This document shows, in pieces, positions 1 through 64,000 of a DNA stretch of 64,000 nucleotides. The DNA comes from Deltaproteobacteria bacterium (GTDB lineage: Bacteria; Desulfobacterota; GWC2-55-46; UBA9637), in assembly GCA_030690165.1 (NCBI GenBank), contig JAUYHF010000007.1, positions 131,420 through 195,419 on the forward strand, given 5' to 3'. The notes under the pieces were generated by a model. The model had not been told where the DNA came from and made no database searches. It was given only the letters and a program-made list of their open reading frames with translations. A program made the position numbers and the translations under genes. Numbering within the stretch: the stretch's first letter is position 1; every line of letters starts with the position of its first letter.

Positions 1-706
1 TGGCGATTTTTCAATACACTATAAGCTGAGGGTCTGGATAAACGACTACGGCTCAATATTAAAGATAAAAAACGGGCTGCATTATAATATCTGGTATGCG
101 TTTAAGCGGAATAATATTGAGATACCGTTCCCGATAAGGACAATCTACCGCCATAAAGAAGCGATAAGTATGGTTAAGCCAGAGGATATCGAGGTTTATC
201 TCAAAGGCATGGATTTTCTTAAGCCCTTATCGGATGCGGACATAAAGAGGGTTTCTGCTGCGGCAAAGATGGAAGTTTACGGCGCAGGAGAGATTATTTT
301 TAAGCAAGGGGATAAGGGCGACACATGTTATTTTATCAAAGACGGCGCTGTTGATGTATTTCTTATAGACGAGACAGGTAAAGAAAGTTATGTGGCAACA
401 TTAAAAGGCGGCGGGTTTTTCGGAGAGATGAGCCTTCTTACAGGGGAGGAGAGAAAGACGACTGTTAGGGCAAAAGAGGATTCCCTGTTCATTGTTATAG
501 ATTCAAGGAGTTTCTGCGAGGTGTTTGAGAAGAGCCCTGATTTAATGGAAAGGCTCAGCAAGATAGTTGCGGCCAGATCCCTTGAATTGGAAGAAACCAA
601 AAGAAAGATTGTAACAGAGGCAGAAAAGATTGAGGCGCGGATGTTTGCGGCAGAAGATGTGCTTGACAAGATTAGATCATTTTTTAAAGGGAAGGTGAAA
701 TCGTGA
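1..706 (+). CDS. MscS-family mechanosensitive channel C-terminal part fused to a cyclic-nucleotide-binding domain; 5' end upstream of window
   Basis: Frame is open from base 2 (WYAFKRNNIEIPFPIRTIY resembles the MscS C-terminal domain) and runs into track ORF 170-706, whose GGFFGEMSLL motif is the cNMP-binding phosphate-binding cassette. Confidence 0.6.
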   Translation, partial: GDFSIHYKLRVWINDYGSILKIKNGLHYNIWYAFKRNNIEIPFPIRTIYRHKEAISMVKPEDIEVYLKGMDFLKPLSDADIKRVSAAAKMEVYGAGEIIFKQGDKGDTCYFIKDGAVDVFLIDETGKESYVATLKGGGFFGEMSLLTGEERKTTVRAKEDSLFIVIDSRSFCEVFEKSPDLMERLSKIVAARSLELEETKRKIVTEAEKIEARMFAAEDVLDKIRSFFKGKVKS

Positions 707-2418
707 AAACTGCAAATTGCAAATTGAAAATTAAAAATTGCAATCTTGTCCCCGAAATTTTTTATCGGGGATTAAAAATTATTCTATTATTCCTCATGAT
801 AGCTTTTTTGCCTGCTGCTGCCTTTTCGTCAACAATCATACTTGAAGGGAGTATGGATGAGTTTATAGAGATTGAACAGAATCAAGGCTTTTCTGTCCCG
901 CCTTCAGGGTTAAAAAAATTAGTGTTCCGTTTTGCAAGCCCGGTTTCATTTGCAAGTTCAACTGTAAATCAGGATGTTAAAGATTACGCACTTGTCTACG
1001 AGCCCAAGCCCGCATCCGTGGAAACAGAGACCGATGCCTTCGGGAATAAATTTACTAAGGTTACATGGCTTAATATAAACAGGAATGCCTCTGTAAGCGG
1101 GAAGTTTACGGCTGCGCTATTTATAACCCTCAAAGAACTGGCGAGCGCAGCGCCGTTTCCATTGAAAGATGCGGCAGAAAAAGAAAAGAGGTTTCTTGTT
1201 TCTACGCCGCTTACGCAGGCAGATAATCAAAGGATTAAAGGACTGGCAAATAACCTTTCAAGAGGCTCCGCCACAGAAGAAGCGGCAGTAATCCAGATTT
1301 TAAACTGGGTGGTTGATAATGTTAAATATACTACCAATCCTCCGCAGTATGACGCTGTCTATACGTTGGATACTGGAACCGGGAACTGCCAGAATTTTTC
1401 ACATCTGTCTATTGCACTTTTAAGGGCTGTTGGCATACCTGCAAGGATTGTAGGTGGAATTACCCTGAATAAGTCATGGAAGGCGCCTCTTAAAAAAGGG
1501 AGCCTTGTCCAGAGCATAGGACAGGGTGGCCATGCGTGGCTTGAGGTATATTATCCTGATATCGGCTGGATTCCATATGATGCCCAGCAGAGTCATCTCT
1601 TTGTAAGTCCAAGGCACATAAAACAGACAACAGGTTTAGATGCAAAGGACATAAACGACTCATGGCTTGCCTCGCCAACGCTTCCGCCGTTCAGAGAGGA
1701 TATTCAGGCAAACTTTGTAAGAGACGATATAAAACTCTCATTTAAAGATATCAAGGCAAATCCATCCAATTATATCCTTACTAATGCAATTATCGCGCAT
1801 GTTGAAAAACCTGTTATAGAGATTCAGGCCCCTGAAAGGCCCAAGCCAAAACCTGCAAAGGTTATGGAAAGGGTTGAGTTTGGGAATATGGAATTTCCTT
1901 CTTTTGTTGATATATTCGTTAAAGGCAAAGGAGGGGAGGAGGGTTATAAGACGCTGGATAAAGAGACGGCTGAATATGTTACCTCCGAATACACTTACGC
2001 CCAGGCATTTACTATCTCAAGGCAAATGAAACTTGAGGAGATAAATCTTGCAATGCACAAATTTGGAGGCAGGGCAGGGAGCCTGTGGTTAGATGTTGTT
2101 AAGGATGACAATGGAAAGCCGGGCATGGAAGGGATAAGAAGCTTTCCGCTCAACCTTGATACCGTGAAATACTCTCCTGGATACCAGTGGTTTCCGTTCA
2201 GATTTGCGAAGGAACTTTCTGATAATCCTGTCCTGACGCCGGGCCGTTACTGGATAATTTTGAGAAAATCTAAGGATGCGATCGTGAATTGGTTTTATAT
2301 CCCCGGCAATCCTTACGGCGATGCGGATGATACCCGCTCAACCAGCCAGGGGATTGACTGGTTAGACATATTAAATTACGATTTTAACTTCAAGGCAGCA
2401 GGGGTGTATTTGGAATAA
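703..2418 (+). CDS. transglutaminase-like domain protein, secreted or membrane-anchored
   Basis: GTGNCQNFSHL ... GHAWLEVYYPDIGWIPYD matches the Cys-His-Asp transglutaminase-like core; hydrophobic N-terminus; GTG start overlaps previous stop; true start may be the ATG near 796. Confidence 0.6.
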   Translation: MKTANCKLKIKNCNLVPEIFYRGLKIILLFLMIAFLPAAAFSSTIILEGSMDEFIEIEQNQGFSVPPSGLKKLVFRFASPVSFASSTVNQDVKDYALVYEPKPASVETETDAFGNKFTKVTWLNINRNASVSGKFTAALFITLKELASAAPFPLKDAAEKEKRFLVSTPLTQADNQRIKGLANNLSRGSATEEAAVIQILNWVVDNVKYTTNPPQYDAVYTLDTGTGNCQNFSHLSIALLRAVGIPARIVGGITLNKSWKAPLKKGSLVQSIGQGGHAWLEVYYPDIGWIPYDAQQSHLFVSPRHIKQTTGLDAKDINDSWLASPTLPPFREDIQANFVRDDIKLSFKDIKANPSNYILTNAIIAHVEKPVIEIQAPERPKPKPAKVMERVEFGNMEFPSFVDIFVKGKGGEEGYKTLDKETAEYVTSEYTYAQAFTISRQMKLEEINLAMHKFGGRAGSLWLDVVKDDNGKPGMEGIRSFPLNLDTVKYSPGYQWFPFRFAKELSDNPVLTPGRYWIILRKSKDAIVNWFYIPGNPYGDADDTRSTSQGIDWLDILNYDFNFKAAGVYLE

Positions 2419-2429
2419 GGAGGTATCAG

Positions 2430-2666
2430 GTGAAGGTCTTTACAGAAGAGGAACTAAAGCAATACGACGGAAGCCAGCAGGGGAAGCCGATACTCTTTGC
2501 TTACAAGGGCAAGGTCTATGATATTACGGCCAGCCCTTTATTCCTGGATGGCCTCCACTTTGAGCATTATGCCGGCATGGATTTGACCGATTATATGGCC
2601 GATGCGCCCCACAAAGATGAGGTGCTGGAAAAATTAAGGGTAGTTGGCGAATATAAGGGAGGATAA
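2430..2666 (+). CDS. cytochrome b5-like heme/steroid-binding domain protein
   Basis: 78 aa; FTEEELKQYDGSQQGKPILFAYKGKVYDIT is typical of the cyt-b5-like domain; RBS AGGAGGT before the GTG start. Confidence 0.5.
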   Translation: MKVFTEEELKQYDGSQQGKPILFAYKGKVYDITASPLFLDGLHFEHYAGMDLTDYMADAPHKDEVLEKLRVVGEYKGG

Positions 2667-2706
2667 AATACAGGCTAAAAGGTTGGAGGGGGAGGGGGAG
2701 GCATTT

Positions 2707-4758
2707 CTATTCGCCATTCTCTGCAATCCGGCCGGCAAGATTAGCCTCCGAACCATATCTGTATATTGTTTTATATGCCTCATAATAACCTATTACTCTT
2801 TCCACATATTTTCTTGTCTCCTGATATGGGATATTTTCCACAAATTCATCCGTATCAAGCCCGCCCCATTTTTTCAGCCACTCGTCCACTGCATTGGGGC
2901 CTGCATTATATGCAGCAACAGCAAGAGGGAGATTACCTTTAAATCTCGTAATCATTGTTTTAAGATACCATGCGCCAAAACTTATATTAATGGCCGGTAG
3001 AAACAGTTTATCTTGTTTAAATGACGGGTGAGAAAGTTTTCTGGCTATCATTTCTCCTGTGCCCGGCATTATTTGCAGCAAGCCGACTGCCCCTGCGCCT
3101 GAGACTGCCTTTTCGTCAAATTCACTCTCCTGCATCATTACTGCATAGACAAGGAGAGGGTCTATTTGCAATTCATTGGCAGCACTCTCCACCAGTTCTT
3201 TATAGCCTTCAGGAAAGGCAAGTTGGTATGCGAAATCAGTAAAATCATATGATAAACTCCTCGCTGAAATATAGGAATGATGAAAATCACCTGCCTGCCT
3301 GTATAGTAAACTTATATTTATCGGGTCTTGCCTGTAGTTCATGGACGCCAATTCCTTTAATGCAAGGTTGTTCAGCCCAAGCCCTAATAATCTCTGCGCC
3401 CTTTGCATAGGCAGAGACTCATATGAATTTTGGCTCTCATATTTTTGGATTTTAAAATTCACCTCCTGCAGTTCGTGACCTGAAATCTCTTCCAACGCCT
3501 TTCTGCTCTTGACAGAATAATAGACGGGTGGAAAACTATCTGCGGCAATCTTGAATAGCCTTGCAGCATTATCCTTTTTACCAAGCATAAGAGATATCTT
3601 CCCCTGCCAATATACTGCCCGCATCCTTAACGGCGAGTTTTCCAGAGGATTCAATGTTTCAAGGGATTCCTCCAAATTTCCCTGCGAGTATAATAGCCAG
3701 CTTATCTGCCACAGTGCATCATTTTTATAAGAAGATGAAGGGTTTTCTGCTATAAGTTGTTTTAAAAAAACAGCAGTCAGATTTACATCTCCTTCATCTT
3801 TTGCAATCATGGCAAGCCTATAGAGTGCCTCTCCTCTCAGGCCTCTGTCATTATATACAGATATAAAAGTCTTTAATACATCTCTGGCGGACTTGAAATC
3901 CTTTAGCTTAATATAAGCCCTGGCAAGATAGATGAGCGATTCCTGTCTTATTTTGCCGTCTCCAGCAGATGAGAATAATTCTTTAAAAATCTCCACGGCC
4001 TTTTTATAATTTTTTGCCTGATAAAATACCTGCCCGAGAAGGAAACTCATTTTGTCGTCATGTTTTAACGGGACATCATACGGAAACCACGGCGGGCCTT
4101 CAAAAAGATATGCCTTGCTTTCTTCAATAGCCTTTCCATAATTTCTTGCCTTTAATAAGCCCTTTGCCCTCGTAGAGAATTCATCTATGTTTAATTTTCT
4201 GACCTCGCCTGATAAGACCTGGGAAATAAAAGAATTATCGCTATATTCTGCTTGCGGGAATTCGGTCAGTAATCTTTTAATAAAAGGAAAGGCTTCTCCC
4301 TGTCTGTTGCTCTGCATTAAGAGAGGGATAAGTTTGTAAAGGATGTGCGGGGTTTGAGGGTTATCCGAATGTCCGGTTAAAAGCCCTTTATAGGTATTTA
4401 TGGAGTTTGCCGCATCGCCCTTTGCAAGGTAGATGTCGCCGATTTTTTCTTGGGCAGAGGGTTCTAACGGGCCTTTAGGATTGTAGTTGATGCAGGCAGT
4501 GAATGCGTTTAATGCCTCGTCAACTTTATTAAGAGATAGATATGCCTCTCCAAGATAATACAGGGCATAGTCGGAGAGGATAGTATCTCCTTTTCCTGCT
4601 GATTCCAGATAACCTATTGCCTTTTCAAAGCTGCCGTCCTGGTATGCCTTGTAGCCAAGGGAGAGGTTATTTTCAGGTTCTCCTGCATGGATATTAGGCA
4701 CAGCAACAAAGATATACGAGGCGACAACAAAAGATATTATGTGTTTTATATCAGGCAT
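2707..4758 (-). CDS. soluble lytic murein transglycosylase with TPR-like repeats
   Basis: C-terminal SLT motifs MMQESEFDEKAVSGAGAVGLLQIMP and AYNAGPNAV; N-terminal signal peptide and repeated TPR-like helices. Confidence 0.8.
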   Translation of the reverse strand: MPDIKHIISFVVASYIFVAVPNIHAGEPENNLSLGYKAYQDGSFEKAIGYLESAGKGDTILSDYALYYLGEAYLSLNKVDEALNAFTACINYNPKGPLEPSAQEKIGDIYLAKGDAANSINTYKGLLTGHSDNPQTPHILYKLIPLLMQSNRQGEAFPFIKRLLTEFPQAEYSDNSFISQVLSGEVRKLNIDEFSTRAKGLLKARNYGKAIEESKAYLFEGPPWFPYDVPLKHDDKMSFLLGQVFYQAKNYKKAVEIFKELFSSAGDGKIRQESLIYLARAYIKLKDFKSARDVLKTFISVYNDRGLRGEALYRLAMIAKDEGDVNLTAVFLKQLIAENPSSSYKNDALWQISWLLYSQGNLEESLETLNPLENSPLRMRAVYWQGKISLMLGKKDNAARLFKIAADSFPPVYYSVKSRKALEEISGHELQEVNFKIQKYESQNSYESLPMQRAQRLLGLGLNNLALKELASMNYRQDPINISLLYRQAGDFHHSYISARSLSYDFTDFAYQLAFPEGYKELVESAANELQIDPLLVYAVMMQESEFDEKAVSGAGAVGLLQIMPGTGEMIARKLSHPSFKQDKLFLPAINISFGAWYLKTMITRFKGNLPLAVAAYNAGPNAVDEWLKKWGGLDTDEFVENIPYQETRKYVERVIGYYEAYKTIYRYGSEANLAGRIAENGE

Positions 4759-4895
4759 GAGATAAAAGTAACACAGCTGTTAGTAGTTGTCAATTTAACC
4801 CTAAATGCGCCTTTCCTTGACTTCTCCTCATAAGTTGTTTTAAACTTCATAACCGGCGCTTTGTTTTGTGACTAAATGGAGAGGAAGAATAGAAT

Positions 4896-6086
4896 ATGAG
4901 CCCCTCAAATCTATCCATAAATGGTTTTAAATCAGCAGGCATCTGCTGCGGAATAAAGAAGGACGGGGGAAAAGACCTTGCCCTGATATATTCTGAATTG
5001 CCTGCCACTCTTGCAGGTGTGTTTACAAAAAATAAAATAAAGGCAGCGCCTGTCCTTATTGATATGCAGAGGATTAAAAAAGGTCTGTGTCAGGCAATAA
5101 TTATAAACAGCGGCAATGCCAATGCCTGCACAGGCAAAAAAGGCATGGAAGATGCAAAAAGCATGGTCGCGGCAGTCGAAGATGCGCTTGGAATAAAAAA
5201 GGGTTTTGCAATGGTCTCGTCAACAGGGGTTATTGGGCAGAGGCTCCCGATTGACAGGCTAAAAAAAGGCATTCCAAAACTTGTTTTCTCCCTTTCATCA
5301 AAAGGCTGGAATGATGCAGTTAATGCGATTATGACAACAGACGCATTTCCAAAGATTGCGTTTGAAAAATGCAGAATAGGCGGCAAAGATATTACTGTTT
5401 TAGGTATCGCCAAGGGCGCGGGTATGATATGCCCGAATATGGCTACTATGCTGGCATTTATCGTAACTGATGCAGAGGTAGAAAGAAAAACATTGCAATC
5501 GGCTTTGAAAAAAGCGGTTGACAAATCATTTAACTGCATAACAGTGGACGGAGATACATCAACTAATGATACTGTGTTGCTCATGGCCAATGGAAAAGCA
5601 GGGAATAAGCACTTTACAGTTCACAGTTCACAGTTCACACCTTTTTATCAGATGCTTGAAAAGGTCTGTCAGAGTCTTGCAAAGATGATTGTAAGGGATG
5701 GTGAAGGTGCAACAAAGCTATTGGAGTTTAATGTTAGCGGCGCAAAGACAGATAAAGACGCAAAAAAGATCGCAGAGACTGTTGCCAATTCGCCTCTTGT
5801 GAAGACGGCATTCTTTGGCGAGGATGCCAATTGGGGAAGAATAATTGCTGCAATAGGCCGTTCAGGCGCATATGTGAAAGAAGAAAAGATAAATATATAT
5901 TTCAATGGTGTGCCTGTTGTGTTAAGAGGTCTTGACGCAGACAGAGAAAGGGATGCGGCAAAGGCTGTTAAGAATGAGAATATATGCGTAAAGATTGAGA
6001 TGGGTTTGAGCAAAGGCAAAAAGACAGTCTGGGCAAGCGATCTGTCGTATGATTATGTAAAGATAAATGCGGCGTATAGAAGCTGA
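4896..6086 (+). CDS. argJ: bifunctional glutamate N-acetyltransferase / amino-acid acetyltransferase ArgJ
   Basis: ATMLAFIVTDA autoprocessing region, TVDGDTSTNDTV and DGEGATKLLE motifs; 396 aa; carries an in-frame CAGTTCA x3 heptamer array at 5617-5639. Confidence 0.9.
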   Translation: MSPSNLSINGFKSAGICCGIKKDGGKDLALIYSELPATLAGVFTKNKIKAAPVLIDMQRIKKGLCQAIIINSGNANACTGKKGMEDAKSMVAAVEDALGIKKGFAMVSSTGVIGQRLPIDRLKKGIPKLVFSLSSKGWNDAVNAIMTTDAFPKIAFEKCRIGGKDITVLGIAKGAGMICPNMATMLAFIVTDAEVERKTLQSALKKAVDKSFNCITVDGDTSTNDTVLLMANGKAGNKHFTVHSSQFTPFYQMLEKVCQSLAKMIVRDGEGATKLLEFNVSGAKTDKDAKKIAETVANSPLVKTAFFGEDANWGRIIAAIGRSGAYVKEEKINIYFNGVPVVLRGLDADRERDAAKAVKNENICVKIEMGLSKGKKTVWASDLSYDYVKINAAYRS

Positions 6087-6090
6087 AAAA

Positions 6091-6170
6091 AGAGTCAGAG
6101 AGTCAGAGTGTCAAAGAGTCAGAGCAATATCAAAAAGTTTGACTCTATGACTCTTTGAATCTTTGACTCT
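6091..6170. repeat. octamer-unit repeat array; left terminal inverted repeat of the HEPN cassette (33-bp IR at 6138-6170)
   Basis: AGAGTCAG-type units 6091-6125 followed by TTTGACTCT-type units 6138-6170; 6138-6170 is the exact reverse complement of 6612-6644. Confidence 0.75.
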
Positions 6171-6185
6171 AAACCGGAGGTTTTT

Positions 6186-6608
6186 ATGGAAGGTTTGGCA
6201 AAAGAGGCAGACAGGTGGTTTAGGCAGGCAGAGAATGATCTGAAGTCAGCAGGATGGAGCCAGCAGGGCGGTTTTTACGCGCATGCGTGTTTCTGGGCTC
6301 AACAAGGTGCTGCAAAGACGCTGCGGGCATTCCTGTTCATGCAAAAGGAGGATGCAAGGGAGACTCGTTCTGTCAGCGAACTCCTTGAAAGGTGCCTTAC
6401 ATACGATGAAGACTTTAAGGCAATTGTTGAATCCGGCAGCAGATTAGATATATATTACAAGACAAGCCGGTATCCTGACAGCCTTCCAGGCGGCATACCT
6501 GCCGAGATTATATCTGCCAGAGATTCCAAAGAGGCGATAAAGATCGCATCGGATATTTTTGCCCTTGTGGAGGAAAAGAGAAAGACGTATATTCCGGAAG
6601 TGATGTGA
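6186..6608 (+). CDS. HEPN domain protein, solo (no nucleotidyltransferase partner)
   Basis: 140 aa helical protein with the HEPN-family RYP signature (YYKTSRYPDSLPGG); own RBS GGAGG at 6176-6180; a position expected to be His is Arg (TRSV). Confidence 0.65.
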   Translation: MEGLAKEADRWFRQAENDLKSAGWSQQGGFYAHACFWAQQGAAKTLRAFLFMQKEDARETRSVSELLERCLTYDEDFKAIVESGSRLDIYYKTSRYPDSLPGGIPAEIISARDSKEAIKIASDIFALVEEKRKTYIPEVM

Positions 6609-6611
6609 AAC

Positions 6612-6699
6612 AGAGTCAAAGATTCAAAGAGTCATAGAGTCAAAATTTTGCTGCTGTTTCAATTACTCTGACTCTGCGACCCTCTGACTCTTTGACTCT
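6612..6699. repeat. octamer-unit repeat array; right terminal inverted repeat of the HEPN cassette (33-bp IR at 6612-6644)
   Basis: 6612-6644 AGAGTCAAAGATTCAAAGAGTCATAGAGTCAAA is the reverse complement of 6138-6170; a second inverted array at 6664-6699. Confidence 0.75.
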
Positions 6700-6715
6700 A
6701 TCAAAAGGAGTCCTA

Positions 6716-7495
6716 TTGCCAGATACCTTAATTTACATCTTCACATTTATTTTCGGCAGCATTGTAGGAAGTTTTTTAAATGTCTGCATCCACCGCATCC
6801 CAGAAGGCAAATCAATAATATTTCCTCCATCCTCTTGTCCGAATTGCAATAATCCTATTGCATTTTATGATAATATTCCTATTGTAAGTTATATTGTCCT
6901 TCTTGGCAGGTGCCGTAGCTGCAAAACTCCTATCTCGCTGCGGTATCCTTTTGTGGAATTTTTAACAGGTCTTTTTGCTATAATGCTTTTACATAAATAT
7001 GGTTTTTCAGTGATGTTTTTTATCTATTTTCCCTTTGTGTCAAGCCTTATCGTAATAACATTCATAGATATTAAATATCGGATAATTCCTGATGTTATAA
7101 GTCTTCCCGGGATTGGTGTAGGCTTGTTGGCTTCTTATTTTTTGCCTGTCGGGATATTGAATTCTGTCATAGGGGTTTTAGTCGGAGGCGGAACCCTTTT
7201 TCTGATTGCCTTTAGCTATCACTTTGTTACAGGCAGGGAAGGCATGGGTGGCGGAGATATAAAGCTCCTTGCAATGATAGGCGCATTTCTTGGTTGGAAA
7301 GCCGTTATAATAACCTTATTCACAGGCTCGTTTATTGGCGCTGCTGCCGGGTTTGTATTGATGCTGGCAAAAGGTAAGGACAGCAAATACGCCATACCCT
7401 TTGGTCCGTTTCTTGCCGTAGGCGCGCTAATTTCCCTCTTTTTTGGAGAATACCTTATAAAATGGTATTTATCGGGTATGCGGGCGGGTATGTGA
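6716..7495 (+). CDS. pilD: prepilin peptidase (A24 family)
   Basis: GSFLNVCIHRIP, CPNC ... CRSC tetracysteine motif and GGGDIKLL region; track ORF starts at TTG 6692 inside the repeat; TTG 6716 after RBS AAAGGAG is the more plausible start. Confidence 0.85.
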   Translation: MPDTLIYIFTFIFGSIVGSFLNVCIHRIPEGKSIIFPPSSCPNCNNPIAFYDNIPIVSYIVLLGRCRSCKTPISLRYPFVEFLTGLFAIMLLHKYGFSVMFFIYFPFVSSLIVITFIDIKYRIIPDVISLPGIGVGLLASYFLPVGILNSVIGVLVGGGTLFLIAFSYHFVTGREGMGGGDIKLLAMIGAFLGWKAVIITLFTGSFIGAAAGFVLMLAKGKDSKYAIPFGPFLAVGALISLFFGEYLIKWYLSGMRAGM

Positions 7496-7498
7496 GCT

Positions 7499-9157
7499 AT
7501 GGATAAAATAAAAAAAACTTGGGGCATAAGAGGCCAGCTTATTGCAGGACTTACGCTTGTAACAGTGGCTGCCATAGCCCTTCTTGGATTTTTAAGCATC
7601 AAGATGCTGGAATGGAGCGCCTTGTTCAGAAAGGCTAAAGAGGCAGAGGTCATTGCCGCGGTTGTTCAAACATTTGTTCAGGACAGGCAGGGGGCAGAGG
7701 CAAAGGGGTTCAGGGATTTTGTAAAAAGTATTATGGAAAAAGGCATAATAAGAGATATGAGCATAACAGATGAAAAGGGAAGGGTATTTTTTGTTACAGG
7801 TGAGGGTGTGCTGACAGACAAAGACGAGGGGAGGCTGCTCTTTTCTGTTAAAGGATTAGCGGTGAAGACTACAGGCGGGGGGTGGTTTGAGGGGGTTGGA
7901 AAGGAATTGTTTATATCAACGTCCTTGAAGCAGGGGTCGGGGGCAGGGGGCCTGGGGCTTGGGAGATTAGTTTTTTCCATGCCTCTTTCGGATATAAAGG
8001 AAGAGGGCGCAAATTTCAGAAGGTTTATCTTTTTCTACTCCTTGTTTGATTCGCTCATTATAATAACGTTAGGCGTCTATCTATTTTCCAGAGGCATAAT
8101 AAGGCCTATGGCTCTTCTTAAAGAGACCGCTGAAAGTATAGCCGGCGGCAGACTTGAACATAGGGTAAATATAAAGCCCTCCAATGAGATAGGGAGTTTT
8201 GCCTTATCTTTCAATATAATGGCTGATAAACTTGAGGAAAAGATAAAGACATTGGAAAGGCTTAATAAAGAACTTACAGCCATGCAGGGAGAATTGATAA
8301 GGTCTGAAAAACTTGCCACTGTTGGAAGGCTTGCAGCAGGCATTGCCCATGAGATAGGAAATCCTCTGGGCGCAATACTCGGTTATGTTGATATACTCAA
8401 AAAAGGCGCAGCCCCCCCCATCACCGTAGCCGCAGGTTTTAGCCTGCATAATGAGGAGGCGCTGGAAATACTTACACGGCTTGAGAAAGAAATATTAAGG
8501 ATTGACATCATAGTGAGGGGCCTTCTTAATTTTTCAAGACCGTCGATCCCGCTCAGCGGGACGAAAGAGGCTATGCATAATATTGATATAAACCGGACAG
8601 TAGAAGATTCCGTTGAAATACTTTTGCCGCAGTTTTCTGCAAACGGCATATCATTTGACCTAAATCTTGACAAGGATGTACCAAATGTCTTCATTGATGA
8701 TGGCAAGCTTAAACAGGTTCTGCTGAATATATTCATCAATGCAAAGGATGCGATGCCTGAAGGCGGAAAGATATTTATAAAAACAGAGGCCAGACCTGCC
8801 CCTGCAAGCCTGCCCCTGCAAGCAGTAAGCAGGGGTAGTAAGCAGGGGGGACAGCGCTCAGAGGTCAGGAGAAGAAAAAACGATATGGCAGATGCGGACA
8901 TTGCAGGCATACGCATTCAAACTTTGGGCCGCAGCTATGTTATAATTTCTATTACTGATACTGGAAGAGGCATCAGGGAAGAAGACATCGGCAAGATATT
9001 CGACCCGTTTTTTACAACAAAAGAGCAAGGGAAAGGGACAGGTTTGGGGCTTGCAGTATCGCTTGGAATTGTTCAGACATTTGGCGGAGATATAAAGGTG
9101 AAGAGCGAAGCGGGAAAGGGAACTATCTTTGAGATTTTACTGCCTACCATACGATAG
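7499..9157 (+). CDS. sensor histidine kinase with HAMP domain, PilS-like
   Basis: Two N-terminal TM segments, HAMP region, H-box HEIGNPLGAI, N-box LLNIFINAKDAM, G-box GTGLGLAVS; repeat-encoded insertion (8796-8860) in the ATPase domain. Confidence 0.8.
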   Translation: MDKIKKTWGIRGQLIAGLTLVTVAAIALLGFLSIKMLEWSALFRKAKEAEVIAAVVQTFVQDRQGAEAKGFRDFVKSIMEKGIIRDMSITDEKGRVFFVTGEGVLTDKDEGRLLFSVKGLAVKTTGGGWFEGVGKELFISTSLKQGSGAGGLGLGRLVFSMPLSDIKEEGANFRRFIFFYSLFDSLIIITLGVYLFSRGIIRPMALLKETAESIAGGRLEHRVNIKPSNEIGSFALSFNIMADKLEEKIKTLERLNKELTAMQGELIRSEKLATVGRLAAGIAHEIGNPLGAILGYVDILKKGAAPPITVAAGFSLHNEEALEILTRLEKEILRIDIIVRGLLNFSRPSIPLSGTKEAMHNIDINRTVEDSVEILLPQFSANGISFDLNLDKDVPNVFIDDGKLKQVLLNIFINAKDAMPEGGKIFIKTEARPAPASLPLQAVSRGSKQGGQRSEVRRRKNDMADADIAGIRIQTLGRSYVIISITDTGRGIREEDIGKIFDPFFTTKEQGKGTGLGLAVSLGIVQTFGGDIKVKSEAGKGTIFEILLPTIR

Positions 9158-9187
9158 ATTTTGTAGTTGCTCAATTTATTGAGCGTA

Positions 9188-9243
9188 TTGTAACTCAAGG
9201 CTTTAGCCTTGAAAAACTCAAACCTGAAGGTTTGAGTTACAAG
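9188..9243. repeat. 56-bp structured palindromic element, copy 1
   Basis: TTGTAACTCAAGGCTTTAGCCTTGAAAAACTCAAACCTGAAGGTTTGAGTTACAAG; near-identical copy at 22862-22917; nested complementary arms. Confidence 0.6.
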
Positions 9244-9278
9244 CGCCGATAAATCGGCAAACTACGGTTTAAAAAACT

Positions 9279-10622
9279 ATGAAAATTTTAATCATTGACG
9301 ACGAAGATTCCATGCGCCACATGCTTTCCATAATCCTGAAAAAGGAAGGCTATGATGCGGTTTCTGCAGAAAGCGGCCGGCAGGCAATTAAGATGCTGGA
9401 GAAGGAAGATTTTGATTTTATACTCTGCGATATAAGGATGCCGGAGATGAACGGGATGGAATTTCTAAAAAGCCATCAGCTATCAGCTATCAGCCATCAG
9501 CCTGTGGTCATTATGATGTCCGCTTACGGCGCCATTGACACAGCAATCGAGTGCATGAAACTCGGCGCATACGATTATATTTCAAAGCCATTTAAGACAG
9601 ATGAGATTATACTTACATTAAAAAAGGCAGAGGAGAGAGAAAGGCTTAAACGGGAAAACACAAGATTTAAACATATTGCCGAGCAAGAATATGACCTCAA
9701 GAATATTATCACAGAAGATAAACAACTACTTGAAATATTTAAACTTATAAAGAAGGTGGCAGACTATAATACCACTGTCTTAATCACGGGAGAAAGTGGT
9801 ACCGGAAAAGAGCTCATAGCAAGGGCTATCCATTATCATGGTAAAAGAAAGGATAAGCTCTTTGTTGCTGTAAACTGTGGCGCGATTCCAGCAATGCTTC
9901 TTGAGAGCGAGCTCTTCGGTCATGTCAAAGGCGCATTTACTGATGCTGTAAGAAATAAGCCGGGTCTTTTTGAAGAGGCAGATGCAGGGACTATGTTTTT
10001 AGATGAGATAGGCGAGCTTCCAAAGGAGCTTCAGGTAAAACTTTTAAGGGTGATTCAGGAGGGTGAAATAAGAAGGGTTGGCGATTCTAAATCTAAAAAA
10101 ATAGATGTTAGGATTATAGCCGCAACTGCCAGAGACCTGTCAGAAGAAATCAAGAAAGGCAGTTTCAGGGAAGACCTCTTTTACCGCCTGAATGTTGTAA
10201 ACATAAATCTGCCGCCGCTGCGGGAGAGAAAGGGAGATATACCAACCCTTGCCTGGCATTTTTTAAAAATATACTCTGATAAATTCGGCAAGCCGCTAAA
10301 AGGCATAGATAAAGAGGCGATGGATGCCATTTCAAGCTATCAATGGCCCGGGAATGTAAGAGAATTGGAGAATGTGATGGAGAGGGCAGTGATACTTGAA
10401 GACGCTGATGTAATAACACAGAAGAGCCTTCCGTTTTTTAAGACACCAGCCCCCGGTCCCCAGCCCCCGGGTCTTTCTATAAAGAAGGCGGAAGAGGTTG
10501 TTGAAAAAGAGCTTATAAAAAAAGCCCTTGACGCAACAGGCGGCAACAAGACCAAGGCAGCGGAGCTTTTAGAGATTAGCCACAGGGCGCTTTTGTATAA
10601 GATAAAGGGGTATGGGTTGTAA
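9279..10622 (+). CDS. sigma-54-dependent response regulator, NtrC family, PilR-like
   Basis: Receiver domain (DIRMPEMNG), AAA+ sigma-54 interaction domain (GESGTGKE, GAFTDA, ESELFGH), C-terminal Fis-type HTH; in-frame heptamer array 9473-9502 within the receiver domain. Confidence 0.85.
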   Translation: MKILIIDDEDSMRHMLSIILKKEGYDAVSAESGRQAIKMLEKEDFDFILCDIRMPEMNGMEFLKSHQLSAISHQPVVIMMSAYGAIDTAIECMKLGAYDYISKPFKTDEIILTLKKAEERERLKRENTRFKHIAEQEYDLKNIITEDKQLLEIFKLIKKVADYNTTVLITGESGTGKELIARAIHYHGKRKDKLFVAVNCGAIPAMLLESELFGHVKGAFTDAVRNKPGLFEEADAGTMFLDEIGELPKELQVKLLRVIQEGEIRRVGDSKSKKIDVRIIAATARDLSEEIKKGSFREDLFYRLNVVNINLPPLRERKGDIPTLAWHFLKIYSDKFGKPLKGIDKEAMDAISSYQWPGNVRELENVMERAVILEDADVITQKSLPFFKTPAPGPQPPGLSIKKAEEVVEKELIKKALDATGGNKTKAAELLEISHRALLYKIKGYGL

Positions 10623-10767
10623 GTTTCTTAATCTTTTGCTATAGTTGAATTTGAGTTATCATCAAACGTACTATGAGGCTGGGATAATAAAATCAATAAT
10701 CCTTGATGGTCTGGAGATAGACCTCAAAGAAATCTTTACAGGTTTGCGGGACAAATAATAAACCTTT

Positions 10768-11112
10768 TTGCAGGAGAGCCCCTTGAATAAAGAAGCAGAT
10801 GAGAAAGAGGTTTTATCAGAGCTAAAGCATGCCATTATGGAGATTTGCGGCAAACAGGTAGTCAGGTTTGTGCTTTACGGCTCAAGGGCAAGGGGGGATT
10901 ACGACAAAGAGTCGGATATAGACATAGCGATTGTTGTCAGGGGTATGACAAGAGAACTTAAAAACCGGATATTAGATGCTGTGTGTGACATAGAGATTAA
11001 ATATCTTACTCCCCTTTCAACTCTTGTCTTTTCCGAGGAGGATTTTGAGTTTCTGAAAAGCAGGGAGAGAAGGATAGCCCTCGATATCGAAAGGGAAGGG
11101 ATACCGTTATGA
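10768..11112 (+). CDS. minimal nucleotidyltransferase (MNT), antitoxin-like
   Basis: GSRARGDYDKESDIDIAIV is the GS-Xn-DxD nucleotidyltransferase motif; TTG start; overlaps the next ORF by 4 nt. Confidence 0.7.
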   Translation: MQESPLNKEADEKEVLSELKHAIMEICGKQVVRFVLYGSRARGDYDKESDIDIAIVVRGMTRELKNRILDAVCDIEIKYLTPLSTLVFSEEDFEFLKSRERRIALDIEREGIPL

Positions 11113-11513
11113 CGGAAGGGAATAAGAAAGACAATATCAAGATTCAACTTGAGAAGGCATCCGAAATTTTAAAAGAGGCAAATTTGCTTTTTGAGAATAA
11201 CCTTGTAAGAGGCGCAGTTTCAAGGCTCTATTACTATCTGCTTCACACTGTCCGGGCGCTCCTTCTCACCAAAGGGCTTGAACCCAAAAGCCACGAAGGG
11301 GTGTTGAGGGTTTTCGGGCAATATTTTATAAGAGAGGGGATACTGGAGGCAAGGTTTTCCCATATATTCGCAAGGCTGATGAAATACAGGGAGGAGGCTG
11401 ATTACAACCCTGCCTATGTCGTTTCAAAAGATGATTTTGTGGAGTTCAGAAAAGAGGCAGAGGTTATGTGTGACAAGATAAACAGTTATCTGAAGCAGAA
11501 GGGATATGCCTGA
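11109..11513 (+). CDS. HEPN domain protein, partner of the upstream MNT
   Basis: 134 aa helical protein, translationally coupled to MNT (ATGA overlap); typical MNT-HEPN gene order. Confidence 0.65.
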   Translation: MTEGNKKDNIKIQLEKASEILKEANLLFENNLVRGAVSRLYYYLLHTVRALLLTKGLEPKSHEGVLRVFGQYFIREGILEARFSHIFARLMKYREEADYNPAYVVSKDDFVEFRKEAEVMCDKINSYLKQKGYA

Positions 11514-11663
11514 TAACGTCAAAATGTGGGAGTTGTAATAGGTTTTCTTATTCGGTTTGTTGCTATGAAAAATTTTCATAGTTTGCGCAAAATTTAACAC
11601 TTCTTTAAATTATACTTCCTTAAGAATCCCTTAATTTTCAATGAGTTAACTTTGTATATTATC

Positions 11664-11679
11664 TGGCATAGATGTTGCA
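11664..11679 (+). promoter_or_regulatory. candidate sigma-54 (-24/-12) promoter of the minor-pilin operon
   Basis: TGGCAT-N5-TTGCA with GG and GC 12 nt apart, about 27 nt upstream of the ATG at 11706; perfect palindrome CTATGAAAAATTTTCATAG at 11563-11581 about 100 bp upstream is a possible activator site. Confidence 0.5.
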
Positions 11680-11705
11680 TTGTTATTTAAGCAGGAGAAT
11701 AGAGG

Positions 11706-12200
11706 ATGAAGGATGAAAAGGGTTTTTCACTGATAGAACTGCTTATAACCATTGCTGTAATGGCTACTTTGACTGCGATAGCGGTATTGGGCACCGAGGG
11801 TATAAGGACAGGCTACAGAGTCAGGGGCGCTGCAAGGCTTGTTTATGGGGATATGCAGATGGCAAGGTTAAGTGCAATAAAAGGTGGTAGAAAATGGGCA
11901 GTCTGTTTTTCTGCCGGTAACACCGTATTTACATCCTACAGCATAAGAAACACCCCTGGGGCTGATAATAACCTATGCACAGGGGACGATCCCACCACTG
12001 GTGCTGCGCCGTTCTATCGTAAAGATGTTGATCTTTCCTCGGGAGATTATTCTACTCTGACATTTAACGAGAATTTTACCGGAACTAATGTAGAATTTAA
12101 CCCTAACGGTACTGCATCAAGCGGTAATCTAACGATTACAAAAGGTACAAGGACTATAACAATTACGGTTAGTGGAAATACAGGCAATATAAGAATGTAG
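11706..12200 (+). CDS. type IV pilus minor pilin, GspH/FimT-like
   Basis: Prepilin N-terminus KGFSLIELLITIAVMATL (cleavage after G, Glu at +5); about 160 aa. Confidence 0.7.
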   Translation: MKDEKGFSLIELLITIAVMATLTAIAVLGTEGIRTGYRVRGAARLVYGDMQMARLSAIKGGRKWAVCFSAGNTVFTSYSIRNTPGADNNLCTGDDPTTGAAPFYRKDVDLSSGDYSTLTFNENFTGTNVEFNPNGTASSGNLTITKGTRTITITVSGNTGNIRM

Positions 12201-12219
12201 TAGAATAAGGTGGAGGGAT

Positions 12220-12657
12220 ATGTTGAATCAAAAAGGTTTCACCCTTTTAGAGGTTCTGATAGCTATTGTTATTCTTTCTATCGGCCTTCTTGGTGTTGCG
12301 GCGATGCAGACTACAGCGATATTAGGCAATACCTCTGCCATGAATAGGAGTCGCGCCATTGGTCTTGCAGAGGAGATGGCGGACAGGGTAAGGGTAAATG
12401 CGGGTAGCACACCGAATATTTACGACGCGATTGACACGAGCGGCGTTTGCGGAGGGAGCGAACCTGCCCTCGGAGACTGCACACAGTGGCAGGCAAGGCT
12501 CCAGGCATCGGCACTTCCAAATGCCTTTGGCACGGTTGCCGTTACAATGGATTCCCCGATTCCAAAGGCTGCAACAATTACTATTACCGTTACATGGGGG
12601 ATAGGCGCAACCGGCAGCGCAACAATCACAACTATTATGGAGACATGGCTAACTTAA
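12220..12657 (+). CDS. pilV: type IV pilus minor pilin PilV-like
   Basis: Prepilin N-terminus KGFTLLEVLIAIVILSIGLLGVAAMQ. Confidence 0.7.
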   Translation: MLNQKGFTLLEVLIAIVILSIGLLGVAAMQTTAILGNTSAMNRSRAIGLAEEMADRVRVNAGSTPNIYDAIDTSGVCGGSEPALGDCTQWQARLQASALPNAFGTVAVTMDSPIPKAATITITVTWGIGATGSATITTIMETWLT

Positions 12658-12661
12658 AAGA

Positions 12662-12680
12662 CAGGGATCAGGGGTCGGGG
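12662..12680. repeat. left 19-bp inverted repeat flanking the four-helix-bundle gene
   Basis: CAGGGATCAGGGGTCGGGG is the exact reverse complement of 13141-13159. Confidence 0.7.
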
Positions 12681-12744
12681 GCCAGGGAACAGGGAACGAA
12701 AAAACTGGAAACGAAACAGGGGTCATGTATCAGGAGATAAAGCA

Positions 12745-14304
12745 ATGGATATTAAGAGTTATCAAGATTTAGAAGTATGGCAGAAGGCAATGGATTTAGT
12801 CATGGAGTGTTACCAAATGACAAAAACTTTTCCTAAAAGTGAAACCTATGGAATAGTCAGTCAATTACAGCGCGCGGCCGTATCTATTCCAGCCAATATT
12901 GCTGAAGGGAGAAGTCGTCAACATACAAAGGAGTTTATCCAACACCTATCTATAGCATATGGGTCGCTTGCAGAATTAGAAACTCATATTCTGCTTGCTG
13001 AACGTCTGAATTATATAGAGGAAGAACAGGTAAAGGGGATTATGTCACAGGCAGCAGAACTTGGTCGAATGTTTAATGGGTTGCAAAAATCTTTAAGGAA
13101 AAGGGTTCAGGGTTCAGAAAGCAATTCTCTTATATCCGATCCCCGACCCCTGATCCCTGACCCCTGTAACAAAGGTTTTTCTCTTGTTGAACTCTTAATA
13201 GCAATGGTTATTGCCTCTGTTGTGGGGTTGGCAGGGATTTCCATATTCTCATCCAGCAACTGGTCGTATAAGACGCAGGAGGATGTAACAGAGGCGCAAC
13301 AGAATGTAAGGGTTGCCACGGACAGGCTTACAAAGGACATAAGGATGGCTGGTTATGGCCTGCCTGACCCGCCGTTTTCGCTCTCCTTCACCGGTCTTCC
13401 AACCACATTTGTCGGTCAATCCGGCGGCAACATAACCTTGACTTCACCGATTACGGTCACAACCAGCGGCGGAGCAGGCGCCCCTGATAGTTTGACCATC
13501 CTTGGGATTGGGTATGAAGTTGGGACATTGGACACCACTACAGCGGTTGTTAATTGCGTCAATGGTATTCAGGCAAATATTAGCGGAGCTAACTGCATCC
13601 GACTCAGTGCCACTGCGAGCGTCCCTGCGGCTGATACAATTGATAGATTTTTCCCCGGGGGGGCGTTTAACAGTAATAGAATGCATATCAGCCTTGGAGG
13701 GGCAAAATACATAGCGCTTGCCGCGGCAGGCCAGACCGGTCAGGCTACCAGAACATTAGCATTGGGAAGCCCATCTACCCTTGATAGAGACTATCCTGAC
13801 GGCACGTCCGTTTATATCGTACAGGCAGTTCAATATACGATAGTATCGGATACTTCTATTGCAGGATGTTCAAGTTCAAATCCGTGTTTGATAAGTTTGG
13901 ATGCTACTGGACTCCGGGGAATGAACGGGGGAGCGCCTTCCAGACAACTCCTTGCTGAAAATATAGAGGACATTCAGTTTGCATACGGCATAGACGCAAA
14001 CCCAAGGGACAAGAAGATAGACGATACAGACGGGGATGGCTCGTTCGAGGGTCTGGATTATATATTCGCCGAGGCGGGCGATACCTTATCAGATCCGTCA
14101 AGCATAATAGTTGTTCGGGCAACTGTTGTGGGAAGGACAAGGAATACAGATATTAAAGGGCAGACTGGTTTTAAGGCGCAGTGTTTCGAAGACCGCCCTG
14201 TTGATGCCGGCACTACTAACTGCACAGGCGCGGCATCCGATGGTTACAGGCGAAGGATATTGACAAAGGTTATAAAGATAAGAAATCCTAAGACAGGGGC
14301 GTAA
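12745..14304 (+). CDS. pilW: single ORF: N-terminal four-helix-bundle protein (23S rRNA intervening-sequence protein / Avd-like family) fused in-frame to PilW-like minor pilin
   Basis: Residues 1-120 (SYQDLEVWQKAMDL ... PKSETYGIVSQLQRAAVSIPANIAEG ... YGSLAELETHILLAERL) match the four-helix-bundle family; after a repeat-encoded linker comes the prepilin motif G/FSLVELLIAMVIASVVG and a PilW-like body; no stop codon between the two parts. Confidence 0.6.
   Translation: MDIKSYQDLEVWQKAMDLVMECYQMTKTFPKSETYGIVSQLQRAAVSIPANIAEGRSRQHTKEFIQHLSIAYGSLAELETHILLAERLNYIEEEQVKGIMSQAAELGRMFNGLQKSLRKRVQGSESNSLISDPRPLIPDPCNKGFSLVELLIAMVIASVVGLAGISIFSSSNWSYKTQEDVTEAQQNVRVATDRLTKDIRMAGYGLPDPPFSLSFTGLPTTFVGQSGGNITLTSPITVTTSGGAGAPDSLTILGIGYEVGTLDTTTAVVNCVNGIQANISGANCIRLSATASVPAADTIDRFFPGGAFNSNRMHISLGGAKYIALAAAGQTGQATRTLALGSPSTLDRDYPDGTSVYIVQAVQYTIVSDTSIAGCSSSNPCLISLDATGLRGMNGGAPSRQLLAENIEDIQFAYGIDANPRDKKIDDTDGDGSFEGLDYIFAEAGDTLSDPSSIIVVRATVVGRTRNTDIKGQTGFKAQCFEDRPVDAGTTNCTGAASDGYRRRILTKVIKIRNPKTGA
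13141..13159. repeat. right 19-bp inverted repeat flanking the four-helix-bundle gene, inside the ORF
   Basis: CCCCGACCCCTGATCCCTG, encodes part of the linker DPRPLIPDP. Confidence 0.7.
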
Positions 14305-14354
14305 AAGACAGTGGTCAGTGGCCAGTGGTCAGTGATCAGAAAAAGAGGTTCAAT

Positions 14355-14903
14355 ATGAAGATACTAAATAATGAAAATGGCGCAATCCTTATCACCATGC
14401 TCCTTCTTATGGTTATCGTAACCCTTCTTGGCGTGATTGCCATAAATACATCAACCATAGATATCCAGATAACAGGGCATTCAAAAAGGACATCGCTTGC
14501 CCTTCAGGGGGCTGATGCAGGGATTGATTTAGGCATACCGATTATTGAGAGCACTTTGGCTATGGGACAATTAAGCACATCCAGCGCAACAGTCTCTACT
14601 GCTATTACTTTTCCATCTGGTTCAGGAACTACTGCGAGTCTTAATGCAGCGGATACAGTAACCCTTGGCACAGAAATAACAGGTGGGACAAACTATCATA
14701 CTGACACACCTTCGTCAGGAACAGACTTATCCATCACCAATCTAAACGGGGTTGGGGTCAATGTGGATATAGACAGGCTATATTCCTATGCGCTTCCAGG
14801 CGGCTCGCTCGAATTTGCGGCTGGGTATGAAGGCGTTGGGGCCGGCGCCGGAGGTGGTGGGGTGGGAATTTTATATAGCATAGATAGTCAGGGGACGATG
14901 TGA
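14355..14903 (+). CDS. pilX: type IV pilus minor pilin PilX-like
   Basis: N-terminus NGAILITMLLLMVIVTLLGVIAINTSTIDIQI typical of PilX; track start GTG 14325 lies inside a heptamer array, ATG 14355 is preferred; flanked by CAGTGGT-type arrays at 14300-14340 and 14905-14940. Confidence 0.65.
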   Translation: MKILNNENGAILITMLLLMVIVTLLGVIAINTSTIDIQITGHSKRTSLALQGADAGIDLGIPIIESTLAMGQLSTSSATVSTAITFPSGSGTTASLNAADTVTLGTEITGGTNYHTDTPSSGTDLSITNLNGVGVNVDIDRLYSYALPGGSLEFAAGYEGVGAGAGGGGVGILYSIDSQGTM

Positions 14904-14957
14904 AAAGACAGTGATCAGTGGTCAGCGGCCAGTGGTCAGAGAGATTAAAAACGGGAG

Positions 14958-15320
14958 GTGCATATGAAACAGGTTTTGAAAATTATTCTAATATCATCGT
15001 TGTTTATGGTTTTATTTGGTTCTATGTTGTTGGCGCTGCCGGGAAAGACAGATGGCTCGGATTGGACAGAGGGGAAATTGGTGAAGATTATAGGGCTTGA
15101 CAGCGCCGCTGCTGATAAGGCTAAAAAACCCGATTTGAGCAAAATAGAGATGATGATGGATGGGGGCAACATCTTTGGATTATCCCCTGATGTCAGAATA
15201 AAAGATGCAAAGGGAAATTACATCTCCATTGATACTTTGGAGCCGCCGTATGAGGTTCGGTACATTGCTGAGGATATGATGATAAAAGAGATAAATATTA
15301 TTAAAGTTATTCCAAAATAA
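14958..15320 (+). CDS. small secreted protein of unknown function in the minor-pilin operon
   Basis: 120 aa with hydrophobic signal-like N-terminus; no recognisable motif. Confidence 0.35.
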   Translation: MHMKQVLKIILISSLFMVLFGSMLLALPGKTDGSDWTEGKLVKIIGLDSAAADKAKKPDLSKIEMMMDGGNIFGLSPDVRIKDAKGNYISIDTLEPPYEVRYIAEDMMIKEINIIKVIPK

Positions 15321-15364
15321 CTTCTTATTTTATTTAGAACAGCAAGCTAAAGGAGGGAACATAT

Positions 15365-18300
15365 ATGAAACGGCTATCTATAATAACCATATTATTGGGA
15401 ATGATTTTATGGACACCCCTTACTTGTAAGGTAATGGCGCAGACCATGTCGGATTATACATCCACGCCGCCGTTTATTTCCACATCAATACAGCCAAATG
15501 TGCTGCTTGTGCTGGATAATTCAGGCAGTATGAATGACGAGGCGTATGCTACTACTTACGATCCCACCCAATTCTCAAGCGGACAGTATTACGGCTTATT
15601 TGACGCTACCAAATACTACCAATACACAAACAACGGCAGATGGGAGATTTTTCCTGTTACAGATACTGATGGCGATGGTATTCAGACAGATGAAACCCTG
15701 CCTTCTGCGTCTGCCACAATTGCCAATCCCATTGCCAGCGGTAACCTTCTGAATTGGGCAACCATGAGCAGGATTAGTGTAGCTAAAAAGCTCTTAATCG
15801 GCGGCAAGGCCTCTCCCCGGTCCCCGGCAGGCGCGGTTACTGTGAAGCTTTTCGGTGAAACAACATGGGGGTTTCTCAAAACCTTTGATAACACAAGCTC
15901 AGCAAACCTCATTGCCCCGTTTACAGGGAATTACCGTTACAATGTGTCATCTACCGCCAACTTTTCTATGGTGCCGGTGGTAGCAGGCACAGACACTGTT
16001 TATACTTCTCCCAATGCAAATGTCTCTATCCCTGCCGGATGGACTGTTTTTCCTGCGGCTACTAATGCATGGGAGGATGTGGATGACACAATTTCTCCGA
16101 CGATTTCAAACGACGCCGATACCACATATATCCAGGCTCAGGGCACTGCAAGTCCGGCTATGTTTGGTTACGACTATGCAGGCGCAAAAACCGGCACTAT
16201 CACGAACGTGGGAGTTCGGGTAGTTGCGAAAAGTAATTGTAGCAGCACTCTCCTAAGACGAACCAGGGGTGTATTAAGAATAGGCGGGGTAGATTATGAT
16301 TCTGGATTTACAGCTATAGCAACCTCATACCCGGCTACAGCATATTCATTCAACTGGGCTACCAATCCTGCAACAGGCGCCGCATGGCAGTGGTCAGATA
16401 TTAAAGATATAGGGAACCCATCAGGTAATTTGGAAGGCTTTGGGATTAGACCAAATCAAAGCAATGCTGGTTGTTACCATCGCGCAACGCAGGTCTATCT
16501 GGTTGTTACATCCGGCACCCCATCAGGCGGGCCATACAATATTATTATTGACCAGGGCATGACGCCTGCAAGCGGGATTATTGATAATCTTAGCAGTGAC
16601 GCAAGGTTTGGACTGGCGTATTACGCTAATTCGAGCAACGGCGGCCGCGTCCAGGAATATGTGGGTTTCGGCTCTGCGGTTAATATGATAACCTCCATAA
16701 GCGGTCTTGCTCCAAGCACGTGGACGCCTTTGGGCGAGACCCTATATGAGATGATAAGACACTTCAGGCAGGATGCGCCGTTTTATGCTAATGCCCCTGC
16801 AGATTATGCAACAGGCAATGTGTTTAATGACCCGTATTATTACAGATATTCCACATTGGCAGGTTCAGGACTTACTGACCAGTATGTGCCTTGCGCCAAG
16901 TCGTTTATCCTGCTGTTGACAGACGGCGAATCAACTCAGGATATAACTATGGATGCCAGCATAAAGGGTCCTCCGGGCTTTTCATGGGGCAAGGGAGTGA
17001 ATACAGATGGAAGCTCAACCAGTTCAGCCGCGGGGCAGCCCAGACTTGGCGGGACGAATAATGGGCAGACCTATACATCCAGCGGCACAGATTATCTTGT
17101 TGATGCGGCATACTGGGCAAGGAGCACCGATGCGCGTCCAGGGGCATGCACCACTACCCCTACTTCTTGGCAGCAGTGCATACCAGGAACACAGAATGTC
17201 GTCATTTACCCTGTATTTATGTTTGGCAGCGGGTCCACACTGTTAAAGGACGCAGCCATATACGGTGGGTTTGAGGATATGAATGGAGACGGCAAACCTG
17301 GTCCGGATTTAAGAGAATATCTGCGGGACTCAAACGGAGATGGAAGTGTTACAGCTGCGGATGACCCGATTACCTATTTTGAAGGGGATGACGGCTTTGC
17401 GCTGGAGGCAAGTATTACAAATGCCATTGCCAGCATTATGAAAAGAAGCGCATCCGGCACATCGGTCTCTATATTGGCCACATCTCAGGAAGGCGAGGGC
17501 GCGCTTTATCAGGCATACTATTACCCTGAGAAGATAATGGATGACGGCACAAAGAGAAGCTGGCTTGGCTATTGCAGAGGCATGTTTCTGGATTCCTTTG
17601 GAAACCTGAGAGAGGATAGCGATGCTGACAGCACACTCATATTTAAGAATGACAAGATAATCAGGATGCGGCTTGATACCTCTACTAATGAGGTTAAGGC
17701 CGACCTGTATAATGATGTAAGCCCGGAGGACGGCGACGCGGATCCTGCCACTTTAAATGCTGATGGTTCAAAGATTGATACTGTGAATAACACCGTTGCT
17801 ATAGACGCTGTAGCAACTCTCTGGGAGGCAGGTGAGAAACTTGCAAAGGATATAACCACGCGGAATATCTATACATGGGTGGATCTTGACAACGACGGCG
17901 TTGTTGACAATGGTGATTTTGGAGTATCACCGCTTCCTTCCGGCGAGGCATATCCATTTGTCAGCAGCAGCGCAACTGCGCTAAGACAATATATCAGGGC
18001 AGCGGACGATCCGGAATCTACTAATATAATAAATTTTGTAGCTGGCAATAATGTAACCGGATATCGAAATAGATGCATCCCAGTTACTGGGGCAACTACG
18101 GAAACAGGCTGCTCAGGAGCCACAGACAGGGTATGGGCGCTTGGAGACATTGTGTATTCAACCCCCACAACTGTTGCTGGTCCACGTGAGGGGTATGATC
18201 AAATCTATGGCATAGCTTCGTATACTAATTTTAGAAATTTATACAGAGACAGGAGAAATATAGTCTATGTCGGCGCAAATGATGGTATGCTCCATGCCTT

Positions 18301-19945
18301 TAACGCAGGGGTGTATACAGCAGGGGATAATGCAGTTACTACAGATGTAGAGCATGGCAAGTTTGTTCCAAATGCAACCACTGACTGGCCCGGTGTTGTA
18401 ATGGGTTCAGAATTATGGGCATTTATTCCCTATGATAACCTGCCTCATCTAAAGTGGCTTACAGATCCAAATTATACCCATATTTATTACACCGACCTCA
18501 AGCCAAAGGTGACGGATGTAAGGATATTCTGCGACAGCGATGCAAGTTTAACTCCGCCTACCACGCCTAATTGTATTGATGGGCAGACCGGCGTATCTCA
18601 CCCTGGCGGCTGGGGCACTATTCTGATTGCAGGCATGAGGTTTGGCGGAGGGGCGATAACTGCAGATATAAGCGGAACCACCAGGACATTCAGGTCTGCC
18701 TATTATGTCTTTGATATAACGAATCCTGAAAAGAAGCCGAAACTACTCTGGAGGTTTACTGACGCCAACCTCGGTTTTACAACCAGTTATCCCGGCATTA
18801 TCCATATAAACAGCAGTCCTGAGAAGTGGTTTATGGTGGTCGGTTCAGGGCCTGACAATAATGTCCCTGCTGGCACACGGGGCTATGATGGGACAAGCAC
18901 GCAGCAAGGCAGGATATTTGTCGTAAATCTTTTAAACGGGACAGCGGCAATTACATTTACCAATCTTGGAATAAACAATGCCGGCGCCGTCCTTGACGCC
19001 AATACATTCATGGGCGACCCGACTGTAATTGATGGCGATCTGGATTATACAACTGATGTAATTTATATAGGAAGCGCCACTTCTACAAACAGCGGGAAGG
19101 TATTCAGGATAAATACAAATCAGGATGCCAACCCGGCTAATTGGGCGTTATCAACCCTTATAAATCAGGGGAAACCGGTTCTTGTCGGGCCATCTGTGTC
19201 AAAGGACAGCCTTAATAACTTCTGGGTATTCTTTGGAACAGGGAGGTTTTTGGCTAGTGCTGATAAGACCAATTCTGACCCTCAAACCTTCTATGGTATA
19301 AAGGATGCATGTTGGAAAACGAATACGACAACAAGCCCTTGTCCTGCCTCTGCTAACCCATACCTGCAAACCGCTCTTCTTAATTCAAGCAATTTAGCAG
19401 TTTGCACATCCGCGGGCGGCGGGGGGATTTATGATACAAGTTCCGGAACTTGCGCAACCGGCACCCAGGCTTACAGTTCATATACCAACCTTCTTGCAAC
19501 AGTAAGGGCAGGCTCAGGTTGGTATATAAATCTGGTTGACCCAACGACTCCGAGTGAGAGGGTTATTGCCAGAAGCGTTGTCCTTGGAGGTGTAGTCATT
19601 TTTACCGCCTTTACACCCAGCAGTGATATATGCGCCATGTTAGGGGATAGCAACCTATATGCCCTATACTATGAGACAGGGACAGCCTATAATAAACCTG
19701 TGATAGGCTATAGCGGGACTACTGTACTGAGAAGCAAAAGCCTTGGCAAGGGGATGCCAACTACAGTAGGTATTGCTGTGGGCAGTAAAACAAAGGGTTA
19801 TATCCAGACTTCTACAGGCACAATAGTAGAGGTGGAAACAGAACCCGCCCTTGATGTGAGGAGCGGACCAGCAGGCTGGAGGGAAAAAGAGGGCGGCGGC
19901 GGGACAGTGGATATAGAGGAGATATATAAGCATATAGTTAAGTAG
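15365..19945 (+). CDS. pilY1: PilY1-like type IV pilus tip-associated adhesin
   Basis: 1526 aa; signal peptide; N-terminal vWA-like LVLDNSGSM; large C-terminal region; position after pilX. Confidence 0.8.
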   Translation: MKRLSIITILLGMILWTPLTCKVMAQTMSDYTSTPPFISTSIQPNVLLVLDNSGSMNDEAYATTYDPTQFSSGQYYGLFDATKYYQYTNNGRWEIFPVTDTDGDGIQTDETLPSASATIANPIASGNLLNWATMSRISVAKKLLIGGKASPRSPAGAVTVKLFGETTWGFLKTFDNTSSANLIAPFTGNYRYNVSSTANFSMVPVVAGTDTVYTSPNANVSIPAGWTVFPAATNAWEDVDDTISPTISNDADTTYIQAQGTASPAMFGYDYAGAKTGTITNVGVRVVAKSNCSSTLLRRTRGVLRIGGVDYDSGFTAIATSYPATAYSFNWATNPATGAAWQWSDIKDIGNPSGNLEGFGIRPNQSNAGCYHRATQVYLVVTSGTPSGGPYNIIIDQGMTPASGIIDNLSSDARFGLAYYANSSNGGRVQEYVGFGSAVNMITSISGLAPSTWTPLGETLYEMIRHFRQDAPFYANAPADYATGNVFNDPYYYRYSTLAGSGLTDQYVPCAKSFILLLTDGESTQDITMDASIKGPPGFSWGKGVNTDGSSTSSAAGQPRLGGTNNGQTYTSSGTDYLVDAAYWARSTDARPGACTTTPTSWQQCIPGTQNVVIYPVFMFGSGSTLLKDAAIYGGFEDMNGDGKPGPDLREYLRDSNGDGSVTAADDPITYFEGDDGFALEASITNAIASIMKRSASGTSVSILATSQEGEGALYQAYYYPEKIMDDGTKRSWLGYCRGMFLDSFGNLREDSDADSTLIFKNDKIIRMRLDTSTNEVKADLYNDVSPEDGDADPATLNADGSKIDTVNNTVAIDAVATLWEAGEKLAKDITTRNIYTWVDLDNDGVVDNGDFGVSPLPSGEAYPFVSSSATALRQYIRAADDPESTNIINFVAGNNVTGYRNRCIPVTGATTETGCSGATDRVWALGDIVYSTPTTVAGPREGYDQIYGIASYTNFRNLYRDRRNIVYVGANDGMLHAFNAGVYTAGDNAVTTDVEHGKFVPNATTDWPGVVMGSELWAFIPYDNLPHLKWLTDPNYTHIYYTDLKPKVTDVRIFCDSDASLTPPTTPNCIDGQTGVSHPGGWGTILIAGMRFGGGAITADISGTTRTFRSAYYVFDITNPEKKPKLLWRFTDANLGFTTSYPGIIHINSSPEKWFMVVGSGPDNNVPAGTRGYDGTSTQQGRIFVVNLLNGTAAITFTNLGINNAGAVLDANTFMGDPTVIDGDLDYTTDVIYIGSATSTNSGKVFRINTNQDANPANWALSTLINQGKPVLVGPSVSKDSLNNFWVFFGTGRFLASADKTNSDPQTFYGIKDACWKTNTTTSPCPASANPYLQTALLNSSNLAVCTSAGGGGIYDTSSGTCATGTQAYSSYTNLLATVRAGSGWYINLVDPTTPSERVIARSVVLGGVVIFTAFTPSSDICAMLGDSNLYALYYETGTAYNKPVIGYSGTTVLRSKSLGKGMPTTVGIAVGSKTKGYIQTSTGTIVEVETEPALDVRSGPAGWREKEGGGGTVDIEEIYKHIVK

Positions 19946-20003
19946 AAAGACAGGGGTCAGGGGTCGGAAAGACAGTGGTCAGGGGTCGGAAAGACAGTGG
20001 TCA

Positions 20004-20915
20004 GTGATTTTACTGATCCCTGACCCTCGATCCCTGTATCTATGGAGGGTATTTTTGGAAAAGAAGATATGGGAAGAAAGACGAAAGAAGAAGATTGTTC
20101 TGCCAAAGGAACCCGAATCTGAGAAAAAAGATTATAGAAGATGGACGAAGTATATTATTGCCGCTGTCTTTATTATCCTTTTATTTACCCTCTTAAGGGG
20201 CAAGAAAGAAAAGATAGAGATTCCAGGGCCGGAACAGGAATCAGGGGTCAGGGGTCAGGGGTCAGAAAAACAGGGGGCAGGGGTCGTGGCTCAGAGGTCA
20301 GTGAGTAGTCCAGTCGTTGAGCTGCCGCTGCCGCCTCCGCCTAAAAAAAATACCCCCCCGGAAGTCCTGTTAATAAAGTTAAGCCCAAAGATTGTTTACC
20401 AGGGAACCAAGATAAAGGCAGAGGTTTCAGGCAAGGATGCTGATGAGGATGATGAGGTTACCTATTTTTATGAGTGGCGGAGAAACGATACTGTCTTGCC
20501 TGATAATATCCAGCCGGAGATTGATACAAAGGATTTTAAGAAGGGCGAGCTTATAACCTTGTTTGTTACGCCGTTTGACGGCAAAGACAAGGGGAAGACC
20601 AGATTTTCCAGGACAATTGTTATTGTCAACAGGCCGCCTGAGATAATATCATTCCCGCCTGTGTCTGTTTCCAACGGGAAATATCTGTACGAGGTCAAGG
20701 CAAATGACCCGGATGGCGATGCGCTTACTTATTCTCTTGAAAATGCCCCGTCCGGCATGATAATTGATCCTGCAACAGGCATAATCCGATGGGATATCCC
20801 TGTTACGGCAGATTTAAAATCGGTTACTACCTACAATATAAAGATTGTGGTAAGCGATGGCGATGCCACGGCCTTTCAAGGGTTTTCCATGACCCCTGAT
20901 GTGGAAATTAAATAA
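20004..20915 (+). CDS. membrane-anchored protein with two Ig-like/cadherin-like domains
   Basis: TM segment WTKYIIAAVFIILLFTLL, repeat-encoded linker [13 protein letters not shown], then DADEDDEVTYFYEW and DPDGDALTYSLENAPSGMIIDPATGIIRWDIP; start uncertain (GTG 20004 or TTG near 20055). Confidence 0.5.
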   Translation: MILLIPDPRSLYLWRVFLEKKIWEERRKKKIVLPKEPESEKKDYRRWTKYIIAAVFIILLFTLLRGKKEKIEIPGPEQESGVRGQGSEKQGAGVVAQRSVSSPVVELPLPPPPKKNTPPEVLLIKLSPKIVYQGTKIKAEVSGKDADEDDEVTYFYEWRRNDTVLPDNIQPEIDTKDFKKGELITLFVTPFDGKDKGKTRFSRTIVIVNRPPEIISFPPVSVSNGKYLYEVKANDPDGDALTYSLENAPSGMIIDPATGIIRWDIPVTADLKSVTTYNIKIVVSDGDATAFQGFSMTPDVEIK

Positions 20916-20978
20916 CCGGTTCCCGTTCCTTCCTTTTATGTCAAATTATATCAAATTATATCTAAATTAAAAAAATAC

Positions 20979-21025
20979 TTGACAAGTATTTAAAATTAGA
21001 CTAAAGTTGGCATAAATTATGCCAA
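20979..21025 (+). promoter_or_regulatory. sigma-70-like promoter plus palindromic operator for the HTH gene
   Basis: TTGACA 20979-20984, 17-nt spacer, TAAAGT 21002-21007; palindrome TTGGCAT-AAATT-ATGCCAA 21007-21025 overlaps -10 and the ATG, implying a leaderless transcript. Confidence 0.45.
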
Positions 21026-21216
21026 AGAATAATCTGAAAAAGATAAGAGAGAATCTCCTTATAAGCAAGGCTGAGCTTGCAAGAAAGGCCGGCATTTCTT
21101 CTCTTACCATAGACAGGGTTGAGAACGGCTATGGGTGCCGCGTGGATACTAAGCGGAAGATTATTCAGGCCCTTGGGCTTAAGCTTTCTGAAAAGAACAA
21201 GGTATTTAAGGAGTGA
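21019..21216 (+). CDS. XRE-family helix-turn-helix transcriptional regulator
   Basis: 65 aa; LISKAELARKAGISSLTIDRVENG is an XRE-type HTH; immediately upstream of pilM. Confidence 0.6.
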   Translation: MPKNNLKKIRENLLISKAELARKAGISSLTIDRVENGYGCRVDTKRKIIQALGLKLSEKNKVFKE

Positions 21217-21230
21217 TATAGAGGGAAATT

Positions 21231-22295
21231 ATGGAGCTTTCGCTGTTTAAAAAAACCGATGTGGTAGGTCTGGATATTGGCTCCAACTCTGTAAAACTTA
21301 TCCAGCTTGCCCCAACCAAAAAAGGGTGGAGGCTGTTAAATCTCGGCATAATCCAGCTTCCGCCAGAGGCTATTGTTGACGGCTCCATAATAGATTCTAT
21401 GACTGTCATGAGCGCTGTAAAGGACCTTGTCACCCAGCAGGGTATAAAGACTAAAAACTGCGTCTCCGCGCTGACAGGACATTCTGTTATTATCAAAAAG
21501 GTGAACCTCCCTGTGATGACTGAGGCAGAGTTGGGGGAATCTATTCAGTGGGAGGCAGAGCAGTATATACCCTTCCCCATAACAGATGTAAATATAGACT
21601 TTCAGATACTTGGCGCGGATACGGAAGGAAGAGGGCAGATGGAGGTAATGCTTGTTGCTGTAAAGAAGGATGTTATAAACGATTATACCAATGTCATAAA
21701 AGAGGCCGGGCTCCTGCCTGTGATTGTTGATGTGGATTCCTTTGCGCTGGAAAATATGTTTGAGATGAATTACTCCATTGCGCCTAATGAAAATATAGCA
21801 ATAGTGAATATCGGCGCAACCATTACAAGCATAAATGTTCTCCGCAGCGGCGTAACTATATTTACAAGGGCAATACCTCTTGGCGGGAACCAGTTTACGG
21901 AAGAGATACAGAAGGCCATTGGCATAAGTTTTAAAGACGCTGAAGCCATAAAGCTTGGCGGAGAGGTGAGCGGCATAGACGCAGGCGGCGTCCCTCAGGT
22001 GATTGAGCGGGTCTCAGGCAATGTTGCCCTTGAGGTTAAGAGGAGTATAGATTTTTTCCTCGGCGGCGCCCCCGGAATGTTTATCAGCAAGATTTATTTG
22101 AGCGGGGGCTGCACAAAGACAAAGGGCTTGCCGGCTATTATACAGGAGAGGACTGCAATACCTATTGAGATAGTCAACCCCTTTACCGGCGTGGAAGTAA
22201 GTCCCAGGAAATTTGCCCCTGATTATATTAAGGATATTGCGCCGTATTTTGGGGTTGCCGTCGGTCTGGCTATCAGGAAGGTTGGCGACAAATGA
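21231..22295 (+). CDS. pilM: type IV pilus assembly protein PilM
   Basis: Actin-like fold signature VGLDIGSNSVKLIQL; 354 aa; first gene of pilMNOPQ. Confidence 0.9.
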   Translation: MELSLFKKTDVVGLDIGSNSVKLIQLAPTKKGWRLLNLGIIQLPPEAIVDGSIIDSMTVMSAVKDLVTQQGIKTKNCVSALTGHSVIIKKVNLPVMTEAELGESIQWEAEQYIPFPITDVNIDFQILGADTEGRGQMEVMLVAVKKDVINDYTNVIKEAGLLPVIVDVDSFALENMFEMNYSIAPNENIAIVNIGATITSINVLRSGVTIFTRAIPLGGNQFTEEIQKAIGISFKDAEAIKLGGEVSGIDAGGVPQVIERVSGNVALEVKRSIDFFLGGAPGMFISKIYLSGGCTKTKGLPAIIQERTAIPIEIVNPFTGVEVSPRKFAPDYIKDIAPYFGVAVGLAIRKVGDK

Positions 22296-22861
22296 TAAGG
22301 ATAAACCTTTTACCAGTAAGGCTTGCAAAAAAGAAGGAGTCAATAAGGCAGCAGGCATCTGTGGCAGGTCTGAGCATTGTGCTGCTCTTTATAGTTCTTG
22401 GGGTTTTTTACTTTTCCATTACTAAGAGTATAGCTGAACTCAACGTCTCCATATCCGTCGAAGAAAAGAATATCGCCCAGTTTGATAAAGAGATAGGGGA
22501 ATTAAAAAATGTTGAAAGCGAAAAGAAGGCGATTTTGGAAAAGCTGAATATAGTCAAACAGCTTGAGATAGACAAACGACGGCACTTAAAGATATTTTCT
22601 GACATTACAGCCGCAATCCCTGAAAAACTGTGGATTGACTCTCTGAAGGATTCCGGACAAACTGTTACGCTGATTGGTTTTGCCGGGGCTGATGATATAG
22701 TGGCGGATTTTATGCGCCAGCTTGAAAAAACCCTTGTTTCATGGAAGGTTGAGCTTGAGGTTATAAATCAGGTGGAAAAGGAAAAAATAAAACTGGCGGG
22801 TTTTACTATCAGGCTTGAAGCGCCAAAAGGGCCGCCGCCTGCGGCCAAACCCAAGGCATAG
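22292..22861 (+). CDS. pilN: type IV pilus assembly protein PilN
   Basis: N-terminal RINLLP motif followed by a TM helix; overlaps pilM stop. Confidence 0.85.
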   Translation: MIRINLLPVRLAKKKESIRQQASVAGLSIVLLFIVLGVFYFSITKSIAELNVSISVEEKNIAQFDKEIGELKNVESEKKAILEKLNIVKQLEIDKRRHLKIFSDITAAIPEKLWIDSLKDSGQTVTLIGFAGADDIVADFMRQLEKTLVSWKVELEVINQVEKEKIKLAGFTIRLEAPKGPPPAAKPKA

Positions 22862-22917
22862 TTGTAGCTCAAGGCTTTAGCCTTGATAAACCTTCAAACC
22901 TGAAGGTTTGAGCTACA
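22862..22917. repeat. 56-bp structured palindromic element, copy 2 (between pilN and pilO)
   Basis: TTGTAGCTCAAGGCTTTAGCCTTGATAAACCTTCAAACCTGAAGGTTTGAGCTACAA; paralog of 9188-9243. Confidence 0.6.
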
Positions 22918-22940
22918 AATAGACCTTCTAAAGGAGTCTT

Positions 22941-23528
22941 GTGCCAAAGTTTGATGTAGATATAATACTTAAATTGTCCCTTTCTAAAAGGCTTTTGATA
23001 CTTGGGGCTGTCGTGCTTGTTATAACAGGGGTTTTTTATTATTTTTTATACGGCGCAAAATTAAATGAGAAAATCGCCTTAAGCGCAAAATTAGAGGGGT
23101 TTAAGAATACAGTTTCGGAAAAACAGAGGTTAGCCGCCAACCTTCCCAAATTAAAAAAAGAGATTGAGGATCTGAACAACCAGTTCAAACTGGCGCTTGA
23201 GGCCCTGCCCAACGAAAAAGAGATCGCCAATCTTCTCGAAAGCATATCTGATGCGGCTAAGACCGCAAGACTGGATATATTGACCTTTAAGCCGGGAAAG
23301 GAAACCCCAAAGGGTTTTTATGCCGAAGTGACGATAGATATGAAGGTGGAGGGCGGATACAACAGCGTTATTTCCTTCTTTGAAAAGGTTGCAGGGATGC
23401 CAAGGATAGTTAATATAAACGGCTTAAATATAACAAGCGGTAAAGAGGTCAGGGGTGATATTATGATGTCAGCTACTTTTGCAGCGACGACATTTAAGTT
23501 TCTGCCTCAGCCGGAGGCGAAGAAATAA
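22941..23528 (+). CDS. pilO: type IV pilus assembly protein PilO
   Basis: N-terminal TM helix, coiled-coil region, position and size (195 aa). Confidence 0.85.
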   Translation: MPKFDVDIILKLSLSKRLLILGAVVLVITGVFYYFLYGAKLNEKIALSAKLEGFKNTVSEKQRLAANLPKLKKEIEDLNNQFKLALEALPNEKEIANLLESISDAAKTARLDILTFKPGKETPKGFYAEVTIDMKVEGGYNSVISFFEKVAGMPRIVNINGLNITSGKEVRGDIMMSATFAATTFKFLPQPEAKK

Positions 23529-23529
23529 T

Positions 23530-24120
23530 ATGGGTAATTTACAAGTCACCAGTTATAAGTCACCAGTCACCAGTCACAAGACTAAAAACTCAAGTCTGGT
23601 GACTTTGTGTCTGGCGACCTTGTGTCTGGCGACCTTGTGTGTCGGTTGCCAGCAAGGCGCGCCGCCACAGCCCCCTGCGGCAGAGGTAAAAAAAGAGGCT
23701 CCGAAACCGGAGACTGTGCCTATTGCTGGAGAGGCAAAAAAAGAAGAGAAGGCTCCGCCTAAAGCGGATGAGGTAAATCCGCAGAGAAATCCTTTTAAAA
23801 CATTTATTGTTAAAGCAACCGAGAGGCCGTCAGTTGTTGCGCCAAAGACGCCTTTACAGAGGTATGAACTGGAGCAGCTAAAATTAGTGGCAATAATGTG
23901 GGGCATTAACAGCCCCGCAGCCATGGTGGAGACACCGGACGGCAAAGGCTATTCAATAAAAAAAGGATACCTTATCGGGAACAGGGAAGGAAGGGTTAAG
24001 CGGATTGAAAAGGACAGGGTGATAGTGGAGGAGAGGTTTACAGAGGCCCGCGGCGAGGTTGTAACCAACGAGTTTGAAATAAAACTGCCGCTGCCCAAAG
24101 GAGAGGAGGAGTTAAGATGA
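23530..24120 (+). CDS. pilP: type IV pilus assembly lipoprotein PilP
   Basis: Position between pilO and pilQ; Cys-containing signal region (LCVGC); Pro/Ala-rich linker; N-terminal 40 codons are built from inverted heptamer/15-mer arrays, so start is uncertain. Confidence 0.7.
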   Translation: MGNLQVTSYKSPVTSHKTKNSSLVTLCLATLCLATLCVGCQQGAPPQPPAAEVKKEAPKPETVPIAGEAKKEEKAPPKADEVNPQRNPFKTFIVKATERPSVVAPKTPLQRYELEQLKLVAIMWGINSPAAMVETPDGKGYSIKKGYLIGNREGRVKRIEKDRVIVEERFTEARGEVVTNEFEIKLPLPKGEEELR

Positions 24121-27002
24121 AAAATAAAAATGTAAAATGCAAAATGCAAAATACAAAAGGTTTCCTTCCATATTTTATATTCTGCCTGCTGCTTACTATA
24201 TTTTTTACAGGTTGCGCGCCTACTAAGTCGCAGATAAAGAGTGGAGAGGGAGTGGAAAAGGCAGCCATTGAGAAGATTTCGGTTGTTGGAGGGGGGAGGG
24301 AGATATTGATAGAGGCTTCAGGGCCTATAACCTACACTGCCTTTAAGCTTTCTGACCCGGCAAGGCTGGTGCTGGATATTCCAGGGGCAGATATAGAAAA
24401 GGTAAAGGCCCCGATGGATGTTAATAATGAGTTTATAAACAGGATTGTTGTCGCAAGCTACGGGGAGGAGGGAATGGCGCCCATTTCCAGAGTGGAAATA
24501 GGGTTAAAGGAGAGGGTAGCCAGTGATGTAAAGCTCGCAGAAGGCAGTATTCTGGTGGCTTTGAATTATGAAGTTATTCCCCAGCATGAGGCTGAGACAC
24601 CTGTTGTGGTTGAGCCCCAAGTGGCAGAGGAAAAGGCCGCCGAGGCGCCGCCTTTAACAGAGCCCCTCCAGCAGGAGATTGCAAAAAAAGAAGAAGCCAT
24701 AAAGGCGGCTGTGGAAGAGGCCGGCCCTGCCCTTGCTGAGGCTGAAAAGAAAGAGATAAAAAAGGCTGACAAATTGTTGAAGATAGAGACGAGGAAGGAA
24801 AAGAACCGCACAATAATAAAGGTGATTGGCAACGGGCCGATAGGCGATTTTAATGCCTTTACAATGGATAAGCCTGCGCCGTCAAGGATTGTTGTGGATG
24901 TATGGAATGTTAAGAGTTCAATTCCGGGAGACGGTCTTGCTGTAAGCAGTCCTTATGTAAAGAAGGTAAGGGTAGGTGAACATCCGGATAAGGTGAGGCT
25001 CGTGTTTGATTCAGGCCAGAAGAATGTGCCGCCCTATACAATAGAGAGGGTTGACAACTCCCTTGTAATAACTGTCGGCAGGATTGATGTAAAGAAGCCT
25101 GAAACAGCCGCAGTAGTTGCTCCGGTAACTGCGCCGCAAGAGCCTCCTGTGGAAACAGCACAGCAGCCTTCGGCAGCCGTGCCCGCTCCTGAACCTGTAA
25201 AGGCCGATTATGCAGAAATCAAGGCGGTTGATTTCAAGCAGCTTGCGGATAAGGCAAGGCTTATTATAACTGCGTCAAAGAAGATAGAATACAGATTGTT
25301 AAAATTACCGGATGAAACAGGACTGGCGCTGGATATTAAGGATGCTATAATACCTGACGAACTCAAACGGACACTCGACGCCTCTGACCTTAACACGCCA
25401 GTGGCCAGCATAAGCTCATTCCAGGCGACTACTGAGTCTGCAAAGGATGTCCGTATACTTGTTAAATTAAAAGAAAAGGCTATTTATGATATTTCACAGG
25501 AAGGCGAAAGAATACAAATAGATTTTCCGCTGCTCGCAGCGGCGCAGGCGGTTCCAAAGATGGCAGAGATAAAAAGTCAGGAGTCAGAGCTCAGGGGCCT
25601 GCCCCCGAATGTTTCTATCGGGGGTCAGGAGATAAAAGAAACAAAGCTGGCAGAAGATGCTATAAACAAGGAACAGGCATCAGGCTATACAGGACGCAAG
25701 ATTTCTCTGGACTTTAAGGATGCTGATATAAGTAATATTTTGAGATTGATGGCAGAGGTCAGCAATCTGAATATTATTGCGGGCGAGGATGTTAAAGGCA
25801 AGGTTTCGTTAAGATTGATAGATGTTCCATGGGATCAGGCATTCGAGATCATATTAAAAACAAACGGTCTTGGCAAGGTTCAGGAAGGGAATGTAGTAAG
25901 GATTTTGCCCCTTGCTAAGATAAAACAGGAGAGTGAAGATGCGCTTGCCTCTAAAAAGGCAAAGGAAAAACTTGAAGACCTTGAGATAAAATTGCTGTCT
26001 GTCAACTACGCAACTGCCAGCGCTTTAGAATCCCAGGTCAAAGGCTTATTAAGCGATAGGGGGACTGTTACAGTAGAGGCAAGGACGAATACGCTTATTA
26101 TTAAAGATATCCCTGCCAATATAGCAAAGGCAGTGGACATGGCAAAGAAATTGGATACGCCGACGCCGCAGGTCTTGATAGAGGCAAGGATCGTAGAGGC
26201 GCAGAGCAGTTTTGCAAGGGACCTCGGTGTGCAGTGGGGCGCTGCTACTCTTACAACAAGCAAAAATAAGTTTAGCAGCGGGTTTGGCAGCGCTTCGGCT
26301 ACCCCATCGCCCACCCTTACCCCCACTAGTACCACTACCACCCCCACTACCCCCAGTTTTATCAGCTCAGGGGGGCAGTTCTCATCGCAGCCTAATTTTG
26401 CGGTAAGCCTTCCTGCGGCGGGCGCTGCAGGGACATTGGGCGCAATGGGTTTTTCGTTCGGTAAACTTATAGGCGACCCGTTTCTTTTAGACCTCCGCAT
26501 ATCAGCCGGCGAAAAAAATGGTTTGACAAAGACCATATCAAGGCCGAGGATTACCACACTGAATAATAAGGAGGCCAAAATATCTCAAGGCGACTCAGTG
26601 CCATTTGAAACAACATCTTCTTCTGGCACACAAACCTCTTTTATTGATGCAACACTTGAACTCATTGTTACTCCGCATATAACCCCGGACGGCAGCGTGA
26701 GCATGAAAATCAAGGCCAGCAGGAACTCAATAGGCTCTTTCAGATCTGCTGCCGGTACGCCGAGCATAAGCAAAAAAGAGGCGTCTACAGAGATAATTGT
26801 AAAAAGCGGGGAGACAGCGGTTATCGGCGGCATTGTGATAGAGGATAAGTCAGATACCGGCAGCGGCATACCATGGCTTAAGGATATCCCTATACTCGGC
26901 TGGCTCTTTAAAAACAAATCAACATCAGAAAGCCAGACAGAGCTCCTGATATTTATTACGCCGAATATTGTAAGCGGCGAAGTGGAGTTGTCGCCAAGTT
27001 AA
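24117..27002 (+). CDS. pilQ: type IV pilus secretin PilQ
   Basis: 961 aa; signal peptide; repeated N-terminal beta domains; C-terminal secretin domain (NTLIIKDIPANIAKAVDMAKKLD ... VLIEARIVEA ... LLIFITP). Confidence 0.9.
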   Translation: MKNKNVKCKMQNTKGFLPYFIFCLLLTIFFTGCAPTKSQIKSGEGVEKAAIEKISVVGGGREILIEASGPITYTAFKLSDPARLVLDIPGADIEKVKAPMDVNNEFINRIVVASYGEEGMAPISRVEIGLKERVASDVKLAEGSILVALNYEVIPQHEAETPVVVEPQVAEEKAAEAPPLTEPLQQEIAKKEEAIKAAVEEAGPALAEAEKKEIKKADKLLKIETRKEKNRTIIKVIGNGPIGDFNAFTMDKPAPSRIVVDVWNVKSSIPGDGLAVSSPYVKKVRVGEHPDKVRLVFDSGQKNVPPYTIERVDNSLVITVGRIDVKKPETAAVVAPVTAPQEPPVETAQQPSAAVPAPEPVKADYAEIKAVDFKQLADKARLIITASKKIEYRLLKLPDETGLALDIKDAIIPDELKRTLDASDLNTPVASISSFQATTESAKDVRILVKLKEKAIYDISQEGERIQIDFPLLAAAQAVPKMAEIKSQESELRGLPPNVSIGGQEIKETKLAEDAINKEQASGYTGRKISLDFKDADISNILRLMAEVSNLNIIAGEDVKGKVSLRLIDVPWDQAFEIILKTNGLGKVQEGNVVRILPLAKIKQESEDALASKKAKEKLEDLEIKLLSVNYATASALESQVKGLLSDRGTVTVEARTNTLIIKDIPANIAKAVDMAKKLDTPTPQVLIEARIVEAQSSFARDLGVQWGAATLTTSKNKFSSGFGSASATPSPTLTPTSTTTTPTTPSFISSGGQFSSQPNFAVSLPAAGAAGTLGAMGFSFGKLIGDPFLLDLRISAGEKNGLTKTISRPRITTLNNKEAKISQGDSVPFETTSSSGTQTSFIDATLELIVTPHITPDGSVSMKIKASRNSIGSFRSAAGTPSISKKEASTEIIVKSGETAVIGGIVIEDKSDTGSGIPWLKDIPILGWLFKNKSTSESQTELLIFITPNIVSGEVELSPS

Positions 27003-27202
27003 TGGATGTATGAAACATCCATGAGCCTTTGGCTCACAAAGAAGGATGAAAATTAACCCCACCCTCACCTGAAACATCCATTGAGGATGTTTCAGTCCTC
27101 TCCCTGAGGGAGAGGAGACTTTTTTGTTCCCTCCCCTTCAAGGGGAGGGTTAGGGTGGGGATGGGGTAAAGAGGGTATTTTCAGGTGAAAATATCGTTTT
27201 AA

Positions 27203-27230
27203 ATGCACCCTCAAAGGGTGCATTTTTTTT
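27203..27230 (+). terminator. rho-independent terminator after pilQ
   Basis: ATGCACCC-TCAAA-GGGTGCAT stem-loop followed by T8; A-tract upstream makes it potentially bidirectional. Confidence 0.7.
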
Positions 27231-27392
27231 GAAGAATATGATATGATACCTTTTTTGTCATTCCCGCATATTTTTAGCGGGAATCCATATTCGTTCCTGC
27301 TAAGGCAGGGAACCGGATAAAATCAAAACATGGATTTCCGATAAAGGCTTCGGAAATGATAGAAAGAAATAGATTTTTTTATAGGAGCTCAT

Positions 27393-28628
27393 ATGCTGAG
27401 ATACTTAACAGCAGGTGAATCACACGGTAAATATTTGACTGCCATTCTGGAAGGCGCGCCGGCAAATCTTAATTTGGCTGCGGATGATATAAATAAAGAA
27501 CTAAGCCGCAGGCAGATTGGCTACGGCCGCGGCGGCAGAATGGCTATTGAAAAAGATGAAGCAGAGATTACATCGGGGGTAAGGTTTGGCAAGACCATAG
27601 GTTCGCCTATTGCTATGGTTATAAAAAATAGAGATTGGGAGAATTGGAAAGAGGTTATGAATACAGGGGTCAGGGGTCAGGGGTCAGGGGTCAAAGAGAT
27701 TACCCATCCAAGGCCGGGCCATGCGGATCTGGCAGGCGCCTTGAAATATGGCCAGTATGATATTCGCAATATTCTTGAACGTTCCAGCGCAAGGGAAACC
27801 GCGGCGCGGGTTGCTGTTGGCGCAGTATGTAAAAGATTTCTGGATGAGATTGGGATAAAAGTGATGAGTTGGGTGGTGGATATAGCAGGGGTCAGGGGTC
27901 AGGGGTCAGGGGTCAGAGAGGAGAATGATATAGAAGCAATTTTTAAACTGGCAGAAGCATCTGATGTGCGTTGTCCTGATAAAAAGATTGCAGAAAAAAT
28001 GAGAAAGGCGATAGATAGGGCAAGAAAAAACGGCGACAGCCTTGGCGGGATATTTGAGGTTGCTGTAACCGGCGTTCCTCCGGGTCTTGGAAGCCATGTC
28101 CAGTGGGATAGAAAATTAGATGGGAATCTGGCAAGGGCGCTTATGAGCATTCAGGCCATAAAAGGGGTTGAGGCGGGTATAGGGTTTGAAGCGGCTGAGA
28201 GATTTGGATCAGAGGTGCATGATGAGATATTTTATAAAATCTCCCCTGACCCCTCTTTGCCAAAGAGGGGAAAATCATCTCCCCCTTTGGAAAAGGGGGA
28301 TAAAGGGGGATTTTACAGAAAAACCAACAATGCCGGCGGCATAGAGGGAGGCATGAGCAACGGCGAACCGATTATACTCCGGGCTGCGATGAAACCGATA
28401 CCAACATTATATAAACCGCTTCGGTCAATAGATATAAAAACAAAAAAGCAGTTTCAGGCAAGTGTTGAAAGGTCGGATATATGCGCTGTGCCTGCTGCTT
28501 CAGTGGTTGGCGAGGCAGTTGTTGCCTTTGAGATAGCCAATGCCTTTATAGATAAATTTGGCGGCGATTCTATCTATGAGGTAAAAAGGAATTATAAGGG
28601 GTATCTGGAGTATTTGAGGAAGTTTTAA
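27393..28628 (+). CDS. aroC: chorismate synthase
   Basis: [30 protein letters not shown] motifs; 411 aa, about 50 aa longer than typical because of three repeat-encoded in-frame insertions. Confidence 0.9.
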
Positions 28629-29129
28629 ATGAAGAACATAATCCTTACTGGTTTTATGGGAACTGGCAAGACATCAGTTGGAAAACGTCTTGCCAAAGAA
28701 TTAAATCTCAAATTCATTGATACGGATGATTTGATAGAAAAAGAGGCAGGGATATACATAAATGAGATATTTACAAAATTTGGCGAGACATATTTCAGAC
28801 AATTGGAATCAAAGGTGATAAATGAAGTGTTTCCTGGTGCGAATATGATAATTGCCACCGGAGGCGGGGCTGTTGTCAATCCCCTAAATCTTCTTGCATT
28901 GAAAAAAAACGGGATTCTGATATGTTTAACTGCTTCAATTGATGTTATTCTTTCAAGGGTAGGGAGCGGCGATGAAAGGCCGCTTATTTCCGAAGACGAT
29001 AAAAAGGGGGCAATATCCAATCTCCTGAAGGTAAGAGAGCCATTTTATAAAAAGGCGGATTTTATTGTTGATACGACTACAAAAACTGTCGGTGAGGTAG
29101 TGGAGGAGATAAAGAAGATAGTGAGCTAA
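28629..29129 (+). CDS. aroK: shikimate kinase
   Basis: Walker A GFMGTGKTSVG; 166 aa; start abuts aroC stop. Confidence 0.85.
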   Translation: MKNIILTGFMGTGKTSVGKRLAKELNLKFIDTDDLIEKEAGIYINEIFTKFGETYFRQLESKVINEVFPGANMIIATGGGAVVNPLNLLALKKNGILICLTASIDVILSRVGSGDERPLISEDDKKGAISNLLKVREPFYKKADFIVDTTTKTVGEVVEEIKKIVS

Positions 29130-29175
29130 TATGGTAGTCTGCCGATTTATCGGCGCTTTTAAAAGACGCCCATAA

Positions 29176-30282
29176 ATGGGCATACTACATATGGAACGCA
29201 TTACTGTAAATCTTGGTGAGCGAAGCTATCCAATCTATATCGGGAGAAATAATCTCGATATGGTGGGAGAGTTGATGAAGCAGAAAGGTCTTAATGGCAA
29301 AGCAGCCTGTATTACAAATCCTACGGTAGGGAAACTTTATGGCAACAGGGCGCTTGATAGTCTTGGCAAGGCAGGTTTTGAGGTTTTCAGAATAGATATC
29401 CCTGACGGCGAAGAGTACAAAAGCCTTGAATGGCTCTCGCATATATATGATAAACTTATTGAATATAAGATGGAGAGGCAATCCCCTATTGTTGCCCTTG
29501 GCGGCGGCGTTGTAGGGGATATTGCAGGTTTTGCGGCAGCTACATACTTAAGGGGTGTGCCGTATATTCAGGTTCCAACGACACTCCTGTCCCAGGTTGA
29601 CAGTTCTGTCGGCGGCAAGACTGGGGTGAATCATCCAAAGGGCAAAAACCTTATAGGCGCATTCTATCAGCCAAAGATGGCGCTTTTAGATGTGGATGTT
29701 CTTAAGACGCTTGGAGAGAGGGATATAAAGGCGGGCTTGGCTGAAGTTATTAAATATGGTATTATCAAGGACGCCGGTTTCTTCTCGTTTTTAGAGGAAA
29801 ATTATGCGGATGTTCTCAAACTGGGAGATAGCCTGCTGCATGTTGTAAAGGTGTCATGCGGGATAAAGGCGCGGGTGGTTGAAGAGGATGAGAGGGAGGC
29901 GGGCATAAGGTCAATACTTAACTTTGGACATACATTCGGCCATGCAGTAGAGACCGTGACCGACTATAAGGAGTTAAGGCACGGCGAGGCAGTTGCCATC
30001 GGCATGGCTGCTGCCGCAAGGCTCTCTTTTAAACTCGGCCTGTGCAGTAAAGATGTTTGCGAAAGGATAGAAAGATTGGTATCAAAGATTGGTCTTCCCA
30101 TAAAGCTATCAGCTGTCAGCCGTCAGCTATCAGCTAAAGAATTATTACAGGCTATGGAGATGGATAAAAAGGCGGCTGGAGGAAATATAAAGTTTGTGAT
30201 GGTGGAAGATATTGGCAAGGTAATATTTAAACAGATGGGAAGAGCGGATTTTTCCATTGACTTATCAGAGATTTTAAACTAA
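29176..30282 (+). CDS. aroB: 3-dehydroquinate synthase
   Basis: GGGVVGDIAGFAAATYLRGVPYIQVPTTLLSQVDSSVGGKTGVN; alternative start ATG 29191; in-frame heptamer array 30105-30135. Confidence 0.88.
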   Translation: MGILHMERITVNLGERSYPIYIGRNNLDMVGELMKQKGLNGKAACITNPTVGKLYGNRALDSLGKAGFEVFRIDIPDGEEYKSLEWLSHIYDKLIEYKMERQSPIVALGGGVVGDIAGFAAATYLRGVPYIQVPTTLLSQVDSSVGGKTGVNHPKGKNLIGAFYQPKMALLDVDVLKTLGERDIKAGLAEVIKYGIIKDAGFFSFLEENYADVLKLGDSLLHVVKVSCGIKARVVEEDEREAGIRSILNFGHTFGHAVETVTDYKELRHGEAVAIGMAAAARLSFKLGLCSKDVCERIERLVSKIGLPIKLSAVSRQLSAKELLQAMEMDKKAAGGNIKFVMVEDIGKVIFKQMGRADFSIDLSEILN

Positions 30283-30371
30283 ATATAAGCACAGTATTAA
30301 AAACTCAACTCAAAACTCAATCTGTATTTTCTAATTCCTGATTTTCCCCTGTTTTTTATTATTTTCTTATT

Positions 30372-30896
30372 ATGGAACACATAGAAGAAACAGTTATAGA
30401 GGAAGATGGCGGAGAAGACTGGCTGCCTGATGATAAATTCTATACATTGACAATGGCGGGGGTTTTAGAGAGACAGGGCCTTAAAAAAGGCGCTAAGAAA
30501 ATCCACGAAACTTTGCTTATGAAGGGGGGGCAAAAAATGGGATTTCTCGAAATATTAAAAGATATGGTTGACAATGTAAAGGGCGGGGTTGCAGGCACTG
30601 TCATGGCTAAAGATGGTATTGCAATACAGAACTATGTAAAAGACAAGGCTGCCTATGATATGGATTCTGTTGGTGTGGAATATGGCAGAATATTAGAGGA
30701 GACAAAAAATGCGTCTTCTATGCTTAAGCTTGGCGAGGTGGATGAGTTATCTGTAACGGCAGAAGGGTCTACTGTCATAATGAGGCTTATAAATAAGGAC
30801 TATTTTATAGCAATTGTGCTTGGGCCTGAAGGCAACTTTGGGAAGGCAAGATATTACTTAAAAAGGGCGGCAGCCGGTGTCAGAAAGGAGTTTTAA
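30372..30896 (+). CDS. Roadblock/LC7-domain protein (MglB-like)
   Basis: C-terminal 110 aa fit the Roadblock/LC7 pattern (GVAGTVMAKDGIAIQ ... GKARYYLKRAA); acidic N-terminal extension. Confidence 0.45.
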   Translation: MEHIEETVIEEDGGEDWLPDDKFYTLTMAGVLERQGLKKGAKKIHETLLMKGGQKMGFLEILKDMVDNVKGGVAGTVMAKDGIAIQNYVKDKAAYDMDSVGVEYGRILEETKNASSMLKLGEVDELSVTAEGSTVIMRLINKDYFIAIVLGPEGNFGKARYYLKRAAAGVRKEF

Positions 30897-31973
30897 ATAT
30901 CTACTGAAATCAGAACAAGGTTAAAGAAGATTCAGGAGAGATTCTCATCCTGGAATATAGATATCCTGCTCATAACCACACCCGAAAATATCCGCTATCT
31001 GAGCGGATTTACAGGGACGAGCGGGGTAATTGTTATAACGTTGCATGAGGCATTCTTTTTAACTGATTGGAGATATGCCGCACAGTCAAGATACGAGATA
31101 AGCGGATTAAGAGTAAAGATATATAAAAAACAGACTGAAGATGTTGCGTCTTTAATAAACAGGCTAAAGCCCAGACGCATAGGATTTGAGGCAAAGGGGC
31201 TTACTTATGAGATATATCGCAGGCTGAAAGTCTTGCTGCGGGGAAAGCGGCTCGTTCCTCTGCCTGATGATATTAACAGGATAAGGGCCAGAAAAAATGC
31301 GGGTGAATTGAAACTTATAAGAATGGCCGTTGGTTTGGCGGCTGTTGGTTTTAATGCAGCAGTGAATTGCATAGCCGCAGGGATACGGGAATGCGATGCA
31401 GCCCTTAATATAGAAATGGAAATGAGAAAAAATGGGGCAGAGGGTCTTTCTTTTGATATAATTGTCGCCTCCGGCATACGGGCGGCTTTACCCCACGGCA
31501 AGGCCTCTCTGAAGAGGATAAAAAAAACAGAAACTGTTATTGTTGACCTTGGCGCAAGATACCGGGGTTATCATTCAGATGAGACATGCACATTTATAAT
31601 GGGTAAACCTGGCAGGGAACAAAAAAAGGTTTATCAGATAGTTAAGGATGCCCATGATAAGGCGATAGAGGCTGTAAGGCCAGGGGTGAAGGCATCTTAT
31701 ATAGATTCTGTGGCGAGGGGTTTTATTAAAGATGCCGGATACGGTAAATATTTTGGTCATGGCACAGGTCATGGGGTTGGGCTTGCTATTCATGAATGGC
31801 CGAATATCTCTCCTTATAATGATGATGTTTTAGAAGAGGCTATGGTTTTCACTATAGAACCGGGGATATATATACATGGCTGGGGCGGTGTAAGGATTGA
31901 GGATATGGTCCTTGTTAAAAAGGATGGCTGCGAGGTTTTGACAGAGATGTCAAAAGAGATGGTGATATTGTAG
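30897..31973 (+). CDS. Xaa-Pro aminopeptidase / M24 family metallopeptidase; non-canonical or unresolved start
   Basis: Creatinase-like N-domain plus M24 catalytic motifs [15 protein letters not shown] and EPGIYI; homology begins right after the previous gene's TAA in the same frame; first in-frame ATG (31041) would remove about 48 conserved residues. Confidence 0.7.
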
Positions 31974-31992
31974 AAGATTAAGGGAGGTTATT

Positions 31993-32457
31993 ATGGATTT
32001 TAAAGAGATTGAGCATATTGTAAAGTTTATAAGCGGGACTGATATTGTTGAATTTGAACTTGAAAGACCAAATGGAAAGTTAAAAGTAAAGAGGGGTATG
32101 GTTAGGCCGGAGATTGTTGAAATAAAGCCTGTAGTTGCCGCGCCGTCTGTTCTTACAGCGTCGGAACAAAAAATAGAAGAACAAAAAGCAGAAAAAGAGG
32201 CTGCTAAGAGTGAAAGGTTAAAGCAGATTACATCACCCATGGTTGGCACATTTTACAAGGCATCTTCTCAGGATGTCCAGCCATTTGTAGAGGTCGGCGG
32301 CACAGTTAAAAAGGGCCAGATAGTGTGTATTATAGAGGCAATGAAACTTATGAATGAGATAGAATCTGAATTCAATGGCAAGATAGTTTCTATTCTGATA
32401 GAAAACGGGCAGCCGGTGGAATACGGCGAGCCGTTGTTTGTTATAGAGACAGCGTAA
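31993..32457 (+). CDS. accB: acetyl-CoA carboxylase biotin carboxyl carrier protein
   Basis: Biotinylation motif [10 protein letters not shown] and lipoyl/biotinyl fold C-terminus. Confidence 0.9.
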
Positions 32458-32462
32458 ATACA

Positions 32463-32548
32463 GGCTATAGGCAAGAGGCGATAGGCTATAGGTAAAAGAA
32501 AAAGACAAGAATATTTTTTCCATTGCCTATAGCCCATCGCCTATAACC
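32463..32548. repeat. inverted heptamer arrays (GGCTATA units) forming a hairpin between accB and accC
   Basis: GGCTATAGGCAAGAGGCGATAGGCTATAGG at 32463-32492 and its inverted counterpart CCTATAGCCCATCGCCTATAACC at 32526-32548; related array at 48975-49004. Confidence 0.7.
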
Positions 32549-32561
32549 TTTTTTAAAACCT

Positions 32562-33896
32562 ATGTTCCATAAAATACTTATCGCAAATAGGGGTGAGATA
32601 GCTGTAAGGATTATACGGGCATGTAAGGAGCTCGGTATAAGAACCGTTGCTGTATATTCCGAGGCAGACAGAGACAGCCTGCCCATAAGGCTTGCGGATG
32701 AGGCTATATGCATAGGCCCTGCAAAAAGCAAGGACAGCTACCTGAACGCATCTTCCATCATAAGCGCCGCTGAGGTTACGGATGCAGAGGCAATACACCC
32801 CGGCTATGGTTTTCTTGCAGAGAATGCTGAATTTGCGGAGATATGTGAAAACTGCGGCATTAAGTTTATAGGCCCGAGTTCCAGGAGTATGCGCCTTATG
32901 GGGAATAAGATTCAGGCCAAAAAAGAGGTGGAAAAGTTGCGGGTGTTAGTTCTTCCATGGAGCAGCGGCGGCATAAAGGATGAGAAGGATGCAATGGATA
33001 TTGCGCGGAAGATTGGCTTCCCGGTGATAATAAAGGCTGCTGCAGGCGGAGGAGGCAGGGGTATGAAGCTTGTTCATACCTCGGCAAGTTTCGGCAATGC
33101 CTTTCACACCGCAAAGAATGAAGCGCAGGCTGCGTTTGGAAATGGAGATGTATATATTGAAAAATTTTGTGAGGCGCCCAGGCATATAGAGATTCAGATT
33201 ATGGCTGATAAGTATGGCAATATTGTCTATCTGGGAGAGAGGGATTGCTCTATACAGCGCCGCCATCAGAAGATATTGGAAGAGGCGCCATCCCCTGTGC
33301 TTGATGAAAAGTTAAGAAGGAATATGGGTGAGGCTGCTGTAAAGATAGCAAAGGCAATAGGTTACACCAGTGTTGGGACAGTGGAGTTTTTGCTTGATAA
33401 GAATATGCGGTATTATTTTATGGAGATGAACACGAGGATTCAGGTTGAACATCCTGTAACAGAGATGATAACCGGTATAGATATAGTCAAAGAACAGATA
33501 AGACTTGCATGGGGAGAGCGGCTCAGATTTAAACAAAAACATATAAGAATCAGAGGGCATTCAATAGAGTGCAGGATAAATGCGGAAGACCCCGAGACAT
33601 TTATACCCTGTCCAGGCAAGATCACAGGCCTCCATATGCCGGGAGGCCCTGGTGTAAGAGTGGATTCTGCAATATCATGCAGCCATACTGTGCCCCCGTA
33701 TTATGACTCGCTTCTTGCCAAGCTAATAGTATACGGAGACAATAGGGCAGAGGCCGTCAGCAGGATGGCAATGGCATTGGATGAGATGGAGATCGAAGGG
33801 GTGAAGACTAATATTCCGCTGCACAGAAAGATAATGAATGACCACGATTTTATTGCAGGCAAGGTTGATATAAATTTTTTGAGTAGATTTGGGTAG
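32562..33896 (+). CDS. accC: acetyl-CoA carboxylase biotin carboxylase subunit
   Basis: ATP-grasp biotin carboxylase motifs (KILIANRGEIAVRIIRA, EMNTRIQVEHPVTE); 444 aa. Confidence 0.95.
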   Translation: MFHKILIANRGEIAVRIIRACKELGIRTVAVYSEADRDSLPIRLADEAICIGPAKSKDSYLNASSIISAAEVTDAEAIHPGYGFLAENAEFAEICENCGIKFIGPSSRSMRLMGNKIQAKKEVEKLRVLVLPWSSGGIKDEKDAMDIARKIGFPVIIKAAAGGGGRGMKLVHTSASFGNAFHTAKNEAQAAFGNGDVYIEKFCEAPRHIEIQIMADKYGNIVYLGERDCSIQRRHQKILEEAPSPVLDEKLRRNMGEAAVKIAKAIGYTSVGTVEFLLDKNMRYYFMEMNTRIQVEHPVTEMITGIDIVKEQIRLAWGERLRFKQKHIRIRGHSIECRINAEDPETFIPCPGKITGLHMPGGPGVRVDSAISCSHTVPPYYDSLLAKLIVYGDNRAEAVSRMAMALDEMEIEGVKTNIPLHRKIMNDHDFIAGKVDINFLSRFG

Positions 33897-33939
33897 CTCC
33901 CCCTAACCCCCTCTTTGATAAAGAGGGGGAATAATAACT

Positions 33940-34722
33940 ATGAATGATTGGAGATTATTGATAGACCTGCCGCAAAACGGCCTGGAAAACATGGCAACAG
34001 ATGAGGCCATCCTGGAATCCTGCAATCAGAGACTTTCCCAACCCACTTTAAGGCTGTATGAATGGAGCGAGCCAACCCTTTCCATAGGTTGTTTTCAGAA
34101 GGCTGATAATGCTATTAAATACTGTTTGGAAGCAGGAATTCCTTATGTCAGGCGGATTACCGGCGGAAGGGCTGTGCTGCATAGCGATGAGATTACATAT
34201 TCAATAATTTGCAGTGCGGGAGAGCCGTTATTTGAAGAGGGGGTATCAGGGGCATACAGAATAATAAGCAGATGCCTGCTTACTGCATTAAGAGAAGTTG
34301 AAATTAATGCCGATATGCATACTTCCAGGGCCATAGAATATGGTTTTGAAAAAACTTCCTGCTTTCATTCTCCTTCCAGATATGAGATTATAATAGACAA
34401 TAAAAAACTTGTTGGAAGCGCACAGAGGCGGTTTAAAAGGGCGTTTATACAGCATGGTTCCATCCTTTTCGGAGTAGACAGGGATCTGATTGCGCAGTTG
34501 TTTGGAGAGGAGTCTCTGTCGATGATGGCATGGATTAAACTTTACAGCGATATAAAAAAAGATGAGTTTAAGGCTATTTTAATAGATAAGATTAGAAAGG
34601 GGTTGAACATAAACCTGACTGCCGGTAATATAAATAATAATGAAAATTACCTGAGAGATAAACTGCTAAGTGTCAGAGAGTCAGAGGGTCAAAGTGTCAG
34701 AGTAAAAACTTTGACTCTTTGA
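33940..34722 (+). CDS. lipoate-protein ligase / octanoyltransferase family (BPL/LPL catalytic domain) protein
   Basis: PTLRLYEWSEPTLSIG ... VRRITGGRAVLHSDEITYS pattern; C-terminal 18 aa are encoded by an octamer hairpin array 34670-34725. Confidence 0.6.
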   Translation: MNDWRLLIDLPQNGLENMATDEAILESCNQRLSQPTLRLYEWSEPTLSIGCFQKADNAIKYCLEAGIPYVRRITGGRAVLHSDEITYSIICSAGEPLFEEGVSGAYRIISRCLLTALREVEINADMHTSRAIEYGFEKTSCFHSPSRYEIIIDNKKLVGSAQRRFKRAFIQHGSILFGVDRDLIAQLFGEESLSMMAWIKLYSDIKKDEFKAILIDKIRKGLNINLTAGNINNNENYLRDKLLSVRESEGQSVRVKTLTL

Positions 34723-34746
34723 TACTATGACCCTATTTTTATTCCT

Positions 34747-36714
34747 ATGGATGAGAAAAGCAAAATAATAGATAAGGCTCAAAAGCTGCTGCAGAAAGGA
34801 TACCTTGACAAGGCCATTGCCGAATACAAAAAGGTGGTCGAAAAGTATCCAAAAGACACGACTATTCGTTTGCGGGTAGGAGACCTTTATGTAAAGGTTG
34901 GCAAGAAGGATGAGGCCATAAAGGAATATGGCGAGGTGGCCAAAATACATACAAAGGGAGGATTCAACCTAAAGGCCATTGCTGTTTACAAGCAGATCCT
35001 TAAATTAGATGAAGGACAGTTGGAGATATATTTTAAGCTGTCAGACCTTTACACAAACCAAAGGCTGATAGCAGATGCTGTAGCGTCATTAAGTGTTCTG
35101 GTCAGTTTTTATGAAAAGAAGGGAAAGGCTGATGAGGCAATCGATGTTTTAAAAAAGATGATAACAGTCGACCCTCAGAATGTCGGGGTAAGGCTCAAGC
35201 TTGCTGACTATTATAAGACGAAAGGGTTTACAAATGATGCGCTTGCGGAATATGTCGTGGCATTTAATAGTCTTCTTAAGGACGGCAAAATAGATAAGGC
35301 TGAAAAGCTTTACGAAGGGTTATATGCTGATAACAGGAGAAATATAAATATAATAGAAGGGCTTGTGGAGGTATACAGGATTAAGGGTGACAAAACCCAT
35401 CTTATAAGATATTGGAAAGAACTGGCAAACCTGTATAAGGAAAAAGGCGAGGCTGAAAAGAGAAAAGAGATTTATAAGAAGATACTTGAGATTGCCCCGG
35501 AAGATAATGATGCCCTGAATGCCCTCGGCATAAAGCCGGCAGTAGAGGAGCCTGCTCAAAAAGCTGCACCTTCAAAAGTTCCTGCAGAAGATAAGACCGC
35601 AAAAGAACCGCTCATAGCATGGCCTGAATTTACCAAAGACCTCTTTGAAGAGCCTCGGGAAAAACCTGAACAGATAGCAGCGCCTGCCCCCTTGAAAGAG
35701 GAACCTTTAATATCATGGGATGAAATGATAGAGGTAAGTGAGGAGGCGGGGAGAGGGGCTGCGCCTCGCGAGCCGGAGACCAGCGTAAAGCAGCCGGTTG
35801 AAGAGGCGCCCATTATAGAGATGCCGGAGATTCAGGCGGCTGAAATAACAGAAGAAGAGCCTCTCATAGAGATGCCGGAGGTTCATGCAGCAGAAACAAA
35901 AGAAGATGCCCAGCGCATATCACCTATACCTTCTGAAGAAAAGGCCCGTGCAGAAGAGATTGCAGGAGAAATAGCTCCGGAATACATTGAACCTGCGGAA
36001 GAACTGCCCCAAGTGGAAGAGGCAGAAGTTTTAGAGGCAGTTGAAGAAGTTGCGCCAAAGCATGGTTTAGAGGGATTGGGACTGGAAGGGTTTTTGCCTG
36101 AAGGGGCAACTATAATAGGAGAGATGGAGTCCCAGCCTGATGAAGAGGGATATGTTGACCTTTCTTCAGAATTAGGGCTGGAAGAGGCCCTGGATTTTTT
36201 GACTGAATCCTGGGCTCCTGACGAAAAGGGTAAGGAGACCTTTACGGAATTTAAACACGGCGTGGAAAAACAGTTGAGCAGAGAGGATACTGAAACCCAT
36301 TATAACCTTGGCATTGCATATATGGAGATGGAACTCTTTGATGATGCCATGAGGGAATTCAAGATTGCTTTGAAAAACCCTGTATTTGAATTTGATTGTT
36401 ATGCCAGGCTTGGTTTGAGCCTTAGGACAAAAGGAGATTACGAGGAGGCTATAGGCAATTTTTTAAAAGGGCTTAAAGTTAGCGGAAGGACAGATGAAGA
36501 GCGGAAAGGGATCATGTATGAACTTGGTCTGACCTACGAGGCCGCCTGCCTCACGCATGAGGCGTTGGAGGTCTTTACCTCCGTATTCGAGATGGATGAA
36601 TGGTTTAGAGAGGTTTCTTATAAGATTCAGGAATTAAGAAAAAAGCTGGAAGAAGAAATTGAGGCCGGGGCTATTCCATCAACAGACGATATGATAGAGG
36701 TTGAACTCTTGTGA
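34747..36714 (+). CDS. TPR-repeat protein with central acidic repeat region
   Basis: TPR-like helices at both ends; central Glu/Pro-rich tandem repeats (EEPLIEMPE x2). Confidence 0.55.
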   Translation: MDEKSKIIDKAQKLLQKGYLDKAIAEYKKVVEKYPKDTTIRLRVGDLYVKVGKKDEAIKEYGEVAKIHTKGGFNLKAIAVYKQILKLDEGQLEIYFKLSDLYTNQRLIADAVASLSVLVSFYEKKGKADEAIDVLKKMITVDPQNVGVRLKLADYYKTKGFTNDALAEYVVAFNSLLKDGKIDKAEKLYEGLYADNRRNINIIEGLVEVYRIKGDKTHLIRYWKELANLYKEKGEAEKRKEIYKKILEIAPEDNDALNALGIKPAVEEPAQKAAPSKVPAEDKTAKEPLIAWPEFTKDLFEEPREKPEQIAAPAPLKEEPLISWDEMIEVSEEAGRGAAPREPETSVKQPVEEAPIIEMPEIQAAEITEEEPLIEMPEVHAAETKEDAQRISPIPSEEKARAEEIAGEIAPEYIEPAEELPQVEEAEVLEAVEEVAPKHGLEGLGLEGFLPEGATIIGEMESQPDEEGYVDLSSELGLEEALDFLTESWAPDEKGKETFTEFKHGVEKQLSREDTETHYNLGIAYMEMELFDDAMREFKIALKNPVFEFDCYARLGLSLRTKGDYEEAIGNFLKGLKVSGRTDEERKGIMYELGLTYEAACLTHEALEVFTSVFEMDEWFREVSYKIQELRKKLEEEIEAGAIPSTDDMIEVELL

Positions 36715-36739
36715 CTCATAAGATTACACTATTTTCGCA

Positions 36740-36770
36740 AAGGCCGGTTTAGCCGGCCTTTTCTTTTTTT
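36740..36770 (+). terminator. rho-independent terminator
   Basis: AAGGCCGG-TTTAG-CCGGCCTT stem-loop followed by TTCTTTTTTT. Confidence 0.65.
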
Positions 36771-36781
36771 GGGTTTTTTGA

Positions 36782-38236
36782 ATGATGAAGGCTGATGTAA
36801 TCTATAGATTAAAGAACGACCCTGTCATCAGGGCCGCGTTTGATGCTGTGAGCAGCGCCGGTGTAATGGCATACCTTGTAGGAGGGGCGCTGCGCAATCT
36901 TGTTTTATCAAGGCCATTAGGCTTTGATTATGATGTTGCGTTGGACAGCAAGGTTATGGACATGGCCAATCTTCTTGGTACAAGGCTGAAAGGAAGTCCT
37001 TTTTTGCTTGATAAAGCGCATGGGTCTTACAGGATAACCGTAAAACGGGATGGCGGCATATTTAATATTGACCTATCTCCATACAATGGGAAGGATATAT
37101 TGGAAGATTTAAACAATAGAGACTTTACAATAAATGCCATGGCTGTTGATATAAACGTCCTTTTTAGAAACAGGGATGTTGATTTGATAGATATTTTCAG
37201 CGGACAGACAGATGCGGAAAATAAAATAATAAGGGAGATTAAACCGGAGATATTTGATGATGATCCATTGCGGTTGCTCCGGGCAGTAAGGCTTTCAGCG
37301 CAATATGGCCTTATTATAGACAAGGAAACTGAAAGGCGCATAAAGACAAAGGCCGAACTCTTGACCACATCTTCATGGGAAAGGATAAGGGATGAGTTTT
37401 TTTTAATACTTGAGTGTCCGCAGTCAGTTAATTATGTGAAAGGGCTTTATGAACTCTCTTTGCTCCACGAAATTATCCCTGAGATCAGAGGGTGGAATGA
37501 TTTGGCAGGTTATAACCTCATATATCATGCATTTAAGACATTGGAGCAGGGGGAAGGGTTGGTCAATAACCTAAAGGCCTTTGTGCCGGAATTTGCCGGC
37601 AGCATTGATAATTCCTTTCAAATGCCCATTGGCAATGTCTCTAAAAAGGGATTATTCAAGCTTGCGCTTTTTATCCATGACGCAGGCAAGCCGGCAACGA
37701 TAAAACAGGAAGGAGAGAGAATGAGGTTTATAGGTCATGAGGTGGAGGGTGAAGGCGCCGGCAAACGGATAGGAAGGCGGTTGAAATTAAGCAGGGCTGC
37801 CGCGGCATTCATTTCAAGGCTTATCAGAAATCATCACAGGGTTTTTAATCTAGCGTCTCTTGAAAGATTAACTGACCGTTCTAAGGCGCATCTATTCAGG
37901 GCTATGGGGGGCAGGGCTGCGGGGGACTCGGATGGGCTTTTTCTTCTACTGCTTTCCCTTGCGGATGCCAGGGCTACCCGGGGCGGAGATGACCCTGAGT
38001 TCGCATCTTTTGTAAAAAGCCTCATTGATTTTTATTATAAGATTTATGCGGTAAAGAGGCCCCGGCCGATACTGAACGGAAATGAGGTTATGGAGATATT
38101 TGATGTTCCGGAGGGCGCTGTAGTGGGAAGGTTATTAAGAAAATTGGCAGAGGCTGAAGGCGGTGGGATTATAAAGAACAAGAGAGACGCTGTTAAATTT
38201 ATAAAGGATTTAATGGAAGCGTCAAAAGACGGATAG
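36782..38236 (+). CDS. CCA-adding enzyme / poly(A) polymerase family nucleotidyltransferase with HD domain
   Basis: Head domain LVGGALRNLVL ... DYDVA; HD-domain region FIHDAGKP ... GHE. Confidence 0.7.
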   Translation: MMKADVIYRLKNDPVIRAAFDAVSSAGVMAYLVGGALRNLVLSRPLGFDYDVALDSKVMDMANLLGTRLKGSPFLLDKAHGSYRITVKRDGGIFNIDLSPYNGKDILEDLNNRDFTINAMAVDINVLFRNRDVDLIDIFSGQTDAENKIIREIKPEIFDDDPLRLLRAVRLSAQYGLIIDKETERRIKTKAELLTTSSWERIRDEFFLILECPQSVNYVKGLYELSLLHEIIPEIRGWNDLAGYNLIYHAFKTLEQGEGLVNNLKAFVPEFAGSIDNSFQMPIGNVSKKGLFKLALFIHDAGKPATIKQEGERMRFIGHEVEGEGAGKRIGRRLKLSRAAAAFISRLIRNHHRVFNLASLERLTDRSKAHLFRAMGGRAAGDSDGLFLLLLSLADARATRGGDDPEFASFVKSLIDFYYKIYAVKRPRPILNGNEVMEIFDVPEGAVVGRLLRKLAEAEGGGIIKNKRDAVKFIKDLMEASKDG

Positions 38237-38392
38237 AGTTTTTTTCTATTTTGTGCTAACAGCCTTGGTGCCAAAATTATTGACTTTTTATATCAGGTAG
38301 GATAGATTGTTTTGAAAAAATAAATATCTAACAAGGAGGGACTTGCTGCTGTTTTTCTGTATAAAAAAAATGAAACAAAAGGAGATAGCGAG

Positions 38393-38890
38393 ATGGGAGA
38401 ATTAAAGGACACAAGGGCGGTAATTGAAACAAAATTTGGCAATATTGAGTTGAAGTTTTATCCGGATGTTGCGCCAAATCATGTGCAAAATTTTATAAAA
38501 CTTTCCAAAGAAGGTTTTTACGACGGCGCCATATTTCACAGGGTTATACCGGGTTTTATGATTCAAGGGGGGGATCCGAACACAAAGGGGGCGAATAAAA
38601 ATATTTATGGCACAGGCGGCCCTGGTTACAATGTGAAGGCTGAATTTAATAATATAAGCCATAAAAGAGGTATATTATCAATGGGGAGGTCGCAGCATCC
38701 AGACAGCGCAGGGTCACAGTTTTTTATAGTTGTTAAGGACTCTCAGTTTCTTGATCATGAGTATACCGTCTTCGGTGAGGTTGTGAATGGAATGGAAGCG
38801 GCGGATAAAATCGTCAATCTTCCGAGAGATTCAAGTGATATTCCTAACGAGCGGGTGGAGATGAAGGTTAAGATAATTGAGCAACCGTGA
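38393..38890 (+). CDS. peptidyl-prolyl cis-trans isomerase, cyclophilin type
   Basis: FHRVIPGFMIQGGDP and HTVFGEVVNGME motifs; 165 aa. Confidence 0.9.
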   Translation: MGELKDTRAVIETKFGNIELKFYPDVAPNHVQNFIKLSKEGFYDGAIFHRVIPGFMIQGGDPNTKGANKNIYGTGGPGYNVKAEFNNISHKRGILSMGRSQHPDSAGSQFFIVVKDSQFLDHEYTVFGEVVNGMEAADKIVNLPRDSSDIPNERVEMKVKIIEQP

Positions 38891-39570
38891 TGAAGAGAGT
38901 TTGGAAAATCAATTTTGTATCCTTCTTTTTTTTATTGCAATGTATTCTGCTTTCAGATATTGCTGCAAGCCAGAGCAATATCCTGGCGGTCGGCAGTTTT
39001 AATGGCTTGAAAGAAGGGACAGCGCCGGCTGAATGGGCAATAAAGGAATGGAAGGGCAAGGCAGATGTCCAGATTGTAAAGGACGAGGCAGGCCATGTTT
39101 TACGGCTAAGGAGCGAGAAAACATCCACTGCCTTATATAAGGAAATTGAGTTTAATATAAAAGATTATCCATTTCTTAACTGGCGCTGGAAGACAACAAA
39201 GATTCCGACAGGCGGCGATGTGAGGAAAAAAGATACAGACGACCAGGCTGCCCAGATATATGTCGTATTTCCCAAATTTCCATCTCAGATAAACAGCAGG
39301 ATGCTTGGATATATATGGGATACAAGCGCCCCGGCGGGAAGCGAGGTTACGAGCGCCAAATTATCCACAACCAGATATATTGTCCTTAAAAGCGGGGCAG
39401 GCGAGATCGGGAAATGGTTTGCAGAAAAGCGGAATATTTACGAGGATTACAAGAGGCTGTTTAACGAAGAGCCTCCAACAGTTGGAAGCATAGCGCTCAT
39501 GATAGATTCTGACGATACAAAGACCAGCGCAGAGAGTTTTTTTGACGATATATATTTTTCCAAAGAATAA
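38887..39570 (+). CDS. secreted protein of unknown function (DUF3047-like)
   Basis: Signal peptide; LNWRWK ... DDQAAQIYVVF ... GYIWDT pattern; overlaps PPIase stop by 4 nt. Confidence 0.4.
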   Translation: MMKRVWKINFVSFFFLLQCILLSDIAASQSNILAVGSFNGLKEGTAPAEWAIKEWKGKADVQIVKDEAGHVLRLRSEKTSTALYKEIEFNIKDYPFLNWRWKTTKIPTGGDVRKKDTDDQAAQIYVVFPKFPSQINSRMLGYIWDTSAPAGSEVTSAKLSTTRYIVLKSGAGEIGKWFAEKRNIYEDYKRLFNEEPPTVGSIALMIDSDDTKTSAESFFDDIYFSKE

Positions 39571-39627
39571 TCTTATTTTCTCCACACAACCATAATATTT
39601 TCTAATCTTACCCAATCGCATCTCTTT

Positions 39628-41592
39628 ATGCCCTTAATCATCGGCACAGCAGGACATATTGACCACGGCAAGACCAGCCTTATAAAGGCGCTCACCGGCA
39701 TGGATACCGACCGCCTGAAAGAGGAAAAGGAGCGCGGCATATCCATTGACTTGGGTTTTGCTTACCTTGATTTGCCTGATGGTACAAAGGCAGGGATTGT
39801 GGATGTGCCTGGCCATGAGAGATTTATAAGGAATATGTTGGCAGGGGCTACAGGCATTGACCTCGTTTTATTTGTTGTTGCCGCTGATGACGGCATAATG
39901 CCGCAGACAAGAGAGCATCTTGATATAATGCATCTCCTTGAAATCAAGAGCGGCATATTTGTAATTACAAAGATTGATTTGGTTGACGTCGGACAAATAA
40001 ATAAAGTATCAGAAGATATAAAAACGTTGACTAAAGATACCTGCCTTAAAGACTCGCCCATCATTTCAGTTTCCTCTGCAACAGGCTCCGGCATAGATAA
40101 TCTTAAAAATCTCATAATAAATGAAGCTGAAAAAATTTTACAAAGGCCCGAAGGCGGTTTTTTCAGGCTACCTATTGACCGCACATTTTCAATAAAGGGT
40201 TTTGGCGCTGTTGTTACAGGAACGGTTTTATCAGGTAATATAAATAAAAATGCCGATGCTGTTATCATTTCGAAACGGGCAACTGCTCCTAAAAAAGTGA
40301 AAATAAGAGGCATGCAGAGCCACTTCAAAGAGGTAAGCACAATAGCCGCAGGTCAGAGGGCTGCTATAAACTTAAGCGGTATATCTCATACAGACATTGA
40401 AAGAGGCAATATGCTCGTCTCTCCTGATATGGATATGATTACTGATATAGCTGATGTATCCTTTGAATTTCTGAATTCAACAAAAAAACCGATAAAAAAT
40501 TATTCAATCTTCAAGCTTTACCACATGACAGATGAAACTATGGCAAATGTATCATTTGCCGGTGTGAATGAGGTCCGCCCCGGCGCTAAGGTGTTTGGCC
40601 GGGTAAGACTAAAAGAGCCGATGGCTATGATGAGGAACGACAGATTCATATTAAGAGACCATGCCATAAACGCTACAATAGGCGGCGGCCGTGTGCTTCT
40701 CCCTTACCCCGAAAATGTAGCCGTAACCTTTATGTTGCGTGATAAACGCAGGCTAAAGCCTGCGACTACCCAAGATAGACAAAGGCAATATCAAGTTTTA
40801 GATAGTCAGGATTTAAGCAAAATTTTAATATCCATTTTATCAGACAAAGACACTTTTGGCATAGACAGTCATGCAATACGGCTTATGCTTAATATTTCTG
40901 AAAAGGGGCTTGAGGATCTTATAGCCTCTAACAAGGGGGAAGAGGAGATTGTCCTGATTGGCGGCAAATTAGTTTTGAAACAAAGGATTAATGAGATGGA
41001 ACAGGAGGTCATTCATATTATAAATAATTATCATAAGCAAATGCCCGGCGATATAGGGATTGAGGAAGATAATATGGCAAAGGCATTTAAAGGCGCTGTT
41101 CCTAAAGCAATTCTGCAGGTTGTATTGGGCGGTCTTATAAATTGTGGTAAGATTGCCAGAACCGGCAAGGTATTCAGCCTGCCGTCATACAGGCGCGTAA
41201 CTCAGGGATTGGATAAGGAGATAGAGGATGCAATTTTATCGGCATTTTCCAGCAGGCATTTTGATCCGGTTAAAATGGACGAGGCTCTGCAATCCCATTC
41301 CTGTAAAAAAGAAGATATAAAAAAGGTATTTCAACTTCTCATCAAAAGAGGTATTGTTGTCAAGATTACAGAAGACAGCTATATCTCTCAGGCTAAGTTG
41401 GATGAGGCTAAAGATAAGCTGACAAGATGGGTTGATGATAAAGGAAAAATAAAGGCCGCAGAGTTCCGTGATGTTCTCGGCTGCGGAAGAAAATTTGCCA
41501 TAGAGCTTCTGGAATATTTTGATAAAGAAAAGATTACGCTGAGAAGCGGGGATTATAGGGTGTTAAGAAAAACATTAAGCGCTAAGCAGTGA
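39628..41592 (+). CDS. selB: selenocysteine-specific translation elongation factor SelB
   Basis: N-terminus [21 protein letters not shown] ... [15 protein letters not shown] ... TKID colinear with SelB; long C-terminal extension; 654 aa. Confidence 0.9.
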
Positions 41593-41639
41593 ACAATTGT
41601 TTCCCTCTCCCCTTGCGGGAGAGGGGAGGGGTATAAATA

Positions 41640-42686
41640 ATGGCTCCAGGCCGTAAGATAAAACTTACAAGCTACGCATCCTGCGCGGGTTGAGCGGCTA
41701 AAATGGGGCATGATGCCCTGGCGCAGGTTCTGCGCCATTTGCCAAAGGTTGTGGACAGGAATCTCATTGTAGGCGCTGAACATGCCGACGATGCAGGGGT
41801 GTATAAACTTACTGACGAATTGGCGGTTATAAATACGCTTGACTTTTTCCCGCCAGTTATAGATGACCCATATACATTTGGCCAGATAGCCGCCGCAAAT
41901 GCCCTAAGCGATGTATATGCAATGGGCGGGGCGCCGAGGCTTGCTATGAATATCGTTGCTTTTCCGGCAGACCTTGACATTTCAATACTTCAGGAAATTA
42001 TAATCGGCAGCACGGATAAATTAAAAGAGGCTGGGGTTATTCTTATCGGCGGTCATTCCATAGAGGATAAAGAGATAAAATATGGGCTATCTGTTACAGG
42101 TCTTATACATCCTGAAAAGGTTGTAACAAATGCCGGGGCTAATCCCGGAGATAAACTTATCCTGACAAAACCTATTGGCACCGGCATTATAACAACGGCG
42201 TTGAAAAGGGGAAAGATAAAACCTGATGAGGTTATGGAGGTCATTCTTTCTATGAAGACTTTGAATGATAAAGCTTCTGTTGTTATGCAGGAGGTTGGAG
42301 TAAATGCCTGCACAGATATTACAGGGTTCGGCCTCCTTGGCCATGCAATGGGAATGGCAGAGGCAAGCAGTGTCAGCATGACATTTAAGATAAAAGACAT
42401 ACCCTTCTTTCCAAAGGCGCTTCAACTTGTCAAAAAAAGCGCCAACCATCCAAAGATAATCAAATCAAACAGGGAATATCTATCTCCCAATGTAAAGATG
42501 TCCGATGAGATTACCCCTGAACAGGCAAATCTCTTATACGACCCGCAGACCTCCGGAGGGCTTTTAATATCCGTGCCTTTCGAAAGGCTTCAACAGTTGA
42601 TAGAACGTCTTTCTGCTGCTAAAATTTTAGGCGCAGTAATCGGGGAGGTTGCGGAAAAGAGGACACCTGTTATTGTTGTTGAGTAA
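41640..42686 (+). CDS. selD: selenide, water dikinase SelD with predicted selenocysteine (in-frame UGA at 41691-41693)
   Basis: ATG 41640 is in frame with track ORF 41703-42686 through a single TGA: MAPGRKIKLTSYASCAG-U-AAKMGHDALAQVL; the U aligns with the catalytic Cys/Sec of SelD; downstream DITGFGLLGH and YDPQTSGGLL motifs; hairpin 41719-41737 is a candidate SECIS. Confidence 0.85.
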
Positions 42687-42746
42687 GGGGCAGTCTTTTG
42701 CTTTAGAGAGTCGTATCGTAAAATTGTCAGAAAAAGGAGTGAATAT

Positions 42747-44501
42747 ATGAAAAAAGAAATAACGTTTGTATCAGCAATGATTGTATTCGGGGCAGCTATT
42801 GGTATAGGTATTATATCTATTATAGTTGCAATTGCAGCGCCTGATCTTGTAAAAACACTTTTGACGTTTCAGGAAAAGGCTGATTTTGAGCTGATGCGGC
42901 GAAAGGCCGGCTGGATAATTGAACATATTTATTTCATCAAGTATTCGCTCCTCTTCATAGCAATCTTTACCCTTATCTTGTTTCTCGTAAACTTGAACCC
43001 TCACGTAAAAAATAAGCTGAAGTTAAAATATCCTGGACTAAAATTTCTGGTGATTTTTCTGGGGGTTCTTGCCTGTTTCATTCTTCTGATATTTACCGGC
43101 GATAGAATTTCTAATTTGTTGAATTTTGATATTCAATCGCCGAATGCGGCAAATTTTCTTATTTTCTCATTTACCACAGGACTCTTATGGTTTATTGTTG
43201 GGGAGATGGGCTGGGCAGGCGATTTCTCATCATGGAAGATGGGGGTTGCAGGAGGGGAGAATAGGCCTGTTGCGGCGTTTATTTTAGGAACTGTTGTCGG
43301 CAGCGCTGTCTACGGTCTGTCCTTTCTCTATAATTGGACATTCAATAAGTACTTCATACTGGTTTCAGAGGTGCTTGATCAGTCCGGCGAAACCTCGTAT
43401 CTTGGATTCAAACTCCTGGCACATGAATTGATATTTACGACTGCAATTTCTCTTGGAATCATTGCTGGTCTTATCGTAGCGCTTGCCCCGGTTTACAGGA
43501 CATGGTGCCAGAGATTACAATGGCTTATATTGCCGGTTGCTCTATCGACAGTTCTTGCGGTGGTTATTTTTGCCGTATACACGAATGCCGCAAAAAAATA
43601 TGACCTTGGCAAAAAAGACCTTGCTCAGGCAGCAGGGGTGCCGGATAAGGCAATGGAGAGCCTGACCCTTGTTTTATTAAAGCAGGATATGGCAGCGGTG
43701 CAGGAATGGCCTTTGCAGGCGCGGGGATCGGGTTTTGTTTCCATGAGTACTGTGGCAGCAACTGGAGAAAGCCTCAAGAGGATTGAAGACTACCTTGCTG
43801 AACATAAAGAGGGTTCAGTATTCACCTATGCTGCGCAAGATGCGCTCATAAGAGGACATCATGTGATGTGGAATTTAGAAAAAGGGGTTGAATATCAGTT
43901 TCGGTATGCGGGGCAGTCGTTTCTTAATCGCATGGTGTTACTCTCCCGTCTCCGCTATCTTCCTGTGACTCCAAAGAATCTTGCCTATCTCAAGGCGTTT
44001 TCTGACGAGACCAAGTGGTATGTGGGCAAGGACGCCTGCCTTAGGATTGCGGAGGCATTTATGCATTTTGGAATGACAAAAGAGGCCCAAGACTGGGTAA
44101 ATAAGGGGAAAGAGCGCGGCGCGGATATGTCCAAGGCTGGATTTCTCAAGGATGAAGTTCTTACCCAGGGGAGGATAAAAGGGAGAGTTATTATAAACGG
44201 AATGGCGAATGTCAGCACAAAAGTAGCGCTCATGCGTCAGGATTATAAAATCGATAAGATCGAGGACGGTGCGCTTATTCATAAACTTGTTGATGTCCAG
44301 GGAATCGACAAAGACGGCAGTTTTACATTCAGCAATATAGGGAAGGGGGATTACCTGCTTATTATTGTAGCTGATAAGAATATCATCCCCTATGCTATTG
44401 CGTCTAACAAATTAAAGGTAAAAAATCTCTCAGGTCCTGTAAAGATTGATATAAATAGGCCGACGATGGATTTAGGAACCGTGAACATAGTTACTCAATA
44501 G
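42747..44501 (+). CDS. polytopic membrane protein of unknown function with C-terminal beta-sandwich-like domain
   Basis: About 8 predicted TM helices in the first 300 aa; C-terminal 110 aa resemble a carboxypeptidase-regulatory-like fold; no catalytic motif recognised. Confidence 0.4.
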   Translation: MKKEITFVSAMIVFGAAIGIGIISIIVAIAAPDLVKTLLTFQEKADFELMRRKAGWIIEHIYFIKYSLLFIAIFTLILFLVNLNPHVKNKLKLKYPGLKFLVIFLGVLACFILLIFTGDRISNLLNFDIQSPNAANFLIFSFTTGLLWFIVGEMGWAGDFSSWKMGVAGGENRPVAAFILGTVVGSAVYGLSFLYNWTFNKYFILVSEVLDQSGETSYLGFKLLAHELIFTTAISLGIIAGLIVALAPVYRTWCQRLQWLILPVALSTVLAVVIFAVYTNAAKKYDLGKKDLAQAAGVPDKAMESLTLVLLKQDMAAVQEWPLQARGSGFVSMSTVAATGESLKRIEDYLAEHKEGSVFTYAAQDALIRGHHVMWNLEKGVEYQFRYAGQSFLNRMVLLSRLRYLPVTPKNLAYLKAFSDETKWYVGKDACLRIAEAFMHFGMTKEAQDWVNKGKERGADMSKAGFLKDEVLTQGRIKGRVIINGMANVSTKVALMRQDYKIDKIEDGALIHKLVDVQGIDKDGSFTFSNIGKGDYLLIIVADKNIIPYAIASNKLKVKNLSGPVKIDINRPTMDLGTVNIVTQ

Positions 44502-44546
44502 ACATTTCTTGACGCAGCTTTTATTTGTTTTTACAAAACTAAGTTT

Positions 44547-45848
44547 ATGGCCGACAAATTTGACTGCATAATCATTGGCGCCGGTCCTTCCGGCATTGCC
44601 TGCGCATACACTCTGGCAAAGGCAGGGCTGAATGTTATGGTCTTTGAACGGGGAGAATATCCCGGCTCAAAAAATGTCTCAGGCGGGGTTTTGTATTCAA
44701 CCATCCTCAATAAACTCATCCCTGAATTTTGGAAAGATGCGCCTGTGGAAAGGCATGTGGCAAAGCGAAGATATTCCATACTCTCAAAGGATTCTGAGAT
44801 GGCTGTGGAATTAAGTTTTGACAGTTTCAATAACCCTCCCTACAACAACAGCTTCACAGTATTGCGCGCAAAATTTGACAGGTGGTTTGCAAAAAAAGCA
44901 GAGGATGCAGGGGCATTTATATTGACTGAAACAGTGGTCGATGATTTCATCTTTGAGAATGGAAAGATTATCGGGGTTAAGGCGAGGAGGGAGGGTGGCG
45001 ATGTTCTTGCAGATGTGGTTGTTTGCGCAGAAGGCGCAAATTCTCTCCTTGCAGAAAAGGCGGGCCTCAGGAAAAAACCTACAGACCATCAGATGATAAC
45101 CGCTGCCAAAGAGGTCATAAGCCTTCCACGTGAGGCTATAGAAGATAGATTCGGCTTGTCTGATGATGAAGGTGTGACCATAGAGTTTTTCGGCGACGCT
45201 GTTAAAGGGATGATAGGCTCAGGTTTTATCTATACCAATAAAGATTCACTATCCGTTGGTGTTGGCTGTCCCATAGCAGTTATGAAAGAAAATAATATGC
45301 GTCCCAATGATCTTCTTGATGCGTTCAAGTCACATCCGGTGGTAAGAAAGTTTTTAAGGGGAGGGAAGACCGAAGAATTGTCCGCAAAGATGATCCCTGA
45401 ATTGGGCTGCAAGAATCTCTCAAAATTTGCTGCCAATGGTTTACTCATTGTCGGAGATGCGGCAGGTTTGGTAAATCCGTCTCTTTATCGTGAAGGCTCC
45501 AATATGGCGATGGCGTCAGGTGTAATGGCAGCAGAGACGATTCTTGAGGCAAAGAAGAAAAGTAATTTTTCAGAATCGGCGCTGAGCGGGTTTACAAAGA
45601 GATTAAATGACAGCTTCGTTATGAAAGATTTAAAAAGATACGGCGATACGCCGAAGAAGTTATCTGCAATGCCTCAATTTTTCAAAGAATATCCTGATGC
45701 GATTCTAAAAATGGCAGAAGGATATTTCACAATATCAGACATGCCAAAAAAAGAAATGCAGAAACAGGCATGGTCTGCTTTTAAGGACAAGGTCTCTGTA
45801 TGGAGATTTCTGTGGGATATGTATAAGGCAAAGGGGTCGATTCTTTGA
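44547..45848 (+). CDS. fixC: FAD-dependent ETF-quinone oxidoreductase FixC-like
   Basis: FDCIIIGAGPSGIACA FAD fold and GSKNVSGGVLY motif; 433 aa. Confidence 0.75.
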   Translation: MADKFDCIIIGAGPSGIACAYTLAKAGLNVMVFERGEYPGSKNVSGGVLYSTILNKLIPEFWKDAPVERHVAKRRYSILSKDSEMAVELSFDSFNNPPYNNSFTVLRAKFDRWFAKKAEDAGAFILTETVVDDFIFENGKIIGVKARREGGDVLADVVVCAEGANSLLAEKAGLRKKPTDHQMITAAKEVISLPREAIEDRFGLSDDEGVTIEFFGDAVKGMIGSGFIYTNKDSLSVGVGCPIAVMKENNMRPNDLLDAFKSHPVVRKFLRGGKTEELSAKMIPELGCKNLSKFAANGLLIVGDAAGLVNPSLYREGSNMAMASGVMAAETILEAKKKSNFSESALSGFTKRLNDSFVMKDLKRYGDTPKKLSAMPQFFKEYPDAILKMAEGYFTISDMPKKEMQKQAWSAFKDKVSVWRFLWDMYKAKGSIL

Positions 45849-45902
45849 CAGGCCTCGGCAGATTCTGGGATTCGTGTAACAATAATGTATAAAACAAACA
45901 TC

Positions 45903-45930
45903 TTGTTTAAAACAGGTTGTTTGATATAAT
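45903..45930 (+). promoter_or_regulatory. sigma-70-like promoter with extended -10 for the antitoxin gene
   Basis: TTGTTT, 16-nt spacer, TGATATAAT; RBS AAAGGAGG 45937-45944 before ATG 45950. Confidence 0.4.
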
Positions 45931-45949
45931 CTCCCAAAAGGAGGCAACA

Positions 45950-46180
45950 ATGGTTAAGACATTGCATGCAGTCTATGAACATGGGATATTGAGGCCTTTG
46001 GAGCCGATAGACGATATTGAGGAGAACGCAGAAGTAGAATTGACTCTGAGCATAGAAAAGAAAGTCATTCATCCTATTTTAAGGTTTGCCGGCATATTGA
46101 AGGAAGAAGAGGCAAATCAGATGATGAAGACCGTAGACGATGAGTTTGAGAGGGTTAATCCTGATGAATGGAAAGATTAG
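45950..46180 (+). CDS. small antitoxin-like protein, probable VapB-type partner of the PIN toxin
   Basis: 76 aa; MVKTLHAVYEHGILRPLEP ... AEVELT pattern; overlaps the downstream PIN ORF. Confidence 0.5.
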   Translation: MVKTLHAVYEHGILRPLEPIDDIEENAEVELTLSIEKKVIHPILRFAGILKEEEANQMMKTVDDEFERVNPDEWKD

Positions 46181-46455
46181 CCTTGACACAAATATCGTAA
46201 TACGGCTGTTTAAAAATGATAAAGCTGTTACAAATCTCCTTTCGCGTAACTCAACGATATATCTGCATCCTGAATATTACAAGAAAGACAGCCGATCCAT
46301 ATTCTGCCATCAGATTACAGCTAAAACAAAAAGGGCGTCCAATCCCTGAAAATGACCTATGGATAGCGGCAGTCTGTATTGAAAACAGTCTTCCAATAAT
46401 CACGGCCGATGCGCATTTTGATGACGTTGATGGGTTGGAGGTTGTCAAAATATAA
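46164..46455 (+). pseudogene. PIN-domain (VapC-like) toxin, frameshifted and shortened
   Basis: N-terminal part (ISLDTNIVIRL) is in one frame to 46349; C-terminal part (ENDLWIAAVCIENSLPIITADAHFDDVDGLEV) is in the +1 frame to 46455; combined length about 97 aa is short for PIN. Confidence 0.5.
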
Positions 46456-46632
46456 ATGTTAGTAACGAAGGGCTGAGACTATGCCCGCCAAATGCGGAAA
46501 CGATGATGGAAGAGGGCAAAAGGAATATAGAAGGGCTGGTGGAGAGGTCCAATTTCTTTTTTAGCTATAGAATAAGCTGGTACTTTGATATAGAATGGAG
46601 AAAAATACTAATAATTTAGGGGGTGATTTATA

Positions 46633-46815
46633 ATGAGAGCCACTGCACAAAAAGTTAATCCAGAGGATTTTATCCTTTCGGCCCTTTCTCCAGAGGATCG
46701 GCTCGATGCGGCATTTGAGATTGCTCGCGAGGCGTTCAAAAAGACTCGTTTGACAATGAAAGATATTGATAATGCGGTTAAATCAGTAAGGAGCAAGGCT
46801 TACGAAAAGTTGTAG
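46633..46815 (+). CDS. small orphan addiction-module antitoxin-like protein
   Basis: 60 aa; LSALSPEDRLDAAFEIA resembles a putative addiction-module component family; RBS AGGGGGTG; no toxin follows. Confidence 0.3.
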   Translation: MRATAQKVNPEDFILSALSPEDRLDAAFEIAREAFKKTRLTMKDIDNAVKSVRSKAYEKL

Positions 46816-46856
46816 GGTGGTCACAGCCCACCGGATAAGGAATACAGCATGGATTA

Positions 46857-46941
46857 GGGAGAGGTTCCGCAGGGATGGTGAAGGATAAAGGGATTGGGGT
46901 TGCGATGGTGGAGGGGGATAAGATAGTCACCTGTTTTTATC
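46857..46941. repeat. 85-bp direct repeat, copy A
   Basis: GGGAGAGGTTCCGCAGGGATGGTGAAGGATAAAGGGATTGGGGTTGCGA ... TTTTTATC; about 50-nt core nearly identical to 47687-47768. Confidence 0.7.
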
Positions 46942-47001
46942 ATTTTTGAAACAATAATTTTTAGATATAGTGCTAACAAAGATATTATTAGGAGGTGTCC
47001 T

Positions 47002-47277
47002 ATGACGGTCATTGATTTGGTGGCAAAAGAATTTCATATGAACCCCAAAGAGGTTATAAAGGAAAGCATCGGCACGTATCTGCATCAGAAATTGTCGAAA
47101 GTTGAGGCAGACATCTTCACAATTGCTAAGAAACACGGCGTAAAAGATGTTTTTGAACTTGATGAAAAAATAAAAAAGGGGCTTATCAGCGAAAAGGATT
47201 CATATGATGACTATTTTGCCCTTGACAATCTTGAAGCGGAAAGGGAAAGGACCAAGAAGCTTCTGGAGAAAATTTGA
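47002..47277 (+). CDS. small acidic protein, first gene of a two-gene cassette
   Basis: 91 aa; strong RBS AGGAGG; stop overlaps next start (TGATG). Confidence 0.4.
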   Translation: MTVIDLVAKEFHMNPKEVIKESIGTYLHQKLSKVEADIFTIAKKHGVKDVFELDEKIKKGLISEKDSYDDYFALDNLEAERERTKKLLEKI

Positions 47278-47636
47278 TGCCTTCAATCCACGATCTGGAG
47301 AGGATTGCTGAGATAGAATTCGCTGACATTGTAGCCGGGACTATATTTATTAACCACAAGCTTAGAATATTTCTGACAGATAGCAGCTTTATAGATGTCA
47401 ACCTTTCGCAGAGGCTCCCAGATAAATTCGGTTTCCATTGGGAACGAATGAATAAGGCCGGCGAGGTATTCCGCTACGATAATTTCCCTGATCCAAGCTG
47501 GAAGAATGTCAGCACCTATCCATACCACTTTCATAACAGCGCACAAGAAGGAGTAGAGGCGGCACCTTTTCCGTTGGATGTCATAAAAGGTTTCAGGGCG
47601 TTCATGGAATTTGTTAGAAATAAAGTAAAGGAATGA
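47274..47636 (+). CDS. uncharacterized protein with FHWE ... RYDN ... HFH motifs, putative toxin-like partner
   Basis: 120 aa; translationally coupled to the upstream ORF; family assignment from memory only. Confidence 0.4.
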   Translation: MMPSIHDLERIAEIEFADIVAGTIFINHKLRIFLTDSSFIDVNLSQRLPDKFGFHWERMNKAGEVFRYDNFPDPSWKNVSTYPYHFHNSAQEGVEAAPFPLDVIKGFRAFMEFVRNKVKE

Positions 47637-47686
47637 AAGAGAGTTGGCTGGGATTGCCAGCAGGATGAGAGATATAGAAGGACAGA

Positions 47687-47768
47687 GGGAGAGGTTACGC
47701 AGGGATGGTGAAGGATAAAGGGTTGGGGTTGCGAGGGGTGAGAAGAGTAATCGGTTACGTTTTTTATC
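47687..47768. repeat. 85-bp direct repeat, copy B
   Basis: GGGAGAGGTTACGCAGGGATGGTGAAGGATAAAGGGTTGGGGTTGCGA ... TTTTTTATC. Confidence 0.7.
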
Positions 47769-47777
47769 TAAAAAATT

Positions 47778-48572
47778 ATGAAAACTGAAGAAGATAAATT
47801 TAAACACGAAATAGATATTTTCCGAACTGAAGTCGAATCTGGCATACAATTCTTCTATATGTATCTGGCATTTAATTCCGTCCTTAGTAAGAATAAACAA
47901 GCTCTAAAAATAGTAAATCGAACGCCTTTATTTTGGAACACGAATGTTGGTGCTCTACAGACCTCTTTTTTTATCGTATTGGGACGACTTTTTGACCAAA
48001 ACTCCAACCACAATGTTGATAGGTTGATAGGAGTTGCCCAAAAGCATTCTGATATTTTTTCTGCAGAGGCATTGGAAGTTCGTAAGCGAGCAGGGAGTGC
48101 AAATGCAGGTGAATGGATAAATGACTACATGAAAGACGTTTATGTCCCAACTAACGATGACTTCAGACGCCTGAGAAAATATGTTAGCAAGTATCGCAAA
48201 ATTTATGAGAACACATATCGGGATATAAGGCACAAGGTATATGCTCATAAAGTGCTATCAAATAAGGCTGATGTGCATAATTTATTTGCACGGACCAACA
48301 TTCGTGAAATACAAAAACTATTGATTTTTCTGAATCGAGTTCATGAAGCTCTTTGGCAACTTTTCCATAATGGTCGCAAACCTACATTGAGGGCAATGAA
48401 ATACTCAGTCAGTAGTATTATGAAAAATGTTCTGGCTCCAGAATGGCAAAGCCGACAGATTCAAGAACTGGTGGTGCATGAGACCCAAAAGTTTTTCGAC
48501 ATATTATTATCTATACCCAATAAGCGAGAACAGGAAAAGGACAGGACACTCTACAGGTTGAAGGAACAGTAA
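47778..48572 (+). CDS. uncharacterized protein, possible HEPN-like (Abi-type) defence protein
   Basis: 264 aa, mostly helical; R-x5-H motif RDIRHKVYAH; sits in an accessory islet; assignment tentative. Confidence 0.35.
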   Translation: MKTEEDKFKHEIDIFRTEVESGIQFFYMYLAFNSVLSKNKQALKIVNRTPLFWNTNVGALQTSFFIVLGRLFDQNSNHNVDRLIGVAQKHSDIFSAEALEVRKRAGSANAGEWINDYMKDVYVPTNDDFRRLRKYVSKYRKIYENTYRDIRHKVYAHKVLSNKADVHNLFARTNIREIQKLLIFLNRVHEALWQLFHNGRKPTLRAMKYSVSSIMKNVLAPEWQSRQIQELVVHETQKFFDILLSIPNKREQEKDRTLYRLKEQ

Positions 48573-48664
48573 TGGTGACTGACCTAATAGAAAAACAAAC
48601 AAGGAGTAATAAAAAATCTAAAACTTACTGGAAGAACTAATACAACCATGCTTACACTGATTCT

Positions 48665-48970
48665 ATGAGCCAATTTGAACAAATATTACAACCACTTGAA
48701 CCCAAAACCCTTGAGGAAAAGCTCTATCTTGTCAGGTTCAAAACTGATACAGAGAGCCATTTGAAGGTTGACTCTGAGAAATGCAGGGTTTGTAAAGATA
48801 AAGGTTGTATCTATATCTGTCCGGCAGATGTTTACAAAATGGATGAGAAGGAGAATATCGTAATCTCTTTTGAGGCGTGTCTTGAATGCGGCACTTGCAG
48901 GATTGCATGTGATTTTATAGAATGGAAAAATCCAAAGGGCGGGTATGGGGTGTGTTATAGATATGGATAA
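48665..48970 (+). CDS. fixX: ferredoxin-like protein FixX
   Basis: CRVCKDKGCIYICP and CLECGTCRIAC cysteine clusters; C-terminal YRYG; 101 aa. Confidence 0.75.
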   Translation: MSQFEQILQPLEPKTLEEKLYLVRFKTDTESHLKVDSEKCRVCKDKGCIYICPADVYKMDEKENIVISFEACLECGTCRIACDFIEWKNPKGGYGVCYRYG

Positions 48971-49009
48971 GACAGGTTATAGGCTATGGGCAAGAGGCGA
49001 TAGGAAAAT

Positions 49010-50188
49010 ATGAAAGACATCATTATAGCCGGCGCAGTCAGAACCCCTATTGGGTCTTTTAACGGGGCATTGAGTAATATCCCTGCTACAGGGCTTGGCA
49101 GTATTGCTATAAACGGGGCAATAAGCGGGGCAGGCATTAAACCAGCAGATGTTGGCGAGGTCATTATGGGAAATGTCCTCAGCGCTGGCATTGGTCAGGC
49201 GCCTGCAAGGCAGGCGGCTATTGGCGCGGGTCTGCCTTATGGGGTTAATTGTCTGGCAGTAAATAAGGTCTGCGGCTCAGGATTAAAGGCTGTGATGCTG
49301 GCGGCACAGGCAATTGCCCTTGGTGATGCAGATATAATCGTTGCCGGTGGCATGGAGAACATGAGCCGTGCTCCACACCTCCTTGAAAAGGCAAGGTTCG
49401 GTTACAGGATGGGGAATGGCGAGATTATTGATAGTATGATTAAAGACGGCCTGTGGGATGTTTATAATAACCTTCACATGGGTTCTTGCGCTGAGATTGT
49501 TGCTGAAAAATACAAAATCAGCAGGGAAGATCAGGATAGATACGGATTGCAGAGCTATAAGAGGGCAATAGATGCTCAGAAAAATGGTTGCTTCAATGAT
49601 GAGATTATTCCGATAACGCTCCCGGCTGGACGTGATAAATTTAAGAGTTTAACAATGGATGAAGAGCCCACAAGACACGACTTTGCGAGATTTGCAGAGC
49701 TTTCTCCTGTTTTTAAAGAGGGCGGCAGTATAACAGCAGGGAATTCTTCAAAGATAAGCGACAGCGCAGCAGCGGTTGTTGTGATGTCAGGGGATAAGGC
49801 AAAGGAGTTGGGCATACAACCGATAGCAAGGATTGTTGCATATTCTTCGCAGGGTGTTGAGCCGGAGATGTTCAGCATCGCACCTGTCGGCGCAATCAAA
49901 AAAGTTTTAGAAAAGACAGGACTGAGTTTGAAGGATATTGATCTGTTTGAGATAAATGAGGCATTTGCAGTATCCATGCTTGCAGTTATAAAAGAGCTTG
50001 ATTTAGATGAGACTAAGTTAAACATTCATGGAGGGGCCATTGCATTAGGACATCCGATTGGCGCAAGCGGCGCAAGGATTTTAACGACTCTGCTTTATGC
50101 TATGAAAAGGAAAAATGCAAAGAGAGGCATTGCGGCCATCTGCATTGGCGGCGGCGAGGCAGTGGCAATGCTGGTGGAGAGGATATAA
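49010..50188 (+). CDS. acetyl-CoA acetyltransferase (thiolase II)
   Basis: Thiolase motifs VNKVCGSGLKAV, NIHGGAIALGHPIGASGARIL, GIAAICIGGGE; 392 aa. Confidence 0.95.
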   Translation: MKDIIIAGAVRTPIGSFNGALSNIPATGLGSIAINGAISGAGIKPADVGEVIMGNVLSAGIGQAPARQAAIGAGLPYGVNCLAVNKVCGSGLKAVMLAAQAIALGDADIIVAGGMENMSRAPHLLEKARFGYRMGNGEIIDSMIKDGLWDVYNNLHMGSCAEIVAEKYKISREDQDRYGLQSYKRAIDAQKNGCFNDEIIPITLPAGRDKFKSLTMDEEPTRHDFARFAELSPVFKEGGSITAGNSSKISDSAAAVVVMSGDKAKELGIQPIARIVAYSSQGVEPEMFSIAPVGAIKKVLEKTGLSLKDIDLFEINEAFAVSMLAVIKELDLDETKLNIHGGAIALGHPIGASGARILTTLLYAMKRKNAKRGIAAICIGGGEAVAMLVERI

Positions 50189-50190
50189 AC

Positions 50191-50256
50191 ATGGATATCA
50201 AAACCATCGGTATAATCGGCGCAGGCATAATGGGTTCCGGCATAGACAGGGTATAG
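50191..50256 (+). pseudogene. duplicated 5' fragment of the 3-hydroxybutyryl-CoA dehydrogenase gene (21-codon remnant)
   Basis: ATGGATATCAAAACCATCGGTATAATCGGCGCAGGCATAATGGGTTCCGGCATAG matches the first 57 nt of hbd at 50903 with about 5 mismatches, then hits a stop; abuts the thiolase stop. Confidence 0.6.
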
Positions 50257-50350
50257 CACTACACTCTGTGTTGTGGTGTTTAAATAGTTTATTGAAAAGG
50301 TTTGAATATAAAGCCCTTATAATGTAAAATTGCAAGAAAAGGAGACGTTC

Positions 50351-50575
50351 ATGCCAACAACACAGAAACAAAAAGATATAGTGTATGTCAAACAGTATGT
50401 AACCGATGCAAAAGGGCATAAGATGGCTGCTATTCTTGATATAAAAGAATTGGCAAGAGTCCAAGAGCTGCTGGAAGACCTTGCAGATCTGAAGGCAATT
50501 GAAGAAAGGGTGTGCGAAAAGGAAGAAAGTTACGAGGCATACAGCCGAAAGAGAAAGTCTTCCCTCCATGTATAA
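50351..50575 (+). CDS. antitoxin of a RelE/ParE-type toxin-antitoxin module
   Basis: 74 aa from ATG 50351 (RBS AAAAGGAG); stop overlaps the toxin start by 8 nt (ATGTATAA). Confidence 0.5.
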   Translation: MPTTQKQKDIVYVKQYVTDAKGHKMAAILDIKELARVQELLEDLADLKAIEERVCEKEESYEAYSRKRKSSLHV

Positions 50576-50822
50576 ACTCGTCATCAAAAACTCTGCAAAG
50601 AAAGAGCTCGACGATATTCCTGCTGCTCAATTCTTAAAGATTGATGCCGCAATTCTGTTATTAAAGACAAATCCGCATCCATTTCCACAGTCAAAAAAAC
50701 TAAAAGGTTAAGACAAGTGCCGGCTTCGTGTGGGTGACTACAGGGTTGTTTACGCTGTTGATGAAAAAGAGAAGAACATAACAATCTATCGGATACGTCA
50801 TAGAAAAGAGGTTTACCGCTAA
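50568..50822 (+). pseudogene. RelE/ParE-family toxin interrupted by an in-frame TAA (50709-50711)
   Basis: MYKLVIKNSAKKELDDIP ... SKKLKG-stop-DKCRLRVGDYRVVYAVDEKEKNITIYRIRHRKEVYR; both halves in the same frame and together match RelE/ParE. Confidence 0.6.
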
Positions 50823-50902
50823 ATGTACGCCATGCACAAGGATTCTTATGAAAGGCTGTAATATGAGAGAAAGAGGGGCATTCCCAGCATTTTTATAGAA
50901 TT

Positions 50903-51751
50903 ATGGACATCAAAACCATCGGTATAATCGGCGCAGGCACAATGGGCTCCGGCATAAGCCAGGTTATGGCATTATCAGGCTTTGAAGTCATAATGATGGA
51001 TATGAAGGATGAGTTTGTTCGGAGGGGGCTGGAGAATATAAAAAATGGCCTTGGTAAGATGCTTGAAAAGGCAAAAATAACCGCTGAAGAAAAAGAAAAA
51101 ACTATTGCAAGGATTCGCACTACCATCAGACTTGAAGACATGGCAAAGGTAGATTTTGTAATAGAGGCAGCATCCGAGATGGCGGAATTGAAATTAGATA
51201 TATTCAGAAGGCTTGATATAATCTGCCGCAAGGATACTATCCTTGCAACAAACACATCCTCCATACCAATTACACGTATAGCCTCTGCGACGAAAAGGGA
51301 AGACAAGGTTATCGGAATGCATTTCATGAACCCTGCGCCTGTAATGAAGCTCGTGGAGATAATCAGGGGAACGAACACATCTGGCGAGACATTTGCCGCA
51401 GTCAAAGGTCTTACTGAAAAGATTGGCAAGATTCCCGTAGAATCCAAAGACCGCCCTGGTTTTATAATGAATAGAATCCTTATGCCTATGATAAACGAGG
51501 CTGTCTTTGCATTTATGGATGGGGCTGCGTCTGCCGAAGATATTGATAAGGCAATGACACTCGGCGCAAATCAGCCAATAGGGCCTCTGGCGCTGGCTGA
51601 TCTAATCGGCCTCGATACAGTGTTTTCAATTATGGAAAGCATATACAGTGAGACCAAAGACCCAAAACACCGGCCATGCCAGCTGCTTAAAAGATATGTG
51701 GATGCAGGGGAGCTGGGCCGGAAAACAGGGAAAGGGTTTTATAAATATTGA
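50903..51751 (+). CDS. hbd: 3-hydroxybutyryl-CoA dehydrogenase
   Basis: NAD-binding GIIGAGTMGSGI, C-terminal dimerisation domain; 282 aa. Confidence 0.9.
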   Translation: MDIKTIGIIGAGTMGSGISQVMALSGFEVIMMDMKDEFVRRGLENIKNGLGKMLEKAKITAEEKEKTIARIRTTIRLEDMAKVDFVIEAASEMAELKLDIFRRLDIICRKDTILATNTSSIPITRIASATKREDKVIGMHFMNPAPVMKLVEIIRGTNTSGETFAAVKGLTEKIGKIPVESKDRPGFIMNRILMPMINEAVFAFMDGAASAEDIDKAMTLGANQPIGPLALADLIGLDTVFSIMESIYSETKDPKHRPCQLLKRYVDAGELGRKTGKGFYKY

Positions 51752-51763
51752 GCAGGAGATTTT

Positions 51764-54700
51764 ATGAAGCTAAAATATCTTGTTTTATCTTTTTTATTGG
51801 CAGCGCTGCCGTATTCCACGGTATTCAGCGCTTCGCCTGAGCTTCAGATTACCCATTACAGTCCGCAGGGTGAAAATACAGGCCAGGCGCAGATACAGGT
51901 GGTATTCAATAAACCTTTGACGGCTTTATCAACTCTGGATGACCCAATAAGAAAAGAAGTCATATCGCATTTTCATTTAGAGCCTTCGGTTGAGGGTAAT
52001 TTCAGGCTCATTGGCACATCTGCTGTTGTGTTTGAACCAAGACACCACCTCCCCATGGCGACAAATTTTATTGTCAAGATAGATACGGGGATTAAGGCAA
52101 TAGACGGCAGTATTCTTGCAAAAGGCATTGAATGGTCATTCAATACACCGGGGCCGGCTATCAACCGGATAGACCCAAATAATGCAGATCATGCCCTGCC
52201 GTCTCAAGTTGTTACTGTTACATCCAATCAGCCGCTTAAATTGGAGTTGCTTAAAAAGGCGATAACCTTTATTAGAATGGATACAAATGCGCCTGTTCCG
52301 TTTATTCTTGAGCCTGCAAAGGAAAATCCAAAACCAGAGGAAACTATCGGCATGGACAGGCAGTATTACCGCTATATATTAAAACCTGCCAACGTTTTGC
52401 CGCTGAACACGCGTTTTCAGGCGACTGTGAGCGTCGGCATTCTCCCTGAAGAAGGGAATATGCCGACAAAAGAGGCTAGAGCCGCATCTTTTAAAACATA
52501 CGGCCCGTTGCGGTTTGAAAGGGTCGGGGCGCCTCCATATGAAGACTTTGAAGGAAGGCTTGAGCCGAGCTTTGTAATTTATTTTACCAATAGGGTTCTT
52601 CTGGAAGAGATTAACAAACATATATCCATCAAGCCGGCAATAAAAGGCCGCATCTTTGAAACAGATTGGTATCAGGGTAACATGATAACAGGCGGCCTTG
52701 AGCCGGATACAGATTATGAGATAACCCTGTTGCCTGAATTAACAGATGTCTATGGCCAGAAGATTGAATATCCGCAGGTTGTAAAATTTCATTCCGGAAA
52801 TATGAGGCCAAGTATTACAGTCCGGCAGGGATTTTATCTCATTTCATCCATGACAGACCCTGTGCTGCCCCTTGGGGCTCAGGCCATAACCAATCTTAAC
52901 TACAAGATAGTCGGCCTAAAACCGGAAGATCTTTTAATGGACGTCGATTTCAGGGATAACTATAAAAGAGAAGGGCTTATGAGTAAACTGGCAGGGGACT
53001 ACAGCTCAAAGCAGGGTGTGGAGCATAGAAATAAGCCGATGCGTCACGATTTTGATTTAAAGCCGTTTTTTAACGCAAAGGGCTTTGGCGCAGTGGTCTA
53101 TGATTTTTATTCGCCAGAAGAGATAAGGCGATATTCCAGCGATAAAATCATCCACCACACCGGTTTCATCCTGAGAACTGACCTTGCAGCGCACCTCAAG
53201 ATTTCTCCGACAGAAGGTATTGTCCTTGTCAACAGTCTCTCCGGCGGCGGAGCAGTCAGGGATGCAAATATTGGTATTTATAGAATAGAGGATGCTGTTT
53301 CTAAAAAATCGTGCGCTGGCGGCGTTACCGATAAAGACGGTATGCTGATTTTGTCCAAAGAGAATCTCCTTTCATGCACAAAGCGGCATATTTCCAACAA
53401 GGTCTTAAACGAGAATATGCCTGCCGGAGGAGATCCTGATGATGAGGCATATGGCCAGGAATACTACGGCTTTGCCCAGCCGCCAACACTTATCCTGATT
53501 GTGTCAAAGGGAGACGACTGGACATATCTCAGGGCTCAGGGCGAAGGCAATCCGTCTATCTGGAATTTTGGGGTGTCATCCGCATGGGAGGCTGAAAGGC
53601 CCATCCCTGCCGGAACAATATTTTCAGACAGGGATATTTATAGGCTTGGCGAAACTGTGGAACTGAAAGCCGTGTTCAGGTATCTCCTTTACGGCGAACT
53701 TAAAAAAGATGTTGGAGGCAAATATAATATAACGCTTACAGACCCGAATGGCGGGATTAAGGGGCTTCAGGATATTACCTTGAGCGAGTTCGGCACATTT
53801 CATTTCAGCCTTCCCATCCAGAAAAACTGGCCGCTGGGTCATTACCGCATTATTGCAACAAATAAAGATAAAGGGCTTTCATACTCAGGCACATTCAGGG
53901 TTGAGCAATTCAGGGCGCCTGATTTCAAGGCCGAGGTCAAGCCTGAAAAAGATATTGTATTTGCAGGCAGCGAGATAAAGGCCGGCATTCAGGCCGAATA
54001 TTATTTTGGAGCGCCGATGTCAGGCGCGCTTGCGTCATGGCGTATTACGCGATACAGGGCATATTTTACGCCTAAGGGCCTAGAGGAGTTTCACTTTGGC
54101 ACACCAGAATGGATAGAGAGGGAAAACGCGGCTGCGGAACCGACTGTGAATGTGGCGGCAGATAAAATAGAGCTTGATAAGAATGGCAGGGGCGTAATCT
54201 CTTTGTCTGTTGCAAAAGGGACAATACAGAGACCCATGCGTTATAACATTGATGCAGAGGTCAAAGATCCATCTGAGCAGACGGTCGGCGCATCCGGTTA
54301 TATCACAGCCCTGCCTTACGAAATCCTTATTGGAATGGAGACAAAAGACTGGTTTGGAGCGGCAAACAAGCCCATGACAGTAACAATGATAGCGGCAGAC
54401 AGCAAGGGGAATATAAAATCAGGTATAAAATTGAAGGCAAGGCTCTTTAAGCGGGACTGGCATGCGATTGAAAGGGCTGTGCGCACAGGTGAGATGGAAA
54501 CAGAGTCAAGGGTGGTTGATAAAGAGGTTGGAAGGTGCGAGGCGGATAGCTCTGATAAACCTGTTTCATGCGACCTCATACCGCAAGAGGCCGGTTATTA
54601 TATTATTGAGGCAGGGATTAAAGATAAACAAAACACTGGAACAGAGGCCAGGCTTTCATTTTATGCCACAGGTAAAGAAATGGTCGGATGGCAGGGGACA

Positions 54701-57547
54701 GAGTATGACAGGATAGAGATACTCCTTGATAAAGGAGATTATAAGCCGGGAGATACTGCTAGGGCATTTGTAAAATCTCCGTATCCCGAAGCAGAGATGT
54801 TGTTTACTGTGGAGAGGGAGAAATTTTTATTTAATAAAAGACAAAAGGTCTCAGGCGGCGCATTTATAGTTGAGTTTACTGTCACAAAAGAGATGATACC
54901 GAATGCATATGCAGCCGTTGTGCTCATAAGAAAAGGCAAGCCCGCATCAGGCATTGAAGCCCCAGGTGAAGCTAATAGCGACAAGCAATTTAAGGTTGGT
55001 TATGCGCCGTTTAAGGTGAAAAGCGATGAAAAAAGGCTGGCGGTTACTGTTGTCCCTGACAGAGAAAAATTGAGGCCTTCTGAAGAGGTTAAGGTGGATA
55101 TAAATCTCAAGGACTTTTTTGGCAAGCCGGTTGTGGGAGAGGTTACAGTCCTTGCTGTTGATGAGGCCATATTGGCCCTAACCGGCTATTCCACGCCTGA
55201 TATTGTTTCTGTAATATATCCCCATAGGGGCCTTTCCGTAAGAATAAACGACAACCGCAGATTTCTGCTCCACCAGCAGAAGTTTCTTGAAAAAGGCAAT
55301 GATGGCGGCGGAGGCGGCTTCCTGACAAATGTAAGGGGTATTTTCAAGAGCCTTGCCTATTTTAATCCGTCGCTGGTGACTGATGCGGCCGGCCGCGCAA
55401 GCGTAAGTTTTAAGCTGCCTGATAATCTGACAAAATGGCGTATTATGGCAGTGGCTGTGACAAAGGAAGATATGTTTGGAAACGGCCAGGCCAATGTTAC
55501 AACAAGCCTGCCTCTGGTTTTAAGGCCTGTTTCCCCGCGGTTTGCAAGGCTTGGAGACAGATTTAAGGCAGGCGTAACTGTGCAAGCAACAGGCGATGCA
55601 GAGGGTGATGTAAAAATAAAGATGGCGCAGCTGCAAAGAGATTCAAGCCTTGTTTTTGACGGCATTACAAAAGATGAGATTTCCATTCATCTTAAACCTG
55701 GTGAGACAAAGAAAGTCCTCTTTCCATTTAAGGCAAGATTCACAGGCGAAGGCAGTCTCCAGTTCTCCGCCTATTTTAAAGGGAAGCCTGACGATAAAGG
55801 CCGGACTATTGCCTATGATGATGCGCTGTCGGTAAAACTCAATGTTCAGGATATCCCTCCGACAGAAACTGTTGTGGCGGTCGGCGAGACAGATAAGGAA
55901 ACTATTGAGAAGATAAATATTGCAGGCAACGTAAGGCCTGACACAGGCGGCTTGCAGATAAGGATAAGCTCTACAGCCCTGTCGCAGATAAACGAAGGGG
56001 TAAGGTATCTTGTAGAGTATCCATACGGCTGTATTGAACAGACTATAAGCAGCTTATTGCCGCTTATCCAGATACAGGAGCTTTCGAAGATATTTAAGTT
56101 TGACCTCAAAACAGCAAAGCCCATTTCAGAGGTCATTGACTCAAATATGCAGAAGGTCCTTGCGCTGCAGAATACTGACGGCGGATTTAAGTACTGGCCA
56201 TCGGATATGAGGTCAGAGCCGTATGCGTCAACATATGCGGCAAAGCTGTTTAACAGGGCTGCTGCTCTTAATTACAAGATACCACAGGATGCAAAAAACA
56301 GATTGGTGGATTATCTCCAAAAAATTCTTCATAATCCCCAGTATCAATTCTGGTCATGGCAGTCTCTGGCAGAATACAGGCTTACCATGCTCTTTGCCAT
56401 AAAGGACCTCGGAAGATGGGACGAGTCATATTATCAGGAATTATTTAACAGGAGAAAAGAACTGAGCTTCGGCGGCCAGATGGCATTGGATTATCTTCTT
56501 ACAGAACTTGACAGAAATAATGCAATGCTGCGTATGCTTAAGGGCAAGGGCGCTCTGCAGCAGGATAACAGGGCGGCTGTATTATTTGAGGAGATAAAAA
56601 ACGGCATGTTTATCACTGCCCAGACAGCGCATTTTGAAGACCGTTCAGAACTGCCTCCGTCATGGGGCTTTATGCATTCGCCTGTTATCACAACAGCAAG
56701 GGGGCTTGAGCTGTTTTTAAAGAGAGAGACTGAAAGCCAGTTCATATCAAAGATGGCTATGTATATCCTGAATGCCAGAAAGAATGGGAGATGGAGCAAC
56801 ACCTATGAAAACGCCCAGGCCATAGACAGCCTCATTATGGTATTAAAGACAAAGGAGGCAGTTCCGCCTGATTATACAGCCCAGGTTATATTGGCAGGGA
56901 AGAAGATTGCGGAGGCTGTTCAGAAAGGGTATGACGCAAACCCTTTCGAGGCTGCTGTAAAGGCAGGAGAATTGCCGCAGGGTGTTTCAGACATCAGGAT
57001 ACAGAAAAACGGCAGCGGTGCGCTTTATTATACCATGTCCTATTCATACAAAAAGGCAGGGTCGGAGCCGCCCATACAGGAAGGTTTTTACATTGAAAGA
57101 AAGATTACAAGATTCGGTAAAGGAGATGAGGATGGAATATTAAAGGCAAGGCTCGGCGATGTGGTGCAGGTGGATATAACTATTATTGTGCCGCAGGCAG
57201 CGCATCGTTTTGTGGTGGATTCCCCCATACCGGCAGGCCTTGAGCCTATTGACACAAGCCTTAAGACCACATCAAGGCAGTATGAAACAGACAACAGCAG
57301 ACAGGGGCGGAAGTCGCAAAGATGGGGATGGGAATACAGCTACAATCCATTTAACCATGTTGAACGGCATGATGACAGCGTAAAACTTTTTGCCGATGAG
57401 ATTACAGCCGGGGTATATCACTATAAATATCTTGCCAGGGTTACAACCCCCGGCACATTTGAATATCCCGGCTCTGTTGCAGCCCTCATGTACGAGCCGG
57501 AACAGTTTGGCAGGAGCAGGGAAGGGGTGTTTGAGGTAGTGGAGTAA
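51764..57547 (+). CDS. bacterial alpha-2-macroglobulin family protein with intact thioester motif
   Basis: 1927 aa; signal peptide; thioester CxEQ site YPYGCIEQT; followed directly by pbpC. Confidence 0.85.
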   Translation: MKLKYLVLSFLLAALPYSTVFSASPELQITHYSPQGENTGQAQIQVVFNKPLTALSTLDDPIRKEVISHFHLEPSVEGNFRLIGTSAVVFEPRHHLPMATNFIVKIDTGIKAIDGSILAKGIEWSFNTPGPAINRIDPNNADHALPSQVVTVTSNQPLKLELLKKAITFIRMDTNAPVPFILEPAKENPKPEETIGMDRQYYRYILKPANVLPLNTRFQATVSVGILPEEGNMPTKEARAASFKTYGPLRFERVGAPPYEDFEGRLEPSFVIYFTNRVLLEEINKHISIKPAIKGRIFETDWYQGNMITGGLEPDTDYEITLLPELTDVYGQKIEYPQVVKFHSGNMRPSITVRQGFYLISSMTDPVLPLGAQAITNLNYKIVGLKPEDLLMDVDFRDNYKREGLMSKLAGDYSSKQGVEHRNKPMRHDFDLKPFFNAKGFGAVVYDFYSPEEIRRYSSDKIIHHTGFILRTDLAAHLKISPTEGIVLVNSLSGGGAVRDANIGIYRIEDAVSKKSCAGGVTDKDGMLILSKENLLSCTKRHISNKVLNENMPAGGDPDDEAYGQEYYGFAQPPTLILIVSKGDDWTYLRAQGEGNPSIWNFGVSSAWEAERPIPAGTIFSDRDIYRLGETVELKAVFRYLLYGELKKDVGGKYNITLTDPNGGIKGLQDITLSEFGTFHFSLPIQKNWPLGHYRIIATNKDKGLSYSGTFRVEQFRAPDFKAEVKPEKDIVFAGSEIKAGIQAEYYFGAPMSGALASWRITRYRAYFTPKGLEEFHFGTPEWIERENAAAEPTVNVAADKIELDKNGRGVISLSVAKGTIQRPMRYNIDAEVKDPSEQTVGASGYITALPYEILIGMETKDWFGAANKPMTVTMIAADSKGNIKSGIKLKARLFKRDWHAIERAVRTGEMETESRVVDKEVGRCEADSSDKPVSCDLIPQEAGYYIIEAGIKDKQNTGTEARLSFYATGKEMVGWQGTEYDRIEILLDKGDYKPGDTARAFVKSPYPEAEMLFTVEREKFLFNKRQKVSGGAFIVEFTVTKEMIPNAYAAVVLIRKGKPASGIEAPGEANSDKQFKVGYAPFKVKSDEKRLAVTVVPDREKLRPSEEVKVDINLKDFFGKPVVGEVTVLAVDEAILALTGYSTPDIVSVIYPHRGLSVRINDNRRFLLHQQKFLEKGNDGGGGGFLTNVRGIFKSLAYFNPSLVTDAAGRASVSFKLPDNLTKWRIMAVAVTKEDMFGNGQANVTTSLPLVLRPVSPRFARLGDRFKAGVTVQATGDAEGDVKIKMAQLQRDSSLVFDGITKDEISIHLKPGETKKVLFPFKARFTGEGSLQFSAYFKGKPDDKGRTIAYDDALSVKLNVQDIPPTETVVAVGETDKETIEKINIAGNVRPDTGGLQIRISSTALSQINEGVRYLVEYPYGCIEQTISSLLPLIQIQELSKIFKFDLKTAKPISEVIDSNMQKVLALQNTDGGFKYWPSDMRSEPYASTYAAKLFNRAAALNYKIPQDAKNRLVDYLQKILHNPQYQFWSWQSLAEYRLTMLFAIKDLGRWDESYYQELFNRRKELSFGGQMALDYLLTELDRNNAMLRMLKGKGALQQDNRAAVLFEEIKNGMFITAQTAHFEDRSELPPSWGFMHSPVITTARGLELFLKRETESQFISKMAMYILNARKNGRWSNTYENAQAIDSLIMVLKTKEAVPPDYTAQVILAGKKIAEAVQKGYDANPFEAAVKAGELPQGVSDIRIQKNGSGALYYTMSYSYKKAGSEPPIQEGFYIERKITRFGKGDEDGILKARLGDVVQVDITIIVPQAAHRFVVDSPIPAGLEPIDTSLKTTSRQYETDNSRQGRKSQRWGWEYSYNPFNHVERHDDSVKLFADEITAGVYHYKYLARVTTPGTFEYPGSVAALMYEPEQFGRSREGVFEVVE

Positions 57548-57550
57548 AGT

Positions 57551-59926
57551 ATGAAAAGAAAATTTATCATAGCAGTATTGCTGGCAGTCGCCCCGTTTTT
57601 TGCTGGCATCGGATTTATAGAACTGTTTAGATATACAGCCCGCGTCAATCCTATAAAATCCGGCGACATCGGACGCGCGCAGTATCTGAGCGTATATGAC
57701 AGGAACGGCATTCTCTTGCAGGAGGTAAGGACCAGAGACGGCAAATTTGTGCCTGTAGATGTAAAAGAGGTCTCACGGCATTTTATAAATGCCGTGATTG
57801 CAGCAGAGGATAAAAGATTTTTTAAACACAGCGGCATTGACTGGTTTGCAGTAGGCAGGGCCGCATATCAAAACATACTCTCCGGCAAAACCCGATCAGG
57901 GGCATCAACAATTACCTTGCAATTTGCCAAGATGCAAAATCCCGGTCAGAGAACCTTTGCCAGAAAAATAGGGGAGATGAAGACCGCATACAGGCTTGAA
58001 GCAGGGATGACAAAAGAGGAGATACTTTCCGGTTACATAAGCAGGCTTCCTTTTGGCAATCAACTGTTTGGCGTTGAGGCTGCGTCTTTAAATTATTTCG
58101 GGAAAAGGGCTAATGCCCTAAGCCTTGCCCAGTCTGCATTTCTGGCAGCCATACCCAATGCCCCTTCAGAATTTAATCCCTATAAAAATTACGAGGGTAT
58201 AAAAAAGCGGCAGAGGCTCATCCTTTTCCGTATGAAAGAAGAAGGCTATATCAGCGCAGAGGATGCAAAAATAGCGCAAAGGGAAAGGATATCAGTAAAT
58301 GACATAAGGCCGTTAAACCATGCCCCTCATTTTGTGCAGGCGCTGCTCCCCCGCATAGCTGATGAGAGAAATAAGGTTGTAACGACTCTGGATCTGAATA
58401 TCCAGAATATGGCTGTTCAGCAGGTAAGGGATATTGTCAATGAATTAAAGGACAGACAGGTTACCAATGCCGCTGCAATTGTAATTGATAACAGGAGTGG
58501 AGATATTCTGGCTTATGTGGGTTCAGCAGATTTCTGGGACGAGGCCGGTCTTGGCCAGAATGACGGCGTTACTGCCCTTCGTCAGCCTGGTTCTGCTTTG
58601 AAGCCTTTTATTTACAGCCTTGCCATTGAGCGCGGCATGACCACCGCAACCCTTTTGGAAGACATAGAGGCGCATTATTCAACCCCTATAGGCGACTTTT
58701 CTCCGAAAAATTACAGTCGCCGGTTTCACGGCCCTGTAAGATTAAGAGAGGCCCTTGCCAATTCCCTTAATATCCCGGCAGTAAAGGTGGTTGAAAATAT
58801 TGGCGTGGATAATGTGCTCGCAGGGTTAAAGGAGTTTGGATTTTTATCTTTAAAAAAGGATGCGGGGTATTATGGGGCTGGTATCGTGCTCGGAAACGGC
58901 GATGTGAGCCTATATGAATTAGCAAGGGCGTATACTGCTCTATCCAGAGGCGGCGCAGCAATACCTTTGAAAGAGATTTTAGAGCCGGAAGGCGCGCTGG
59001 GATATGATAATTTTAAGTCCAGGCATGTTTCTCTTCCGCGATATATTTATCTTATTACTGACATTTTAAAAGATCCTTATGCCAGGGCAATGGAATTCGG
59101 TCTGGATTCTGTTATAAAGATGCCGTTTCCTTGCGCTGTCAAGACAGGCACATCCAGAAATTATCGCGATAATTGGAGCATCGGTTATACGACAGACTAT
59201 ACCGTAGGTGTGTGGGTCGGCAATTTTGACGGCGCGGCCATGCAGCAGATTTCAGGCGTTGAAGGCGCAGGCCCGCTTTTCAGAAGAATAATGATGAAGC
59301 TTTACGAAAATAAATGGCCGGAGGAGTTTCTAAAGCCTGATGACCTTGTTGAAGTTGAGATATGCCCTTTGTCAGGAAAGGCAAAAGGCTATGCCTGTCC
59401 TTCCGGCGTAAAGGAGATATTTCTGAAACAGGAAATGGCAATGATTGACCAGACTCCTTGTAATATGCACAGGATTCTTATGGCAGATGCCGGCACAGGC
59501 GAACCTGTTATAGAAGACGGCTTATATCAGAGTAATAATCAGGGGGTTAATAATCTGGAAGAGCGGGTGTTTGAGGATATGCCTCCGGTTTATGAGCCGT
59601 GGCAGAGAGAGGGAAAGAGGCAGTCGGCGCCTCATGAATTGTCTTTATTCAGGAAGGGTGATGAATTTTCCATAATAAGCCCGGCACACGATGCAGCCTA
59701 CAAGCGGCTTACTGATCTTTCGCCGGAATACCAGACAATCCGTTTTGAGGCAGTCGGCGCGCCGCCCAATGTCCCTGTCCGCTGGATTGTCAACGGCAAA
59801 ACCGCAGGCATAACTACCTTGCAGCATGTAATGGACTGGCCGGCAAATAGCGGAGAGTTTAGCCTTTTGGCCGTGCCTGAGGCGAGGAAAGAACTTTCGC
59901 GGGAAGTTAGATTTATGGTGAGATAA
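57551..59926 (+). CDS. pbpC: penicillin-binding protein 1C (transglycosylase/transpeptidase)
   Basis: Glycosyltransferase-51 region (EDKRFFKHSGIDWFAVGRAAYQN), transpeptidase region, C-terminal PBP1C-type domain; start 4 nt after A2M stop. Confidence 0.85.
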   Translation: MKRKFIIAVLLAVAPFFAGIGFIELFRYTARVNPIKSGDIGRAQYLSVYDRNGILLQEVRTRDGKFVPVDVKEVSRHFINAVIAAEDKRFFKHSGIDWFAVGRAAYQNILSGKTRSGASTITLQFAKMQNPGQRTFARKIGEMKTAYRLEAGMTKEEILSGYISRLPFGNQLFGVEAASLNYFGKRANALSLAQSAFLAAIPNAPSEFNPYKNYEGIKKRQRLILFRMKEEGYISAEDAKIAQRERISVNDIRPLNHAPHFVQALLPRIADERNKVVTTLDLNIQNMAVQQVRDIVNELKDRQVTNAAAIVIDNRSGDILAYVGSADFWDEAGLGQNDGVTALRQPGSALKPFIYSLAIERGMTTATLLEDIEAHYSTPIGDFSPKNYSRRFHGPVRLREALANSLNIPAVKVVENIGVDNVLAGLKEFGFLSLKKDAGYYGAGIVLGNGDVSLYELARAYTALSRGGAAIPLKEILEPEGALGYDNFKSRHVSLPRYIYLITDILKDPYARAMEFGLDSVIKMPFPCAVKTGTSRNYRDNWSIGYTTDYTVGVWVGNFDGAAMQQISGVEGAGPLFRRIMMKLYENKWPEEFLKPDDLVEVEICPLSGKAKGYACPSGVKEIFLKQEMAMIDQTPCNMHRILMADAGTGEPVIEDGLYQSNNQGVNNLEERVFEDMPPVYEPWQREGKRQSAPHELSLFRKGDEFSIISPAHDAAYKRLTDLSPEYQTIRFEAVGAPPNVPVRWIVNGKTAGITTLQHVMDWPANSGEFSLLAVPEARKELSREVRFMVR

Positions 59927-59928
59927 TT

Positions 59929-61314
59929 ATGGCTGAAAAAACCATCGCCAGAAGACTGGCAGAATATGCCCACAGTTTACAATTTACTGACCTCCCCGAT
60001 GAAGTTGTCCATGAAGTGAAAAGGAGACTGATAGATTCCATCGGCTGCATCCTCGGCGCATTTAACAGCGAGCCTGCTAAAATTGCAAGGAAGATTGCCG
60101 GGACAGTAAAAGGGGACGCTGCTATTTTTGGCGCAAATATCAAAACAACCCCCGACCTTGCAGCGTTTGCAAATGGCGTTGCTGTCCGCTATCTGGATTA
60201 TAACGATACATATCTTTCAAAAGAGCCTGCTCATCCAAGCGATAATATATCTGCCTGCCTCGCTGTTGCAGAGGCTGAAAATAAAACAGGGAAGGATTTG
60301 ATTACAGCTATTGTCCTTGCCTATGAAGTTCAGTGCAGGCTGTGCGATGCGGCATCTTTAAGGCAAAGAGGATGGGATCATGTTACATACGGAGCGTTTT
60401 CTTCTACCCTTGCAGCAGCCAAACTTATGGGTTTAAGTATTGAGAAAACCGTGCATGCGTTGGGTCTCGCAGGTGTTGCAAATATTGCGCTCAGGCAGAC
60501 AAGGGTAGGTGAGCTTTCCATGTGGAAGGGGTGCGCTTTTGCCAATACAGCGAGAAATGCGGTATTTGCGGCCAATTTAGCAAGGCATGGCATGACAGGG
60601 CCTGCGCCAATATTTGAAGGTGAAAAGGGGTTTACGAAACAGGTTTCAGGGCCTTTTGAACTTAAAGAGCTTGGCAACGGGAAAAGGAGGCCGTTCAAGA
60701 TTCTGGACGCATATATAAAATTCTATCCTGCTGAGTATCACAGCCAGAGCGCCATAGAGGCAGCTATTGAATTACGGAAAGAAATTGCAGGGCAGGGCTT
60801 TAGCCCTGCGGATGACATACAATCTATTGAGATAAGAACCTTTGATGCTGCTTATGAAATCATAGGCTCTGGCCCGGAAAAATGGAATCCAAAAACACGG
60901 GAGACCGCAGACCACAGTCTTCCATATTGTGCGGCTGTTGCCTTGATTGATGGAGGTGTGGGTTTGAATCAGTTTTCGGAAAATCGCATAAAAGACTCAA
61001 AACTGCACAAACTGATTCAGAAGGTGAAGGTAATAAAAGACAAGGGACTGACCAATCAGTATCCTGAAGCAATGCCGAATCTTATCAAAATTACTATGAG
61101 AGACGGCAGACAATTTTCCAATAAAGTTAAATATCCCAAAGGTCATCCAAAAAAACCTATGACAGATGATGAGGTGGAAGAAAAGTTCAGGACATTGGCA
61201 AAAGGCAATATTTCAGGACAAAATATTGATCATTTGCTTGATGTTTTATGGAGAATAGAGGAAATAAAGAATATAAATAAACTCTTTTCAAAGAGGCTAT
61301 GTTTGAGAAGCTAA
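59929..61314 (+). CDS. MmgE/PrpD family protein (2-methylcitrate dehydratase-like)
   Basis: 461 aa; general colinearity with PrpD/MmgE proteins (HPSDNISACLAVAEAE, LAYEVQCRL). Confidence 0.75.
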   Translation: MAEKTIARRLAEYAHSLQFTDLPDEVVHEVKRRLIDSIGCILGAFNSEPAKIARKIAGTVKGDAAIFGANIKTTPDLAAFANGVAVRYLDYNDTYLSKEPAHPSDNISACLAVAEAENKTGKDLITAIVLAYEVQCRLCDAASLRQRGWDHVTYGAFSSTLAAAKLMGLSIEKTVHALGLAGVANIALRQTRVGELSMWKGCAFANTARNAVFAANLARHGMTGPAPIFEGEKGFTKQVSGPFELKELGNGKRRPFKILDAYIKFYPAEYHSQSAIEAAIELRKEIAGQGFSPADDIQSIEIRTFDAAYEIIGSGPEKWNPKTRETADHSLPYCAAVALIDGGVGLNQFSENRIKDSKLHKLIQKVKVIKDKGLTNQYPEAMPNLIKITMRDGRQFSNKVKYPKGHPKKPMTDDEVEEKFRTLAKGNISGQNIDHLLDVLWRIEEIKNINKLFSKRLCLRS

Positions 61315-62354
61315 GATTTTTTATTCCTGGTTTTATTTTCTGATTTCTGTTTTTTGTTTTTTTCTCTCATCCCTTTTTGATAAAATTGCACAGCCATATT
61401 ATGTTCTTTTAAATTTCTGGAGAAATAATGAGAGCCGTCATTTTTTGAAACAAAGTATAGATAGATGTCAGGTGACGGATTGGTGGCTGCTTCAAGGCTT
61501 GTCCTTCCTGGGTTTGCAATGGGTCCGGGGGGCAGCCCGTAAATCTTATAGGTGTTATAAGCCGTTTTGGTTAAAAGGTCTTTTCTTGTAAGGTTTCCGT
61601 TAAAGCCCGTTATCCCATAAATAACAGTTGGGTCGCTCTCAAGCCTCATACCTTTTTTAATCCTGTTATGAAAAACAGCGGAGATGAGGGGTCTTTCTCT
61701 GCCGTCGCCTGTCTCTTTTTCTATAATGGATGCTAATGTAATAATTTGTTTTTTTGACATCTTTAAGCCGGAGGGCTTCTTATGAGCTATTTCAGCATAT
61801 ACCGTATCAAACCTCTGCGCCATCTTCCTTATAATCTCTTCAGATGTCATTCCTCTTGTAAATCTATATGTGTCCGGAAACAGGTAGCCTTCAACATCAC
61901 TGCCGTCTATGCCCAGAGATGCTGCAAATACCCTGTCAAAGGCCTTTTCCAAAAATCCCGATTTCTCCGCAATATTTATATTATCCAGAAGCATTGCAAT
62001 ATCTTTTATATTATAACCCTCTGGTATGGTAACGGCATATTCCTTTACCTGCCCATTCACCATTCTATTCAGCACCTCTGATGGAAGGAGGGATGTTGTA
62101 TATTCGTATTCTCCTGCCTTTATCTTTGTTATTGTTCCTTTGAATTTTGCAAGGTAGTAGAATTTGCCGGCATCTTTTATAATCCCTTCTTTTTCCAGTT
62201 CTCTGGCAACGACGCTGAAACTTGCCCCCTGTGGAATAACGATGGTTTTTACAGTTCCTTCCATAGAGGGGGGTGTGTAAAGAAATGTATATATGTGGAT
62301 TAGAAAAAGGAAAACAGCTGTTGATACAATTAGGATTATTGATTCAATCTTCAT
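61311..62354 (-). CDS. mltG: endolytic murein transglycosylase MltG (YceG family)
   Basis: N-terminal TM anchor, YceG-like domain (EGYLFPDTYRF ... IEKETG ... LESDPTVIYG). Confidence 0.85.
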   Translation of the reverse strand: MKIESIILIVSTAVFLFLIHIYTFLYTPPSMEGTVKTIVIPQGASFSVVARELEKEGIIKDAGKFYYLAKFKGTITKIKAGEYEYTTSLLPSEVLNRMVNGQVKEYAVTIPEGYNIKDIAMLLDNINIAEKSGFLEKAFDRVFAASLGIDGSDVEGYLFPDTYRFTRGMTSEEIIRKMAQRFDTVYAEIAHKKPSGLKMSKKQIITLASIIEKETGDGRERPLISAVFHNRIKKGMRLESDPTVIYGITGFNGNLTRKDLLTKTAYNTYKIYGLPPGPIANPGRTSLEAATNPSPDIYLYFVSKNDGSHYFSRNLKEHNMAVQFYQKGMREKNKKQKSENKTRNKKS

Positions 62355-62423
62355 TTGAAAGTATAGTTATACCCAGCACTTTAAGACTTTTAAAAAGTGC
62401 GGGGTATATAATCTCAATTTTTA

Positions 62424-62681
62424 TTAAGTTGCAGAGGGGCAGCTTGCGCACGGAGACTGCTTATCATCTTTTTTGCCTATTCCGGTATCACAGGGTTTAT
62501 TTACGGCATAATCGGTTTTATGCCAGCCAGAGCCTTTGAGAGCAAATGAGGATTGCGACATGATTTTTTCCACGTTTCCGTCTGAGCAGTATTCGCATTT
62601 TTTGATAGGTTTATCAGAAATCCTTTGCATTATTTCAAAGCGTCTGCCACAGGATTTGCATTGATACTCATATATTGGCAT
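62424..62681 (-). CDS. FmdB-family zinc-ribbon protein
   Basis: MPIYEYQCKSCGRRFE ... CEYCS ... KGSGWHKTDY; 85 aa. Confidence 0.7.
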   Translation of the reverse strand: MPIYEYQCKSCGRRFEIMQRISDKPIKKCEYCSDGNVEKIMSQSSFALKGSGWHKTDYAVNKPCDTGIGKKDDKQSPCASCPSAT

Positions 62682-63193
62682 TTTAAAAACCTCCCGAATA
62701 AGTTTAAAATCACGGCTATATTATACTGATTATATAGTTTATTGTCAAAAACAATAAATAGGTTTGTTAGCAGCAAGTAAACTGTCCTCCTTTGCAGCAC
62801 ATGAATTGTCCTATTTATGGTTTCCTGAAATTCAAGGAGGAGACCATGAAACGGACAGAGATGTTACAGGAGGTCAGGAAGATGGGCATAGAAAATTTGC
62901 TGAATATGACTCGGAAGGTCAATTGAAGGGAAAGGAGACGGAAAAAACGGCTGTACAGAGTCAGAGCCGTCATATCTCATCCAAAACAGGAAAGGCGCTT
63001 CGGGCTACGCCCCCGTGCCTTTCCTGTTGAATCAAAAAGCGGACATTTCTATTTGTTGACAACAGAAATTTCTGTCCAAAAATTTCTTGACAAACTATTA
63101 AAGATGGAGTATATCAAACAAAGATATAGATATTGGGGAAATAATAATCTAAAGAATAAAATGAAGGTAACCTAAATTTAATGGAGGTTTGAG

Positions 63194-64000
63194 ATGTTTA
63201 TTCAATGGGGAAGACGTTTTTTTGCCTTATTTTGGCTGTTGATTAGTGTAATCCTTTTCTCGTCATATGCATATGCTGAGCAGGGTGATAAAGAAGCAGG
63301 AAAGAAAATTTACGAGGTAAGATGCTTGTGGTGTCATGGCGCAACAGGGGAAGGGGATGGTTTTGCTGCCCAATTCACGAATGTGAGGCCGAGGGATTTT
63401 ACAATGGGTGTATTTAAATTTAAGCGGTCTCTTCCTGGTCAAATAGCAGCAGATGAGGATCTCTTTAGAACAATAAGTAATGGTCTTCCAGGTACGCCTA
63501 TGCCTTCATGGAAGTTAGTATTATCAGATAAAGAGATATGGAATGTTATTGAGTATATAAAGTCGTTTACAGATATCTTTGAGTCAGATAAGGCATCCGG
63601 GATGGTAGATTATAAGGGTGAAATCCCTTATTCGGCGGATAGTGTTAATAAAGGCAGGGAGGCTTTTAAAAAGGCAAAGTGTTATGAGTGTCATGGTGAA
63701 AATGGGAGAGGGAATGGTATGAAGAAATTGAGAGATGACTGGGATAATAGGGAATGGCCCAGAAATCTGGCAAAGCCATGGACATTCAGGGGTGGGAATG
63801 ATATAAAGGATATTTTTACCAGGGTGACAGTAGGTATCCCCGGGACACAAATGCCGTCCTTTGCGAATGAAAAGGGGTTGACAGAAAAGGAACGTTGGGA
63901 TGTTGCCAATTATGTGAGGTCGCTTGTAGATGAGACAAAGAGGCCTGTATCACCACAGACTGTTTTGAGGGCAAAATATATAAAGGCAATGTTGCCTAAT
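63194..64000 (+). CDS. dihaem c-type cytochrome, 3' end beyond window
   Basis: Signal peptide then two CxxCH haem-binding sites (CLWCHG, CYECHG); frame open to the end of the window; absent from the ORF track because no stop is reached. Confidence 0.7.
   Translation, partial: MFIQWGRRFFALFWLLISVILFSSYAYAEQGDKEAGKKIYEVRCLWCHGATGEGDGFAAQFTNVRPRDFTMGVFKFKRSLPGQIAADEDLFRTISNGLPGTPMPSWKLVLSDKEIWNVIEYIKSFTDIFESDKASGMVDYKGEIPYSADSVNKGREAFKKAKCYECHGENGRGNGMKKLRDDWDNREWPRNLAKPWTFRGGNDIKDIFTRVTVGIPGTQMPSFANEKGLTEKERWDVANYVRSLVDETKRPVSPQTVLRAKYIKAMLPN

Follow-up and report, generated by a model that had tools for sequence, protein, structure and literature searches.

Two near-identical copies of a 56-bp structured element lie in the window, the whole 64-kb stretch of DNA analysed here, and both are placed inside operons related to type IV pili. 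This raises the question whether the element is an RNA-level device of these operons or a dispersed repeat of the REP/MITE kind. The first-pass annotation placed the copies at 9188-9243 and 22862-22917, where they are indeed present, with cores at 9190-9240 (copy 1) and 22864-22916 (copy 2), and the positions that it gave them relative to genes are borne out by the ORF coordinates. Copy 1 follows an ORF for a 552-aa histidine kinase (7499-9157) and precedes a sigma-54 response regulator gene (9279-10622), copy 2 lies between pilN (22292-22861) and pilO (22941-23528), and the flanking genes are co-directional at both copies. The pilMNOPQ gene order is backed by Pfam labels on an identical public contig. 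Each half-motif of the 56-bp element occurs at these two sites only within the 64-kb window, with 0.01 and 0.08 copies expected, and the observed count was reached in none of 100 shuffles. We consider it very probable that the element is a head-to-head heterodimer of repetitive extragenic palindrome (REP) units, comparable to BIMEs and REPINs, and thus non-autonomous mobile DNA of a REP-RAYT system.

Unit anatomy and families in the window

Two 23-nt units of the form GTA(A/G)C-TCA-NNNN-TTTA-NNNN-TGA, placed head to head, make up the 56-bp element. Each consists of a 5' GTA(A/G)C tag, a 7-bp stem (TCA+NNNN paired with NNNN+TGA) and a 4-nt loop, TTTA or TTCA. The left unit reads GTA(A/G)CTCAAGGCTTTAGCCTTGA and the right unit, on the opposite strand, GTA(A/G)CTCAAACCTTCAGGTTTGA. 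Both copies belong to family F1 (GTARCTCA...). Two further families are present in the window, F2 (GTAGCCGCA-NNN-TTTA-NNN-TGCG), with a doublet at 40717-40769, and F3 (GTAGT..GCCSATTTATSGGC), which comprises the outer units of copy 1 and a doublet between aroK and aroB. The tag is GTAG in copy 2 and in all F2 and F3 units, and GTAA in copy 1 and most F1 units. In total, the 64 kb contain five doublets of these three families:

9147-9277, forward strand: extra sequence of about 131 nt at the kinase-regulator junction, including the 103-nt quartet; not in relatives
9163-9185, forward strand: F3 outer REP unit of copy 1, GTAGTTGCTCAATTTATTGAGCG; GTAG tag, 6-bp hairpin, TTTA loop
9190-9212, forward strand: F1 inner REP unit of copy 1, GTAACTCAAGGCTTTAGCCTTGA
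9218-9240, reverse strand: F1 inner inverted REP unit of copy 1, the heterodimer partner, GTAACTCAAACCTTCAGGTTTGA; core AACC
9243-9265, reverse strand: F3 outer inverted REP unit of copy 1, GTAGTTTGCCGATTTATCGGCGC; includes the short palindrome GCCGATAAATCGGC
22861-22930, forward strand: 70-nt insertion between pilN and pilO, by comparison with empty sites in loci L219, L124-L127 and L129/L130
22864-22886, forward strand: F1 REP unit of copy 2, GTAGCTCAAGGCTTTAGCCTTGA; 2 nt past the pilN stop TAG (22859-22861)
22894-22916, reverse strand: F1 inverted REP unit of copy 2, GTAGCTCAAACCTTCAGGTTTGA
29134-29156, forward strand: F3 REP unit between aroK and aroB, GTAGTCTGCCGATTTATCGGCGC; 4 nt past the aroK stop (29129)
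29166-29188, reverse strand: F3 inverted REP unit between aroK and aroB, GTAGTATGCCCATTTATGGGCGT; ends 2 nt 5' of the aroB ATG (29191)
40717-40739, forward strand: F2 REP unit, degenerate (one T-G pair), GTAGCCGTAACCTTTATGTTGCG; in frame within the SelB ORF
40747-40769, reverse strand: F2 inverted REP unit, GTAGTCGCAGGCTTTAGCCTGCG; in frame within the SelB ORF

Both 23-nt units are identical between copies 1 and 2 except for the fourth tag base. Copy 1 reads GTAAC...GTTAC and copy 2 GTAGC...GCTAC, so that both arms are changed and complementarity is kept, and the units are separated by AAAAC (5 nt) in copy 1 and by TAAACCT (7 nt) in copy 2. The left unit of copy 1, GTAACTCAAGGCTTTAGCCTTGA, is also the most frequent unit among the listed public loci (95 copies). 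As F3 units at 9163-9185 and 9243-9265 flank copy 1, the real object at this site is a nested quartet of 103 nt (9163-9265). F3 units are also present in loci L041, L083, L111 and L023. The short palindrome GCCGATAAATCGGC at 9245-9258 had been described as recurring in inverted form at 29142-29160; the recurrence is real, and its reverse complement occupies 29141-29154 instead. This aroK-aroB site (29134-29188) is a full F3 doublet, which, like the 103-nt quartet, the second GTAG-tagged family and the doublet at 40717-40769, goes beyond the first-pass annotation. For the doublet in the SelB ORF, a candidate in-frame insertion at codons 364-381, the metagenome scan returned no close SelB ortholog; the SelB proteins returned were 29-38% identical over their full length.

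The nested complementary arms of both copies are real features. The RNA folds of copies 1 and 2 reach -25.3 and -26.6 kcal/mol (z = -6.3 and -6.2) and the DNA folds have z-scores of -5.4 and -7.4, in each case relative to shuffled controls. The predicted DNA fold consists of two hairpins, closed in copy 2 by an outer stem, rather than one long hairpin; in the predicted RNA fold, G-U pairs allow a single long hairpin. A generic scan of the window for GTAG followed by any hairpin gave 17 matches versus 9.2 ± 2.9 in shuffles. This enrichment is weak, and the signal thus sits in the specific families. No Rfam family matched the 64-kb window at gathering thresholds, and the best match at permissive thresholds was TD-2, with 20.8 bits versus a gathering score of 48.7.

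Copies in other genomes and covariation of the hairpin

Public data were scanned with the exact 19-mer CTCAAGGCTTTAGCCTTGA, using one genome per species and leaving the tag outside the query. At least 120 public stretches from metagenome-assembled genomes (MAGs) of several phyla matched. By their labels, the hosts are Desulfobacterota, Deltaproteobacteria or Syntrophaceae (many MAGs), anammox Planctomycetota, Nitrospinota, Methylomirabilota and Desantisbacteria. The highest number in a single MAG is at least 14 loci (JBAQMW01, in the group labelled Desulfobacterota, Deltaproteobacteria or Syntrophaceae), and one MAG of Anammoxibacter carries at least eight, on contigs of up to 204 kb. Several further groups are represented by single contigs each, for which binning errors are possible. 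About 12 of the listed 19-mer matches lack the tag and resemble chance terminator hairpins, while the remaining listed matches have GTAAC or GTAGC directly 5' of the hairpin and, in most cases, an inverted partner unit. The 5' flank of perfect hairpins in the listed loci is GTAAC in 138 and GTAGC in 27 instances, the next 5-mer occurring nine times. Read from the tag side, the loop in these loci is TTTA in 198 instances versus TAAA in 22, and the unit is therefore strand-asymmetric. A larger autonomous element was considered and rejected for the Anammoxibacter loci, where conservation extends over only about 200 nt and includes no ORF.

The collected loci contain 230 F1 units, selected without a pairing criterion, and all four core pairs are complementary in 206 of them. 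Because circularity was to be avoided, covariation was assessed on 113 units picked by their constant parts alone (GTA[AGT]CTCA, 12 free bases and TGA), with query-core units left out. All four core pairs are complementary in 89 of these units and three of four in another 18, at a chance expectation of 0.4% for four of four. At least eight core types occur, including ACCC, AACC, GCCC, GGGC, GGAC and TACC. An alignment of 38 distinct units contains changes on both sides at six of the seven stem pairs; as these units were preselected for pairing, the alignment is informative about the variety of pair types only. The 4-bp stem core thus varies while the structure stays, through compensatory changes, and the covariation check proposed in the first-pass annotation yielded both compensatory stem changes and further copies (at least 120 loci). 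From this pattern of constant and variable parts, recognition would appear to depend on the tag, the TTTA loop and the TCA/TGA stem base, with no constraint on the 4-bp core.

Placement and pairing of units

Units lie within stop-to-stop ORFs of at least 150 aa in 31 of 226 cases (14%), versus 78% of random 23-mers from the same loci. They are arranged as singletons (55), head-to-head (HH) dimers with the tags outside, tail-to-tail (TT) dimers with the tags inside, and a few nested or tandem clusters, with spacers of mostly 1-7 nt in HH and 3-18 nt in TT dimers. The window copies are of the HH form, and the whole doublet is present at two window sites; elsewhere, singletons and TT dimers are as frequent as HH dimers. 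All 81 dimers scored (37 HH and 44 TT) are heterodimers, in which units with an AGGC or GGGC core always pair with ACCC-, AACC- or GCCC-type units and never with their own kind. Such a rule plausibly prevents the formation of long perfect palindromes, which DNA does not maintain stably, as proposed by Di Nocera et al. (2013, PMC3733652), and this explanation is in line with the predicted two-hairpin DNA fold.

The fourth tag base covaries between the partners of HH dimers (26 AA, 5 GG and 3 AG; p = 4e-4), and no such covariation was found between the partners of TT dimers. The covariation in HH dimers agrees with the A-to-G change on both arms between copies 1 and 2. It could reflect selection on the outer stem or joint replication of both halves of the doublet.

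Filled and empty sites

In relatives whose PilN proteins are 97%, 92%, 85% and 74% identical to that of the window, the element is absent and pilN and pilO are separated by 3-9 nt. The empty site reads ...GGCATAA and continues, past the insertion point, with AGGAGTCTTGTG, and the filled window site reads ...GGCATA[G TTGTAGC...CTACAA ATAGACCTTCTA]AAGGAGTCTTGTG, with the insertion in square brackets. The 70-nt insertion changed the pilN stop codon from TAA to TAG and left the ribosome-binding site and the GTG start of pilO intact. At the other junction, the kinase stop overlaps the regulator start by 4 nt (ATATGA) in relatives whose regulators are 93%, 86% and 81% identical. In the window, the insertion that carries copy 1 has removed the ATGA overlap, the ancestral GAGG upstream of the start is now GAGA, and no Shine-Dalgarno sequence is found 5' of the regulator ATG at 9279. 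The kinase-regulator gap of a 78% relative (L134) holds a different set of palindromes.

The 103-nt quartet recurs non-syntenically in related MAGs, at 97% (L111), 91% (L083) and 93% (L047) identity. The reverse case is also present: in locus L102, which is syntenic with window positions 33939-38205, an F1 doublet separates a stop codon from a canonical terminator, a hairpin with a T-run, and the corresponding window site is empty. Comparison of the filled with the empty sites revealed no target-site duplication at either junction, and no transposition intermediate, cleavage site or target motif is definable from it. Both the 70-nt and the 131-nt insertion include 12-16 nt of extra flanking sequence for which the repeat units do not account. 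Judged from these alignments, both window copies are best read as recent insertions, with one F1 doublet per junction.

An inserted REP doublet might since have been co-opted, in that the transcribed hairpin protects the upstream mRNA or lowers translation of pilO or the regulator through lost coupling. Roles of this kind have been credited to REPs of E. coli (reviewed in PMC8266576 and PMC3733652), copy 1 destroyed the ATGA overlap and parted the regulator from its GAGG Shine-Dalgarno sequence, copy 2 begins only 2 nt past the pilN stop, and the RNA fold reaches -25 kcal/mol. However, the insertions are very recent and not common to the relatives, and so bear no sign of selection, and the preservation of the pilO ribosome-binding site and start by copy 2 suggests a near-neutral insertion. 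We regard co-option as possible but unlikely. At these two junctions, the element may still influence, as a side effect, how stable the mRNA is or how well it is translated.

The same comparisons bear on the claim of the first-pass annotation that this is a conserved RNA element tied to pilus operons, which is not supported: the element is absent from the orthologous junctions and present at over 100 unrelated loci. A dedicated cis-regulatory RNA of type IV pilus operons, acting as a processing site, attenuator or stabiliser and conserved for the control of stoichiometry, would account for the location of both copies between co-directional genes of pilus-related operons, for the stable RNA fold of both and for the A/G difference between them, which is compensatory on both arms. 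Yet sites are empty in relatives as close as 97% (PilN) and 93% (regulator), the unrelated loci with the same units belong to many phyla, no Rfam family matches at gathering thresholds, and a DNA hairpin that serves as a recognition site for a RAYT protein would account for the covariation equally well. A pilus-specific RNA is thus very improbable, and the reading as a mobile REP doublet leads to the question of the associated transposase.

Association with RAYT transposases

RayT of E. coli K-12 (from NC_000913) was used as a phmmer query against all ORFs of the collected loci and the window. Five ORFs in pattern-selected loci matched; no RAYT gene was found among the window ORFs. All five match Pfam Y1_Tnp. 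They score 85.6-97.9 bits with the NCBIfam model NF047646 ('REP-associated tyrosine transposase'), above its cutoff of 80, but only 22.8-30.9 bits with the NCBIfam IS200 model, whose cutoff is 55. Their identity to E. coli RayT is 21-28%. The HUH motif is kept as H-L/F/C-H, aligned to H59-M-H61 of E. coli, and the catalytic tyrosine as the Y of YILxNPV, aligned to E. coli Y115 (residue numbering counted by hand at both sites).

Together with those fetched by protein similarity, seven loci contain ORFs matching Y1/RAYT. Units of the same family flank four distinct genes on both sides and one more on the sole readable side. Five F1 units precede the RAYT gene of L017 and three follow it, the last codons of the gene belonging to a unit; the RAYT gene of L024 has F1 units on both sides, and that of L066 (labelled Brocadiaceae) has F1 units on the one side that the contig retains. 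Locus L058, from a near relative of the window genome, encodes a different RAYT (37% identical) that is flanked by F2 units, the family of the window doublet at 40717-40769. The RAYT-like ORF of L023 has no recognisable unit adjoining it, the nearest lying about 860 nt away. As an independent test of this linkage, homologs of the L017 protein were retrieved (1512 at E ≤ 1e-20), two of which were fetched without use of the DNA pattern. These RAYTs (L215/L216 and L217/L218) are 64-70% identical to that of L017, have F1 doublets or arrays on both sides and are encoded between the genes for a P-type ATPase and an HtrA-like protease. RAYTs with these REP constant parts in common have pairwise identities of 54-74% and differ in phylum label. 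In an all-against-all clustering of the ORFs of 121 loci, the RAYT cluster was the fifth largest and was recognised as such after the phmmer search.

RAYT genes flanked by F1 or F2 units, in relatives and other MAGs, constitute the REPtron arrangement, i.e., a tnpA-REP gene flanked by REPs, which has been described for E. coli, Stenotrophomonas and Marinomonas (PMC8266576). As the 64-kb window contains no RAYT gene, we infer a cognate RAYT in the window organism from these relatives and other MAGs.

The small size, inverted-repeat architecture and dispersed occurrence of the element would also be expected of a MITE derived from a classical DDE insertion sequence or of end remnants of an IS200/IS605 element. 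Furthermore, the TTAC end of the inverted unit resembles the IS608 target. This origin has, in our view, only a very small probability. Neither filled site has a target-site duplication, all-against-all ORF clustering found no recurrent DDE transposase adjoining the units, and the linked ORFs score below the IS200 and above the RAYT cutoff. Moreover, the RAYT genes retrieved by similarity occupy one conserved neighbourhood, next to the P-type ATPase and HtrA-like protease genes; in contrast to insertion sequences, genes of this kind typically stay in place as single copies (PMC8266576). Intrinsic terminators that share sequence by chance, as GC-containing hairpins just past stop codons might suggest, have next to no probability, since no T-run follows the copies on the forward strand (CTACGGTTTAAAAAAC and CTACAAATAGACC), the flanking genes are tightly coupled in relatives and the L102 doublet lies upstream of a separate canonical terminator. 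Also rejected were integron attC sites and CRISPR repeats, on the grounds of ill-fitting core motifs, arrays without spacers and a location within conserved operons.

Comparison with known repeat systems

The units are stem-loop palindromes (fold z-scores of -4 to -9) with a 5' tetranucleotide tag, are mostly extragenic and form inverted pairs, which are among the features by which REPs are recognised. In agreement with this, the REP/MITE-like nature suggested in the first-pass annotation is supported in its REP form, as GTAG-tagged REP units in head-to-head heterodimers associated with RAYTs. According to Di Nocera et al. (2013, PMC3733652), GTAG-tagged REPs occur in more than 80 species of eight phyla, including delta-proteobacteria and Planctomycetes, and are organised as HH and TT dimers and heterodimers, with occasional intragenic copies and flanking of RAYT genes. 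F1 resembles this superfamily, which includes the SMAG repeats of Stenotrophomonas maltophilia, in its 20-40 bp palindromes with an unpaired 5' GTAG-type tag, in stems of 6-9 bp with short loops, and in sub-families that differ by complementary stem changes. Likewise shared are singletons alongside HH and TT dimers, the preference for heterodimers, and an extragenic location, mostly downstream of ORFs, with some intragenic copies and with flanked RAYT genes. F1 fits the definition of GTAG-tagged REPs as worded there and is thus a member of that known kind, a further family with a variant tag that is mostly GTAA.

F1 differs from the superfamily in several respects. Its tag is mostly GTAA(C), and variation at the fourth position is outside the degeneracies listed in PMC3733652. 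The same paper describes heterodimers as preferred, whereas they are apparently obligatory in F1 (81/81), and F1 appears to fall outside the 24 families described, as judged from their description in the text. Furthermore, its hosts are uncultured Desulfobacterota, anammox Planctomycetota, Nitrospinota and others.

Group 3 REPtrons of S. maltophilia and Marinomonas (Corneloup et al., 2021, PMC8266576) likewise have short perfect palindromes after a conserved tetranucleotide and a tnpA-REP gene that is directly flanked by a REP and an inverted REP and encodes the HUH and Tyr motifs. On the side of differences, the RAYTs of the present loci are only 21-28% identical to E. coli RayT, and the REP constant parts are common to RAYTs of 54-74% identity and of different phylum labels. 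With the REPINs of Pseudomonas fluorescens (Bertels & Rainey, 2011, PMC3116915) and the BIMEs of E. coli, F1 shares an inverted REP pair with a short spacer that may act as a unit: HH tags covary, and both the doublet and the nested quartet recur whole at unrelated sites. As in E. coli BIMEs with their Y and Z REPs, two REP types alternate per dimer. In contrast to REPINs and BIMEs, the arms of F1 have different stem cores, two DNA hairpins and an outer stem are predicted, and TT dimers are as frequent as HH dimers. REPIN-RAYT systems are also described as vertically inherited, whereas the labels of the F1 family span many phyla.

Mildly unusual in F1 are the breadth of phylum labels over which the same constant parts occur and the absolute heterodimer rule. 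The nesting of one family within another as a composite repeat and the very recent insertions into overlapping or abutting genes are mildly unusual as well.

A tentative further reading, which we do not favour at present, is that the REP-RAYT system to which F1 belongs is unusually cosmopolitan and spans at least eight phylum-level groups of anaerobic bacteria from sediment and groundwater. The constant parts that recur across these groups are the GTAAC tag, the TCA/TGA stem base and the TTTA loop; a free 4-bp core, apparently obligatory pairing of purine-rich with pyrimidine-rich cores and very recent insertions are further features of the system as so conceived.

Proposed mechanism

On the reading as mobile REP doublets, the window genome has been colonised by the three related families F1, F2 and F3. 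The RAYT (TnpA-REP, an HUH/Y1 nuclease) would be encoded elsewhere in the genome by a gene flanked by the same units, as a REPtron. By analogy with E. coli and Stenotrophomonas, from work on which the recognition and cleavage steps are taken (PMC3479197, PMC8266576), this protein probably recognises the folded single-stranded hairpin together with its tag and would then cut and rejoin DNA, most likely single-stranded DNA at replication forks. In vivo RAYT-mediated mobility of REPs has never been demonstrated for any family (PMC8266576). One F1 doublet landed between the pilN stop and the pilO ribosome-binding site; the other lies within an F3 doublet, and this quartet occupies the ancestral 4-nt overlap of the kinase and sigma-54 regulator genes. 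Once transcribed, a hairpin of about -25 kcal/mol may act as a barrier to 3' exonucleases, after pilN or the kinase gene, or as a translational uncoupler and may thereby shift the ratio of upstream to downstream product. The regulator has probably lost its coupling to the kinase along with its ancestral Shine-Dalgarno sequence.

Implications

For annotation, intra-operon structured sequences of the F1 kind are to be treated as REP doublets and not as candidate riboregulators of pili. For F1, filled sites can be paired with empty ones at a protein identity of about 97%, which, together with the heterodimer rule and the flanked RAYT genes in several phyla, makes the family usable for questions of REP movement and RAYT recognition. 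In addition, the insertion that splits the overlapping kinase-regulator pair is a natural experiment on translational coupling. If the tentative cosmopolitan reading is true, it would imply either repeated horizontal transfer of the REPtron or extreme conservation of the RAYT recognition determinants, and either outcome would be at odds with the literature, in which REPIN-RAYT systems are seen as vertically inherited and lineage-specific.

REP and REP-like units within genes

The SelB gene of the window (selenocysteine elongation factor; ORF 39628-41592) contains an F2-type REP doublet in frame at 40717-40769, which covers codons 364-381 and encodes 18 residues. The doublet is located directly past domain III, at the endpoint of alignments to solved SelB structures, and the window SelB has ~12 additional residues at this site compared with distant SelBs. 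The doublet is a candidate insertion; a search for a close ortholog of the window SelB found none, leaving only distant SelBs for comparison. A metagenomic selB relative (L187, 789-980) contains a gap of ~190 nt with a frame change, separating the G domain from domain II; either an insertion or faulty assembly could account for it.

The histidine kinase ORF (7499-9157) contains a degenerate F2-like single unit, GTAGCCGCAGGTTTTAGCCTGCAT, at 8426-8449, which may match the family by coincidence or be the remnant of an old REP within the gene.

Additional repeats in the window and other genomes

The genome of the window and those of L134, L002 and L029 are unusually rich in repeats.

Window 19951-20010, 20235-20305, 27662-27695 and 27886-27917; also 12662, 14309 and 14909: arrays of the heptamer CAGGGGT repeated in tandem
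Window 6081-6179, 6603-6700 and 34668-34735: arrays of the 8-nt repeat AGAGTCAx followed by its inverted counterpart TGACTCTx
Window 27040-27300; L134 1090-1200; loci L002 and L029: additional small palindromic repeat families
L005, L027, L042, L063, L089, L107 and L116: multicopy element of ~200 nt in Anammoxibacter JAIQZO01
L114 2850-3000 (Desantisbacteria MNUO01): F1 units with the cores GGAC and AGGC alternating in a head-to-tail tandem array, one unit every 28 nt

The heptamer arrays, which are similar to cyanobacterial STRR heptamer repeats, are located partly in intergenic DNA and partly in frame within ORFs; the chorismate synthase ORF (27393-28628) contains two, encoding GVRGQGSGV-like inserts. 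Together, the AGAGTCAx and TGACTCTx arrays form long imperfect palindromes, and those at 6081-6179 and 6603-6700 bracket an ORF (6186-6608). Examples of the palindromic families are CCCCACCCTCACC...GGTTAGGGTGGGG, CCCTCCCC/GGGGAGGG and GTCATTCCCGC...GCGGGAATCC, and in L134, a 78% relative, one such repeat set occupies the gap between the kinase and regulator genes.

In Anammoxibacter JAIQZO01, an F1 doublet with inward-facing tags (TT) lies within the ~200-nt element, which contains no ORF and whose conserved 3' part (GATGATGTATGGGGAGAGATATCCGTTTGCGATAGGAGGCGCTTCT...GGAGATTCTAGTCCGCC) looks structured. The head-to-tail tandem arrangement of L114 is rare among the F1 family.

RAYT gene neighbourhood

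The genes for REP-associated tyrosine transposases (RAYTs) in L215-L218, retrieved by protein similarity alone, are 64-70% identical and have unchanged neighbours: upstream, the gene for a P-type heavy-metal ATPase, and downstream, that for an HtrA-like protease. This constant neighbourhood suggests that the RAYT is inherited vertically within this lineage, although the REP sequence is distributed across phyla.

Follow-up and report, generated by a model that had tools for sequence, protein, structure and literature searches.

Prepilins of type IVb carry leaders of about 15-30 aa. Pilins can also carry additional modules, as in PilB of Streptococcus sanguinis, a modular pilin whose extra module is C-terminal (PMC8179133). 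Proteins of a second kind, encoded by S23p/four-helix-bundle (4HB) ORFs, are known from intervening sequences (IVSs) in the 23S rRNA of Leptospira, Coxiella burnetii, Brucella, and Xanthomonas; in the Coxiella IVS, the S23p ORF lies in the loop, heptamer repeats precede its ATG, and the 28-bp stem is cut by RNase III (PMC4990558). Intergenic heptanucleotide arrays have been described separately, including GGGAATC in Xanthomonas, GGGGAYT in Nostoc, TAACTGA in Beggiatoaceae, and the STRR sequences of cyanobacteria (PMC4692102, PMC4679880). Our literature searches returned nothing relevant on 4HB-pilin fusions or on IVS proteins in mRNA spacers, and IVS proteins are not mentioned in a survey of the HEPN superfamily.

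Here we describe a locus in which these three kinds of sequence meet. It lies in a 64-kb stretch of DNA (hereafter, the window) from a metagenome-assembled genome of an uncultured 'Deltaproteobacteria'/Thermodesulfobacteriota bacterium. The window holds a complete type IV pilus cluster (pilD, pilS/R-like, fimT/gspH-like, pilV, pilW, pilX, pilY1, and pilMNOPQ) with the gene order fimT-pilV-pilW-pilX-pilY1, and within this cluster an intact 4HB gene follows pilV and runs in frame into pilW. The features are as follows.

6692..7495, + strand: prepilin peptidase (PilD) gene, 5 kb upstream (Pfam A24_N_bact and Peptidase_A24); start codon uncertain, and the Logan-called product is shorter than this call
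12220..12657, + strand: pilV-like minor pilin (Pfam N_methyl and Tt1218-like); stop TAA at 12655-12657, with the left array directly after it
12661..12697, + strand: forward heptamer array (ACAGGGA/CAGGGGT type) directly 3' of the pilV stop; G-rich with five G-runs; contains the left arm (12662-12680)
12731..12735, + strand: Shine-Dalgarno (SD) sequence AGGAG, 9 nt (ATAAAGCA A) before the cassette ATG at 12745
12745..14304, + strand: 4HB-PilW fusion ORF, ATG start, 519 aa, no interruption
12745..13107, + strand: 4HB of the 23S-rRNA-IVS type, aa 1-121, intact
13108..13176, + strand: linker and end of the leader, aa 122-144; an (AGGGTTC)2 array and the reverse heptamer array, ending N-K-G144
13138..13166, + strand: reverse heptamer array GATCCCC GACCCCT GATCCCT GACCCCT; contains the right arm (13141-13159); translated as DPRPLIPDP
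13177..14304, + strand: PilW-like minor pilin in its mature form (aa 145-519 and the stop codon), with FSLVE at the N-terminus, a long alpha-1 helix, and a beta-rich body
14305..14340, + strand: forward heptamer array (CAGTGGT type, repeat family D2) after the pilW stop, followed by the pilX start ATG at 14355

The N-terminal half of the fusion matches 23S_rRNA_IVP (PF05635) at aa 7-112 across the full profile (1-106; E 1.9e-41; 141 bits against a cut-off of 33.8), which places it in the IVS-protein family as we delimited it, by a score above the curated cut-off of PF05635/TIGR02436. In phmmer searches it matched PDB entry 2GSC (E 3.9e-25). The AF2 monomer model predicts four helices (6-26, 35-57, 61-87, and 93-121; pLDDT >90) in an up-down 2GSC/2RLD-like arrangement, and Foldseek superimposed this model on 2GSC with a TM of 0.88-0.93 and an rmsd of about 1 A. 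The closest solved structure to the bundle is thus 2GSC, a Xanthomonas protein unconnected with diversity-generating retroelements (DGRs). The linker (aa 122-144) is predicted to be disordered, with a pLDDT of 43-57 and no secondary structure. It ends in the prepilin site N142-K143-G144/F145-S-L-V-E149 (the slash marks the cleavage position; Gly codon 13174-13176), which has the features of a class III signal peptide, namely G-1, F+1, E+5, and a hydrophobic alpha-1 helix (NKG/FSLVELLIAMV). The remainder contains N_methyl (aa 142-163) and PilW (PF16074, aa 380-514; 40 bits against a cut-off of 26) in Pfam, is modeled as a helix (147-200) followed by beta-strands, and matches type IV-like pilins and pseudopilins in Foldseek. 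The ORF call and Pfam searches thus bear out the anatomy given in a preliminary description of this DNA (uninterrupted ORF, complete bundle, heptamer linker, prepilin site, and PilW body). The leader of 144 aa is slightly longer than that account implied.

The reading frame leaves little room for a separate pilW start. As stated earlier for the region near the prepilin Gly, canonical starts are absent: no in-frame ATG, GTG, or TTG occurs from codon 113 to the Gly codon in the window, and the nearest in-frame candidates, TTG 13081 and ATG 13069, both lie within helix 4 of the bundle. Instead of having its own start and a short leader (about 5-30 aa), PilW follows a 144-aa leader whose linker is without a canonical start. 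The NCBI pipeline product (P0001; 407 aa) begins PilW at TTG 13081, that is, in the fourth helix of the bundle. At 13165..13167 on the + strand, the window has TGT (Cys141) where the heptamer consensus and a stand-alone 4HB homologue (L166) have an in-frame TGA (CTG ATC CCT GAC CCC TGT versus CTG ATC CCC GAT CCC TGA; '...L I P D P TGT' versus '...L I P D P TGA'), and this single-base difference is what joins the two reading frames. Each of the other two frames contains two stops across the window linker. The same pattern recurs in every fused locus described below, with one to three array-borne stops (TGA/TAA) in the other two frames across the linker. The fused copies have five linker lengths, all multiples of three, and one locus (L164) has an in-frame 291-nt deletion within the 4HB with the ATG, flank, and frame retained. 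The linkers of the window, L091, L114, and L163 contain no ATG, GTG, or TTG, leaving four of the five linker types without a canonical start; the linker of L162 has an in-frame TTG. The SD sequence of the window is strong, and SD-like motifs also precede the 4HB ATG in L091, L114, L162, and L163. To judge from these sequences, the cassette is the only plausible source of a ribosome-binding site and start codon for PilW.

The cassette is bracketed by a perfect inverted repeat, as first reported: 12662-12680 and 13141-13159 are complementary at 19/19 nt, and the right arm is in frame and encodes P133-D139. These arms had been taken for the private ends of an element, which they are not. The 19-mer occurs 13 times in the window at ≤3 mismatches, compared to 0.02 occurrences expected from shuffles, which is far more than chance would give, and it belongs to a genome-wide CAGGGGT-type heptamer family rather than forming a unique pair of ends; the arms are oppositely oriented heptanucleotide microsatellite arrays. 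Moreover, the array after pilW (14305..14340) is 73% identical to the left arm across 45 nt, which shows that forward arrays are ordinary spacers of the pil operon, and the left array closely resembles the arrays 3' of both the pilW and the pilX stop codons. In MFE and centroid RNA folds, 12661..12697 pairs with 13141-13166 in a stem that closes the entire cassette; the z-score of the overall cassette fold is only -1.8. Hairpin architecture is family-wide: ten of the 12 related elements, and two of three further ones, have arms complementary at z ≤ -3.4, and the heptamer type co-varies between left and right arms. The 4HB is the sole cargo; no transposase was found in the element, and no target-site duplication was recognized. 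Consensus scans for internal promoters between pilV, the cassette, and pilW gave nothing above shuffles, terminators were absent there, and an Rfam search of the whole window at gathering thresholds returned no matches and no rRNA.

The in-frame 4HB-PilW fusion is also present in at least six other metagenomic loci (L091, L098, L114, L162, L163, and L164), whose PilW proteins are 48-80% identical, and in the proteins P0033, P0040, and P0055. No unfused 4HB was found directly upstream of pilW in 161 loci searched by tblastn or in 166 sequences (165 loci and the window) searched by HMM. Among fused copies, the dN/dS of the 4HB is 0.07-0.18 (at dS 0.7-1.5) and that of PilW is 0.19-0.24, compared to 0.18-0.28 for PilW in unfused relatives. 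Both halves of the fusion are under purifying selection. Selection on the 4HB might in part reflect conversion from other genomic copies; tblastn found no further 4HB copy in the window. Fused relatives are separated by dS of 0.7-1.6, and one of them (L091, dS 1.2-1.6) has the same junction and an upstream spacer and left array almost identical to those of the window. The 4HBs of the fusions are each other's nearest neighbors (the CAGGGGT type, with six copies), those of P0034 and P0040 being distant. Together, these divergences, the neighbor relationships, and the L091 spacer imply that the fusion event is old. Thus, the cassette between pilV and pilW that was proposed to supply the pilin's 5' end is indeed discrete and in frame, and its supposed recent landing is not upheld. 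It is the nearest-neighbor distances that argue for common ancestry of the six CAGGGGT-type copies, the NJ tree of 4HBs being star-like with no exclusive clade resolved. A single clade of fused PilW proteins was rejected, since the NJ tree of PilW bodies interleaves fused and unfused alleles. This interleaving means that the body phylogeny cannot count gains and losses, and it implies that the fusion is dispensable at the level of the clade.

Unfused pilW relatives have their own ATG and leaders of 4-43 aa (for example, MRHAPKG/FSL and MKKQDTRYGGNNKG/FSL). Most of their junctions that we examined consist of heptamer arrays, and that of L165 is a clear cargo-less hairpin. The comparison of junctions suggested in the preliminary description thus yielded empty sites, in L082 and L165. 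It had also held that conservation of the fusion in distant relatives without flanking repeats would tell against a cassette; the fusion is conserved in distant relatives, and they keep the repeats. In close homologues that stand alone, the 4HB is a gene of its own in an operon spacer and is invariably flanked by a forward and a reverse heptamer array; their C-termini share the reverse-array tail (...NLIPDP followed by a stop in P0111; ...TPDPRPL x4 in P0153). This gene-in-hairpin layout was seen in eight stand-alone and about seven fused examples, in spacers of leu, dnaJ-clpB, polysaccharide, and pilus operons. The best 120 of 7,940 4HB homologues are all stand-alone proteins of 119-167 aa. 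A separate 4HB-PilX fusion occurs in L165, where an in-frame ATG gives the typical leader MPHALITNEKG/A, and in a relative (L103) the 4HB is a separate gene ending at a TAG, with the pilX ATG inside the reverse array; none of 89 PilX relatives retrieved with the PilX portion of the L165 protein is fused. The stand-alone best 120 and the unfused PilX relatives together imply that fusion is the exception and is concentrated on pilW.

We favor, with reasonable confidence, the interpretation that an IVS-like hairpin cassette sits in the pilV-pilW spacer, has lost its stop, and has replaced the start of pilW, with PilD freeing the 4HB in the cytoplasm. The inverted heptanucleotide arrays would form the arms of a long-range hairpin, with the 4HB gene in its loop. 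In the lineage of the window, the array-borne TGA that usually ends such genes would have become TGT, and the native start and leader of pilW would have been lost, leaving PilW translatable only from the cassette SD and ATG (12731/12745), in the form of a precursor of 519 aa. Its first 144 residues, bundle plus linker, would then serve as a cytoplasmic 'leader', the hydrophobic helix FSLVELL... would insert N-in, and cleavage by prepilin peptidase after G144 would leave mature PilW in its normal form and liberate a 4HB with a proline-rich tail. PilD is the enzyme expected to cut G144/F145, and the earlier suggestion that its cleavage leaves the bundle in the cytoplasm fits this topology. We propose that the fusion is tolerated because all sequence upstream of the prepilin Gly is discarded, and that the dependence of PilW on the cassette start preserves its frame. 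We know of no described prepilin with a leader this long that contains a folded, probably pentameric domain; both 2GSC and Avd are pentamers. PilD might fail to cope with such a leader, internal initiation is possible in some loci (from the TTG in the L162 linker and the ATG in the L165 pilX fusion), and an RNase III cut of the hairpin, as in rRNA IVS stems, would sever the fused message.

Alternatively, the two genes could be functionally separate and the missing stop incidental, with PilW translated from the internal TTG 13081 or from near-cognate CTG 13150 or ATC 13153 behind a leader of 9-32 residues. The start chosen for P0001, the typical leader available to the L165 4HB-PilX fusion, the TAG-terminated 4HB of L103, and the TTG in the L162 linker all speak for such an arrangement. 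However, TTG 13081 is a conserved Leu codon of bundle helix 4 and is not preceded by an SD, and the linker is C-rich, without an SD, and devoid of canonical starts in all types except one. Were the frame upstream of no consequence, one would expect frequent stops and frameshifts. Yet every fused locus has stayed in frame through its indels, in arrays where a 7-nt slippage would break the frame. We therefore regard separate genes as unlikely. Frame maintenance also counts against an rRNA-IVS-like process, in which RNase III would cut the stem and excise the 4HB message, the fusion ORF would rarely or never be read through, and the hairpin would mainly control stability or expression of downstream pil genes. 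The cassette-closing stem in both folds, the co-varying, complementary arms of related elements, and the similarly arranged, RNase III-cut IVS of Coxiella (PMC4990558) speak for such a process. Excision, though, would leave pilW without any start codon, selection on PilW equals that in its unfused relatives, ribosomes coming from 12745 would unwind the 3' arm, and the overall fold is weak by its z-score; we consider this reading quite unlikely.

A third possibility, that pilW has just been disrupted by a transposon-like element bearing private terminal inverted repeats, or that an assembly or sequencing error hides a stop, could draw on the perfect 19-nt repeat and the empty sites in L082 and L165. 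It is highly improbable and is already contradicted by comparative data: a transposase is lacking, the arms belong to the common heptamer arrays, and the junction and upstream flank are shared with L091 at its considerable divergence. An identical 519-aa protein is encoded in the independent Logan assembly of run SRR13727534, and homologous fusions occur in samples from several projects; on these grounds we rejected an assembly error.

If the favored interpretation, a cassette-started precursor cut by PilD, is true, this would be the first prepilin with a whole folded protein as its 'leader peptide'. It would offer a direct test of the cargo tolerance of prepilin peptidase and of the N-in insertion pathway, and it suggests a natural route for freeing a cytoplasmic protein from a membrane-protein precursor. 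The locus also places the enigmatic 23S-rRNA IVS protein outside rRNA, in a tractable setting for the function and spread of these proteins and hairpins. Gene boundaries are also seen here to be rewired by heptamer microsatellites: units containing TGA or ATG serve as three-frame stops or as starts, and a lone change of TGA to TGT is enough to fuse two genes. For annotation, the locus is a trap, as pipelines split or truncate 4HB-PilW genes. A broader joint reading, which we offer tentatively and consider unlikely to hold in full, is that IVS-type 4HB genes are cargo of widespread, undescribed hairpin elements in the heptamer-array spacers of mRNA operons and not of rRNA alone. The pilus copy would have been co-opted, with prepilin peptidase processing a natural two-protein precursor; an Avd-like, probably nucleic-acid-binding cytoplasmic pentamer would be released one-to-one with a minor pilin and would have its own role in pilus or DNA-uptake biology.

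Among known systems, the cassette resembles the 23S rRNA IVS, with which it shares a PF05635 protein of 2GSC-like fold, an ORF in the loop of a terminal-inverted-repeat stem, tandem heptamers just 5' of the start, an ORF that runs in the direction of the host transcript and depends on it, and the existence of cargo-less hairpin versions. By contrast, its host is the spacer and leader of a protein-coding operon rather than helix 9, 25, or 45 of 23S rRNA, its ORF lacks a stop codon and continues into the following gene, and RNase III excision would harm pilW. The Coxiella IVS protein is decaying and probably untranslated (PMC4990558), whereas the window bundle is under strong purifying selection. 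Avd (4DWL, 8UB7; bAvd, PF22296) belongs to the same 4HB superfamily, and Foldseek aligns the bundle model with Avd chains at a TM of about 0.85, but identity is just 12-15% and the gene lies within a pilus operon. The bundle scores 33 bits with the bAvd profile, below the cut-off of 40, and a domain scan found no reverse transcriptase among the ORFs ≥150 aa of the window; we therefore rejected a DGR/Avd role as unsupported, and the Avd link drawn initially is weak, with the nearest structure being 2GSC. The arrays, like those known from other bacteria, are G-rich (G4N3)n with 7-nt units, lie between co-directional ORFs near stop and start codons, and show occasional inverted pairs and indels in 7-nt steps. 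Unlike those arrays, they form matched inverted pairs around a specific cargo gene, are translated in leaders and linkers, and provide or eliminate TGA stops and ATG starts. Finally, the fusion shares with long-leader and modular type IV prepilins a class III signal (G/F...E5) of the kind processed by prepilin peptidase and an extra domain on a pilin scaffold. It differs from long-leader prepilins in that its leader is 144 aa and predicted to be folded, and from modular pilins in that the additional module precedes the cleavage site, so that it would stay in the cytoplasm and be cut off instead of being exposed on the pilus.

The pilus cluster around the fused gene is complete, running pilD, sensor kinase and sigma-54 regulator, GspH/FimT-like pilin, pilV, 4HB-pilW, pilX, pilY1 and pilMNOPQ. 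As the preliminary description held, the four-helix bundle (4HB) reads without interruption into PilW, and Pfam finds both domains.

Features of the fused gene and its product, with pilD (window coordinates or residues; the AlphaFold2 model of the 519-aa protein used a 52-sequence alignment as input)
6692-7495, + strand: pilD, in the pilus cluster
12745-14304, + strand: 4HB-PilW ORF, 519 aa, no interruption
aa 7-112: 23S_rRNA_IVP domain, complete (Pfam, E 1.9e-41)
aa 6-26, 35-57, 61-87, 93-121: the four 4HB helices (AlphaFold2, pLDDT >90)
aa 122-146: linker without structure (AlphaFold2, pLDDT 43-57)
aa 142-163: prepilin N-methylation motif (Pfam)
G144/F145: prepilin cleavage site, NKG144/F145SLVE (sequence)
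aa 147-200: long pilin alpha-1 helix (AlphaFold2)
C-terminal to the helix ending at aa 200: beta-rich PilW body (AlphaFold2)
aa 380-514: PilW domain (Pfam)

In Foldseek, the first module matched Xanthomonas 2GSC (TM 0.88-0.93, 42% identity) and 2RLD, and more weakly Avd (TM about 0.85, 12-15% identity); type IV-like pilins and pseudopilins matched the second, and PilW has every pilin hallmark save a short leader of its own. We conclude that the bundle is a bona fide PF05635 member, nearest to 2GSC. The tie to DGR Avd proteins proposed earlier was not borne out: the bundle scored below the bAvd profile cut-off, and a search of the window's ORFs of 150 aa or more found no reverse transcriptase. 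The interval from argJ to pilD holds another small gene for a helical protein that is framed by hairpins of short repeat units, here encoding a solo HEPN domain (6186-6608, 140 aa; Pfam HEPN, E 1e-22). Its hairpins, one on either side (6091-6171 and 6612-6699), consist of inverted octamer arrays, AGAGTCAG x4 / TGACTCTA x4. An MNT/HEPN pair (nucleotidyltransferase + HEPN, 10768-11513) separates the sigma-54 regulator from the first minor pilin, and the equivalent position in the related locus L165 holds a HepT + nucleotidyltransferase pair on the opposite strand (1478-2339), which suggests that cargo resembling toxin-antitoxin systems has a hot spot here.

With only the PilW part as query, homologue searching recovered 110 proteins, among which eight cluster representatives (P0002, P0010, P0014, P0022, P0033, P0034, P0040 and P0055; PilW identity 48-76%) have an N-terminal PF05635 domain. 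DNA was analysed for six other fused loci (L091, L098, L114, L162, L163 and L164; all data are metagenomic, and several loci are short contigs). Each has a forward array, an SD-like motif and then the 4HB ATG, and a reverse-complement array between bundle and prepilin glycine. The preliminary description would have counted against its reading the same fusion in distant relatives lacking flanking repeats; the fusion is indeed present in these loci, but flanking arrays accompany it in 6/6. The units of L163 are of CAGTGGT/CACCACT type, and its 4HB is just 53% identical to that of the window. Because the CAGGGGT-type fused bundles (n=6) are mutual nearest neighbours among 130 family members and P0034 and P0040 are distant, the data point to at least two fusion lineages. 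L164 has naturally lost 97 codons (291 nt) in frame, and with them most of the bundle, and retains flank, ATG and frame. Over 120-1298 of this locus, the upstream flank and first 35 codons are exactly those of the window, with a PilW body only 62% identical; L164 is either a mosaic (recombinant) allele or an assembly chimera and, being a single short contig, is given limited weight.

The 4HB part of the fused copies showed dN/dS of 0.07-0.18 at dS 0.7-1.5, where values >1 are close to saturation. At similar dS, the PilW part showed 0.19-0.24, in line with 0.14-0.28 for PilW in fused-unfused and unfused-unfused pairs. Judged by these values, neither half is decaying, and the two have diverged to a similar extent.

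The 19-bp inverted repeat that had been taken to bound the cassette was upheld in part. Complementarity between 12662-12680 and 13141-13159 is perfect, and in the MFE and centroid RNA structures this stem encloses the whole cassette, but its arms are common heptanucleotide arrays (CAGGGGT/ACCCCTG type), not unique sequences. Tandem Repeats Finder detected about 25 arrays of 7-nt period in the window, and the 19-mer has 13 near-matches there (up to 3 mismatches; 0.02 expected from shuffles). The stops of pilV, pilW, pilX and pilY1 are each followed by a forward array, that after pilW sharing 73% identity with the left arm across 45 nt. Arrays also lie inside coding regions, those of chorismate synthase, a response regulator and ORF 20004-20915. 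Chorismate synthase (27393-28628) contains two perfect (CAGGGGT)4 arrays 222 nt apart (27664-27693 and 27886-27916), which are (G4N3)4 G-quadruplex-type sequences read in frame, and its protein exceeds the Pfam profile span by about 58 aa. The receiver domain of the sigma-54 response regulator holds (AGCCATC)4.6 (9471-9502), translated SHQLSAISHQP. At 19945-20036 and 20233-20301, a cargo-less hairpin comes directly after the pilY1 stop, its forward 22-nt units containing CAGGGGT/CAGTGGT and its reverse units, which follow, being of CTGATCC type, and the next ORF, 20004-20915 (He_PIG domain), has further CAGGGGT arrays inside. The pilQ (secretin) ORF opens with (AAAATGC)n (24117-24158), the unit that also makes up translated pilW leaders (MQNAKLKMKICNLQFA...) in many relatives. 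The spacer before the 4HB ATG (12640-12725) differs from L091 3473-3558 at 3 of about 85 positions, with adjoining coding regions at dS 1.2-1.6; either the G-rich array is strongly constrained or this stretch has recombined recently.

The proposed comparison with empty sites showed that close unfused relatives (e.g. L165/P0003, L082/P0004 and P0011) have their own pilW ATG and short leaders; that of L165/P0003 (78% identity) is MRHAPKG/FSL. Neither tblastn over 161 loci nor an HMM scan of 166 sequences (165 loci and the window) found a 4HB that was next to pilW on its upstream side and not fused to it. Heptamer arrays make up most examined unfused junctions, with none in the closest relatives L082 and L002. 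The L165 pilV-pilW junction carries a hairpin without cargo, (GCATGGG)n - loop - (CCATGCG)n, whose 3' arm includes the ATG of pilW, and many others carry (AAAATGC)n ... (GCAATTT)n, translated MQNAKLKMKICNLQFA. Heptamer hairpins thus settle habitually in the pilW leader region, where any content would be tolerated because it is cleaved off. Fused and unfused alleles are interleaved in the PilW-body tree (simple NJ, no support values), and in P0033 the 5' module is P0002-like but the body P0013-like, a mosaic implying that the 5' module recombines independently of the body.

We favour, with some reserve, a model in which an intervening sequence (IVS)-like hairpin cassette between pilV and pilW lost the stop carried by its array and took the place of the pilW start. 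PilW would be synthesised from the SD and ATG of the cassette as a single 519-aa precursor and inserted in the membrane, with bundle and linker remaining cytoplasmic; PilD would cleave after G144, and the released bundle might have a fate and function of its own. The 4HB ATG-to-Gly distance is a multiple of three in all fused loci (429, 426, 417, 399, 390 and 138 nt), and the 4HB frame has no stop, with 1-3 stops in each of the other two. Within 21 nt, a perfect array with TGA in its unit closes every one of the three frames, so that open passage requires specific variant units. Stand-alone homologues represent the usual condition: the C-terminal codons of P0111 (L166) are CTG ATC CCC GAT CCC TGA (...LIPDP, stop), and the window reads CTG ATC CCT GAC CCC TGT AAC AAA GGT (...LIPDPCNKG) at the matching place; at the stop codon, terminated cassette and fusion are one base apart.

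Internal initiation of PilW, for which the L162 linker offers one in-frame TTG, is unlikely: the linkers of L091, L114, L163 and, as previously claimed, the window contain no in-frame ATG, GTG or TTG, and the linker is C-rich and lacks an SD, with AGGAG lying 9 nt ahead of ATG 12745. We rate as somewhat less probable still that RNase III excision dominates, a reading consistent with the cassette-enclosing stem but opposed by the maintained frame and by purifying selection on PilW as strong as in unfused relatives. The earlier view that a cassette landed in the spacer holds in that a discrete 4HB lies between arrays and empty sites exist, but not as a recent event, given fusions at dS 0.7-1.5. 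Recent transposition or artefact is very improbable; the identical 519-aa protein encoded in an independent Logan assembly argues against the assembly error once considered, and homologous fusions in eight cluster representatives at 48-76% PilW identity argue against both. In essence the fusion may be no more than a hitch-hiker that is tolerated, yet a prepilin leader of 144 residues that is folded and has been retained for dS >1 is unexpected and easily tested.

PilX may be a second target. At L165 5111-6097, PilX is joined in frame to a bundle from another 4HB subfamily that lies between arrays of GCATGGG type, and at L103 1243-1640 a 4HB of this type ends in its own TAG, with the pilX ATG inside the reverse array. 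Since the L165 fusion retains an in-frame ATG that would yield a normal leader, it may merely have lost a stop; other PilX relatives showed fusion in 0/89.

The best 120 of 7,940 matches to the bundle are stand-alone (119-167 aa, 68-77% identity), several with N- or C-terminal tails of translated heptamers. DNA was examined for eight stand-alone elements: the more distant L083 copy and seven close homologues, the latter in the contexts ATP-grasp/4HB/PHP, leuC/4HB/leuD/4HB/leuB, dnaJ/4HB/merR-clpB, tail-protein-like gene/4HB/DUF4159 and two more. All eight are co-oriented with the upstream gene and have a forward array upstream and a reverse-complement array downstream (one L168 forward array is only weak); the unit varies between elements yet agrees between the arms of one element. 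In the L168 leucine operon, the first cassette (988-1353, leuC-leuD spacer) has matching inverted arrays of AATCCTA type, and the second (2001-2372, leuD-leuB spacer) a reverse ACCCCTG-type array downstream and the weak forward array upstream. Cognate-arm duplex energies relative to shuffles gave z <= -3.4 in 10/12 elements (range -3.4 to -9.3; window, -4.1), with L163 failing (+0.9); two of three further elements passed (-3.7 and -5.4), and L171 reached only -1.6.

We found no description in the literature of a 4HB-pilin fusion or of IVS-type cassettes in mRNA spacers, which is weak evidence as coverage was incomplete. In the Coxiella 23S rRNA IVS, which is excised by RNase III, a 28-bp stem closes a loop containing an S23p ORF, with heptamer repeats ahead of the ATG (PMC4990558); this layout is shared with the stand-alone and fused 4HB elements. 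The IVS sits in rRNA and the 4HB element does not, though by analogy it may work alike.

Follow-up and report, generated by a model that had tools for sequence, protein, structure and literature searches.

What are the short tandem arrays that recur at so many gene boundaries in this DNA, and how did they come to be there? To our knowledge, heptamer tandem repeats have been recognised since 1990, but how they originated and what they do is not understood. The arrays considered here lie in a 64,000-nucleotide stretch (the window) from the chromosome of an uncultured groundwater bacterium labelled as Deltaproteobacteria. They are a dense, fast-changing relative of the cyanobacterial and Xanthomonas heptamer (STRR-type) repeats and do not represent a new kind of system. 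They are probably best regarded, though with ample room for doubt, as very dense, multi-family, STRR-like repeat elements, that is, selfish or neutral DNA that spreads, turns over, and survives only at permissive sites.

Arrays with a period of 7 nt, together with some of period 8, occur in the window about 60-fold above chance. TRF gave a period of 7 or 8 in 32 of its 59 rows for the window. Our own scan found 15 period-7 arrays of at least three copies, against 0.25 in shuffled sequences, and five period-8 arrays, against 0.1, while all other periods remained at the chance level set by the shuffles. The same specificity is seen across the lineage, where period-7 arrays number 0.60 per kb, compared with 0.023 per kb in 2.2 Mb of other bacteria (a 26-fold difference), period 8 is enriched 4-fold, and the remaining periods match the background. 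Array density ranges from 0.3 to 1.3 per kb across the window and its relatives, with 0.4–1.3 per kb in the related groundwater MAGs and contigs labelled ‘Deltaproteobacteria’. A genome-collection scan for relatives gave a best AroC identity of 74%, and about 90 kb of related contigs were compared; because the relatives come from the surroundings of aroC only, intragenic fractions outside the window are biased. Within the window, the arrays are clustered in the first 35 kb.

An arm generally comprises about four to five tandem repeats of a unit that is 7 nt long, or in some cases 8 nt, and measures roughly 33 nt in total. At least 57 different unit consensuses are represented among the 90 lineage arrays. 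The median copy number is 4.7, and the spread of copy numbers is narrow and not geometric. TCAG is over-represented, occurring in 28% of arrays against an expected 5%. The favoured reading does not account for this bias, for the period of 7 nt, or for the narrow range of array sizes. The units are contiguous and have no spacers, and a CRISPR-like organisation was therefore rejected.

Arrays of this kind might be produced by faulty assembly of low-complexity reads or by contaminating cyanobacterial DNA, and one Logan contig does end within an array, at window position 20243. Yet the Logan contigs of SRR13727534, an independent assembly, are 100% identical to the window over 20243–27063 and 31400–45135. 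MAGs and contigs sampled at several groundwater sites likewise have arrays at the orthologous positions, and open reading frames run intact through the arrays. Gene content and synteny are not cyanobacterial, as the earlier note on this DNA had maintained: the window carries a type IV pilus cluster, selB/selD, and an alpha-2-macroglobulin and PBP1C pair, and its nearest relatives are the groundwater MAGs labelled Deltaproteobacteria. The chance that the arrays are an artefact or a contaminant is negligible. The one-strand order of its genes and its GC skew had first suggested that the DNA belongs to a phage, an idea abandoned in the light of the Pfam annotation; megablast of 24 kb returned no match among phage records, and the window gave no matches in Rfam (gathering threshold) or tRNA scans.

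The units listed in the earlier note were present at all seven of its loci. That these arrays are usually inverted pairs was true of about six of nine intergenic sites and not beyond them; among the seven loci, there are three local pairs, one pair that spans a 356-nt gene, and three single arrays (14307, 14909, and 48972). An octamer (GAGTCAGA) forms a hairpin doublet in the argJ–HEPN spacer (6089–6171, with arms at 6089–6124 and 6138–6170; −41.1 kcal/mol, z = −8.6). A second, inverted copy in the HEPN–pilD spacer (6610–6703) is 85% identical to the first, rising to 97% over a 38-nt core, and the two copies enclose the HEPN gene. The third copy, at 34669–34734, overlaps the 3′ end of lipB (−28.4 kcal/mol). 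A different doublet, built from AGGCTAT/AGGCAAG/AGGCGAT, occupies the accB–accC spacer (32459–32549; −37.1 kcal/mol, z = −7.0), and a single AGGYTAT/GGGCAAG/AGGCGAT array lies in the fer4–thiolase spacer (48972–49004, +).

Several further elements are found in the type IV pilus cluster and elsewhere. Five CAGGGRT units (12661–12697, +) begin 5 nt past the pilV stop codon and provide the left arm of a stem; four CCCTGAC units (13136–13166, −), the reverse complement of CAGGGGT, provide the right arm and are read through in frame into pilW. The stem has a duplex energy of −51 kcal/mol and encloses a 23S-IVS/bAvd-like gene of 356 nt. A link to diversity-generating retroelements, suggested by this bAvd-like gene, was rejected, as there is neither a reverse transcriptase nor a template/variable repeat pair. 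Of two single CAGTGGT arrays, each of 4.4 copies, one lies between the pilW stop codon and the pilX ribosome-binding site (14307–14342, +) and the other begins 6 nt past the pilX stop codon (14909–14941, +). At 19945–20036, a 22-nt higher-order unit (AAAGA-CAGKGGT-CAGGGGT-CGG) is repeated 2.7 times in the CAGGGGT/CAGTGGT part (19945–20004) and is accompanied by an inverted arm of 3.4 CTGATCC units (20013–20036), the whole folding with −44.6 kcal/mol (z = −4.9). Five AAATTGC units (704–746, +) reach from the stop codon of a cNMP-binding gene into the 5′ end of a transglutaminase ORF.

Three predicted ORF starts, at 6692, 14325, and 20004, had been suspected to be artefacts of the arrays, and this proved correct. 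The GTG codons at 14325 and 20004 lie within the arrays just described, and in-frame starts with good ribosome-binding sites are available a short distance downstream (TTG 6716 after AAGGAG, ATG 14355 after AGAGG, and TTG 20055 after GGAGG). The proposed ability to form hairpins was likewise borne out. Most intergenic arrays, as inverted pairs, form imperfect hairpins of 25–35 bp, and the six doublets fold with −28 to −45 kcal/mol and z scores of −4.9 to −8.6. Inverted pairing was detected for at least 16 of the 90 arrays, compared with 0.25% of random 33-mers; this fraction is a lower bound because the ungapped test undercounts imperfect doublets. Effects of the arrays on mRNA structure are likely.

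Location statistics were based on the 20 window arrays that remained after low-complexity filtering. Twelve of these are no more than 60 nt from a gene boundary, where 3.5 would be expected at random and 11 was the maximum in 2000 randomisations, and nine (45%) are wholly non-coding in a window of which 10.6% is non-coding. The reported association with gene boundaries is therefore a genuine enrichment, but it is not a rule: CAGCTAT/CAGCCAT arrays (9471 and 30104), CAGGGGT arrays (27664, 27886, and 20235), and a CAGTTCA array (5616) lie deep inside genes. The main location is the interval between a stop codon and the ribosome-binding site that follows, and in eight of nine spacers the array begins 2–6 nt past the stop codon.

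This placement would suit selected cis-elements. Such elements might be intercistronic stems that RNase III recognises or that hinder decay, terminators or attenuators, sites ahead of start codons for ribosome standby or regulator binding, or G-quadruplex switches. The stems are very stable, and the accB–accC spacer has a hairpin in every relative despite turnover of its sequence, a persistence that could reflect selection for structure instead of a hot spot. (GGGGTCA)4 offers exactly four G-tracts, as do the GGGNATC repeats that form G4 structures (PMC4692102), and repeats just upstream of start codons in Beggiatoaceae have been proposed as regulator sites (PMC4679880). However, the same elements are found in frame in AroC, AroB, ArgJ, and a poly(A) polymerase-family gene, and spacer elements come and go among close relatives. 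The aroC–aroK spacer, for example, is empty in the window and L086 and filled in relatives L003, L004, L083, and L087. The 57 unit families exclude a single sequence-specific binder, and only one family is G-rich: the arrays at 27664, 27886, 20241, and 12662 have four G-tracts, while most other families are not G-rich. There is also no overall terminator-like T-tract pattern. Intrinsic terminators were considered and rejected, as a simple scan misses the array hairpins and finds 17 terminator-like sites, against 20.6 in shuffles. A general role as selected cis-elements is thus quite unlikely.

About one third of the arrays are in frame inside genes. In ArgJ, 3.4 CAGTTCA units (5610–5642, +) fall where solved homologues have a gap. 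An array of 4.6 CAGCYAT units (9471–9502, +) is translated as SHQLSAISHQ in a receiver-domain loop of an NtrC-type regulator, and a CAGGGGT-type array with both period 7 and a higher-order period of 36 (20235–20301, +) encodes a linker after the membrane helix of a He_PIG protein. The PilP N-terminus and lipoprotein signal peptide contain an AGTCACC array with an inverted arm (23539–23640; period 15; −45.3 kcal/mol), and the PilQ N-terminus contains 4.6 AAAATGC units (24117–24158, +), with different arrays at that place in the L004 orthologue. AroC carries (CAGGGGT)x4.3 in loop 1 (27664–27696, +; four G4 tracts) and (CAGGGGT)x4.4 in loop 2 (27886–27918, +). Its loop 3 has a companion element that is not an array, a translated double palindrome of about 80 nt (28237–28314), of which an inverted, 91% identical copy occurs in the aroC–aroK spacer of L083. 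In AroB, a loop contains 4.7 CAGCTRT units (30104–30136, +); the unit is present in L003, L004, and L086 and absent in L087. The poly(A) polymerase-family gene with a translated array or pair belongs to relative L003.

All five intragenic arrays that were checked occupy variable or gapped positions of solved homologues. Arms of 30–35 nt are translated in all three frames in turn, and the resulting peptides vary among orthologues, while the ORFs remain intact in every orthologue examined. This last observation weighs against contingency loci, at which pilus genes would undergo phase variation, being turned on or off as the number of units changes. Such a role is suggested by the many arrays in the type IV pilus cluster, at the 5′ ends or just upstream of pilW, pilX, pilP, and pilQ, and by a 7-nt unit that changes the reading frame. 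Nevertheless, housekeeping genes and spacers are hit equally, copy numbers are low, and the arrays of contigs L085 and L086, which are 99.9% identical, are the same, with no difference in unit number. Phase variation is consequently a very improbable explanation. The identity of the L085 and L086 arrays also counts against the favoured reading, in that it gives no sign of ongoing instability.

Whole arrays and hairpin doublets are found again at unlinked loci. Positions 32459–32485 and 48978–49004 share the order of their unit variants over 27 nt (93% identical), the octamer doublet of about 85 nt, including its loop, has three copies in the window, and the arrays of AroC loops 1 and 2 are 97% identical to each other. 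Arrays after the stop codons of pilV, pilW, pilX, and pilY1 have a common AAAGA-CAGKGRT head. We infer dispersal from sequence identity alone, as the 64-kb window yielded no transposase, reverse transcriptase, or target-site duplication; nor was a RAYT (Y1 transposase) found among the annotated ORFs of the window and the approximately 90 kb of related contigs.

Orthologous sites in relatives contain unrelated units or small palindromes, even where the flanks are 90–96% identical. In AroC loop 1, orthologues have GGAATGC, GGGCAAK, GAGTTYG, array pairs, or a palindrome, and in loop 2 they have CAGAAGC, GGATTTC, or a hairpin-rich insert of about 100 nt. The window and L083 have flanks that are about 90–95% identical, but loop 1 is CAGGGGT in one and GGAATGC in the other, so that five of the seven unit positions differ in all four units at unchanged length; loops 2 and 3 of L083 carry other hairpin elements instead. 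L088 and L090 are 96% identical, and an array pair in one corresponds to a palindrome in the other, while elsewhere CAGGGGT in one faces CAGAGTT in the other, with intermediate units present. L086 and L087 also differ at fixed array sites. Elements can be nested: a 21-nt CCCTTAAGGG insert lies within a CAGGGGT array of L088, and the accB–accC spacer of L004 has the outer stem of the window with a second array pair nested in its loop. Overwriting at constant length does not hold as a rule, since AroC loop 1 measures 93 nt in four members and 99–126 nt in others, and other sites vary. The earlier note had overlooked the in-frame arrays, the wealth of unit families, the REPIN-like dispersal, and the fast turnover of orthologous sites.

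These comparisons bear on the simplest alternative, namely that the arrays are purely local microsatellites, each having arisen in place by polymerase slippage with a footprint of about 7 nt and without copying between loci, along the lines of the ‘long SSR’ idea (Mrazek et al. 2007, as cited in PMC4692102 and PMC4679880). The strict enrichment of period 7, the intermediate unit variants inside arrays, the 22-nt higher-order unit at 19945, and the lack of a mobility gene in the window are all in keeping with this idea. In contrast, slippage does not predict inverted pairs, unit-variant order shared by unlinked loci, or triplicate doublets complete with their loops. Nor does it readily give a narrow copy-number range or the simultaneous change of most unit positions between closely related genomes. 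Local slippage as the whole explanation is therefore unlikely.

The favoured reading, that of spreading selfish or neutral repeats, could operate in three ways. Whole arrays and doublets would be copied to unlinked sites by a putative REPIN- or MITE-like mechanism, as the identical copies suggest. Units would turn over quickly within an array by slippage or conversion, in a 7-nt register. Selection would spare arrays only in unconstrained sequence, such as the interval from stop codon to ribosome-binding site, N-terminal leaders, signal peptides, and protein surface loops, where a stop-free orientation would simply be translated. Long stems in polycistronic transcripts may act as RNase III or exonuclease barriers or as processing sites, and the GGGGTCA family, judging by its four G-tracts, may be able to form G-quadruplexes.

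A bolder proposal is that a dedicated system writes or transposes heptamer arrays of about 33 nt, preferably with TCAG-type units, into hairpin-prone or unconstrained DNA of many uncultured bacteria and their Mu-like phages, repeatedly overwriting the same protein loops. A Y1/RAYT-like single-strand transposase, or a reverse transcriptase or repair polymerase, may be the agent. We consider such a system doubtful; if it did exist, no mobile elements smaller than these arrays would be known, and the arrays would help to diversify the loops of essential enzymes.

Whatever their origin, the arrays make this clade a natural system for studying how heptamer repeats arise and spread, both by comparative genomics and by read-level population analysis. 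Their density, at 10–30 times the figure reported for Xanthomonas, and their dozens of unit families make the question of origin tractable. Many related metagenomic genomes at 75–99.9% identity are on hand for comparison, and at fixed hot spots, including the three AroC loops, successive replacements can be read directly. The arrays also have practical consequences. They mislead gene callers into false GTG or TTG starts and fused ORFs, such as that of the IVS-protein gene into pilW, and they break short-read assemblies. In addition, they show that translated repeat DNA is tolerated in surface loops of essential enzymes.

How do the arrays compare with known repeats? Cyanobacterial heptanucleotide STRRs were reportedly described by Mazel and colleagues in 1990 (PMC4692102 refers to them as the Calothrix repeats), and Vioque is said to have found them in helix P12 of RNase P RNA in 1997. 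Their units are CCCCA(A/G)T (STRR1), TT(G/T)GTCA (STRR2), and CAACAGT (STRR3). Several families occur per genome, with degenerate positions; they are mostly intergenic within operons, vary between close relatives, and are tolerated inside structured genes at variable sites. The present arrays are similar in all these respects, having 7-nt units in short arrays, several degenerate families, an intergenic preference, variability among relatives, and tolerance at variable sites. The suggested STRR resemblance thus holds for period, array length, and location, but it does not hold for unit sequence: none of the 57 consensuses (90 arrays) matches STRR1–3, and the closest, GTGGTCA (vs TTGGTCA) and CCCCTGA, are at least one base off. 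The arrays further differ from STRRs in their non-photosynthetic groundwater host lineage, far higher density, frequent inverted doublets, and many in-frame arrays. Small dispersed repeats of Nostoc, reportedly hairpins of 21–27 nt nested in tandem heptamer arrays (work by Elhai and colleagues from 2008; mentioned by name in PMC3116915), have counterparts in the 21-nt insert of L088 and the nested array pair of L004, each a single example whose likeness is one of layout.

The G-rich heptamers of Xanthomonas and Nostoc, GGGNATC and GGGGA(C/T)T, prefer about four units and lie between co-directional ORFs near the upstream stop codon (Rehm et al. 2015, PMC4692102). Many are convergent pairs capable of forming stem-loops, and closely related species differ in both the length and the sequence of their arrays. 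In Xanthomonas, which sets a non-cyanobacterial precedent, there are about 186 arrays per ~5 Mb, 7–11% of them intragenic (PMC4692102). The over-representation of period 7, the mainly intergenic position near the upstream ORF, the number of units, and the convergent pairs are all shared, and the GGGGTCA family has a G4-compatible layout. Unlike that case, with its one dominant G-rich family, there are at least 57 consensuses here and most are not G-rich. TAACTGA repeats occur in marine Beggiatoaceae, some Cyanobacteria, and Bacteroidetes, in two to six mostly intergenic copies a few nucleotides from a start codon, and are almost never inverted (MacGregor 2015, PMC4679880). Only one unit is used, similar heptamers do not form repeats in those genomes, and the distribution across phyla is sporadic (PMC4679880). 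Heptamer arrays with a CTGA/TCAG core and an orientation constrained by stop codons are common to both systems. However, inverted pairs are common here, the nearest unit is CAGTTCA vs CAGTTAT, and no TAACTGA/TCAGTTA array was found among the window arrays and the 90 lineage arrays.

REPINs (REP-BIMEs) are mobilised by RAYT transposases and consist of inverted doublets whose arms, of about 30 nt each, flank a spacer that is less conserved; they fold into hairpins as ssDNA or mRNA (Bertels & Rainey 2011, PMC3116915). Many copies lie in short spacers, and singlets resemble decayed doublets. REPINs are found exclusively outside genes, and the one to three families in a genome are each linked to a RAYT gene (PMC3116915). 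The dispersed inverted hairpin doublets of the window are similar, with the octamer doublet occurring three times and AGGCTAT-type arrays twice. By contrast, arms here are internally periodic, and arrays or pairs are translated in AroC, AroB, ArgJ, the response regulator, PilP, and PilQ. In this last property they recall the Rickettsia palindromic elements (Ogata et al. 2000), which, as summarised in PMC10969869, are selfish elements translated in frame at fold-compatible positions of unrelated housekeeping genes. That summary gives them a length of about 100–150 bp, a conserved encoded peptide, and no tandem periodicity. Both kinds of element sit in frame at structurally permissive sites of housekeeping proteins, whereas the present arms are about 33 nt long, are read in three frames, and encode peptides that are not conserved between orthologues; the double palindrome at 28237–28314 is the closer analogue.

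Short tandem repeat arrays, most with 7-nt units and some with 8-nt units, are neither an artefact nor restricted to the window. The units named in the earlier note are present at every locus it listed, as inspection of the sequence and the arrays confirms. Tandem Repeats Finder gives a period of 7 or 8 in 32 of 59 rows for the window, and our own scan recovers 15 period-7 arrays with three or more copies (0.25 in shuffles) and five period-8 arrays (0.1 in shuffles), with no excess over chance in the window for periods 4–6 and 9–12. The possibility that such arrays are assembly artefacts, or are confined to this stretch, is answered by an independent assembly (SRR13727534 Logan contigs), which is 100% identical to window positions 20243–27063 and 31400–45135, and by array-rich relatives. 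Eleven members of the clade hold 90 period-7 arrays in 150 kb (0.60 per kb), compared with 52 in 2.2 Mb around aroC from approximately 150 other bacteria (0.023 per kb). In the same comparison, period 8 is enriched four-fold, period 14 tracks period 7, and all remaining periods show no difference. Density in the two nearest metagenome-assembled genomes (MAGs) reaches 1.2–1.3 per kb. The 90 lineage arrays represent 57 canonical unit consensuses, have a median of 4.7 copies and seldom exceed six units, and 28% contain a TCAG/CTGA core (approximately 5% expected). Arrays can also be compound: at 19945–20004, 2.7 copies of a 22-nt unit (AAAGA-CAGKGGT-CAGGGGT-CGG; 97% matches in Tandem Repeats Finder) are followed by reverse-complement CTGATCC units (3.4 copies, 20013–20036), and the whole stretch (19945–20036) folds into a long imperfect hairpin (−44.6 kcal/mol, z = −4.9 relative to dinucleotide shuffles).

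The window comes from a bacterial chromosome and has nearly all genes transcribed from one strand. ArgJ precedes a type IV pilus cluster (PilD, a histidine kinase and NtrC-type regulator, minor pilins, PilY1, and PilMNOPQ), which is followed by AroC-AroK-AroB, AccB-AccC, and LipB; a poly(A) polymerase-family enzyme, SelB, and SelD; and an alpha-2-macroglobulin with PBP1C. This gene content bears out the view that the host is not cyanobacterial. Scans of the window for tRNAs and Rfam families found none. The nearest species representatives are two groundwater MAGs labelled ‘Deltaproteobacteria bacterium’, which share the gene order and have an AroC identity of 73–74%, while a closer metagenomic relative from the Hainich aquifer (L083) has approximately 90–95% nucleotide identity in coding flanks. 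Small toxin–antitoxin or defence-type genes (a HEPN gene, an MNT-HEPN pair, AF2212-like, TumE, and AbiU2) are dense amid the housekeeping operons (6186–6608, 10768–11513, 45917–46180, and 47274–48572), and a 584-residue open reading frame (ORF) downstream of selD (42747–44501) has no Pfam match.

Positions relative to genes were assessed for 20 arrays using a curated gene list covering 89.4% of the window. Twelve arrays lie at most 60 nt from a gene boundary, compared with an expectation of 3.5 and a maximum of 11 in 2000 randomisations. The earlier description of arrays at gene boundaries thus holds as an enrichment, although about a third of arrays are translated within genes. Nine of the 20 are wholly non-coding, and eight of these start 2–6 nt past the upstream stop codon and extend to the next ribosome-binding site. 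Inverted pairing, described as usual, applies to about six of the nine intergenic sites but not to the others. Four inverted doublets are predicted to fold stably: 6086–6175 (−41.1 kcal/mol, z = −8.6), 6608–6705 (−33.9 kcal/mol, z = −5.9), 32458–32552 (−37.1 kcal/mol, z = −7.0), and 34665–34740 (−28.4 kcal/mol, z = −5.2). All four stems have mismatches at unit-length spacing. A strict ungapped pairing test found partners for 16 of the 90 lineage arrays, compared with 0.25% of random 33-mers. Array stems in the window fail to fit the pattern of a simple terminator. The histidine-kinase ORF (7499–9157) also contains, at 7930–7965 and 8795–8848, degenerate arrays rich in G and an inverted pair (CCTGCCCCTGCAAG / AGTAAGCAGGGGT), which probably represent older CAGGGGT-family repeats in decay.

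Three ORF starts within arrays had been suspected of being artefactual, and each indeed has a better-placed start downstream. TTG 6692 falls within a hairpin, on its 3′ side, and the in-frame TTG 6716, which follows AAGGAG, yields a typical PilD N-terminus. GTG 14325 is within an array and ATG 14355 is preceded by AGAGG, while GTG 20004 is within the 19945–20036 hairpin and the in-frame TTG 20055 is preceded by GGAGG. The start at 14958 has the same problem, with ATG 14964 the likely start, as probably does the start at 703.

The translated arrays, which the earlier note overlooked, all occupy positions that are variable or gapped relative to solved homologues. AroC contains (CAGGGGT)x4 twice: one copy encodes 11 residues that follow the conserved WENWKEVM, and the other lies in the variable loop that comes next. 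Others are found in a loop of AroB (CAGCTRT x4.7), in ArgJ (CAGTTCA x3.4), and in a receiver-domain loop of the NtrC-type regulator (CAGCYAT x4.6). An AGTCACC array and its inverted arm encode the N-terminus and lipoprotein signal peptide of PilP, and an AAAATGC array encodes the N-terminus of PilQ. Since seven is not a multiple of three, successive units of each array fall in different frames, cycling through all three, and only a stop-free orientation can survive inside genes. At 12745–14304, an ORF for a four-helix bundle resembling 23S-rRNA intervening-sequence proteins and bAvd continues in frame through a CCCTGAC array into the prepilin PilW (KGFSLVELLI), with neither a stop codon nor an ATG, GTG or TTG. 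PilW may be a fusion whose leader is cut off by prepilin peptidase, or may use a non-standard start codon.

Whole elements appear to have been copied between loci. Unit variants follow one common order (AGGCTAT, AGGCAAG, AGGCGAT) in the arrays at 32459–32485 and 48978–49004, whose sequences are 93% identical. An octamer doublet of approximately 85 nt occurs three times (6089–6171, 6610–6703, and 34669–34734); two inverted copies are 85% identical overall, including loops, with 38 nt at 97%. Inverted copies flank the HEPN gene (6186–6608) and pair across the whole gene in the minimum-energy transcript fold, and the locus (6081–6706) resembles a cassette bounded by long inverted repeats. The 23S-IVS/bAvd-like gene is similarly enclosed by inverted CAGGGGT arrays, and in the relative L004 one array pair is nested inside the loop of another. 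Such copying of entire arrays and doublets argues against slippage as the sole source of the repeats, while intermediate units and higher-order repeats show that local unit turnover also happens. Transposases, reverse transcriptases, and target duplications were not seen within the window.

A small G/C palindrome family (CCCCTCTTTG..CAAAGAGGGG and TCCCCCTTT..AAAGGGGGA) occurs in the window (28237–28314 and 33907–33929) and in compared contigs (L083 1391–1471, L090 2144, L092 929, and L016 11242). Its double copy in the window, of approximately 80 nt, is translated as an AroC insertion of approximately 20 residues. This element has moved recently, as a 91% identical inverted copy sits in the aroC-aroK spacer of L083. 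Other dispersed hairpin repeats that are not arrays lie at 9185–9265, 22850–22930, and 29134–29176. An element of approximately 60–75 nt with two inner hairpins (TCAAGGCTTTAGCCTTGA and TCAAACCTGAAGGTTTGA) is found in both the kinase-regulator and pilN-pilO spacers. A GCCGATAAATCGGC hairpin element (9237–9265) recurs inverted in the aroK-aroB spacer, from which it is missing in L083.

Turnover at orthologous sites is also fast in sequence comparisons. In a three-way alignment of the window with relatives L003 and L004, corresponding sites are occupied in all three genomes by mostly different units. Across twenty loci, the first AroC loop carries CAGGGGT (window and L003), GGAATGC (L083), GGGCAAK (L084 and L085), GAGTTYG (L087, L088, and L004), array pairs (L004 and L088), or a G/C palindrome (L090), while outgroups have ordinary sequence of unchanged length. 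Between the window and L083, five of seven unit positions in this loop differ in all four units, at equal length. In the second loop, L083 has a hairpin-rich insert of approximately 100 nt in place of the array, and in the third, it has an AAGTCAC array where the window has the double palindrome. L088 and L090, which are 96% identical, differ in site occupants in the same manner, with a 21-nt palindrome nested within one array. L086 and L087 provide further cases, including loss of an otherwise conserved AroB array. Spacer elements vary in presence among relatives, with the aroC-aroK junction occupied in four of them but not in the window or L086. Two contigs at 99.9% identity have identical arrays.

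Selfish or neutral repeat DNA fits these data better than conserved functional sites, because the unit families are many and unrelated, close relatives differ in the presence of elements, spacers and enzyme interiors carry the same elements, and only unconstrained sequence is occupied. The accB-accC spacer has a hairpin in every relative, so structure could be under selection at some of the sites. The predicted 25–35 bp stems in polycistronic mRNAs would be likely to affect processing or decay.

Similar arrays occur beyond this lineage. Exact (CAGGGGT)4 is present in 16 IMG/VR contigs and exact (CAGAAGT)4 in 22. These 38 predicted viral contigs are mostly 55–69% G+C, and many carry a high density of arrays from several heptamer families, the overall figure being 0.48 per kb; 28% of their non-seed arrays again have the TCAG bias. 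One (L181, 1–13135) is a Mu-like phage with MuA and MuB homologues and 19 arrays in 13 kb, between early genes. Near aroC, inverted ACGCAAT array pairs lie on both sides of the gene in an Omnitrophota MAG (L069 9800–11190), and a GTTAGAA pair (Bacillota MAG; L048 2006–2111) and a CAGTAAG array (Nitrospiraceae MAG; L044 3690–3747) adjoin it.

By kind, the closest known systems are the heptanucleotide STRRs of cyanobacteria, with a non-cyanobacterial precedent in the GGGNATC heptamers of Xanthomonas and Nostoc (PMC4692102). The latter prefer four units, lie near the upstream ORF, form convergent pairs, and vary between close species, and their 7-nt unit has been proposed to reflect a polymerase footprint (PMC4692102). 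The TAACTGA repeats of Beggiatoaceae share with our arrays a CTGA core and a site just upstream of start codons (PMC4679880); an excess of this core is common to the lineage and the unrelated high-GC viral contigs. In architecture and dispersal, the doublets most resemble REPINs (PMC3116915), and in their in-frame occupancy, the translated arrays most resemble Rickettsia palindromic elements (PMC10969869). The likeness to STRRs proposed in the earlier note therefore stands as one of kind but not of family membership, as every named family departs from the arrays in one or more of the defining features tested, be it unit sequence, restriction to extragenic DNA, or element size. What sets the arrays apart from these known systems is how dense they are, how many families they comprise, their presence in frame within housekeeping enzymes, and how rapidly they are replaced at fixed hot spots.
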